A DNA stretch of 41,544 nt from Gammaproteobacteria bacterium (GTDB taxonomy: Bacteria; Pseudomonadota; Gammaproteobacteria; GCA-001735895), in assembly GCA_050298595.1 (NCBI GenBank), contig JBNKUM010000023.1, forward strand, positions 1-41,544, in the 5' to 3' direction. Both the position numbers and the translations under genes were made by a program. Positions 1-41,544 of the stretch are shown here, piece by piece. Each line of letters opens with the position of its first letter. The first letter of the stretch is position 1. A model generated the notes under the pieces. The model saw only the letters and a program-made list of their open reading frames with translations. It did no database searches and had not been told where the DNA came from.

Positions 1-64
1 TTGTTATCTGCGAAAATGCGGGTAAATCTGGTTGATCTAATAATGGGTTTTTCAATATTTTCAC

Positions 65-985
65 TTATTCTGGTAGGTTTATCATGGTTATTAAAACTGT
101 CAACATGACAAAGAATAACATCACATACAAAATTAATGATAGGCGCTTTTTATTTAATAATTCGTGTTCAGAGATTGTTGAAATCAGGAAGGGATGATTT
201 TTCTCCAGTGGCTTTCGGATAGTATGGATAACTGACTGCTGATTTTGTTGCATAACTTTTAATTCAGCATGACGTTTAATCTCATTCCATTCATTTTTCT
301 GTATCTTCCCATTTCCATCCCGATCAAAGGGTTTTAGAAATCGCATAGGCTGTATTTTCCAGTGTCGAATTAATTCCTTAACCTGTTGCTGGATGGTTTG
401 AGCATCAGGATTTTTTCTTACTGACTCAAAATCTCCTAATATGTATAGTGTGTCAGCTACTAAAATCATTTTTTCAGTAAAACGATAGTTTCCTATCCCG
501 GTAAAACCTGAAAGAGCTGAATCCTCTGGATTTAAGTGTGATGCCTGTAAGCCGTTGCCATACCAGACTCTTTGATGTGAAGGTATAACTTCTGCCTGTT
601 CAGGTATAACTACACATTCACCAGTATCATCTTTTATTAAAAATATTTCTTCAGAAACCTGATTATTTTCTTCTATCCAATGACTACGTTTACCTGTTGT
701 CTTTTTTACTTCTACCTTGCATTGATACCAGATACATTTTCGTTGACTAAATGGTGATACAATTTTTGACTCAGGTAATAGCTCAGCCAGTCCTTTTAAT
801 TCCACATAGCCCTGAGCAGCAGAAGCAATCCGTGAGGTAGCCGTATCCTGAATAAAGCGATATCGTTGATGAGTCTGGTAAATTTTATACAGGCTAAATA
901 ATACAGCCATAAAAAGTACCAGTGTAAAAAAATTATATTCAGCCGGACTTAATTCGTAAATATATTCAGATAACCATTGCGGCAT
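65..985 (-). CDS. Membrane-anchored GIDE (E3-ligase-like domain) family protein with an EF-hand-like loop
   Basis: N- and C-terminal TM helices; TSRIASAAQGYVELKG, SPFSQRKCIWY and F-x-I-x-D-x-TG motifs typical of bacterial GIDE-domain proteins found next to lemA; DRDGNGKIQKNE loop. Confidence 0.65.
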   Translation of the reverse strand: MPQWLSEYIYELSPAEYNFFTLVLFMAVLFSLYKIYQTHQRYRFIQDTATSRIASAAQGYVELKGLAELLPESKIVSPFSQRKCIWYQCKVEVKKTTGKRSHWIEENNQVSEEIFLIKDDTGECVVIPEQAEVIPSHQRVWYGNGLQASHLNPEDSALSGFTGIGNYRFTEKMILVADTLYILGDFESVRKNPDAQTIQQQVKELIRHWKIQPMRFLKPFDRDGNGKIQKNEWNEIKRHAELKVMQQNQQSVIHTIRKPLEKNHPFLISTISEHELLNKKRLSLILYVMLFFVMLTVLITMINLPE

Positions 986-994
986 CCAGAATTG

Positions 995-1570
995 TTACTC
1001 TTTAAATAGTGAGCTTAAATTCACGTCCTGAATTTCCTGCTCTTCAAACTCAAGTAAATCACGTGCGGTAAAGTTCAATAAACGCGCGACGATAATTTCC
1101 GGGAATTGCTCGATGCGCGTATTATTAATATTGACCGATTCATTATAGAATTCCCGCCGATCCGCTATTGCAGATTCTAACCCAGTGATACGACCTTGCA
1201 GATGCTGAAAATTTTCATTGGCTCTTAATTCTGGATAGGCTTCGGCTACGGCAAACAAATTACCTAAACCCATTCTTAACATGCCTTCTGCTGAACCCAA
1301 ACTCGCCATATCCTGTGACTGTCTGGCACTGGAAACCTGTGACCTTGCCTGCATTACTTTTTCCAGAGTTTCCTTTTCAAACTTCATATATTGTTTGCAG
1401 GTTTCTACCAGCTTTGGAATTTCATCATGGCGCTGCTTAAGTAATACATCGATATTTGACCAGGCCTTGGAAACATTATGTTTTATCCGGACCAGATGGT
1501 TGTAGATATTGATAATATAAAATACCAGTCCGGCTAGAACTACCCAGAATATGATTGATCCAGTTTCCAT
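995..1570 (-). CDS. lemA: LemA family protein
   Basis: N-terminal TM; AWSNIDVLLKQRHDEIPKLV, AVAEAYPELRANENF, RREFYNESV motifs. Confidence 0.93.
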   Translation of the reverse strand: METGSIIFWVVLAGLVFYIINIYNHLVRIKHNVSKAWSNIDVLLKQRHDEIPKLVETCKQYMKFEKETLEKVMQARSQVSSARQSQDMASLGSAEGMLRMGLGNLFAVAEAYPELRANENFQHLQGRITGLESAIADRREFYNESVNINNTRIEQFPEIIVARLLNFTARDLLEFEEQEIQDVNLSSLFKE

Positions 1571-1588
1571 CTATTGTTAAACCTGTTT

Positions 1589-5073
<3,485 letters not shown>

Positions 5074-5093
5074 ATAGCTTGAATATGATTTAA

Positions 5094-6194
5094 CTACAGT
5101 CGCATGGGCATCACTACATATCTAAATTGATTAGAGTCTGGAGTGGTTATTACACAGCTACTATTGGAGTCCTTTAATTTAATCAGAACCTGTTCTGAAT
5201 CCAGTACAGATAAAACATCAAGCAAATAGGTAACGTTGAATCCAATTTCAAGTGTAGATTCATCAAAGTCGACGGTGATTTCTTCTTCAGCTTCTTCACG
5301 ATCTGGATTGTTAGCCTGAATTGAAAGATTGTTATCACCAAGGATTAATCTTATACCGCGGTATTTTTCATTAGATAAAATAGAAATTCTGTGTAGTGAC
5401 TGCTTTAAAAGATCACGATTGACAGTTAGGGTTTTATTTCCATCCAATGGAATTACCCTGTTGTAATCAGGAAATTTTCCATCAATTAATTTTGAGGTAA
5501 AAGTAAATTGCCTGGTTTCAACACGGATATGGTTATTACTAATTTTTACTTCAGCAAGCTCGTCGCTATTTGATAATAACCTGGCTAACTCGAGAATACC
5601 CTTGCGTGGAATAATTATCTGCTTGTCTACAGTTAAGTTATTTTCGCTTTCATATTCACTCAAAGCAAGCCTGTGACCATCTGTAGCAACAAGACGCAAC
5701 ATGTCTTTACTGAGTTCCATTAATAAACCATTCAGATAATAGCGAACATCTTGCTGAGCCATAGCGAAGGCTGTTTTATCGATTAACAGCTTGAGAGTTT
5801 TTTGCGGGATTTCAAATGTGAGTTGCGCCTCGATATCTTCCGTACCAGGAAAATCCTTACCAGGAAGTGAAGAAAGAATAAATCGGGATCTTGCCGAGGT
5901 AAGCGTAACCTGATTTTCTTCAATATTAAATTTGATATCGCTTTTATCAGGTAGGGCTTTACAGATATCCAGCAGTTTTCTGGCTGGTAACGTGGTAAGA
6001 ATATCTTCACTAATTGGTATGTCCAGATGAGTAATTAACTCAATCTCAAGATCTGTCGCTGTTAGAGAAAGATTTCCTTTACTGGATTGAAATAAAATAT
6101 TACCTAAAATAGGTAATGTTTGTTTACGTTCTACCGCTCCTATTACCTGTTGAAGAGGATTGAGCAAGTCTTCTCTATTAATAACAATATTCAT
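5094..6194 (-). CDS. dnaN: DNA polymerase III beta clamp
   Basis: TATDLEIE, QQDVRYYLNG, VATDGHRLA, C-terminal YVVMPMRL. Confidence 0.99.
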   Translation of the reverse strand: MNIVINREDLLNPLQQVIGAVERKQTLPILGNILFQSSKGNLSLTATDLEIELITHLDIPISEDILTTLPARKLLDICKALPDKSDIKFNIEENQVTLTSARSRFILSSLPGKDFPGTEDIEAQLTFEIPQKTLKLLIDKTAFAMAQQDVRYYLNGLLMELSKDMLRLVATDGHRLALSEYESENNLTVDKQIIIPRKGILELARLLSNSDELAEVKISNNHIRVETRQFTFTSKLIDGKFPDYNRVIPLDGNKTLTVNRDLLKQSLHRISILSNEKYRGIRLILGDNNLSIQANNPDREEAEEEITVDFDESTLEIGFNVTYLLDVLSVLDSEQVLIKLKDSNSSCVITTPDSNQFRYVVMPMRL

Positions 6195-6430
6195 TATATA
6201 TATTATCTGTTGTTGTTATTAGCATCTGCCAAAAAAATAGTAAGTCGAAAATATCTTTAAAAATCAATGTTTTATTTTAAAAATAGGCCTTTGGTTGTTG
6301 TGACTATATTATCAGTAAACTGTGGATAACATAGGGATAAACTAACCGCATATATTTATTAAATACTTATCCACAAACTGCACACAGGGTTATTCATTTT
6401 ATGCTATTTACCCTCATGTGCAACATCCCA
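6195..6430. other. Probable chromosomal replication origin (oriC) in the dnaA-dnaN intergenic region
   Basis: Perfect DnaA boxes TGTGGATAA 6321-6329 and TTATCCACA 6367-6375, degenerate boxes 6332-6340 and 6378-6386, IHF consensus AATCAATGTTTTA 6262-6274, AT-rich trinucleotide-repeat tract next to the dnaN start. Confidence 0.8.
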
Positions 6431-7762
6431 TTAATTACTCAGGGTTAGATAAAGATTTTCATAATCTTCGCTAAACCTTTGATCCTGTTGTTTTAATTCT
6501 TCAACCTTACGACAGGCGTGTAAAACTGTCGTGTGGTCCCTGCCCCCGAAGGCGGCACCAATTTCTGGCAAACTATGTCGAGTTAAAAGTTTTGAAAGAG
6601 ACATGGCTATCTGACGTGGTCGAGTGATTGACCGAGTACGTCTATTGGATAACAGGTCGGAAACGTTGATTTTGAAATAATCAGCTACAGTTTTCTGAAT
6701 ATTGATTATGGAAACGTTACGTTCCTGTACTGCCAAAAGGTCTTTTAAGGCTTCTTTGGTGAATTCCTGAGTGATGGCTTGCCCTGTAAAACGAGCATGT
6801 GCAATGACCCGTTTTAATGAACCTTCCAGTTCGCGAATATTCGATTTGAATTTATTGGCGATAAAAAATGCAACCTCTTCCGGCAGCAACACGTTAACCG
6901 ATTCAGCTTTGGTGTGTAATATTGCAACTCGGGTTTCCAGATCAGGTGGTTTTATATCAACAGCAAGTCCCCAACCGAGTCGTGAACGTATTCGGTCGTC
7001 AAGCCCATCAATTTCCTTGGGAAAACGATCACAGGTGATAATCATCTGAGCTTTAGCTTCGTAAAGTGAATTGAAGGTGTGGAAAAACTCTTCCTGTGAG
7101 CGGTTCTTATCGGCAAGAAATTGAATATCATCAATCAGCAAGGCATCAACATTGCGATAGAAGTTCTTGAATTCGTTGATTTTACTATGTTGTAAGGCCT
7201 TGACCATATCCGAAACAAAGCGTTCGCAATTGACATAAACAACATGGCTATCAGGTTTTAAGCGTCTGATTTGATTACCAGCAGCCTGCATTAGGTGAGT
7301 TTTTCCGAGTCCTACCCCACCGTAAATATACAGCGGATTATAATCAGCACCCGGATGATTGCTCACCTGAATTGAAGCTGCTCTGGCAAGTTGATTCGAT
7401 TTACCTTCTACATAGTTTTCAAAGGTTTGTGATTCATTTAAGCCACTAGGATAACTATTAGTAAGTACATCAGGGGTAGTATTCTTTGCTTGAGTTGCTG
7501 CAGAAGTACTAGCACGGGTTTGACTGCCAATCGAAATGATGACATCCATGGATTTACTGTCATCCAGTTGCAGAACAATATTGCGAATTTGATCGAGAAA
7601 ATTCTTCTTTACCCAATCCATCACGAAACGATTGGGAGCCAGTAAGCAGAGTTGATTGTCTTTCAGTTCAGTTTGCAGTGGGAGAATCCAGGTGTTGAAC
7701 TGCTGCTCACTCAGTTCGCCTTCCAGATAGGAAAGACACTGTTCCCATAACTCCAGTTTCAA
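6431..7762 (-). CDS. dnaA: Chromosomal replication initiator DnaA (TTG start)
   Basis: YNPLYIYGGVGLGKTHL, LLIDDIQF, GGRDHTTVLHA. Confidence 0.99.
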   Translation of the reverse strand: MKLELWEQCLSYLEGELSEQQFNTWILPLQTELKDNQLCLLAPNRFVMDWVKKNFLDQIRNIVLQLDDSKSMDVIISIGSQTRASTSAATQAKNTTPDVLTNSYPSGLNESQTFENYVEGKSNQLARAASIQVSNHPGADYNPLYIYGGVGLGKTHLMQAAGNQIRRLKPDSHVVYVNCERFVSDMVKALQHSKINEFKNFYRNVDALLIDDIQFLADKNRSQEEFFHTFNSLYEAKAQMIITCDRFPKEIDGLDDRIRSRLGWGLAVDIKPPDLETRVAILHTKAESVNVLLPEEVAFFIANKFKSNIRELEGSLKRVIAHARFTGQAITQEFTKEALKDLLAVQERNVSIINIQKTVADYFKINVSDLLSNRRTRSITRPRQIAMSLSKLLTRHSLPEIGAAFGGRDHTTVLHACRKVEELKQQDQRFSEDYENLYLTLSN

Positions 7763-7873
7763 GATGTTTTACCTAAGTGTTGTATATCAAAGTCAAACTT
7801 GTGGCCAATTCAGGAATCAAGGCCAATCATTGTCTGACATCAGGGTTATTAAAAGATGCGCAGATTATCATAC

Positions 7874-7882
7874 TTATCCACA
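7874..7882. promoter_or_regulatory. DnaA box upstream of dnaA (probably autoregulatory)
   Basis: TTATCCACA in the dnaA-rpmH intergenic region. Confidence 0.7.
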
Positions 7883-7943
7883 GCAGGTGCAAAACAAAAC
7901 GGGCTTTTACTAAGAAATAATCAAATATAAGTGGGATTAAATG

Positions 7944-7972
7944 TTGACGAACAGGTAACTTATCGGTATCTT
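7944..7972 (+). promoter_or_regulatory. Sigma70-type promoter of rpmH
   Basis: TTGACG-17 bp-TATCTT followed by GC-rich discriminator-like CGCGCC. Confidence 0.6.
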
Positions 7973-8041
7973 TTCGCGCCTGCTTTTAAACAGGCCCTTT
8001 TCGCCAGTAAAAAAGCGACTGATCAGTATTGAGGCAATAAC

Positions 8042-8176
8042 ATGAAACGTACATTTCAACCCAGTAATTTAAAACGCGCCAGGACTCATGGTTTTCGCGC
8101 TCGCATGCAAACTCGTGGTGGCCGTTTAGTCATCAAGGCAAGAAGAGCTAAAGGCAGAGCCCGTCTTACTCCATAG
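8042..8176 (+). CDS. rpmH: 50S ribosomal protein L34 (missing from the ORF track)
   Basis: Manual translation [44 protein letters not shown]; GAGG RBS. Confidence 0.98.
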
Positions 8177-8179
8177 TCG

Positions 8180-8548
8180 ATGATTCAAAAGACCGGGGAA
8201 TCGTTTTCCAGGTCATCCAGGCTGACCAGTGCCGCTGATTTCCAACCGGTATTTAAGGAAAATTTTCGGATTAGCGATGACTGTTTCACTATTCTTGTTT
8301 CCAGAAAAAAAGGAAATTGCGCCAGGCTAGGGTTTGCTATCGCCAAAAAACAGCTTAAACGGGCTGTAGATAGAAATCGCATTAAGCGCTTAATTCGCGA
8401 AAGCTTTCGTAACAACCTTAAAGATTTACCAGATCATGATCTAGTAGTTATGGTACGCTTCAAAATTCTGAGTTTAAGCAATCCGGAAATTTTTTCTCGA
8501 TTAAGAAAACACTGGTCCAGCGTCCAAAGAAAATGCGAAAATTGCTAA
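8180..8548 (+). CDS. rnpA: Ribonuclease P protein component
   Basis: [27 protein letters not shown] motif; synteny. Confidence 0.96.
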
Positions 8549-8754
8549 TCCTGCCTATCCGATTTTATCAGTATGCGATAAGTCCTCTCTTAGGCAGTCG
8601 CTGTAGATATACTCCAACCTGTTCGCAATATGCCATCGAAGCAATAGATAGATTCGGTGCGGTTAAAGGCGGATGGCTGGCTCTAAAACGTTTACTCTCC
8701 TGTCACCCCTGGGGAAGCTGCGGTTACGACCCGGTTCCTCCGGACAATAAATAA
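8533..8754 (+). CDS. yidD: Membrane protein insertion efficiency factor YidD
   Basis: [21 protein letters not shown]. Confidence 0.95.
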
Positions 8755-8778
8755 ACTAACCACGAAATCAAATTCAAG

Positions 8779-10440
8779 ATGGATAATTCAAGACTTTTTT
8801 TGTATGCAGCCCTGGCATTTGTAGGATTACTCATCTGGGAGCAATGGCAAGCAGATTATGGTCCAAAACCAGATCCTGTGATACAGACCCAGACTCAAAC
8901 CAGTAATTCCAGTTCTGCCCAGAGTTTTGATAATCAGCCTATCGATGATTTGCCAGATTCTGTAACAGGAAGTAATAGTGCTGATTTATCAGCTCCCGCT
9001 TCAGCGAGTAAAGGGCAGATGATCAAGGTAGTTACCGATGTCTTTGAGTTGATGATAGATACTCAGGGTGGTGTACTCAACTCAGTCAAACTGAAAGATT
9101 ATCCTGTCGATGTGGATCATAAGGATGAATATCTGGAGTTAATCTACAAGCGTGATGATTCGCTATATATTATCCAGAATGGTCTGCGATCAGCGAATAA
9201 TCCAGCACCCACCCATTACAGCCTGTTTACCGCACCAAAAACAGAATATGTGATGGAAGATGGTCAGCAGACATTATCCGTACCTTTAACCTGGACGGAG
9301 AATGGAATTAGAGTGGTTAAAACCTATGTGTTTCATCGTGGTGATCATCTGATTTCAGTAAATCACAAGGTTCAGAATAACTCTGCAGAAGTCTGGTCCG
9401 GTAGTCAGTATCGTCAGATACAACGTTCCAAACCGCTGGAGACCAGCCGGATTTTATACACCTATACGGGAGCGGTGGTATATAACGATGAAATAAAATA
9501 CGAAAAAATAAAATTTGAAGATATGGAAGATAAGTCATTCCAGCAAAGCTCAATTGGTGGATGGGCAGCTATGATTCAGCATTATTTTCTATCGGCATGG
9601 ATAGCAGAACCTGGTTCAGAAAATCTTCTCTATTCAATTGCAAACACCAAACGTAATCCCTCTACCTATACCATAGGTATGCGTTCAGCCGCGCAACAGG
9701 TAGCAGCAGGAACTCAGGGAGAATTCAATGCACAGCTTTATGTTGGACCTAAGCGTGTAAAACGTCTGGAAGAGATTTCACCCGGGCTCGAATTAACCGT
9801 TGATTATGGAGTATTAACCTTTTTATCCAAGCCAATGTACTGGCTGCTATCTTTTTATCATAGTGTTGTCGGTAACTGGGGATTCGCGATTATCCTGTTA
9901 ACCTTAACTGTTAAAGCATTATTTTTTAAACTGTCAGAAGCCAGTTATAAATCTATGGCCAAGATGCGTAAAGTGGGGCCTAGATTAAAAACCCTGAAAG
10001 AGCGCTATGGTGATGATAAACAGAAAATGAATCAGGCTATGATGGAGCTGTATAAAACGGAAAAGATAAATCCTGTAGGTGGTTGTTTACCTATGCTGGT
10101 GCAGATTCCTGTTTTCCTTGCTCTGTACTGGGCATTACTGGAAAGTGTCGATTTACGTCAGGCGCCATTTATCCTCTGGATACATGATCTATCGGTGATG
10201 GATCCGTTCTATGTTTTACCGCTATTAATGGGTGCGAGCATGTTGATCCAGCAAAAGCTCAACCCTGCTCCACCGGATCCTGTTCAGGCCAAGGTGATGA
10301 TGGCATTACCTGTTGTGTTTACCGTATTCTTCGCATTCTTCCCCGCAGGCCTTGTGCTGTACTGGGTGGTGAATAATACCCTGTCGATCACTCAGCAATG
10401 GATTATCACCAAACGTATAGAAGCTGGCGAGAAAAAATAA
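8779..10440 (+). CDS. yidC: Membrane protein insertase YidC
   Basis: Periplasmic domain plus GNWGFAII, NPVGGCLPMLVQIP, LYWVVNN. Confidence 0.98.
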   Translation: MDNSRLFLYAALAFVGLLIWEQWQADYGPKPDPVIQTQTQTSNSSSAQSFDNQPIDDLPDSVTGSNSADLSAPASASKGQMIKVVTDVFELMIDTQGGVLNSVKLKDYPVDVDHKDEYLELIYKRDDSLYIIQNGLRSANNPAPTHYSLFTAPKTEYVMEDGQQTLSVPLTWTENGIRVVKTYVFHRGDHLISVNHKVQNNSAEVWSGSQYRQIQRSKPLETSRILYTYTGAVVYNDEIKYEKIKFEDMEDKSFQQSSIGGWAAMIQHYFLSAWIAEPGSENLLYSIANTKRNPSTYTIGMRSAAQQVAAGTQGEFNAQLYVGPKRVKRLEEISPGLELTVDYGVLTFLSKPMYWLLSFYHSVVGNWGFAIILLTLTVKALFFKLSEASYKSMAKMRKVGPRLKTLKERYGDDKQKMNQAMMELYKTEKINPVGGCLPMLVQIPVFLALYWALLESVDLRQAPFILWIHDLSVMDPFYVLPLLMGASMLIQQKLNPAPPDPVQAKVMMALPVVFTVFFAFFPAGLVLYWVVNNTLSITQQWIITKRIEAGEKK

Positions 10441-10452
10441 AGCGCAAGCACT

Positions 10453-11787
10453 ATGCAGCGCGAAGATACCATCGCCGCAATTGCTACACCGCATGGAACT
10501 GGTGGCATTGGTGTTATTCGTTTATCCGGCCCCTTATCGCTAAAAATAGCGCGACAGCTTAGCAATTCTGATATCGAAGCTGGGATTATCCAGTTTCGAC
10601 ACTTTTATGATGCCGATCTACAGGAAATCGATCACGGTATCCTGCTCTACTTTAAAGCCCCCAATTCCTTCACCGGCGAAGATGTTATAGAAATACAGGG
10701 TCATGGTGGGGCAGTTCTGCAGGATATGTTGCTAAGCCGTCTTTGCGAACTGGGTGCTCGCCTGGCGCATGCCGGAGAGTATTCTGAAAGGGCTTTTCAT
10801 AATAACAAGCTCGATTTGACTCAGGCTGAAGCCATAGCCGATTTAATTGAATCAGGCAGTCAGGCTGCAGCCAGAGCAGCGATGAGATCGTTACAGGGTG
10901 TTTTTTCCAAACAGGTGCATGCTCTGGTTGAAGAGGTTATTCAGCTTAGAACATTTGTAGAGGCCGCTTTAGATTTTGCAGAAGAAGAAATAGACTTTCT
11001 CGGCGAATCAGATGTTGAATTAAAGATTCAGAGTCTCATTCACTCAACCCATCAAACCCTGCTACAGGCAGAAAAAGGTCGTGTATTGAATGAAGGCATG
11101 ACCCTGGCCATAGCTGGTCAGCCTAATGCCGGAAAATCCAGTCTTCTAAATTATCTGGCGGGTTACGATGCAGCAATAGTTACCGATATTGCGGGTACTA
11201 CGCGTGACGTAATTCGAGAACATATAGCACTCAAGGGAGTACCGGTGAAAATCATTGATACAGCTGGTTTGCGTGAATCGATTGATATAGTAGAACAGGA
11301 AGGGATCAAACGAGCCTGGAAAGAAATTGAAAATGCAGATGTCGTACTGTTGCTAGTGGATTCTTTAAAAGGGGTCACAGACGATGATGAGATAATTCTA
11401 CAAAGATTGCAGGGCTTAAAATATAAAATTATTTTCACCAAGGCAGATCTTTTAGATGAAACAGTAAAACAAAAAGATAGCCGGACTCTGGTTTCTACCC
11501 ATACAGGCCAGGGCATTGATCAACTGATAGATGAGTTAACCTCCAACTATAATGATTACAATCATGATCAGACGACATTTATTGCCAGAAAACGTCATGT
11601 AGATGCATTAATAAAAACACATAGCCATCTAAAAAATGCTGATGAAATATTTAAAAATACGCAATCCGGCGAACTAATGGCTGAAGATTTGAGACAGGCA
11701 CAGATATGCCTGAATGAGATTACCGGAGAGTTTAATACTGAAGACCTACTGGGAAGAATTTTTTCCAGTTTCTGTATTGGAAAATAA
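10453..11787 (+). CDS. mnmE: tRNA modification GTPase MnmE
   Basis: DTIAAIAT, GQPNAGKS, GTTRD, DTAG, C-terminal FCIGK. Confidence 0.98.
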   Translation: MQREDTIAAIATPHGTGGIGVIRLSGPLSLKIARQLSNSDIEAGIIQFRHFYDADLQEIDHGILLYFKAPNSFTGEDVIEIQGHGGAVLQDMLLSRLCELGARLAHAGEYSERAFHNNKLDLTQAEAIADLIESGSQAAARAAMRSLQGVFSKQVHALVEEVIQLRTFVEAALDFAEEEIDFLGESDVELKIQSLIHSTHQTLLQAEKGRVLNEGMTLAIAGQPNAGKSSLLNYLAGYDAAIVTDIAGTTRDVIREHIALKGVPVKIIDTAGLRESIDIVEQEGIKRAWKEIENADVVLLLVDSLKGVTDDDEIILQRLQGLKYKIIFTKADLLDETVKQKDSRTLVSTHTGQGIDQLIDELTSNYNDYNHDQTTFIARKRHVDALIKTHSHLKNADEIFKNTQSGELMAEDLRQAQICLNEITGEFNTEDLLGRIFSSFCIGK

Positions 11788-11829
11788 TCCACCACATTGC
11801 AAGGGAACGAGGGATTACTCCCTTGAAGA

Positions 11830-12555
11830 TTATAGATGAAGCATACGCTCCTTCTCTTCTGCGGAAGGTTCAAAAGTTCTACTGCGATAATATTCAAAGA
11901 TAGCATTAACAACCGACTGTGGTTCATCGATAACCTGTATCAAGTCCAGATCGGTTTTATCGATAGTACCTTCTACAACCAGTGTATTCTCAAACCAGTG
12001 TAACAGACTAGACCAGAATTTTGACTCGACCAGTATGATAGGGATCTTACGCGATTTTCCAGTCTGGATCAGGGTGAGAATTTCAGCCATTTCATCCAGG
12101 GTACCAAACCCGCCGGGCAACACCACATAGGCTGCAGCATATTTTACGAACATCACCTTACGTGAGAAAAAGTGTCGGAAATTCAGAGAAATATCCTGAT
12201 AAGGATTACTTTTCTGTTCATGTGGTAGTTCAATATTTAAACCGATACTCTTCGATTTTCCCGCATGCGCACCTTTATTCACAGCTTCCATAATCCCCGG
12301 CCCACCACCACTGACGACAGAAAACCCAGAGTCGGACAACAAACGGGCAATACTCTCCGCTTTTTTATAGTAAGGGTGATCGTCTGTAATTCGAGCAGAT
12401 CCAAAAATACTGACCGAAGGCTTAATGCTTGCAAGATGTTCAAAGCCATCCACAAACTCAGCCATAATCTGAAAAATTTTCCATGATTCATGAGTTAATG
12501 AGGCATCAATCCTTGCGGTTTCTTCGGGTGAACTTACTGTGTTTTTATTGACCAT
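11830..12555 (-). CDS. LOG-family (TIGR00730-like) nucleotide phosphoribohydrolase
   Basis: SIFGSAR, GGGPGIMEA, PGGFGTLDE motif. Confidence 0.9.
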   Translation of the reverse strand: MVNKNTVSSPEETARIDASLTHESWKIFQIMAEFVDGFEHLASIKPSVSIFGSARITDDHPYYKKAESIARLLSDSGFSVVSGGGPGIMEAVNKGAHAGKSKSIGLNIELPHEQKSNPYQDISLNFRHFFSRKVMFVKYAAAYVVLPGGFGTLDEMAEILTLIQTGKSRKIPIILVESKFWSSLLHWFENTLVVEGTIDKTDLDLIQVIDEPQSVVNAIFEYYRSRTFEPSAEEKERMLHL

Positions 12556-12602
12556 TCAGGTATTCTGGGGAATTCAGGAAAAGGTTATTGTAACGTATTC
12601 GT

Positions 12603-15308
12603 ATGAATGAAGAGAAAAGAAAAAAACTGGTTTTAGTGGATGGTAGTTCCTACCTGTTCCGGGCATTCCATGGGCTGCCACCGCTTACGAGTCAGGGCCA
12701 TCCGACAGGCGCTATCTATGGTGTTTTGAACATGCTACGTAAATTATTGCAGGATGAACAACCAGACTATATCGCGGTTGTTTTTGATGCCAAGGGTAAA
12801 ACATTCCGGAATGATATTTACCCGGAATATAAAGCCAACCGGCCCCCCATGCCGGATGATTTGAGAGTACAGATTGAACCATTACACGAGATTATACGTG
12901 CTCAGGGTCTGCCGCTGGTCATTATCGATAAGGTTGAAGCCGATGACGTGATTGGTACCCTGGCCAGACAGGGAAAGGAACAGGGCCTACAGGTGTTGAT
13001 TTCCACAGGCGATAAAGACATGGCGCAACTGGTATGTGATGAAATCACCCTGATCAATACCATGAATATGGTGCATATGGATAAAGCTATGGTGGAAGAG
13101 AAGTTTCAGGTAAAGCCGGAGCAGATCATTGATTACCTGGCTTTGATGGGTGATGCATCAGATAACATTCCAGGGGTTCCCAAGGTCGGGCCGAAAACCG
13201 CCAGTAAATGGTTGAATGAATGGCAATCACTGGACAATATTATTGCAAATGCAGATAAATTCGGCGGCAAGATCGGAGAAAACCTGCGCGCTTCAATCGA
13301 ATTCCTTCCTATGTCCTACAAATTAGCAACTATCGTACAGGATGTGGAACTGGATTTAGAAATAAGCAACCTCAAACAACAGTCGGTAGATGCAGAGACA
13401 TTAATCGAGTATTACGAAAGATTTAATTTCAAGCGCTGGCTCGACGAACTGGAAAACGAAGGTATCGTCACCGAAGCTAAATCACAGCCAACGCAGAATG
13501 ATGCCGAATATCAAACCGTACTGGATGAATCAACATTCAATGACTGGCTGAAGCGCCTGCAAAATGCAGAATTGATCAGTATAGATACTGAAACCACCAG
13601 TGTTAATTATATGGATGCACAACTGGTCGGTATTTCAATCTGTTTACAAATCGACCAGGCCTGTTATATCCCGCTGGCGCATAGCTATGCAGGAGCGCCC
13701 AAACAACTGGACAGAGAATGGGTACTGGAACAACTCAAGCCAGTATTACTCAATCCAGCTATTGGCAAGGTTGGACAGAATATCAAATACGATTATCACA
13801 TTCTGCATAAATATGGCATTGAAATGCAGGGCATAGCGCATGACACCATGCTGCAATCCTATGTGCTTAACTCGACAGCTACGCGTCACAATATGGATGA
13901 TCTGGCCAGTTATTACCTGGGGCTTCAAACCATTCATTACGAAGATGTCGCCGGAAAAGGTGCAAAGCAAATCACCTTCGATCAGGTTGCCCTCGAACAG
14001 GCCGGGCCCTATGCCAGTGAAGACGCTGATATCACGCTACAGTTACACGAAAAACTATATCCACAGCTGGCAGCAGACTCGACGCTATTAAAAGTGTATC
14101 AGGATATAGAGATGCCGCTGGTTAATGTGCTGGCGAGAATCGAAAATAATGGTGTCTGTCTGGATCAGGCTATGCTGGAAAAACAGGGAATGGAAGTTGA
14201 TGAGCTGCTGCAAACCATACAGCAGACTATCTATGAGCTAGCCGATGAAAGCTTTAATCTGAGTTCACCCAAACAAATACAGCAAATTCTGTTCGAAAAA
14301 CTGAATATACCGGTGCTACGCAAAACCCCAAAAGGTCAACCATCAACCGCCGAAGATGTTCTTGAAGAGCTGGCAAATGAGTATGAAATTCCGCGCCTGT
14401 TACTGGAACACCGAAGCCTGAATAAATTGAAAACAACCTATATCGACAAACTGCCCAAAGAGATCAATCTCAATACCGGTCGTATCCATACCTCCTACCA
14501 ACAGGCGATAGCATCTACCGGCCGATTGTCATCCACCAATCCAAATTTACAGAATATCCCCGTCCGTAATGCTCAGGGTCGCCGTATCCGCGAAGCGTTT
14601 ATCGCTCCGGATGGCTATAAAATCATGGCACTAGATTATTCTCAGATTGAGCTACGTATCATGGCGCATCTATCTGCCGATGTCAGTCTGGTAAAGGCAT
14701 TTGAACAGGGTCTGGATGTTCATCGAGCTACAGCCAGTGAAGTATTTGGTGTAGCGACTGAAGAGGTCAGTAGCGATCAGCGTCGTGCTGCGAAAGCGAT
14801 TAACTTTGGATTGATCTACGGTATGTCTGCCTTTGGCTTGGGAAAGCAGTTAAATATCGGTCGTAATGCCGCTCAGGAATATGTGGACCTGTATTTCGAG
14901 CGCTATCCAGGAGTGAAGAATTATATGGATCGAACCCGAGAACAGGCTCACGAACAGGGTTATGTGGAAACCGTGTTCGGACGGAGACTGTATCTACCCG
15001 AACTGAAATCACGCAATGCCCAACGAAGGCAGTATGCAGAACGAACCGCCATAAATGCACCCATGCAGGGAACTGCAGCGGATATTATCAAGATCGCCAT
15101 GATTCGGGTGGATGAATGGCTGCGTGAGCAAGGTGATCACATACGCATGATTATGCAGGTACACGATGAACTGGTTTTTGAAGTTCCAGATGATTTGCTG
15201 GAAAGCAGTCAAATAGAGCTGGCAGAAATGATGACATCAGCTGCTAACTTATCGGTACCACTGGAAGTAGATGCAGGGATCGGTTTGAACTGGAACGAAG
15301 CCCATTAA
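12603..15308 (+). CDS. polA: DNA polymerase I
   Basis: 5'-3' exonuclease LVDGSSYLFRAFH, 3'-5' exonuclease DTETT, DYSQIELR, QVHDELVFE. Confidence 0.99.
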   Translation: MNEEKRKKLVLVDGSSYLFRAFHGLPPLTSQGHPTGAIYGVLNMLRKLLQDEQPDYIAVVFDAKGKTFRNDIYPEYKANRPPMPDDLRVQIEPLHEIIRAQGLPLVIIDKVEADDVIGTLARQGKEQGLQVLISTGDKDMAQLVCDEITLINTMNMVHMDKAMVEEKFQVKPEQIIDYLALMGDASDNIPGVPKVGPKTASKWLNEWQSLDNIIANADKFGGKIGENLRASIEFLPMSYKLATIVQDVELDLEISNLKQQSVDAETLIEYYERFNFKRWLDELENEGIVTEAKSQPTQNDAEYQTVLDESTFNDWLKRLQNAELISIDTETTSVNYMDAQLVGISICLQIDQACYIPLAHSYAGAPKQLDREWVLEQLKPVLLNPAIGKVGQNIKYDYHILHKYGIEMQGIAHDTMLQSYVLNSTATRHNMDDLASYYLGLQTIHYEDVAGKGAKQITFDQVALEQAGPYASEDADITLQLHEKLYPQLAADSTLLKVYQDIEMPLVNVLARIENNGVCLDQAMLEKQGMEVDELLQTIQQTIYELADESFNLSSPKQIQQILFEKLNIPVLRKTPKGQPSTAEDVLEELANEYEIPRLLLEHRSLNKLKTTYIDKLPKEINLNTGRIHTSYQQAIASTGRLSSTNPNLQNIPVRNAQGRRIREAFIAPDGYKIMALDYSQIELRIMAHLSADVSLVKAFEQGLDVHRATASEVFGVATEEVSSDQRRAAKAINFGLIYGMSAFGLGKQLNIGRNAAQEYVDLYFERYPGVKNYMDRTREQAHEQGYVETVFGRRLYLPELKSRNAQRRQYAERTAINAPMQGTAADIIKIAMIRVDEWLREQGDHIRMIMQVHDELVFEVPDDLLESSQIELAEMMTSAANLSVPLEVDAGIGLNWNEAH

Positions 15309-15399
15309 CCGTTTGTCGGTAATTTCACTGATTATATCAATGTGAGCAGAATTTTTGTGCCTGTTCTGGAACAGAAAGTGGAAAAGTGAGTCATACTTA

Positions 15400-15507
15400 A
15401 TATGCGCACAAGCCCGGCGCAATCCGTTCTGACCTATTTGGAACGGATAGATCCGGTAACCCCACCGGGTCAAATTTTAAGCCCTGACACTTTGTCAGGG
15501 CTTTTTT
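15400..15507 (+). ncRNA. Candidate small RNA at the polA-engB (spf/ErsA-syntenic) position; ends approximate
   Basis: Consecutive stems ATCCGTTC/GAACGGAT (15422-15448) and GATCCGGT-AACCCC-ACCGGGTC (15450-15471), then a terminator; possible ECF-type promoter GGAACAG..GTCATA at 15368-15395. Confidence 0.5.
15479..15507 (+). terminator. Rho-independent terminator
   Basis: AAGCCCTGACA-CTT-TGTCAGGGCTT plus T tract. Confidence 0.85.
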
Positions 15508-15554
15508 GTGCCTGGTGAAAATTATCCAGTGATGATGATCATTCAGTTACTGGA

Positions 15555-16145
15555 TCAATCCATCTGCAAAAGACGGTGACAACGTGACTGAAATTCATCC
15601 AGACCTTCGCCAGAGCTGGCAGAAAAGCAGGAGGCGGTGATGTCATATTGGGATAATTCCTTTCGACAGCCAAGCAATACCTTTTGTTGACCACCTCGAT
15701 TCAGTTTGTCAGCCTTGGTTAACAGGATATGGATAGGCAATTGATTATCCACAAGATTGATCAGCCCCCAGTCCATATCGGTGAGTCCTCTGCGAATATC
15801 GACAACGATGATCAAACCAGTTAAAGATTTCCTTTCTTTTAGATAACGGCTTAACACTTCATTCCAGTGGTTGCGCATCTTTATTGGCACCTTGGCATAG
15901 CCGTATCCAGGCAGATCGACGAGACGGCGACCGTCATCAACAGCAAAAAAATTGATTAACTGGGTCCTGCCCGGCGTTTTACTGGTCTTGCACAGATTTT
16001 TCTGACTTGTTAAACGATTGACCGCAGTAGACTTACCTGCATTAGAACGTCCAGCGAAGGCAATTTCGACACCTTCATCCGGGACCAGCTGAGAAATTTC
16101 AAAAGCACTTGATATAAATCGTGCCTGACGTAATGGTGAGGACAT
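15555..16145 (-). CDS. engB: Ribosome biogenesis GTPase EngB/YihA (start moved to MSSPLRQ)
   Basis: EIAFAGRSNAGKS, SKTPGRTQLINFF, DLPGYGYA, TKADK; the track's 16235 start would overlap the c4 start. Confidence 0.95.
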   Translation of the reverse strand: MSSPLRQARFISSAFEISQLVPDEGVEIAFAGRSNAGKSTAVNRLTSQKNLCKTSKTPGRTQLINFFAVDDGRRLVDLPGYGYAKVPIKMRNHWNEVLSRYLKERKSLTGLIIVVDIRRGLTDMDWGLINLVDNQLPIHILLTKADKLNRGGQQKVLLGCRKELSQYDITASCFSASSGEGLDEFQSRCHRLLQMD

Positions 16146-16234
16146 TAAAAGGTGACTCTTATTGAATAGGAAAGGCAGGTATGATATACATTCCGCCCCA
16201 AAATTTCTGTACTTCATTTTAATTAGGAGAGCCA

Positions 16235-16846
16235 ATGAAACCTCGCCATATCAAAGCGGTTCTATTAGGACTGAGCAGCCTGATGGCTGTAAGTATTACG
16301 CAGGCAGCGGATATCGAAGCCGGTAAATCAAAAACCCTTGTATGTGTCGCTTGTCATGGAGCAGATGGTAATAGTGTCAATCCAATCTGGCCACGTCTTG
16401 CAGGCCAGAACGCATCATATATCGCAAAACAGCTACGCGATTTTAAAACAATGAAGCGTATGAATCCAACAATGCAGGGTATGGCAGCCACCGTACAGGA
16501 TGCAGATATCGACAACATAGCGGCTTATTTTGAATCACAGAAACAGGTAGCAGCCACTTTTGATAAGTCACTACTGGAAATGGGGCAAAATATCTATCGT
16601 GGTGGTATTGCAGAAACTTCTGTAGCTGCCTGTATGAGTTGTCATGGCCCTTCTGGATCGGGCAATGGCCCAGCTGGATTTCCATCACTAAAAAGCCAGC
16701 ATCCAGAGTACATTGTGTCTCAACTGCAAGGATTTAAAGATGGCTTACGTGCCAACGATACCGGTAAGATGATGCGTGGCGTTGCCAAACGCATGTCTGA
16801 AAAGGAAATGAAAGCTGTAGCTGCTTATATTGCAGCGATGAAATAA
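16235..16846 (+). CDS. Diheme cytochrome c4
   Basis: Signal peptide; two CxxCH motifs (CVACH, CMSCH); divergent from engB and upstream of dsbA, the usual arrangement. Confidence 0.92.
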   Translation: MKPRHIKAVLLGLSSLMAVSITQAADIEAGKSKTLVCVACHGADGNSVNPIWPRLAGQNASYIAKQLRDFKTMKRMNPTMQGMAATVQDADIDNIAAYFESQKQVAATFDKSLLEMGQNIYRGGIAETSVAACMSCHGPSGSGNGPAGFPSLKSQHPEYIVSQLQGFKDGLRANDTGKMMRGVAKRMSEKEMKAVAAYIAAMK

Positions 16847-16863
16847 TTCTCTTTATTGTTTTA

Positions 16864-16904
16864 ACCCTGCTGGATCTACAAAAATTGCTCAGATCCAGTA
16901 GGGT
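16864..16904 (+). terminator. Stem-loop after the cytochrome c4 gene
   Basis: ACCCTGCTGGATCT / AGATCCAGTAGGGT inverted repeat; weak U tract. Confidence 0.5.
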
Positions 16905-17074
16905 AAATCAGCATCAATTCATGCTATATTCAGGCAAATTTATTATGATTGCTGCTGGCTGGCATACTGATATCTCTTCCCGCCGCTAAGAAACTCATTT
17001 TTCCTGCCTTAGTTGATAAAACTTCGGCGAATAAAAAGAGTCTCAATCAGTTCACGAATACTAGAGGTGACTCC

Positions 17075-17701
17075 ATGATTTTAAAAAGGTATATGATTTT
17101 TATTGCCCTGCTACTTGGCTTTTCGTCGACATGGGCAGCAACTTTTGAGGCGGGTGTAGAATACGCTGTGCTGGATCAGCCAGTAGCAACTAGCAATCCC
17201 GATAAGGTAGTGGTGAATGAAATGTTCTGGTATGGCTGTCCGCACTGTTTTCACCTGGAACCCTTTGTTGAAAAGTGGTCCAAGACCAAGCCTGACGGAG
17301 TCGTTCTGGAAAGAATACCATCAGTTTTGAATCCTCGCTGGATTGAAGGTGCGCGTGCTTTTTTTGCGTTAAAGGTGATGGGTGAGATTGACAAGGTACA
17401 TAGTAAATTGTTTGAAGCGATACATCTGCAGCGTCAAAGGTTGAATAATGAAGATGCTTTCGCAAAATTCGTTGCTGATCTAGGCATTGATGAAAAGCAA
17501 TTTCGTGAAAACTACCATTCCTTCCCTGTCGACACAATGATACGCAAGAATCGTCAAAAAGAGCGTAAATATGGTCACAATGGCGTGCCTGCGATTATTG
17601 TCAATGGTAAGTATCGTACCAGTGCCTCAATGGCCGGTAGCAATGATCGTCTGTTTGAGGTAGTAAATTTTCTGGTGAATAAGGAACTGGCAGCAAAATA
17701 A
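17075..17701 (+). CDS. dsbA: Thiol:disulfide interchange protein DsbA (start moved to MILKRY)
   Basis: FWYGCPHCF active site, GVPAIIVNGKY cis-Pro loop; GAGGTG RBS before 17075; signal peptide. Confidence 0.93.
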   Translation: MILKRYMIFIALLLGFSSTWAATFEAGVEYAVLDQPVATSNPDKVVVNEMFWYGCPHCFHLEPFVEKWSKTKPDGVVLERIPSVLNPRWIEGARAFFALKVMGEIDKVHSKLFEAIHLQRQRLNNEDAFAKFVADLGIDEKQFRENYHSFPVDTMIRKNRQKERKYGHNGVPAIIVNGKYRTSASMAGSNDRLFEVVNFLVNKELAAK

Positions 17702-17725
17702 TTATCCACCACAAAAATATATATT

Positions 17726-17765
17726 AGAGCTGCAAAGCGTACAGTTGGGCGTTGCAGCTCTTTTT
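17726..17765 (+). terminator. Rho-independent terminator after dsbA
   Basis: AGAGCTGCAA...TTGCAGCTCT plus T tract. Confidence 0.7.
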
Positions 17766-17852
17766 ATAGCCAGTTAAAATTAATAAGCCCCCCTTGATCC
17801 GGTAAAATCGGTACCGGTATCCTGATTAGAATAAGATTAAGGAGATAAGTAG

Positions 17853-18977
17853 ATGTCCAATGTAGTCATAGTAGGCGCAGGATTTGCAGCCTGTACGGCG
17901 GTTAAAACTCTGAGAAAACAGGGATATCGAGATAAAATTACCTTAATAGCACCACGCGCCGAACTGTTTTACTATCCAAGTCTTATTTGGGTTCCAGCAG
18001 GAAAACGGAATTATCAGGATCTGGTTATCCCACTTCAAAATTTCTTTCATAAAAATAATGTCGACTATATTCAGTCCAGGGTTACGGGTATAGACACAGA
18101 GTCTCGGAAAGTTCATATCGAAATGGAATCTATAGATTACGATGCGCTAATTATCGGTACTGGCGGTCGTTATATACGCAAATTGCCCGGTATTGAAAAT
18201 GCCTGTATAGCCTGTAGTGGATGGAAAGATACTAAAGCTTTTTCAGATAAACTGGCGACAATGAACGAAGGTACCATCGCTTTTGGTTTTGCCAGTAATC
18301 CTAATGAGCCCGCGGCTATGCGCGGTGGCCCGGTATTCGAATTTCTTTTTGGTGTCGATACCATGCTAAGACAACAGGGACGGCGTGATGATTTTAATCT
18401 GGTCTTTTTCAGCCCTGCCCCACGTCCTGGTCAACGCCTGGGGGATAAAGCCGTAGACCGAATTCTTGCTGAAATGAAAAAACGTAACATCAAAACTTAT
18501 CTGGGTAAGAAGATGAAGCGTTTCAGTGAAAATAGTATAGAAACTGAATCAGAAACTTTTGCCGCTGACCTTATCCTGTTTATTCCTGGAATGACGGGGC
18601 CCGAATGGGCTGCACAATCTGGACTGACCTTATCTGAAGGCGGGTTTTTTAAAGCCAATAAATATTGTCAGGTTGAAGGTCAGGACAGAGTTTTTGTTGC
18701 CGGAGATGCAGGAAGTTTTCCTGGACCAGACTGGAGACCTAAGCAGGCGCATATGGCAGATCTGCAAGCCGAAGCCGCCGCAAAAAATGTAATACAGGTA
18801 TTACAATTGATGAAGCCTCGGCATACCTTCAAAACAGAATTGATATGTATCATAGATACCCTGACCAATGGCAGTCTGGTTTATAGAAGTGAAAAAAGGG
18901 GATTTATGATGAAAATGCCACCTTTGCATTGGTTGAAGAAGTGGTATGAAAGGCTTTATTTGAACGACTACCATTAA
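17853..18977 (+). CDS. sqrF: Sulfide:quinone oxidoreductase, type VI (SqrF)-like
   Basis: GAGFAA FAD motif; 374 aa; Cys121, Glu163, Cys272, Cys332 (counted manually); RGGPVFEF replaces the Cys-containing motif of other SQR types. Confidence 0.78.
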   Translation: MSNVVIVGAGFAACTAVKTLRKQGYRDKITLIAPRAELFYYPSLIWVPAGKRNYQDLVIPLQNFFHKNNVDYIQSRVTGIDTESRKVHIEMESIDYDALIIGTGGRYIRKLPGIENACIACSGWKDTKAFSDKLATMNEGTIAFGFASNPNEPAAMRGGPVFEFLFGVDTMLRQQGRRDDFNLVFFSPAPRPGQRLGDKAVDRILAEMKKRNIKTYLGKKMKRFSENSIETESETFAADLILFIPGMTGPEWAAQSGLTLSEGGFFKANKYCQVEGQDRVFVAGDAGSFPGPDWRPKQAHMADLQAEAAAKNVIQVLQLMKPRHTFKTELICIIDTLTNGSLVYRSEKRGFMMKMPPLHWLKKWYERLYLNDYH

Positions 18978-21900
18978 TGGGAATTTGAGTATTCTTGAAT
19001 AAGTTGAGTAACCTTCTGGAGTTCGTCGCTAATTGTCTGAAGCTGTAAAATCGATATATCTGAATTATTAGCACAATCTTTCTCCAGGATTTCAGCAAGA
19101 GTAGATAATAGGCTAGCACCCAGATTAGCACTTGCTGATTTTAAACTATGCGCCATACGTTGTATGGTTTTTATATCCTGCAGTTTATATGCAGACCACA
19201 TTTCATCAATATTAGATTGTGAGCTCTCAATAAATGCATGGATCAGGTCTTCGAAATCTTCATCCATTAACTGTTTAAGATCGTCCAGAGAATTTATATC
19301 TAATGAGCTAATAGATGAATTTTGTTCAATAGATTTTTGATAGCCATTAGATATTGCTACCCCCAGTGTTTGCTGAATTGAAGAGACTAATATCTCACTA
19401 CTAAATGGCTTTGCAACAAAAGAACTCATACCGGTCGCAAGGCATTTTTCTTTGTCTGATTTTGTGGCGTTGGCAGTTAACGCAATGATTGGGATATTGA
19501 TATTATTTTGATGCTGATATTGAATGATTTCTTCGGTTGCCTCGAAGCCATCTTTGACGGGCATGTGACAGTCCATCAAAACTATATCGAAAGATTGCTG
19601 TTTAAATTTATCAATAGCCTGTTGCCCATTATCAGCAATTTCAATAATAAAACCATGTTTCTCCAGTAAATTTTTAGCCACCATTTGATTAACAGGATTA
19701 TCCTCAGCCAGCAGTACTCTGATACCATTAAAATCATATTCAAGAATACTGTCATTTTTAGAATCTATTACCTGGTGGCGGGTAATAATTCCATGCTTGT
19801 GGGAAGACGGATTTTTAAACTCACCCAAAACCTTTTCTAAAGTATCATGTATCTCCTGGGCCAGGCCTGGTTTTGATAGGTAAGCAGAAAATCCAAGATT
19901 TTCAAAAAATTTCGCATCACCACGACGGGCAAGAGATGAGTAAACAACCAGAGGACAGGGAGGAATCTTTTTATCATTAAGAATCATTTTACCAAGTTCA
20001 GCACCATTCAGTTCTGGCATGAGATAATCGAGTATCACCAGTTCAAACGGATTATCTTGAGCAGCTGATGATCTAAGGATCTGTATAGCTTGTGTATGAT
20101 TAGTTGCAGTAGTCACGAGCATCCCAAAATTAAGCAATTGATCCTTCAAAACCTGAAGGTTCGCTGGATTATCGTCAATGATAAGAACTCGACGGCCATG
20201 GATAGATTTTGAAGAAAGCGTGTTACGTTTATCCAGTACGGGTAATTCGATATCAAAAAAGAATTTGGAACCTTCACCAAATTTGCTTTCAATATGAATT
20301 TGACCACCCATCAAATCGACCAGCTTTTTACTAATGGCCAGGCCTAGACCAGTGCCACCATATTTTCGTGTCGTCGAACTGTCAGCTTGAGTGAAAGAGT
20401 CAAATAATTTCTTTTGTACTTGTTCCTGAATACCAATACCAGTATCGATGACAGAAAATCGAAGAAGAACTTTGTGCTTTTTAGGTGAAGCAATTGGTTC
20501 GACCTGTAAGATCACATGACCGTGTTCGGTAAATTTTATGGCATTGCCGACAAGGTTTAATAATATTTGCCGAATTCGTCCGGCATCACCGCGAACCAAT
20601 CTGGGACAATCTGCAGAAAAGTTGAGTATAAGTTCCAGGTTTTTTTCACTGGCTCTAGGTATGAGTAAAGAACAGATATCATAAGCCGAACGTTCGAGAT
20701 CAAATTCTACGATATCCATTTCCATATGACCGGCTTCAATTTTAGAAAAGTCCAGAATATCATTAATAATGGTAAGTAGAGATTTACCGGAACGAGCGAT
20801 AGTAGAAACGTATTTATGCTGTTCTTCGTTTAATACGGTGTCCTCAAGTAATTCGGTCATACCAAGAATACCATTCATTGGTGTTCTGATTTCATGGCTC
20901 ATGGTTGCAAGAAATTCTGATTTCGCTTTAGCGGCAGCTTCAGCTTCATTTTTGGCGAAAATAAGTGATTTTTGAGCAAGAACGCGTTCGGTGATGTCAG
21001 TCAAAACCAGAGAGTAATACTGAATATTACTATCAGATTGCAGTGTCATTAAATACACGGAAAAATAAATTTCCAGTCCGTATACAGTGGTATACATAGT
21101 TTCACCGGCCCAAAAATTATTTTTATTCGCGAGGGGTATCGCCTCATTGATGATAAGCGATAATAATTTCTGGTCGAAAAATAAATCCTCCAGAGTAATC
21201 TTATTGTAGAGCTGATTAGAAGATAATCCGAAAATATCACGAGCTGCTTTATTGAGGGATAAAATATTACCATCGAGAGTGAAAGTTAGCATCAGGTCAG
21301 GACTGGCCTCGCTAATTTGTAATAGCCGTTTTTGTTCCTGCAGAATATTATATGTTTTGGTTATATCAGTGAAAGAAATGATAGCAATTCTATTATTATT
21401 TGAATCAGTAACAGGGACTGAGCTTAGTTGTACATTGACTACCTTACCTTTTTTATCCCACAGGACTTGTTCGTAAAGATGAAGGTCTAAACCTATATCT
21501 AAACGTTTAAATATAAGTGAGTCTTTCCATGTTGTAGCCTGATTCTGATGTTCTTTATATTGAATGGCCTGGGTAAAATTCTGGCCCAGTAATTCAATTC
21601 TTGAATAGCCTAAAATCCCCAGTGCAGTTTGATTAATAAAAGTTATCGTTCCATTCGATTCGACTTCGATAATGCCAGTATCTACCGAATCGAGTAGATT
21701 ACGAATGCGCTCATCGGTTCGTTTTAATTCGCGTTGATATTTAATCGTATCAGTTTGATCATGTAGATAAAGTATATAAAAACTTTCATCACTGGAGAAT
21801 GCCTGTCGTAATACTATATCCAGTATGACTTCGTTTTGAAACTTATCATAAACAGAAGATAAAATACGACGTTCAGGTGGTTGCTGAAAAAAAATAGTGG

Positions 21901-22693
21901 ATAGATCTTCAAAAAAGTCAACTTGAGCATTTATATGTAAAATTTTAGAGATCTGCAGCCCTACAACTTCCTTTTTTTTCCAGCCTAGCATTTGAAACGC
22001 TGAATTGTTCCAGTCAATAATCGTTCCTTCAATATCAATAGAGACAATGGCGTCAACTGAAACATCGACAATATTTCGTACCATTGCCTCACTGTTCAAT
22101 AATTCTATGGTTGTTAGAATGTTTTTTCTGGCGCTATTACTATTTTTAATTAAGGTAGAAATTTGATAAGCGAGATATACCAAAATGACTATTATCAGTT
22201 CAAAAGAATTATTTTCTACGAACAAAAAAACAAAAAATACTAATGGAGCCAGGGTCAGGGATATATAAAGAATTCCCGTACGGATAAATCCGGTCATAGA
22301 GGTTGCTGCTGTGGTTGCAAATGCAGCAAGGCACAGGTATGAAATTAACTGGTTGGTAACATTATGATGATCTATAAAAAAAAATGGGATACAGGCCCAG
22401 CACAATGCTGGAACTAACTGGTTTAAAAAAATTAGCTGGATATAAAGCTGATCAGATTTAATTTTACCCTGGGTATATAAATTACGACAGTATATGCGCG
22501 TAAGACCTGAAAAGGTTAGCGTGACGCACCAGAAAAATAAAATAATGTGGTTGCTGGTAGGGTAATAAATGTAAGCAAGCAGAATTGTGACAGCGATAAT
22601 TCCACCTACGGTAGAAGTGACCGAGTTATGGTATATCTCAAAAAGTCTACGGGTGTAATTACTACTCTGTGATATATCGAAGGAAGTGCTCAA
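18974..22693 (-). CDS. Hybrid sensor histidine kinase (multi-TM, 3 PAS, HisKA, HATPase, 2 REC, HPt)
   Basis: FLATMSHEIRTPMNG H-box, NLVGNAIKFT, GGTGLGL, two receiver domains, AHSLKSASANLGA HPt. Confidence 0.95.
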   Translation of the reverse strand: MSTSFDISQSSNYTRRLFEIYHNSVTSTVGGIIAVTILLAYIYYPTSNHIILFFWCVTLTFSGLTRIYCRNLYTQGKIKSDQLYIQLIFLNQLVPALCWACIPFFFIDHHNVTNQLISYLCLAAFATTAATSMTGFIRTGILYISLTLAPLVFFVFLFVENNSFELIIVILVYLAYQISTLIKNSNSARKNILTTIELLNSEAMVRNIVDVSVDAIVSIDIEGTIIDWNNSAFQMLGWKKKEVVGLQISKILHINAQVDFFEDLSTIFFQQPPERRILSSVYDKFQNEVILDIVLRQAFSSDESFYILYLHDQTDTIKYQRELKRTDERIRNLLDSVDTGIIEVESNGTITFINQTALGILGYSRIELLGQNFTQAIQYKEHQNQATTWKDSLIFKRLDIGLDLHLYEQVLWDKKGKVVNVQLSSVPVTDSNNNRIAIISFTDITKTYNILQEQKRLLQISEASPDLMLTFTLDGNILSLNKAARDIFGLSSNQLYNKITLEDLFFDQKLLSLIINEAIPLANKNNFWAGETMYTTVYGLEIYFSVYLMTLQSDSNIQYYSLVLTDITERVLAQKSLIFAKNEAEAAAKAKSEFLATMSHEIRTPMNGILGMTELLEDTVLNEEQHKYVSTIARSGKSLLTIINDILDFSKIEAGHMEMDIVEFDLERSAYDICSLLIPRASEKNLELILNFSADCPRLVRGDAGRIRQILLNLVGNAIKFTEHGHVILQVEPIASPKKHKVLLRFSVIDTGIGIQEQVQKKLFDSFTQADSSTTRKYGGTGLGLAISKKLVDLMGGQIHIESKFGEGSKFFFDIELPVLDKRNTLSSKSIHGRRVLIIDDNPANLQVLKDQLLNFGMLVTTATNHTQAIQILRSSAAQDNPFELVILDYLMPELNGAELGKMILNDKKIPPCPLVVYSSLARRGDAKFFENLGFSAYLSKPGLAQEIHDTLEKVLGEFKNPSSHKHGIITRHQVIDSKNDSILEYDFNGIRVLLAEDNPVNQMVAKNLLEKHGFIIEIADNGQQAIDKFKQQSFDIVLMDCHMPVKDGFEATEEIIQYQHQNNINIPIIALTANATKSDKEKCLATGMSSFVAKPFSSEILVSSIQQTLGVAISNGYQKSIEQNSSISSLDINSLDDLKQLMDEDFEDLIHAFIESSQSNIDEMWSAYKLQDIKTIQRMAHSLKSASANLGASLLSTLAEILEKDCANNSDISILQLQTISDELQKVTQLIQEYSNSH

Positions 22694-24387
22694 AGTGATT
22701 TCCAGCTATAAACAACTTCTGCAATATTTCCCTTACCGATATACTCAAGAGACTCACATAAATCCCGGATTAAAAGTATACCTCGACCCGAAAGGGCCAG
22801 GTGATTATGCAGATTATTTTGATGTAATGTGTAGTCGAAACCCTGACCACTATCCTCGATACGAACCTGTATACTGCGGAACCCCTCATTCTGTTCAACG
22901 GTTATATGGAACAGGACATATCCATGACTGAGAACCTTTAAGCGTTGTTCTCGTTCGCGGAAGTATTGTGCAAAACCTTCGGGATCAGCTTTAAGAGTAG
23001 AGGGTAATCCGAGTATTCCGTGATCAAGCGCGTTAATATACAGTTCGGTCAAAACTGTAAATAATGATTGCCGTTCAGACTCAATACCTTCCAGTTCCAT
23101 GATTTGATTAATGATAATCGGAACGGGGTTGGTTTCACTTAAGCGCTTATCCTTTAAACTGAAAACGTATTCCCAGTCACCAATAGAATCAAAATGATGT
23201 GGTTTTCTGGGAATATCATGATGCGGTGTTAGTGCAGGCAGTAATTCTTCCACACACTGTATTTCAATCAGAGTGACGTCGTCAACTTGAGTTTGAGTAC
23301 CACAGAATTGATCCAGTGTTGCCAGAATATTTTCAAAAACCTCTTCAGGCTTAGCTGAGTGGATAGCCGATTGCAGGCGCTCATATCCGAACTCTTCATC
23401 AGTTTCTGACCAGGCTTCCGTCAGCCCATCGCTATACAGGATCAATCGGTCATTTTCAGTTAGCGGAAGGGTTTGAATCATTTCGTGTGTATTCGGATTA
23501 TCGATGATACCCAGAGGCAAGCCTTTGGACGATACATGATGTTTAATCTGTTGGGTTTTTCCATCAATAATCATTAAAGGGGGCATACCGGCATTGAAGA
23601 CGCTAATCTGATCCAGATTATGACTGATGCTGATCAAATGCGCGCCCAGGAACATACCCGTGGGTAAAAATTGGCGTAATTTTTTATTAATAGCAATGAG
23701 GATCTCTTCCAGCGTAAAACCCTTAGTCGTCATAGCACGAAATACTTCAGAAACAGGCATTGCACCGAGAGCTGCAGAAAGGCCATGCCCGGTGAAATCG
23801 CCAAGTAAAACATGAATATCCCGATTGGGACTGGATTCCGTCAGAATCATATCACCGCTAAAGGTTCCAGCTGGACGAATAGCTTGCCTGATAAATGGTG
23901 AATCAATATTGCCATTTTGCACTGCATTGATAAAAACCTGTTCGGCTATTTCCTGTTCGCGGTGGATCAGGCTATACATGCCCTGCAAATCACGGTTCAG
24001 GTCAGCGATGCGCTCCATTGCACGAATCTTGTTTTGCAGCAGAAATTTATCGTACGGTTTGGTCAGAAAGTCATCACCGCCGGCATCGATACAGGTTTGT
24101 AACGACTTTTCGTCGGTCATTGCAGTTAGGAAGATAATGGGGATAAAGAAATTACCCGCATGATTTTTAATAAATCGGGTCGCTTCATAGCCATCCATTT
24201 CAGGCATCATCACATCCATGAAGATGATATTGGGCTTATCAGCGAGGTACATATCAATAGCCTGCTGACCATTTTCTGCCTCCATCGTGTGATAACCCTG
24301 TTTTTTTAATAAAGAACGCAGGATAAGACGATTTGTCATTTCATCGTCAACGATAAGAGCTGTACGTATGGAAGGTAAGGCTGACAT
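22690..24387 (-). CDS. Fused response regulator / PP2C (SpoIIE) phosphatase / anti-sigma-type kinase (HsbR-like)
   Basis: REC (IVDDE, FMDVMMP), PP2C (SGD, GDFTGHG, SDGLTE, DDVT), HATPase (ELYINALDHG, DSGQGF, SGRGI). Confidence 0.88.
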   Translation of the reverse strand: MSALPSIRTALIVDDEMTNRLILRSLLKKQGYHTMEAENGQQAIDMYLADKPNIIFMDVMMPEMDGYEATRFIKNHAGNFFIPIIFLTAMTDEKSLQTCIDAGGDDFLTKPYDKFLLQNKIRAMERIADLNRDLQGMYSLIHREQEIAEQVFINAVQNGNIDSPFIRQAIRPAGTFSGDMILTESSPNRDIHVLLGDFTGHGLSAALGAMPVSEVFRAMTTKGFTLEEILIAINKKLRQFLPTGMFLGAHLISISHNLDQISVFNAGMPPLMIIDGKTQQIKHHVSSKGLPLGIIDNPNTHEMIQTLPLTENDRLILYSDGLTEAWSETDEEFGYERLQSAIHSAKPEEVFENILATLDQFCGTQTQVDDVTLIEIQCVEELLPALTPHHDIPRKPHHFDSIGDWEYVFSLKDKRLSETNPVPIIINQIMELEGIESERQSLFTVLTELYINALDHGILGLPSTLKADPEGFAQYFREREQRLKVLSHGYVLFHITVEQNEGFRSIQVRIEDSGQGFDYTLHQNNLHNHLALSGRGILLIRDLCESLEYIGKGNIAEVVYSWKSL

Positions 24388-24535
24388 ATGTATTTTATAT
24401 TTCCCTGTTGCCAGTCATTTTGTAGTACATATAGGCGTTTAATCAAGCACATAGCAGATATATTTTATAACCGCTGGCTGTTAGAGTAATGCTTTTCCAC
24501 AATACTAAATTGCAGATCAGGGTCAGAATCACTTA

Positions 24536-27500
24536 ATGCTGTTTCTTCATCACAGTAACGACATCAATATCTTAAAACAAAATTTGCTTGAACAAATGGC
24601 GAATGTCTCGGGTCAGGTGCTACAGCCACAGCAGATTCTGGTACAGAACCCTGGCATGAAACGCTGGCTGCAACAGCAGATCTGTAGCAGTAATGGCATA
24701 GCCGCAAATATCGAATTTCCGCTGCCGTCACGATTCATCTGGGATATCTTTGTCGCACAGTTTGATGATATCCCGGATCTGTCCGCTTTTGATGCCGAGG
24801 TGCTGCGCTGGTCGATGCTGCAGGTTTTGCAACAGCATGTCGATGATACTGAGCTGACGGCGCTTAAAGCCTATCAGCAGCAGGACAATGCTGATCTGGC
24901 CTGTTTTCAATTGTCGCAAAAACTGGCCGGGCTGTTTGATCAGTATCTGGTGTATCGACCGCAGATGATGAGTGCCTGGGAAAAACAAAAAACCCCATTA
25001 CCCGCTATAGAATCCTGGCAGGCTCACCTGTGGCGACTGTTACGCGCGCAGTCCGATCAACCACATCGGGCGCAACTGATTCAAAGACTGGTTGCTGAAA
25101 TATCCAGCGATCGCTTCAGGCGACAGGCACTACCCTCCGAACTGTATGTGTTTGCGCTATCCGCTATGTCACCGATGTATATGAATGTACTGGCGGCTCT
25201 AAGTCAGCATCTGGATGTGCATATCTTTATCGTCAATCCCTGTCGGTTTTACTGGGGCGATATCCGCAGCCGCAAGGATCAGATCAAACAGGGTGAGTTA
25301 CCCATGGTTGAGAATGAATTGCTCGCCTCGCTGGGTAAGCAGGGGCGGGATTACATCGATCAATTCTACGACAGCGGTTTTGAATGCATCGATAGAGAGC
25401 ATTTCAGCGAGATAGTGCCAGATAGCCTGCTCAATATGGTCAAGCACGATATTCTGAATTTCACCCAGACAAGCCCTGATTTTGATGTTGAACAGGATGA
25501 CTCTATTCAACTGGTGAGTTGCTACAGCGAATTACGTGAGCTGCAGGTGCTGCATGATTATCTTCTGTCGCAGCTCGACCGCAATCTCGAGTTACAGCCG
25601 CACGATATCGTCGTGATGTGCCCCGATATCAATAATCTGGCACCCTATATCGATGCCGTATTCGGTCAGCAGCCAGCCGCCAGAAGAATCCCCTACACGG
25701 TTTCGGACAATAGCGTGCTGTCATCCACGCCTTTGCTGCAGACCATACTGGACTGGATCAATCTGCCTGCCAGCCGTCTGACAGCCAATGAAATATCAGC
25801 CTGGCTTGAGCTCCCTGCCCTGCAGCGCGCCTATCAACTGGATGAAGCAGCTGTTGACAGCATTCGCTACTGGATCAGCCAGAACCATATCCATTGGGCG
25901 CTGGATAGTGAGCACAGGTCTCGTTTGGGGTTTCCAGATAATGATTTGAATACCTGGCGTCATGGCATTTCGCAGCTATTAACCGCCTACCTGATGCCGC
26001 CGCAGAGCGAGCTTTATCAACAGCAGGTAGCTTCCGCCTGTATTATCGATCAGCAGGAATTCATGGCGCTGGGACAGCTACAGAAATTTCTTGATGATCT
26101 CGCCCACTGGCAGCAACAGTTAAATCAAAAGCAGTCATTGATAGACTGGCAAAACAGCATCAATGCAATGATAGCGTCATTATTGCAACTGGATGAAGAC
26201 GAAGCCTGGTTGATCAAGCCACTACGCGATGAAATGGCCGCCTGGCAACAACAGGCTGAGCAGGCCGGGTTTGAGCAGCCACTGGAACTGAGTGTTGTCC
26301 ATCACCTGCTGCAACAGTCACTGGAACAGGGATCGGCGCATCATGCCTATCTCACAGGCGGTATCAACTTCTGTAACTTAATCCCCATGCGTACCCTGCC
26401 GTTTAAGGTAGTGTGCCTGATCGGTATGGGCGACCAGCAGTTCCCACGCAACGAACCTCTGTTACAGATGGATTTAATCAGCCGCAACCCGCAGAAAGGA
26501 GATCGCTCACGGCGTGAAGATGATCGCTATATGTTCCTGCAATCCCTGCTATCCGCACAGCAATCGCTGTATATCAGCTATGTGGGCAGAAACAAACAGG
26601 ATGACAGCCAGCTGGAACCCTCGGTCGTAGTCAGCGAACTACTGGACACTATTGAACAGAATACCGGGCATCGTATTAAGATTCGTCAAACTGCCTTACA
26701 GCCCTTTGCACAAAGCAATTTTGCCTATGGCAGTTATGCCGAACAATGGCAGCTACAGGCAGCACCCAGGCTAGAATATAGATTCAATCAGGCGATAGAT
26801 TTTGACGACATAGACAACGACATTGAACTGGATGAGCTGATCCGGTTTTACAATAATCCCGCCAGACATTTTATGCAGCAACGACTCGGTCTACGTCTGG
26901 CCGCAGCCAGTAGCGAGATAGATGACGATGAACCCTTTGCTCTGGATCCATTAAATCGTCATGGCCTCAGACAAACCTTATTCAATGACATGATGCAACA
27001 GGGCGAGTTGCAGGCAGCAAAATATCTAAATAGTGGATTGTTGTCACCCTTAACCAGCGGTGAGATCCAGCTGCAACAACAGCTGACCGAAGTGGAAATG
27101 ATGGTGCATGAACTCACCAGCCATGAATACTATTCCGGGCATACGCTATTTGAGCAAAACCTGTTACTGCAGAGCTATCAGATACAGGGCCGCATCATCA
27201 GTTACTCAAACGCAGGGCTATTGCAAATCACTCAGTCAAAGCTGGGCGGAAAAGGATTATTCAGTAGCTGGATTCAACATTGTTTTTTATGTGCCACCCA
27301 GACCCTGCAATTCAGCCAGATCATATTCAACGATAAAACCATCAACCTGGAAATACTTGAAAAATCTCAGGCGCAACAAATCCTGATCACTCTGATAGAA
27401 ACTTACATCAAAGGAAGCAAGCGCATACTGCCCTTGTATATCAATACCGCCTACGATTATCAAAGGATCAAGAATGATAAAAGTGAGGAGGATGCGCTGA

Positions 27501-27670
27501 ATAAAATACAGACCGACTGGCAGCCGGATAGCTTTTATCCCTCTTATGAATCACAGGATGCCTATATCACGACCGCATTCAAAAATGATACGCCTTTCAA
27601 TGCAGAATTCTTTCAGCTGTGTGATGAATTAATCCAGCCAATGATTGATGGGATATTGATAAAGCAATGA
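24536..27670 (+). CDS. recC: Exodeoxyribonuclease V gamma subunit
   Basis: ILVQNPGMKRWL, FDQYLVYRP, NPCRFYWGDI, PMRTLPFKVVCLIG, GDRSRREDDRY. Confidence 0.96.
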   Translation: MLFLHHSNDINILKQNLLEQMANVSGQVLQPQQILVQNPGMKRWLQQQICSSNGIAANIEFPLPSRFIWDIFVAQFDDIPDLSAFDAEVLRWSMLQVLQQHVDDTELTALKAYQQQDNADLACFQLSQKLAGLFDQYLVYRPQMMSAWEKQKTPLPAIESWQAHLWRLLRAQSDQPHRAQLIQRLVAEISSDRFRRQALPSELYVFALSAMSPMYMNVLAALSQHLDVHIFIVNPCRFYWGDIRSRKDQIKQGELPMVENELLASLGKQGRDYIDQFYDSGFECIDREHFSEIVPDSLLNMVKHDILNFTQTSPDFDVEQDDSIQLVSCYSELRELQVLHDYLLSQLDRNLELQPHDIVVMCPDINNLAPYIDAVFGQQPAARRIPYTVSDNSVLSSTPLLQTILDWINLPASRLTANEISAWLELPALQRAYQLDEAAVDSIRYWISQNHIHWALDSEHRSRLGFPDNDLNTWRHGISQLLTAYLMPPQSELYQQQVASACIIDQQEFMALGQLQKFLDDLAHWQQQLNQKQSLIDWQNSINAMIASLLQLDEDEAWLIKPLRDEMAAWQQQAEQAGFEQPLELSVVHHLLQQSLEQGSAHHAYLTGGINFCNLIPMRTLPFKVVCLIGMGDQQFPRNEPLLQMDLISRNPQKGDRSRREDDRYMFLQSLLSAQQSLYISYVGRNKQDDSQLEPSVVVSELLDTIEQNTGHRIKIRQTALQPFAQSNFAYGSYAEQWQLQAAPRLEYRFNQAIDFDDIDNDIELDELIRFYNNPARHFMQQRLGLRLAAASSEIDDDEPFALDPLNRHGLRQTLFNDMMQQGELQAAKYLNSGLLSPLTSGEIQLQQQLTEVEMMVHELTSHEYYSGHTLFEQNLLLQSYQIQGRIISYSNAGLLQITQSKLGGKGLFSSWIQHCFLCATQTLQFSQIIFNDKTINLEILEKSQAQQILITLIETYIKGSKRILPLYINTAYDYQRIKNDKSEEDALNKIQTDWQPDSFYPSYESQDAYITTAFKNDTPFNAEFFQLCDELIQPMIDGILIKQ

Positions 27671-30600
27671 CTATGCAAAGTGTTAATCTGGCGGAGTATC
27701 CATTACGCGGTGTTTCACTCATCGAAGCCAGCGCGGGTACCGGTAAAACCTATACCATTACCCACCTGTATGTACGCTATCTACTGGAAACCGATTACCA
27801 GGTAAACCAGCTACTCATCGTCACCTTTACCAATGCCGCCACCCAGGAATTAAGGGGCCGTATTCGAGAGCTGGTGTATCAGGTGAGTAATTATCTGCAA
27901 CAGGATGCTAATAAAGAGTCAGAATTCGATGCCTTATTCAAGGCCTGGCAGGGCAATGCCGAAGCTCTGTTTAAACTACAACGTGCGTTAATCAATTTTG
28001 ATGAAGCCGCTATTTATTCGATACATGGATTTTGCCAACGTCTGTTAAGTGTATTCCCGCTGGAAACAGAATCGCTGTTACAGCAAAAGATCATCAGCAA
28101 TGAAAAAGAATTACAGCAACAGGCGGTGCGCGATTACTGGCGTAAAAACATAGTCGGCTGTGAGCGCAGCCGGCTGGAATGGATTTTACAGCTATGGAAA
28201 ACACCCGATGATTTATTACAAGAGCTATATCCCCTGTTCGCGTTTGAGGAAAACCTGCAACAGCTTGTTCAAAGTGATGAAAATCTTGACCCGCAAATTA
28301 ATAGCCTATGGACGGAGCTATCGACACTTTGGGCGCAGTCCCACACAGAAATAAAAGCGGTATTACTGGATAACCCGAATCTGAATAAACGAAGTATTGC
28401 TCCTAAAACTGTAGCCATACTGTTTGAGCAGTTAGATACATTATTTCAGGATACCCTGCCCCGAACGCTGCCTGCCAAATGGGAGTTAATCACTCGGCAA
28501 AAATTAGTCAACAGCCTGAATAAAAATAAGCAGGATGATCGTCTGCAAGGCGCTTTTTTTGTTGCTGCAGAATCATTTTTTCAATTGCATAAAAACTGGT
28601 TACGGCAGATGAAACTTGATCTTCTCGCCGATGCTACAACTTTTGTTGTTGAATCTATCCAGCAGAAAAAGGTACAGGCACAGAACCTGTCTTTTGACGA
28701 TTTAATCAAGTACGTATGCGCAGTAGTGAATGAAGAAAATACATTTCTGAATGACCAGATAGCCAGTCTATTCCCAATCGCCATGGTGGATGAGTTTCAG
28801 GATACCGATAGCCAGCAATACCGCATCTTCAAAACTCTGTATCAAGATCGTACAGATACCGCCCTGATCATGATCGGCGATCCCAAGCAGGCCATCTACA
28901 GCTTCCGGGGTGCCGATGTGTTTACCTATCAGCGTGCACGCAAGTCGACCAGTGCCCAGTTCACGCTTGATACCAATTATCGCTCATCCGAAGATTATGT
29001 AGCCATGCTGAACCAGCTATTTTCCTGTAAGGAAAATGCCTTTATCTTTCCAGAGCTCATCCAGTTTTATCCAGCCAAAGCGAATCAAAACAAACCACTC
29101 ACATTGACTCAGGATGAAAAAAACCTCCCTGCACTGGTCAGCTGGATATATCCATTCACCGACAAACCAGCCAATAAGACCCAGGCCAATGATTACTTTG
29201 CCAGCTTATGTGCTGATGAAATCCAGAGCCTGTTAGGTCAGAAAACACTGATGCTGAATGATAAGCCGGTGGTAGCAAGTGATCTGGCTATTCTGGTTAA
29301 AACCGGTTATCAGGCCAGCCTGATGAAAAGTAAACTATCCGAGCGTGGTATTGCCAGCGCCATGATCCAGCGCGATTCGGTATTTGCCAGCCAGCAGGCG
29401 ATGGACATCAGCCAGTTACTGGCGGTTTTAATTAACCCATCCGATAGCGCATTATTATTCGGCTTACTGGCGAGTGACCTGTTCAGCTGGAACAGTCAGG
29501 ACATCTATCGCCTGCAACAGCAGGACCATCAACTGGTCGAACTACTGGAAGCGATGAAGGCCTATCAATTGCACTGGCAGCAGCATGGCATACTGTCGAT
29601 GTTTTTCCGCCTGATAGAAGATCAACAAAGCCTGCATAAAAATATCCATTACGCCGATGGTGAGCGCCGTCTGACCAACTGGATTCATATCATGGAGCTG
29701 TTACAGGAACAGGCAAGTCTGCATGCCAGTCAGAGTCAGGCCCTGCACTGGTTAAACCAGCAGATTGAAGACAGCGCGAATTTGATGGAAAACGAAGCAC
29801 ATCAACTGCGACTGGAAAGCGATAACCAGCTGGTCAGAATCGTCACCGTACATAAGAGTAAGGGCCTGCAATACCCCATCGTATTCCTGCCCTTTATGTG
29901 GAATGTTAAAGAGCCGAGCAAAGCACCTTCCAGCTATTATTATCATGATGATCAGGGCTATAAAAAAATCATGCTGGAAGATGATGCCAAACTGGAGCGC
30001 TGGCAACAGGAAAAACTCGCCGAAGAGATACGCCTGTTTTATGTGGCGATAACGCGCGCGCAATATCGATGCTATATGGCCTGGGGCAATATCCGTGGTG
30101 CGAAGGATTCGGCTATCGCACATGTTTTGTATAACGGTGAATTAAAAGCGCAGGACCAGAGTGAATTTTTAAAGCCATTCACCGATATCTACGAAAATCA
30201 CGGCTGTATTGAATTATGCCTGGATGATACAGAGTTTCGGATTGACGATGGCATCGCAGCCAGTGATCAGGCAGAGCCAGTAATACCAGCCAAACCATTC
30301 AACCGTAGTATTCAGCAACAATGGCGTATCAGCTCCTACAGTCAGATCGCATCCAGCAGTGAACATGATCAAAGCGTCCATCGACCAGACTACGATAGCG
30401 TTTCGGCAGAAACAGATAAAGATGAGGCAGCTTTAGAACAACTCAATCGATTTACCTTTAATAAAGGCGCCACAGCCGGTAACTTTTTACATAACCTGCT
30501 GGAAGATCAGGTGTTTGATCAGGCAATCGATGAAAAACTCATCCACAACAAATTACAGGAATATGGATTTGAAGAAACCTGGCAGCCTGTACTCAGGCAA

Positions 30601-31134
30601 TGGTTGCAGGAGATCCTGGCTAGCAATCTCGGCGCAGTAAAACTTGGCGACTTAAAGCCCGAACAAAAACTGTGTGAAATGGAATTCTACATGACCAGCC
30701 ACAAGCTGAACCAACAGGGCCTGAATAATCTGCTACACCAGTATGATTATCTATTACGCCATCAGTCATTCTCATTCAGCAGCTTAAATGGTTTCCTGAA
30801 AGGCTTTATCGATCTGATCTTTGAACATCAGGGGCAGTACTTTGTAGCAGATTATAAAAGTAATTATCTGGGCAATGATTTTGCCGACTATGCTGAAGAG
30901 AACTGCAAACAGGCCATGTACCAACATCATTACCATTTGCAGTATCTCATCTACACACTGGCATTACATCGTTACCTCAAACAGCGCCTGCCCGGCTATC
31001 AATATGAGCAACACATCGGTGGTGTTTATTACCTGTTCATCCGTGGTATGTCACCCGAGCATGCTGGCAAAGGCATCTATTTTGATAGACCCGATAGAGC
31101 GGTGATTCAACAACTGGACGAGTTGTTCGACTGA
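27667..31134 (+). CDS. recB: Exodeoxyribonuclease V beta subunit
   Basis: EASAGTGKT, VDEFQDTD, GDPKQAIYSFRGAD, TVHKSKGL, nuclease GFIDL..ADYKS. Confidence 0.97.
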   Translation: MTMQSVNLAEYPLRGVSLIEASAGTGKTYTITHLYVRYLLETDYQVNQLLIVTFTNAATQELRGRIRELVYQVSNYLQQDANKESEFDALFKAWQGNAEALFKLQRALINFDEAAIYSIHGFCQRLLSVFPLETESLLQQKIISNEKELQQQAVRDYWRKNIVGCERSRLEWILQLWKTPDDLLQELYPLFAFEENLQQLVQSDENLDPQINSLWTELSTLWAQSHTEIKAVLLDNPNLNKRSIAPKTVAILFEQLDTLFQDTLPRTLPAKWELITRQKLVNSLNKNKQDDRLQGAFFVAAESFFQLHKNWLRQMKLDLLADATTFVVESIQQKKVQAQNLSFDDLIKYVCAVVNEENTFLNDQIASLFPIAMVDEFQDTDSQQYRIFKTLYQDRTDTALIMIGDPKQAIYSFRGADVFTYQRARKSTSAQFTLDTNYRSSEDYVAMLNQLFSCKENAFIFPELIQFYPAKANQNKPLTLTQDEKNLPALVSWIYPFTDKPANKTQANDYFASLCADEIQSLLGQKTLMLNDKPVVASDLAILVKTGYQASLMKSKLSERGIASAMIQRDSVFASQQAMDISQLLAVLINPSDSALLFGLLASDLFSWNSQDIYRLQQQDHQLVELLEAMKAYQLHWQQHGILSMFFRLIEDQQSLHKNIHYADGERRLTNWIHIMELLQEQASLHASQSQALHWLNQQIEDSANLMENEAHQLRLESDNQLVRIVTVHKSKGLQYPIVFLPFMWNVKEPSKAPSSYYYHDDQGYKKIMLEDDAKLERWQQEKLAEEIRLFYVAITRAQYRCYMAWGNIRGAKDSAIAHVLYNGELKAQDQSEFLKPFTDIYENHGCIELCLDDTEFRIDDGIAASDQAEPVIPAKPFNRSIQQQWRISSYSQIASSSEHDQSVHRPDYDSVSAETDKDEAALEQLNRFTFNKGATAGNFLHNLLEDQVFDQAIDEKLIHNKLQEYGFEETWQPVLRQWLQEILASNLGAVKLGDLKPEQKLCEMEFYMTSHKLNQQGLNNLLHQYDYLLRHQSFSFSSLNGFLKGFIDLIFEHQGQYFVADYKSNYLGNDFADYAEENCKQAMYQHHYHLQYLIYTLALHRYLKQRLPGYQYEQHIGGVYYLFIRGMSPEHAGKGIYFDRPDRAVIQQLDELFD

Positions 31135-32936
31135 TGGATAAACTAAAACTCATCAATCAGGCCGTTAAGCAGAATAGACTGGACTATGCTCAGATCACTC
31201 TGGCGCGTTATTTACTCGAGCAGCATCCAGATGCAACAGAGCTGTGTCTGCATCTTGCCGTGCTGGTGAATCATGAAATCAAACAGGGTAATGTCTGCCT
31301 GAGTATCGACGACATTGCCAAACGCAGCGAAGCGTTGTTGTTGTGCCCTGCCCCGGAAATACAGACCCTGATCGAATCCATTGAAGCTAGTCCGATCATC
31401 GGTAGCAAAAATGAAAACAGGCCGCTGATTTTTGATTTAAACAAGCTCTACCTGAATCGATACTTTCATTACGAAAATCAGCTCGCAGAGCGACTGCTAG
31501 CTTTATCAAAACCTGGCGGCCCATTACCAAAAATAAAAGCGGATCAACTACAGCAATTATTTACTGGTAATGAAAACCCTGATTACCAGAAAATCGCAGC
31601 CCTGGTGAGCAGCCATCACCAGCTCTGCATCATCTCGGGTGGACCGGGTACCGGAAAAACCCGCACGGTCAGCTCTATACTATCGTTGCTCATACAACAG
31701 AATCCGCAGTTAAAGATAAAGCTCGCAGCCCCCACCGGAAAAGCCGCAGCTCGCTTATCACAATCCATACAGGCAAGCCGTGCAGAAATGATACACGACC
31801 TGTTCGTCGAACAGCAGATACCCGACAAGGCCGTCACCCTGCATCGTCTACTGGGTATCCACCGTTATACGCATAGACCGCGTTATAACGCTGACTATCC
31901 ATTAAGTTGTGATGTACTGGTGCTGGATGAAGCCTCCATGATCGATCAGCAAATGATGGCAGTGGTGTGCGAAGCTTTGCCAGCACATGCACGATTAATC
32001 CTGCTGGGAGACAAAGACCAGCTGTCATCGGTAGAGGCCGGCAGTGTTTTCGCCGATCTATGCGGAGAGCTGAAAGGCACCCAGTTCAGCAAGGCTCAAT
32101 GCAAATGGATAAGGCAAACCCTGGATTACGAGATCCCCGAATACACAGGTGATTATCGCCTGGCTGATCAGGTCGTTGTGTTACAGAAAAGCTATAGATT
32201 CGATAGCGATTCGGGTATTGGCCAGTTAGCTCGCCTGATTAATGCTGGGGATAGTGAAGCAAGTCTGCAATTTTTGATGGAATCTCAGCCAGCTCAGAAA
32301 GTGCAATGGCAACAGCTATCCGATCAACAACTTAATGAACAGTTGATACAACAGGCGTTACAGCACTATCAGCAAATTATTGATGCAAATAATATCGAGG
32401 ATGCTTTCAAATGCTTTTATCGCTTTCAGATTCTGGCGGCGGTATGGGATGGCGTAAGTGGTGTCGATCAAATCAATAGTGTGATTGAACAGGCTTTGAA
32501 GCGGCAAAATAAAATATCAGATGATCGTCCCTATTTTGCCGGCATGCCGCTGATGATGAGTAGTAATATGTATCAGTATGGTATCCATAATGGGGATATC
32601 GGTGTTGTCTGGCCGGATGATGATGGACAGCTCAAGGTCTGGTTTGAGGCTGATGATAAGGGTTATCGGGCGCTTTCATTATCGCAGTTGCCCGAATCGA
32701 AAACGGCTTATGCGATGACGGTGCATAAGTCTCAGGGGTCTGAGTTTGAACGGGTGTTGATGGTATTGCCGGGTTATGAATCTAGCGTTTGTACTCGGGA
32801 GTTGTTGTATACGGGTATTACTCGGGCGAGGGATAGTGTTGAGATTTGGGGATTGGGTGGTGTTATTGGGAGTGCTGTTGAGCGGAAGACGGTGCGGGTT
32901 TCTGGGTTGTTGGAGCGGTTGAGTGAAAACAGTTAA
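31134..32936 (+). CDS. recD: Exodeoxyribonuclease V alpha subunit
   Basis: GGPGTGKT, APTGKAAARL, LDEASM, GDKDQL, AMTVHKSQGSEF, LLYTGITRA. Confidence 0.97.
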   Translation: MDKLKLINQAVKQNRLDYAQITLARYLLEQHPDATELCLHLAVLVNHEIKQGNVCLSIDDIAKRSEALLLCPAPEIQTLIESIEASPIIGSKNENRPLIFDLNKLYLNRYFHYENQLAERLLALSKPGGPLPKIKADQLQQLFTGNENPDYQKIAALVSSHHQLCIISGGPGTGKTRTVSSILSLLIQQNPQLKIKLAAPTGKAAARLSQSIQASRAEMIHDLFVEQQIPDKAVTLHRLLGIHRYTHRPRYNADYPLSCDVLVLDEASMIDQQMMAVVCEALPAHARLILLGDKDQLSSVEAGSVFADLCGELKGTQFSKAQCKWIRQTLDYEIPEYTGDYRLADQVVVLQKSYRFDSDSGIGQLARLINAGDSEASLQFLMESQPAQKVQWQQLSDQQLNEQLIQQALQHYQQIIDANNIEDAFKCFYRFQILAAVWDGVSGVDQINSVIEQALKRQNKISDDRPYFAGMPLMMSSNMYQYGIHNGDIGVVWPDDDGQLKVWFEADDKGYRALSLSQLPESKTAYAMTVHKSQGSEFERVLMVLPGYESSVCTRELLYTGITRARDSVEIWGLGGVIGSAVERKTVRVSGLLERLSENS

Positions 32937-33261
32937 TGATTGAAAAGCTTGGTCTGGTAAAAGCGGTCAGGCCCGTTGATCCCACTGAAAATTGAAAGCA
33001 ACTCAATATCCAGAAACCTTTCGCCTATTTCGGTAAAACCGTTTTGATGGATTCTGCTTAACTAATATGCTAAGTTTTTGAAATTGTAAGGAAATAATAA
33101 TGAAAATTGGTCGTATACATGTTTAAAAATTTGTTTTTAATTCCCCTAGATAGGCCGTAAGCTGCGGCCCAATTTGAATGTTATGGGTACACGAATCGAA
33201 ACACTTAGTTATTTATTGTCACATATTTGTTAGAATAGAGACAAAATTATAAGGAAATTAA

Positions 33262-33888
33262 GTGCCAATTTATCCCATACCAACTCCTATTTATCATTTT
33301 ACACATATCGATAATTTGGCTGCATTACTTGGAGCTGGCATGCTTCTTTGCAAGAATGATATGACAGCACAAAATGCACATTATCGAAGTTCCGCCTTCG
33401 ATAGCGTTCAAGCTCAGAGGGGATGTTTCCAGGTCCCGGTATCAAGAGGTGGTACTATCCATGATTATGTTCCATTTTATTTCAATAGCTTGTCACCAAT
33501 GTTATATACAATAAATTGTGGAAATGTTGAAAACATAAAAATGAAAGATTTAATTTTTTTTAAATCTTCTGCACAAAGAGTTTCTTCTTCAGGGTGCGAC
33601 TTTGCATTTACTGATGGTCATGGAATTATGGATTTATCAGATTATTATGATGATTTAGCGGACTTAGACAAGGTGCCTTGGAATGTTATAAATGCTCGTT
33701 ATTGGAACAAGTTTCCAGATGGGAGTAGATTAAGACAGTCAGAATTTTTGGTATATAAAAGCTTTAATTGGAGTTTAGTTGAAGTAATCGGCGTCTATAA
33801 TCAAGAGATGAGAGAAAAGATAGAGGAATTAATTTCGAATCTACAACATACCCCAATTGTTCAAGTTAGAAGAAATTGGTATTTCTAG
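33262..33888 (+). CDS. darT: DarT ssDNA ADP-ribosyltransferase toxin (DUF4433)
   Basis: YHFTHIDNL, HDYVPFYF..SPMLY, FTDGH, RQSEFLV with catalytic Glu; upstream of a macrodomain gene. Confidence 0.93.
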   Translation: MPIYPIPTPIYHFTHIDNLAALLGAGMLLCKNDMTAQNAHYRSSAFDSVQAQRGCFQVPVSRGGTIHDYVPFYFNSLSPMLYTINCGNVENIKMKDLIFFKSSAQRVSSSGCDFAFTDGHGIMDLSDYYDDLADLDKVPWNVINARYWNKFPDGSRLRQSEFLVYKSFNWSLVEVIGVYNQEMREKIEELISNLQHTPIVQVRRNWYF

Positions 33889-33898
33889 TGGTGATTTT

Positions 33899-34927
33899 AT
33901 GATTAATTTCAAAACAGGTAATATCCTATCAGATAATTCGCAAGCGATTGTCAATACGGTCAATTGCGTGGGTGTTATGGGTAAAGGTTTAGCTTTACAA
34001 TTCAAAAAGGCTTTTCCAGGTAATTTCAAAGAATATAAGTCTGCATGTGATAAAAAATTAGTTACACCGGGTAAAATGTTTATTACCAGATACGATGATA
34101 TTCTTGAAAGCAAATTTATAATTAATTTCCCAACGAAACAACATTGGAAAGGAGCATCAAAAATAGAATATGTAGAAGATGGCCTTGAAGATTTAATTAA
34201 AAATATTAAAAAATTAAAAGTTAAAAGTGTAGCCATTCCACCACTAGGAGCTGGGTTAGGGGGGTTAGATTGGGAAATAGTAAAAAATAAAATTGTCGAA
34301 GCGTTTTCTTCTATCGAAGATGTAGATGTTGTTATCTATGAACCCAACGGAAGTCCAAAAGCTACGAACATGATCAATAAAACTAAGAAACCAAATATGA
34401 CGAGAGGTCGAGCTTTATTAATTAAGTTATTGGAATTTTACTTTCAGAAAGGCTATGAGTGTTCGAAGATAGAAGCTCAGAAACTAGCATATTTTCTACA
34501 AGAATCTGGTATTAACCTAAGGCTCCAATACGTAGCTCATCATTTTGGCCCATATGCAGACAATTTAAATCATGTATTAGAAAGAATTGATGGACACTTC
34601 ATTGAAGGTTTTGGAGACAGAGTCAATACTTCACAGATCAAACTAATACCTTCTTCTATAGACGAAGCTAATAAATTTTTAGAAAATGATATAGAAGCCG
34701 AAACATGTCTTAGAAAGGTTGAAGAACTAATTGATGGTTATGAAACGCCTTTAAGCATGGAGGTTCTTTCAACAGTCCATTGGGTTGTAAAACATGAGAA
34801 ATATGATGCTAGAAACTTTGAAGGAATTAAATCTTTTATCCAGCAATGGAATGAGCGTAAAGCTAGCTGGAAAGACTCTTATTTGCAAAAAGCTATAGTT
34901 AGGCTTGAGTCCTGTCAATGGGTTTAG
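33899..34927 (+). CDS. darG: DarG macrodomain DNA ADP-ribosyl glycohydrolase antitoxin (DarTG2 type; start moved to MINFK)
   Basis: VNTVNCVGVMGKGLALQFK, FPTKQHWK, IPPLGAGLGGLDW, C-terminal QKLAYFLQ..GPYA. Confidence 0.93.
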   Translation: MINFKTGNILSDNSQAIVNTVNCVGVMGKGLALQFKKAFPGNFKEYKSACDKKLVTPGKMFITRYDDILESKFIINFPTKQHWKGASKIEYVEDGLEDLIKNIKKLKVKSVAIPPLGAGLGGLDWEIVKNKIVEAFSSIEDVDVVIYEPNGSPKATNMINKTKKPNMTRGRALLIKLLEFYFQKGYECSKIEAQKLAYFLQESGINLRLQYVAHHFGPYADNLNHVLERIDGHFIEGFGDRVNTSQIKLIPSSIDEANKFLENDIEAETCLRKVEELIDGYETPLSMEVLSTVHWVVKHEKYDARNFEGIKSFIQQWNERKASWKDSYLQKAIVRLESCQWV

Positions 34928-34928
34928 T

Positions 34929-35012
34929 CCCTAGCAAGTCTGATCCACAAAGATAAATTTCACCTTCGTTCCTCACTCCAGTTAAATTTCTCTGTGATTT
35001 GGGCCGTTGGCT
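34929..35012 (+). other. attC-like integron cassette site (degenerate R'') directly after darG
   Basis: CCCTAGC-5 bp-TGATCCAC...GTGATTT-5 bp-GTTGGCT with imperfect stem CACAAAGATAAATTT / AAATTTCTCTGTG and two unpaired bases. Confidence 0.6.
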
Positions 35013-35021
35013 CTTGAAAAA

Positions 35022-35045
35022 TTGGGGGCAGATGCCTACCCCCAA
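35022..35045. repeat. Short palindrome related to the GGGGTCAGA motif
   Basis: TTGGGGGCAGATGCCTACCCCCAA. Confidence 0.55.
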
Positions 35046-35316
35046 CGGGGTTTAAGCTCGTACTAAAAAGCAAAAGCAATCAGATTTTTTTGGGTAAACT
35101 TGTTTACCTGATCGCCAATGCTTAAACGACTTGCAAAACACCCAACGATACCCAGCTGGCGCTGGAAAAGGCTGTTTAGACATTGTCTAAGTCTCCTTCG
35201 GAGTTCCTTGACACCAGCCATATTAACCGCCAAGATTACGTTGCTAAACATATTTTCCTGCGGTATTTTGGTCTGGCCCCCCTTTGGGCAACTCCAGGCA
35301 CCCACGGAAGATTTCG

Positions 35317-35350
35317 AAAAGAGCTCATGTTTGCAGACATGAGCTCTTTT
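35317..35350. terminator. Bidirectional terminator at the 3' end of the minus-strand orphan gene
   Basis: AAAAGAGCTCATGT-TTGCAG-ACATGAGCTCTTTT. Confidence 0.8.
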
Positions 35351-35353
35351 TAT

Positions 35354-36103
35354 TTAGCCCTCATCACCCCATACGGGCGTTTCTGCGGAATTAAATTTTT
35401 TTTCTACCTTCTTTAACATTGCCTTAATAATTAGAAGATCTTCTACCTCATTTACTACGATCACTGAATCCATACCAGGGCCTTTAATTCTTACCGAAAA
35501 TTTATCGTCTCCCTCTATAACATCCTGATCTATATTAGTATTTGGACTGTTTTCATTATTGTCTAGAGTATCTCTATCACCAGAATCCACAGTTTCAACT
35601 TCAGTATCTTCAGAAGCTTTGACACCACCAGCAGCCCCAGCTTTCAAATGGTTATCAGGCCCTATTAGGCCACATTGCTTGGCTCCATCAAGAAAGTACT
35701 TGGATACCCGAGAGCTAATTTGGTCTGGCACATTGAATTCACGAATTAGAAGTTTCTCAAAGTGATCAATTGGTAACTCTCGACCTTCAAATCGATCAAA
35801 AATATTTTTAAATAGAGGTGGTGTTAAAAACGCTAAGGTTAAGGCTACATCGGCCTCTTCCTTGGAGTAAGCCAGTTTATGGTCACGAAATAAACCTGAA
35901 TTTTTAAGCTGCCCTTTTTGGGTAGTAATAAGTCCATACCTTGCAGCAGAGCTAATCAGGGCTTGAAAAGCACCGCTCACCTTCTTATTCAGCTTATCAG
36001 CGGCCATTTCAGTGCTGCACTCTCCACCCAAGTCATCTATCACTTGGGCTAGTTCAATACAATTTTTCAAAGAAGCCCGTGGGTAATCAATTTGTTTTGC
36101 CAT
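35354..36103 (-). CDS. Hypothetical protein, probable tandem winged-helix N-terminus and acidic linker
   Basis: Long ORF with its own terminator; YPRASL start, S..ARYGLI and AKQCGLI helix-wing-like motifs; start MAKQ chosen over 36118. Confidence 0.65.
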   Translation of the reverse strand: MAKQIDYPRASLKNCIELAQVIDDLGGECSTEMAADKLNKKVSGAFQALISSAARYGLITTQKGQLKNSGLFRDHKLAYSKEEADVALTLAFLTPPLFKNIFDRFEGRELPIDHFEKLLIREFNVPDQISSRVSKYFLDGAKQCGLIGPDNHLKAGAAGGVKASEDTEVETVDSGDRDTLDNNENSPNTNIDQDVIEGDDKFSVRIKGPGMDSVIVVNEVEDLLIIKAMLKKVEKKFNSAETPVWGDEG

Positions 36104-36327
36104 AGCTAAACCTATCATTCAATAATCAATATTGAGCACTATACGCCAATAAGCTCATTTTGTAAACTAAAATAAGTTTATTAAATAGCTTATTTAAGTT
36201 TATTCTTAAACCGAGTCTTAAACCGGGTCAGACCCAGGTAACTCGGAATCAATAGGGTAATCAAAGAATCAATAAGTAAAATGGACGTAAAATGGAGACA
36301 CCCAACGAGGGGTAATTGAAGAGGGGA

Positions 36328-36457
36328 CGAGCTGAATATCGGGTCGGACCTGCGTAACATCTTGATTTTATGGACTTATTTCCTATATAACCCTATGATT
36401 TAAGCCTTAAAGGGCCCATTTAACAGGGAAAAAACAACCTTTAAGGAAAATGCAAGT
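36328..36457 (+). repeat. 130-bp direct repeat, copy 1
   Basis: Matches 41088-41217 with 4 mismatches; contains GGGTCGGACC and an IHF consensus at 36355-36367. Confidence 0.95.
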
Positions 36458-36699
36458 GAGGTAATTGAGGGTAATTGAAGACACCCATAATAATTGAAGA
36501 CACCCATCGATTGAAAATGAAATTAATCTTATGCAATTCAGCTACGGCTTCAGTTAAAAGTAAGTGGTATTAAGACGAAATTGCGTATTTGTTTATCTTT
36601 ATTGGGTATTTTGTCCCTGGATGGTTTATCAAGACAAAATGATCCTGCGACCTGAATCGAAGGTTGGTGTTTGAAAGAACTTTTAGAGAGATATTGGGG

Positions 36700-37707
36700 T
36701 TATGTGTCAGGAAAAACTTCAGCGCAGCGCTTCACACCATGCACCCAGTTTTTCCCCATTTGCTCACAGGCTTGCTTAATTTTATATGCGCTTCCCACCA
36801 GTGATTTAAATGGGCTTTCGAAATCCTTTGTCAGGTAAACCCAGTGTCTGGGGTCAATATTCAGTCGGGTCAGTATGTCTGGTAGATGGTCAGGAATGTA
36901 TCCCTTTTTATCATCTCTAAGAATACGTCCAGTCCAGCCCACCAGTTCAAGGTAATCAGTGTAGCGAAAGGGTAGACCTTTTGGCATTTTGTTACGCGGG
37001 TAGCCTGCGAATGGTAGTAACTCACTGGGTTGGGCGCGTATTGCTTCTGGGTTAACAGGACTAGTCTCAGATTGGTGTTTTATGCGTTTCTTAACCGAGG
37101 TGTGATCCGATGTTTCAGGTGTTTGTGCCATGCGAGAACGAATGGGATTGAGATCGACATAGTCCATACAAGCTGCCAATGCTTTTTCATCCAGCAGGGC
37201 CTGTGATTTGAAGCGTCCTTCCCAGAACCGACCTGTTGCCTTATCTTCTTGATTAGCTTGACGTGCAATGGGCTCATTCAGGCATCGCATGAACCAACTG
37301 ATATCCATTAAGCGTTGTCGCCATTCTTCCACTTTTAGCGCTAACTGATCTTCTTCTGCAGGTGGTAAGAGCTCTCCCGTCAGAAAACGATTGGACAGGT
37401 TAAACCCTGAAAACAATTGATGCCATTGGTTACAGACCTCACGTATAGACCAGGCTTCGGCCTTTTGCTGATCGATATGCAAAACGACATGATAGTGATT
37501 GCTCAGGATCGCATAAGCGGCGATATCAATTGCAAAGATTTTAGATAATGAAAGTAATCGATCTTCGATCCATTGTCTTCTGTGTTCATAATCCTGTCCG
37601 GATTGGGAGTCTTTGCCACATAAAAAAGCACGGCGTACACAGCGGGAAATACAATGGTAGTAAGGTGTGGCTTCGATAGAAACCTGAGTCTTCCTTGCTT
37701 TTGGCAT
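36700..37707 (-). CDS. RAYT/TnpA-REP-like Y1 HUH tyrosine transposase, long form
   Basis: YYHCISRCVRRAFLCG, HUH motif SNHYH, GRFWEGRF, catalytic Tyr in DYVDLNP; AGGAG RBS; intact frame. Confidence 0.9.
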   Translation of the reverse strand: MPKARKTQVSIEATPYYHCISRCVRRAFLCGKDSQSGQDYEHRRQWIEDRLLSLSKIFAIDIAAYAILSNHYHVVLHIDQQKAEAWSIREVCNQWHQLFSGFNLSNRFLTGELLPPAEEDQLALKVEEWRQRLMDISWFMRCLNEPIARQANQEDKATGRFWEGRFKSQALLDEKALAACMDYVDLNPIRSRMAQTPETSDHTSVKKRIKHQSETSPVNPEAIRAQPSELLPFAGYPRNKMPKGLPFRYTDYLELVGWTGRILRDDKKGYIPDHLPDILTRLNIDPRHWVYLTKDFESPFKSLVGSAYKIKQACEQMGKNWVHGVKRCAEVFPDT

Positions 37708-37739
37708 AATGCACTCCTTGCAGTTTGATGAGGTATTAA

Positions 37740-37768
37740 AAACTACGACTTTTTCTTTTGTTAGTCAA
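37740..37768 (-). promoter_or_regulatory. Sigma70-type promoter of the HUH transposase
   Basis: Minus strand TTGACT-17 bp-TAGTTT, just inside the ATGGGTGTCC end. Confidence 0.55.
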
Positions 37769-37829
37769 TATTTAATATATGGGTGTCCATGTTTGGCTAT
37801 GGTTTCATGGGGCGACATTTCCTCCATTT

Positions 37830-38018
37830 CGTAGTAGCACCGCAAAGGTTAAAACATATGCTCACGCCTACTATATTTTAATGGTAGCGTATGCACTTTT
37901 GCTTGAAGTATTCTTGTACAGAGAGTTTGGTGTAATTGACCAATCCAGGGTTTGTATCGCTGTGGAGAAGAACAAAGCTAATTATACTAAGATATTCGGC
38001 AATATATTAAAAAAATAA
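37830..38018 (+). pseudogene. Probable 3' gene fragment
   Basis: Open frame ..AHAYYILMVAYALLLEVFLYREFGV..* whose only upstream ATG is inside the terminal motif; left boundary approximate. Confidence 0.35.
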
Positions 38019-38117
38019 ACCTTAGTAAGAATAGTGGGGTCAGGTCTAGCTTTTAGCTCTAATCGGTGGGGACTGGACATTGGGTCAAACCCACCTTTAA
38101 CCTGATGGGTAAATAAT

Positions 38118-38735
38118 TTGAAAAGTAACTTTTTTATTGTACTTATATTGCTGACACCTTTTGTCATTGCTAAATCTGATGGCTTAGATAAAGGAATTGA
38201 TGAGATAAAAAATTACAGAATGTTTATAGATATGCCTCATTCTCTCAACATGAGGTCAGAAGAAGAAAATAAGAATTTTGTTTTAACGTACTATGAGAAA
38301 AAACTAGAAGGATCTGATGAGTTTTCTTCACATTATAAAAAAGAAACAGTGTTATATGATTGGGTGGTTATTTATGAAAATGATAGAGAATTTAAACATA
38401 TAATAAAAATTGTTGCCGATAATTTGATTTCTTTTCCAAAAATAATAAGGGATACAAATATAGCCCCAAAAGATGCGATTACTGTAAGTACTTTTGGCTC
38501 TGATGGAAAAGGATTTAATATGATGGTAAGTGATTTATGTGATTTTAAATTTAAAATATCCGTCCTGGATGATCTAAATGAGATAACAGTTTCGACTATG
38601 CATAATTATCCTAATTTAGATTTTTGCAACGCATATCCGGTGATCCTTGGTGCTAGTGGTATATTGGTGGAGCCTGATGGTAAGGGAGGGGTGATTCTTA
38701 AAAGGAGTGCAGCAATTAAAGACACCCATCAATGA
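38118..38735 (+). CDS. Hypothetical exported protein whose 3' end runs into a GACACCCAT motif
   Basis: TTG start, signal-peptide-like N-terminus; last codons KDTHQ* are read from AAAGACACCCATCAATGA. Confidence 0.6.
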   Translation: MKSNFFIVLILLTPFVIAKSDGLDKGIDEIKNYRMFIDMPHSLNMRSEEENKNFVLTYYEKKLEGSDEFSSHYKKETVLYDWVVIYENDREFKHIIKIVADNLISFPKIIRDTNIAPKDAITVSTFGSDGKGFNMMVSDLCDFKFKISVLDDLNEITVSTMHNYPNLDFCNAYPVILGASGILVEPDGKGGVILKRSAAIKDTHQ

Positions 38736-38862
38736 ATAACTAGGGTCAGATACAAATTAAATTATTTGACGTTTTTTTCGAAGCTTACAGGGTGTAAAGC
38801 TAATTGGAAATGCAGTGTTGTAGATCAAATAAAATATAACGTATATCTGCCCTCAGTTATTC
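38735..38862 (+). repeat. ~127-bp MITE/REPIN-like element, copy 1
   Basis: Ends AATAACTAGGGTCAGATAC / ATATCTGCCCTCAGTTATT; collinear with 39831-39957. Confidence 0.9.
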
Positions 38863-39080
38863 TGCCAGTTATTCGGGAGATTAGTGAGTTGAACCGGGTT
38901 TTTAATCAATTTACCAAATTATGGCAAAATGCGGTAATATCACGGCAGTTAAAACAAGGATAAAAAGGATGGAAAATTTACAAACTTTTGAATTAGAAAA
39001 GGAAAGATCGAATTTTCATCTTAAAAAACAGCTCAACTCTAAAAGTCATATATGGAAAATTTTATAATGATTAGGAAATT

Positions 39081-39734
39081 ATGTTCAAGCATCAGTTAAA
39101 GAGGGTTTCAAAAAATATATACCCATTTATCATCCTTGGGTTTATATCTGGAATGTCTATTGCCAATTCCAACTATTTCGAAAGTATAGAATGGTTAAAT
39201 TGGTATCTTCAATATGCAAATATTGAAATCAATTATAAAGATAGTGGGCAATCGGTCTTTTTTGAGCACTTTGCACCAAATACTCTTCTATATATATTGA
39301 TTGCAATATTTTTCTTTTCCGCTTTACATCGTACGTTTAGAGGGGCTATAGAAAAACCACCCCAAAATGATGAAGGTGCAATTTATGCGTTGGAAAATTT
39401 TGGTTCTCTACTTGCTATATCTTGGCTTGGGCTAATGATAGGTATCATGGGGCCTGCTTGGTATTATGAGGGTTTTCCAAGCTTTATTAAGTTTTTAGTG
39501 CTAGCAATATATCCAATAATGTTTTTGGTCGAGGTGAGATTATGCACAGCATTCTTGTATTGGGAGGGCTTGCAGAAGATACCATCTTACATTGATGATA
39601 GAGCTGGTTGGAGGTGGGGCACTAGAGCCGAAGGTGCATTTGTATTGTTACTTTGTTTAATAATGCTTACATTCCATCAGCAGTATGATTCGTTTATGAA
39701 ACTCCTCGGAACACTAGTGGTATCATTGTTATAA
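39081..39734 (+). CDS. Hypothetical multi-pass membrane protein
   Basis: About 5 hydrophobic segments, AGGA RBS, no recognised family motif. Confidence 0.7.
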   Translation: MFKHQLKRVSKNIYPFIILGFISGMSIANSNYFESIEWLNWYLQYANIEINYKDSGQSVFFEHFAPNTLLYILIAIFFFSALHRTFRGAIEKPPQNDEGAIYALENFGSLLAISWLGLMIGIMGPAWYYEGFPSFIKFLVLAIYPIMFLVEVRLCTAFLYWEGLQKIPSYIDDRAGWRWGTRAEGAFVLLLCLIMLTFHQQYDSFMKLLGTLVVSLL

Positions 39735-39748
39735 CAACGAAGTGGAAG

Positions 39749-39803
39749 TTAAAGGGATCGGAGGTACATAAGAATTATCCCCTTATACCTCCGGCCCCTT
39801 TAA
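39749..39803. repeat. REP-like inverted repeat
   Basis: TTAAAGGGATCGGAGGTA / TACCTCCGGCCCCTTTAA, 16 of 18 complementary. Confidence 0.8.
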
Positions 39804-39830
39804 TCGTTGGAGTAATTGAATAATAATTGA

Positions 39831-39957
39831 AATAACTGGGGTCAGATACAAATTAAATTATTTGTCAGTTTTTTCGAAGCTTACTGGGTATAAAACTAAC
39901 TGGAAATGTAGTGTTATAGATCAAATAAAATATAACGTGTATCTGACCCTAGTTATT
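39831..39957 (+). repeat. ~127-bp MITE/REPIN-like element, copy 2
   Basis: Ends AATAACTGGGGTCAGATACA / TGTATCTGACCCTAGTTATT. Confidence 0.9.
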
Positions 39958-40034
39958 CTTGACCCTAGTTATTCTAGTTATTTTGACCCTAGTTATTTGT
40001 GACCCTAGTTATTTGCTAGTTATTACTAGTTATT
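39944..40034 (+). repeat. Stuttered tandem array of the element's right end
   Basis: Seven CTAGTTATT copies, four extended to TGACCCTAGTTATT, irregular spacers. Confidence 0.95.
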
Positions 40035-40069
40035 ATACGCCCTTTGTATAAATGCTTAGATGTTATATT

Positions 40070-40423
40070 TCACTCGGAAATGAGTTCTTCTATTTGTTCA
40101 AGTTTCATTTGTAAGTGTTTCTTCGTTTGTAGCAGAGCATTTATTTTGTTGTCTACTTTATTAAGTTGTATTTTAAATATTTCAACTTTATCTTGATTGC
40201 TAATCTCTTTATTTTCCCATGGGATAATGAGATTCGCTATTTCTCGTAAGGGCATACCTAGTAATTTTGCGTGCTTAATAAGCTCAACTCTTGCGATAGA
40301 GCTTAATGGATAATCAAAATAACCATTGATTAATCTATTGGGTTGTAATAATCCCAATTTTTCGTAATGACGAATAGTATCTCTTGTTAATCCCGTTTTT
40401 TTCATTAGTTCATGCTTTAACAT
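40070..40423 (-). CDS. MerR-family transcriptional regulator
   Basis: TRDTIRHYEKLGLL..NGY HTH, IKHAKLLGMPLREI, C-terminal coiled coil; no Cys. Confidence 0.9.
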   Translation of the reverse strand: MLKHELMKKTGLTRDTIRHYEKLGLLQPNRLINGYFDYPLSSIARVELIKHAKLLGMPLREIANLIIPWENKEISNQDKVEIFKIQLNKVDNKINALLQTKKHLQMKLEQIEELISE

Positions 40424-40442
40424 ATCACATCTTATTTATGTG

Positions 40443-40474
40443 TTGACCGTGGGCTATACACCATAGTTTAAAGT
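40443..40474 (+). promoter_or_regulatory. MerR-type promoter/operator
   Basis: TTGACC-20 bp-TAAAGT with imperfect dyad ACCGTGGGCTA/TACACCATAGT. Confidence 0.7.
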
Positions 40475-40600
40475 GACCATTCTAATCAACTAGAGAGGTA
40501 GTAAAATGTTAAAAATATACAAACAACTTTTAATGAAAATTATGTGTAAAACTTTAATTAAGTAAAACAAGCGATCAATTAATCTCAGAAGGAATATATT

Positions 40601-41044
40601 TTGCAGTCAGAAAACCCACTTATAGGTACATGGGGATTAATCTCATTTGAGCTTCGCCAAGAAGATGGAACTATCAAGTATCCATGGGGAAGTGATATCA
40701 AAGGCCAAATAATGTATGGTTCAGATGGATACATGGCAGGTTCATTTATGAAAGGAGACAGACCTACTTTTGAAGGTGATGATGTGATGGCAGGATCATC
40801 TATAGAGTTTGAAGAGGCAATGAAGTCTTATATTGGTTATGCTGGGCCATATAACTTGCAGGGAAGGTATGTGTTCCATCAAGCTACTATTAGTTTTTTC
40901 CCAAATTGGACAGATACTACAATCAGAAGGGCTTTTGATGTTGAGGGCAATAGACTTACTCTCACGACACCACCTTTGATCTATGGTGGAATATCAGTTA
41001 TTGCCGCTTTGGTTTGGCAGAAATTGCCTTCATTAAAAATATAA
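40601..41044 (+). CDS. Lipocalin-like domain protein
   Basis: LIGTW.L.S, G.IMY..DGYM, Y.GPY, SFFPNW, GNRLTL motifs; AAGGA RBS with TTG start. Confidence 0.75.
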   Translation: MQSENPLIGTWGLISFELRQEDGTIKYPWGSDIKGQIMYGSDGYMAGSFMKGDRPTFEGDDVMAGSSIEFEEAMKSYIGYAGPYNLQGRYVFHQATISFFPNWTDTTIRRAFDVEGNRLTLTTPPLIYGGISVIAALVWQKLPSLKI

Positions 41045-41087
41045 TAATTGGGGTCATAATAATTTGGGTCAGATACAAATTAAATGT

Positions 41088-41217
41088 CGAGCTGAATATC
41101 GGGTCGGACCTGCGTAACATCTTGATTTTATGGACTTATTGCCTATATAACCCTATGATTTAAACCTTAAAGGGTCCATTTAACAGGGAAAAAACAAACT
41201 TTAAGGAAAATGCAAGT
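41088..41217 (+). repeat. 130-bp direct repeat, copy 2, preceded by a truncated left end of the 127-bp element (41066-41085)
   Basis: Matches 36328-36457; GGGTCAGATACAAATTAAAT just upstream. Confidence 0.95.
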
Positions 41218-41254
41218 ATGAATTAAAGCCCCATTAATTGAAAATGGGGTGTTT

Positions 41255-41305
41255 GGAGACAGATCACAGAATATTTTAATATTAGAGTTAATTGTGATCT
41301 GACCC
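41255..41305. repeat. Short inverted-repeat element with a CTGACCC end
   Basis: GGAGACAGATCACA ... TGTGATCTGACCC. Confidence 0.7.
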
Positions 41306-41333
41306 TAATGGTACTTACTTAAGGCTGTTACGC

Positions 41334-41544
41334 TGTTAATTGCGAGGACGCCTATATGGATGTAGTGTTAGGGCGAAGCACGACTCCATGGAGGGAGGAG
41401 GTAGAGCGAAGCAGGATGCTAGAGCCGAGGAGCCAGAGCCGAGCTTTCGACGTGGCAGGAGTGCTACAGGATGTAGCGTATACGGAAGCAAGGGATCTAA
41501 TCCCTTCGTCAGTGGGGTTTCTGCAAAGTTAGAGATCGCCGCGC
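41334..41544. repeat. Nested REP-like elements
   Basis: Two related 46-48 bp units, one inside the other, within a TTGCGAGGA..CGACGTGGCA..ATCT / AGATCGCCGCG palindrome. Confidence 0.65.

Follow-up and report, generated by a model that had tools for sequence, protein, structure and literature searches.

The region downstream of recD

The window, by which we mean the whole stretch of DNA analysed here, is 41,544 nucleotides long, and this work concerns the 8.6 kb that follow recD at its right-hand end. The region contains these features:

31134..32936, plus strand: recD, the conserved left anchor (Pfam RecD_N, AAA_19, AAA_30)
32988..33183, plus strand: type-1 attI-like leader, one of six copies in the genome
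33262..34927, plus strand: darT-darG pair (ORFs 33262-33888 and 33857-34927; Pfam DarT 4.3e-53, Macro 1.5e-26)
35354..36118, minus strand: 254-aa orphan ORF
36202..36242, plus strand: stuttered solo end (CCGGGTCAGACCCAGGTAAC; direct repeat) resembling the C74-type TIRtron repeat, by-eye comparison with C74 CCGGGTTGGACCTAAGTAAC
36328..36457, plus strand: D1 copy 1, C74-type TIRtron solo 5' end (terminal repeat GGGTCGGACC plus leader)
36463..36498, plus strand: stutter of tandem TAATTGA(A) units with a partial extra GACACCC end (direct repeats)
36499..37787, minus strand: Y1 element of 1.29 kb, gene intact, with GACACCCAT...ATGGGTGTC as its ends (inverted repeat)
36700..37707, minus strand: 335-aa TnpA-Y1 gene, subclass 2.3 (motifs NHYH, WE, YVDLNP)
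38036..38088, plus strand: GGGGTCAGGTC...GGGTCAAACCC segment, 94% identical to C78:58438-58490
38118..38735, plus strand: 205-aa orphan with a hydrophobic N-terminal stretch
38734..38862, plus strand: A1, 129-nt GGGGTCAGATAC TIRtron miniature, right end degenerate (direct and inverted repeats)
38875..39061, plus strand: type-2 attI-like leader, truncated, without the terminal GTTRRRY core
39081..39734, plus strand: 217-aa orphan with many hydrophobic stretches
39747..39803, plus strand: 57-nt C111-type TIRtron miniature (terminal repeat AAAGGGRTCGGAGGTA; hairpin -14.7 kcal/mol, z -4.3)
39830..39958, plus strand: A2, 129-nt GGGGTCAGATAC TIRtron miniature (direct and inverted repeats)
39959..40043, plus strand: stutter array of repeated (TGACCC)TAGTTATT partial right ends (direct repeats)
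40062..40068, plus strand: GTTATAT, an integron R' core, 5' boundary of the merR-lipocalin cassette
40070..41044: merR (40070-40423, minus strand; Pfam MerR_1 5.8e-12) and a lipocalin-like gene (40601-41044, plus strand; Lipocalin_5 1.5e-31)
41043..41087, plus strand: stuttered solo A-family left end (direct repeat; alignment to L208)
41088..41217, plus strand: D1 copy 2, C74-type TIRtron solo 5' end
41225..41256, plus strand: remnant of a miniature subclass-2.3 element (AAAGCCCCATTAATTGAAAATGGGGTGTTTGG), by-eye comparison with a 62-nt miniature of G001 and the element ends
41255..41305, plus strand: fifth-family miniature (terminal repeat GGRGWCAGATCACA; hairpin z -4.2)
41317..41544, no strand assigned: high-copy unclassified repeat running to the contig end (78 genomic BLAST hits)

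Six of the eight cargo ORFs share one strand. The darT-darG module occurs only in G000 and G001 among the 79 genomes of the order, and the three orphans matched no Pfam or NCBIfam family. The 254-aa ORF is preceded on the plus strand by a 34-nt palindrome (35317-35350), and the last codons of the 205-aa ORF enter a 20-nt subclass-2.3 end fragment (38714-38733; direct repeat, 90%). The contig-end repeat matched no Rfam family; C99 ends with a sequence identical to its last 141 nt. As originally predicted, neither an integrase nor a DDE transposase domain turned up in the 18 upstream ORFs of at least 140 aa or in the 11 ORFs scanned here (10 in the region plus recD), and there is no intI remnant on this contig.

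The homology of recD to four relatives (BLAST, L009-L012) ends at 32925, within the last codons of the gene, and from base 32926 onward the content differs in G004, G010, G011 and G012. This confirms the cargo turnover that had been anticipated downstream of recD. G001 is collinear with 32457-36475 (98.9% identity), and the independently assembled contigs L027 and L207 support the assembly of 36335-40166 (99.97% identity). The breakpoints had been expected to fall at the motifs described below and, in agreement with this, 7 of the 10 mapped breakpoints between strains fall no more than about 25 nt from the end of a Y1 element, a proximity that speaks against reading the region as an eroded integron.

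The motifs are the ends of at least five Y1 families

The window contains 11 copies of GGGTCAG where 2.86 are expected, a count that none of 100 shuffles reached; GACACCC occurs 5 times against 2.18 expected (6 of 100 shuffles reach 5), with all copies confined to 2.5 kb. Relative to the genome-wide rates (141 and 71 per Mb, respectively), the 8 GGGTCAG and 5 GACACCC copies of the 8.6-kb region represent excesses of about 6.6-fold and 8-fold. In a scan for longer end patterns, two of the four derived from this same window, the 30-40 kb bin of the contig had 10 matches and ranked first of 599 ten-kb bins (mean 0.26; runner-up 5). The clustering reported in the original prediction is therefore confirmed as strong and real, and in this region the motifs do lie between unrelated modules. 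The individual sites fared unevenly. All five GACACCC sites are exact (36297, 36480, 36499, 38721 and, in reverse, 37781). Seven of the listed GGGTCAG sites are exact (36225, 38037, 38743, 39839 and 41066 on the plus strand; 39943 and 41299 on the minus strand), and the rest are one-mismatch or partial forms (32964, 35024, 36341, 38082, 41050, 41101, 38846, 39960-40006). Note that one more exact copy, absent from that list, lies within the Y1 gene (36867), and three are in core genes (22252, 24520, 24610).

These motifs do not form one type of site: they lie at the core of the terminal inverted repeats of at least five Y1 (HUH) "TIRtron" families. That they are the ends of HUH/Y1 transposase elements had been correctly anticipated; that they form a single site family served by the 335-aa protein had not, since only GACACCCA belongs to the element of that protein (29 of 61 homologous loci) and the GGGTCAG forms are assigned to at least four other Y1 families. 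Besides the intact element, the region carries at least eight gene-less derivatives (miniatures, solo ends and remnants) from four further Y1 families, their ends sharing a GGGT-rich core.

The 335-aa protein has full-length matches to homologues of 333-335 aa, named RayT by one source; it scores 1.1e-10 with NCBIfam REP_Tyr_transpos, under the cut-off, and has an E value of 0.028 with Pfam Y1_Tnp. The ends of its element recur on other copies, including homologous loci from other genera: once 17 of 78 loci had been left out (gene partial or at the locus end), 29 of the 61 examined had the GACACCCA(T/C) inverted pair around the gene, in units mostly of 1.23-1.34 kb, with two of about 1.63 kb. 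In this genome of 5.5 Mb GACACCCAT is present 46 times and only two full units have both exact ends; most copies are decayed fragments (BLAST coverage 4-18-fold along the unit), the C15 copy of the gene contains a stop codon, and on C101 an intI fragment stops where a subclass-2.3 unit starts. Being multi-copy and decaying, the gene behaves like an insertion sequence and not like a domesticated gene.

The 129-nt miniatures of the A family derive from a TIRYT element of 0.8 kb whose ends are GGGGTCAGATAC. A1 folds as single-stranded DNA at -19.6 kcal/mol (z -4.9) and is followed by a stutter (38863-38874), while A2 has an unbroken terminal stem of 20 bp (z -6.3) and is 98% and 96% identical to copies in G001 and G004, respectively, which have different DNA on either side, in support of movement of the miniature by itself. 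The 18-nt A-family end was present in 95 stretches of other genomes. Among 89 distinct ends, 6 are followed by an ORF with the HUH motif, 5 of these having the Y motif as well; for three of them (L116, L117 and L126) the right end follows 791-801 nt further on, and the 235-aa protein of L117 matches Pfam Y1_Tnp (2.4e-14). The cognate gene of this GGGTCAGATAC family is not in the present assembly, where the best match has 53.5% identity. Stuttering affects 23 of the 89 left ends (0.025 expected per end). The supposed link of elements to truncations was borne out as an association, with A-family elements abutting truncated subclass-2.3 genes at two positions, 37249 (G001) and 37040 (G012). An IntI match was found in 0 of 80 A-end loci and in 1 of 78 subclass-2.3 loci; this lack of a general link between elements and integrons counts against an eroded integron.

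Three further TIRtron families, besides the GACACCCAT and GGGGTCAGATAC types, are represented by solo ends and miniatures. D1 copy 1 is 97% identical to 41088-41217 and 88.7% identical to C74:13723-13837, which lies directly 5' of a 263-aa Y1 gene flanked by an inverted end. The Y1 gene of C111 is flanked by a 20-nt inverted repeat, AGTTAAAGGGGTCGGAGGTA, and the fifth-family miniature has about nine other copies in the genome. The sole other copy of the 38036..38088 segment lies just past a truncated intI on C78 (fragment C78:58265-58389).

Integron signatures accompany the cargo

Similarity among the copies of the type-1 leader ends at AGAATGTTA, and a divergent intI 5' fragment lies immediately beside two of the other five, those on C53 and C78 (tblastn). 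The type-2 leader is the first sequence past recD in G010, G011 and G012, and its C100 copy also abuts an intI 5' fragment. Five of its eight aligned copies end at a GTT core and then diverge (four GTTRRRY, one GTTATGC), a sixth (C17) continues to ATTAGGG without a GTT core, and those of the window and G011 end earlier than the others. In G012, recD is followed by the type-2 leader, a gene and a canonical 72-nt attC. No intI adjoins either leader, here or in the four relatives, and this stands against the eroded-integron reading.

The clearest case is that of merR and the lipocalin-like gene. The sister contig L205 is 99.5% identical rightward from GTTATAT (40062), and leftward it has a canonical 72-nt attC ending in the same GTTATAT. 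On L208, another such contig, the lipocalin gene precedes three canonical attC sites, of which the contig end truncates the last; identity to L208 stops at 41042, and in place of the 3' region and attC of the cassette the window has the stuttered A-family end. Judged from these alignments, merR and the lipocalin-like gene are shown to be one bona fide integron cassette. Elsewhere in the genome, two intI frames are free of stops: C89:72502-73446, which has four attC sites next to it, and C75:87838-88698, although the longest ATG-started ORF of the latter is only 183 aa and its 5' end may be damaged.

With our hand-made detector no canonical attC was found in the window, another point against an eroded integron. 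The loose version recovered 4 of the 4 true C89 sites but gave 15 hits in the 33 kb upstream of the region, and the strict one recovered 1 of 4; because of these limits, darTG and the three orphans are only candidate integron cargo.

A probable eroded cassette array colonised by Y1 elements

According to the original prediction, the Y1 enzyme captured the cargo. The motifs as HUH/Y1 ends and the hotspot beside recD survive from that proposal; the single site family does not. The cargo genes lie between elements and never within a terminal-repeat pair, and attI-type leaders, a G|TTATAT boundary and attC partners are present instead. Given these signatures and the intI frames of the genome, an integrase explanation exists and Y1 capture is not required. 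The cargo is most likely integron-borne, not transposase-borne.

We consider it likely that the 8.6 kb after recD are an eroded integron cassette array without its own integrase, secondarily colonised by Y1 TIRtrons. IntI-mediated attI x attC recombination would have brought in the cargo. Later, Y1 elements would have inserted between the genes and into each other, with partial tandem duplication of their ends generating the stutters. The loss of attC sites and gene ends would be due to deletions next to the elements, combined with homologous exchange among dispersed copies. On this reading, the motifs are found at module junctions since inter-cassette DNA is where the elements insert and what they erode; they would not be the borders of units open to capture. 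The array is probably no longer efficiently shuffled by an integrase. The elements are of known kinds; the pile-up itself is unusual.

Could RecA-type homologous recombination between dispersed repeats (miniatures, leaders) after DNA uptake be the main driver, with integrase and Y1 enzymes currently inactive here? Repeats of 130-220 nt with 80-98% identity are shared within and between genomes, their edges coincide with breakpoints, and the subclass-2.3 copies are, as seen above, mostly decayed. We think this unlikely: the G|TTATAT boundary and the divergence immediately past GTTRRRY bear the marks of a site-specific crossover and not those of homology, and stutters and nested insertions need transposase action at some time.

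The originally proposed model, a transposase-run analogue of an integron in which Y1/HUH enzymes nick and join single-stranded DNA at the end motifs and so excise, capture and reshuffle genes, draws on several observations. In addition to the breakpoints near element ends, the stuttered ends point to repeated end processing, and all six A copies downstream of recD (G000, G001, G004, G012) have the same orientation. G000 and G012:C190 share, at 99.5% identity, a block formed by A2, its stutter array and merR that begins exactly at the left end of A2, although recD is only about 90% identical between these genomes; if a Y1 enzyme had transferred flanking DNA, this block would be explained as well, which again weighs against the eroded integron. 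At two of the loci examined in other genomes (L129/L130 and L105/L106), A copies of one orientation are interspersed with unrelated genes, among them toxin-antitoxin-like pairs (named by eye from sequence), an arrangement that likewise goes against that reading. However, no terminal-repeat pair encloses the cargo, the motifs belong to at least five element families whose cognate enzymes differ (that of the A family being absent from the assembly), the A element occurs alone in differing contexts, the resolvable cassette boundaries are integron crossovers with canonical attC partners, and homologous recombination also yields breakpoints at dispersed repeats. We regard the model as quite improbable.

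It is highly unlikely that the A elements are working attC sites of a functional integron: their AATAAC-5 nt-TCAGATAC ... GTATCTGA-5 nt-GTTATTC geometry agrees with R''-L''...L'-R' spacing, a co-oriented ORF precedes each copy at cassette-like spacing (1096 nt), and the G012 element occupies the expected place of the attC of the second cassette, but in full-length elements these ends lie on either side of a Y1 gene, the continuous 20-bp stem lacks the unpaired central spacer and bulged bases of canonical sites folded alongside, GTTATTC does not fit GTTRRRY, and the breakpoints lie outside GTTATT and not at G|TT.

Comparison with known systems

How does the probable eroded array compare with known systems? 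As described by Di Nocera et al. 2013 (PMC3733652), TIRtrons (TIRYT) are Y1 HUH genes flanked by terminal inverted repeats and not by REP hairpins, many of these repeats sharing GGGGWSAS, and form moderately abundant families present as singles, dimers or clusters. The A family, with its 235-aa Y1 protein and GGGGTCAG, which agrees with this motif, fits directly. Unlike the systems described there, at least five families are nested here in 8.6 kb, their ends are stuttered, and GGGGWSAS is not matched by GACACCCA, the end of the subclass-2.3 element. The 335-aa protein agrees in motifs and length with TnpA-Y1 subclass 2.3 as described by Quentin et al. 2018 (PMC6006769, section 15 and Table 1), where NHYH, WE and YVDLNP, about 325 aa with insertions, a long C-terminal tail, and several diverged copies per genome in marine Gammaproteobacteria are given; it also shares the insertions, the tail and the several diverged copies. 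The conserved inverted pair bounding a unit of about 1.3 kb differs from the description given there.

REP/REPIN-RAYT systems (REPtrons) share with this region Y1 enzymes of the same superfamily and hairpin-forming non-autonomous derivatives, but here there is no high-copy REP population, GACACCCAT being as scarce as reported above. Mobile elements that settle in integron arrays are known, namely IS1111-attC insertion sequences and group IIC-attC introns, and these target attC specifically. The Y1 elements have probably also settled in an integron array; in contrast, their ends showed no clear enrichment near attC-like sites in a crude test (17 of 127, with 10% of the genome so covered). CALINs are clusters of attC sites lacking an integrase, a definition that rests on those sites and does not extend to a window in which no canonical attC was found. 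What the region shares with chromosomal integron arrays and CALINs is an array beside a core gene, its cargo mostly on one strand and without an adjacent intI, together with attI-type leaders, a G|TTRRRY boundary, attC sites on sister contigs and intI elsewhere in the genome.

Motif clustering downstream of recD

The first 33 kb of the window, which is a complete contig (C23), one of the 119 that make up a draft genome of 5.49 Mb, carry core genes beside the replication origin (gyrB, recF, dnaN, dnaA, yidC, mnmE, polA and recC-recB-recD). Placed by dnaA and the gap before yidC (6431-8778), the origin lies approximately 25 kb from the array. Past recD, the GC content drops from ~0.45-0.48 to 0.32-0.44.

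The clustering of GGGTCAG and GACACCC motifs in this region, on which the original prediction was built, is real. GGGTCAG occurs 11 times in the window versus 2.86 expected (0/100 shuffles get to 11), with 8 of the 11 beyond 36 kb, and GACACCC 5 times versus 2.18 expected, all within 36297-38727; across the whole genome they occur at 141 and 71 per Mb, respectively. Longer end patterns gave 10 matches in the 30-40 kb bin, the maximum of 599 bins (mean 0.26); note that two of the four patterns were derived from this window. About half of the GGGTCAG-like positions initially proposed are inexact variants, while the remainder are exact. Domain scans revealed no integrase or DDE transposase domains in the 18 upstream ORFs of at least 140 aa, in recD or in 10 ORFs scanned from the region.

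The assembly of 36335-40166 is independently confirmed by contigs L027 and L207, which, like L205, come from a differently labelled metagenome bin and are 99.97% identical to it; this identity reflects either mis-binning or very recent sharing. The contig end (41317-41544) is an unclassified repeat with 78 BLAST matches over the genome, and its final 141 nt match one end of contig C99 at 100% identity, which looks like an assembly-graph overlap. At gathering thresholds, Rfam gave 0 matches anywhere in the window, so nothing backs our first guess of a group II intron at this end.

Features of the region downstream of recD
32988-33183: type-1 leader
36202-36228: stutter (partial tip copies)
36328-36457: D1 repeat, 130 nt, solo 5' end of a third element
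36463-36498: stutter
36499-37787: Y1 unit with ends GACACCCAT...ATGGGTGTC, carrying the 335-aa gene (inverted-repeat analysis)
38734-38862: A1, 129-nt A element
38845-38874: stutter
38875-39061: type-2 leader
39747-39803: fourth-family miniature, 57 nt (full form on contig C111)
39830-39958: A2, 129-nt A element
39959-40043: stutter
41043-41065: stutter
41057-41087: solo left end of the A family
41088-41217: D1 repeat, 130 nt, solo 5' end of the third element
41255-41305: fifth-family miniature

A subclass-2.3 Y1 gene within a conserved inverted pair

The translation of the 335-aa gene reads SNHYHVV, FWEGRF and DYVDLNPIR. Judged on its sequence, the protein belongs to TnpA-Y1 subclass 2.3, which is defined by the HuH motif NHYH, the W motif WE, the Y motif YVDLNP and a length of ~325 aa (PMC6006769, Table 1). 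The presence of several diverged copies per genome, another trait of this subclass, was also found: other copies in the source genome cover the unit 4-18-fold by BLAST. The protein scores below the gathering score of Pfam PF01797 (Y1_Tnp; IS200/IS605; 15 bits versus a cut-off of 23, E 0.028) and below the cut-off of NCBIfam REP_Tyr_transpos (41.6 bits versus 80), and a PDB sequence search with it gave no match. Thousands of full-length homologues of 333-335 aa exist (at least 8000 scored candidates, every one matching), some of them named RayT by their source.

From 78 homologous loci of other genera we analysed 61, leaving out 17 in which the gene was partial or at the locus end. For 29 of these 61 loci, the same core recurs in the longest inverted repeat that surrounds the gene, in units mostly of 1.23-1.34 kb (~1.63 kb in two). 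Since the 2018 classification gives no identifiable REP-like flanks for subclass 2.3 (PMC6006769), this conserved inverted pair appears to be previously unreported, as far as that source's description of the subclass goes. The GACACCCA pair, present in many marine genera, offers a concrete biochemical substrate for subclass-2.3 TnpA-Y1 enzymes. With only 46 copies of GACACCCAT in the genome, the gene does not lie between highly abundant REP palindromes, as it would in a REPtron.

In the source genome, stop-free frames of this gene are present on C23 and C35 (the latter diverged), and the copies on C15, C30 and C85 are broken or short, that on C15 containing a stop codon. Just two units, on C23 and C15, retain both exact ends. 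There are 18 GACACCC...GGGTGTC inverted pairs 25-1600 nt apart in the genome; those belonging to Y1 elements are found only on C15, C23 and C99 (a 592-nt remnant), the other 11 are in unrelated sequence, and none of the short pairs represents a miniature element in this genome. Here the family behaves as a decaying insertion sequence.

In the relative G001, a 62-nt miniature consisting of just the GACACCCAT / ATGGGTGTC ends (L013, contig C104, 4165-4235) follows the D1 repeats and occupies the position of the full 1.29-kb unit; the flanks past the right end of the element differ between both genomes. Five Microbulbifer thermotolerans loci (L041, L057, L059, L062 and L082) carry subclass-2.3 units, four of them within ~17 kb of one contig, with the extended ends GAATCATGGACACCCA ... 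TGGGTGTCCATTTTTGTT in common. In Shewanella atlantica (L093, 315-2457), a subclass-2.3 gene and a full-length divergent integron integrase have their starts ~230 nt apart, the Y1 gene beginning where attI would be expected.

The short repeats as miniatures of other TIRtron families

The 18-nt tip of the A family is present in 95 stretches of other genomes. Among 89 distinct A ends, 5 lead into an ORF with both HUH and Y motifs (6 when just the HUH motif is counted), and in three of these ORF-bearing loci (L116, L117 and L126) the inverted tip was found 791-801 nt further on. L117 encodes a 235-aa protein that has the motifs NHVH and YIELNP and matches Pfam Y1_Tnp (2.4e-14). The same tips thus surround a Y1 gene in full-length elements, and the A elements are therefore miniatures of a 0.8-kb TIRtron. 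Their cognate gene was not found in the source genome, where the best match is 53.5% identical. The geometry of the A elements suggested attC sites, a reading that we rejected because these ends bracket a Y1 gene in the full-length elements and because the terminal stem of A2 is a continuous 20 bp. The GC skew is positive over the array and all the A copies are co-oriented, both compatible with strand-biased insertion.

Other families are also represented. The third element, of which the D1 repeats are solo ends, is complete on C74, encoding a 263-aa Y1 protein within the terminal repeat CGGGTYGGACCT. Contig C76 (1000-1800) contains a further TIRtron, with the 24-nt terminal repeat AAAGGGGACGGAGGGATTAAATTT; here too, a partial tip duplicate follows the right end. 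In total, the genome contains at least 27 Y1-type matches, and end types other than GACACCCAT include GGGTCAGATAC and GGGTCGGACC ends.

A Y1 gene within terminal inverted repeats, the hallmark of TIRtron/TIRYT elements, was found in the 36499-37787 unit, in 29 of the 61 homologous loci, in L117 and in the C74, C76 and C111 elements. The terminal-repeat motif GGGGWSAS has been published for TIRYT elements, in the account of which only some repeats carry it (PMC3733652). It fits A2 and the segment at 38036 (GGGGTCAG), and does not fit A1 (AGGGTCAG), a further A copy, A3 (TGGGTCAG), or the subclass-2.3 ends (GGGTGTCC).

Stuttered and nested ends

Just outside the element ends, partial tip copies plus a few flanking bases occur in tandem (stutters). 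In other genomes, 23 of the 89 A left ends have a partial tip copy 31 nt away or less, versus 0.025 expected per end. For the subclass-2.3 family stutters were seen in ~19 of the 29 loci, judged by eye rather than scored by a program. Tandem partial duplication at the ends of at least three families hints at the cut positions of these uncharacterised enzymes.

Elements are also nested: A elements abut subclass-2.3 fragments in the source genome (38714-38733) and in its relatives G004, G001 and G012, at differing positions of the Y1 gene. On C101, a subclass-2.3 Y1 unit starts at the point where an intI fragment stops (model position 135).

Breakpoints between relatives

Comparison with related genomes placed ten breakpoints:
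32925: without a nearby element end
36475 and 37798: subclass-2.3 element tips, versus G001
38859-38875: A1 right tip and start of the type-2 leader
39057-39061: within the type-2 leader, without an element end
39829 and 39957: A2 tips, in G001
39831: A2 left tip, in contig C190 of G012
40062: integron core
41042: stuttered A end

In agreement with the original prediction, 7 of the 10 map ~25 nt or less from the end of a Y1 element; 1 is at an integron core and 2 are at neither. Note that insertion of elements with adjacent deletion would produce this pattern just as readily, and so would homologous exchange between dispersed copies. By itself, the A element is 96-98% identical between genomes, with different DNA on either side, which shows the miniature itself to be the mobile or exchangeable unit. 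The block formed by A2, its stutter and merR is 99.5% identical in contig C190 of G012 and begins on the left at the tip of A2, whereas recD is only ~90% identical between these genomes. In other lineages, co-oriented A copies are interleaved with unrelated genes.

The merR-lipocalin pair as an integron cassette

From GTTATAT (40062) through merR, L205 is 99.5% identical to the window, and on its left side this GTTATAT forms the end of a canonical attC in L205; a cassette boundary at G|TTRRRY is thus common to both arrays. L208, the single locus found by a metagenome scan (the lipocalin gene was not found in the genome contigs searched), encodes a lipocalin ~99% identical to that of the window, and here three canonical attC sites (one of 107 nt and two homologous) come after this cassette. 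The identity between L208 and the window ends at 41042, within the stop codon, and the stuttered A end starts at exactly that point. The merR-lipocalin pair is therefore a genuine integron cassette that has had its attC replaced in the source genome. No cassette boundaries were found for darTG and the three orphans, and a weak detector finds no canonical attC in the window. Among 79 genomes of the order, the darTG-orphan module is present only in the source genome and G001.

Two leaders, candidate attI regions, may also point to integrons. The type-1 leader has five other copies, similarity among which stops at AGAATGTTA; two of the five (C53 and C78) have a divergent intI 5' fragment beside them, and the DNA downstream of the five showed no attC arrays. 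The type-2 leader has four other copies, one of which (C100) adjoins such a fragment, and no copy of either type adjoins a complete intI. In 5 of 8 aligned type-2 copies, similarity reaches a GTT core and then diverges (four GTTRRRY, one GTTATGC), while a sixth copy (C17) continues to ATTAGGG without a GTT core. In the relatives G010, G011 and G012, the type-2 leader lies directly after recD and is followed by different genes in each genome; in G012, a canonical 72-nt attC follows the first gene. A short ORF in this leader (38963-39061, 32 aa) is kept in these three relatives, in G010 within a 58-aa ORF.

No integron integrase adjoins the array: there is no TIGR02249 match in the contig, and the best tblastn match has an E of 0.072. 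Elsewhere in the genome, C89 carries a stop-free intI frame above the family cut-off, adjoining four canonical attC sites, and C75 a second stop-free frame whose longest ATG-started ORF is just 183 aa. The C99 copy is broken, and N-terminal intI fragments occur at other places. At least five degenerate integron platforms (intI N-terminal fragments or pseudogenes) were seen, on C53, C78, C100, C101 and C99.

Our home-made attC detector is weak. Its loose form recovers 4/4 true C89 sites, but gives 15 matches in the 33 kb upstream of the region; the strict form recovers 1/4. No canonical attC (R''-L''...L'-R', unpaired spacer, bulges) was found with it between the window genes; in the intergenic DNA of the region, the loose form matches A1 and A2 only, with two more matches inside the darT/darG and lipocalin coding sequences. 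At its 1/4 sensitivity on C89, the strict form finds 198 sites in the genome, with 0.076 per kb in A-end loci versus 0.036 genome-wide, and 17 of 127 terminal-repeat matches lie 1.5 kb or less from such a site, versus 10% of the genome so covered. IntI matches in short flanks (0/80 A-end loci, 1/78 subclass-2.3 loci) revealed no general link between elements and integrases. On sequence comparison, the array underlying the TIRtrons proves to be integron-derived.

Discussion

Given the shared A2-stutter-merR block and the interleaved, co-oriented A copies, some movement of flanking DNA by Y1 enzymes is conceivable. By analogy, paired TIRtron ends could serve as alternative termini, a Y1 enzyme in trans occasionally mobilising the DNA between or beside them; we consider this unlikely. 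Such end-bypass capture occurs in Helitrons and ISCR elements. If true here, TIRtron-infested integron arrays would be a two-enzyme shuffling system, the stuttered ends would record successive rounds of cleavage and rejoining, and the A2-stutter-merR block (99.5%, two species, edge at the A2 tip) would be one capture event.

An integron analogue run by the HUH enzyme, as originally predicted, is very unlikely as the main explanation: breakpoints at element ends agree with it, but cargo genes sit between elements, never within a terminal-repeat pair, and merR-lipocalin is integron-born. In those parts of the literature on integrons/attC and on HUH/Y1 transposases that were available to us, no description of a Y1-driven cassette array was found.

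The preferred reading, TIRtrons inserted in an integron-derived array, has two consequences. TIRtron miniatures mimic attC sites, having a similar size and hairpin shape, AAC/GTT tips and a location behind genes, which calls for caution. Moreover, Y1 elements can strip attC sites and so erode an integron array, a possible route to cassette fixation. Each part of the locus belongs to a known kind (TIRtron/TIRYT elements, TnpA-Y1 subclass 2.3 or chromosomal integron cassettes), and the apparently new HUH-run cassette system resolves into two known systems, one stacked on the other.
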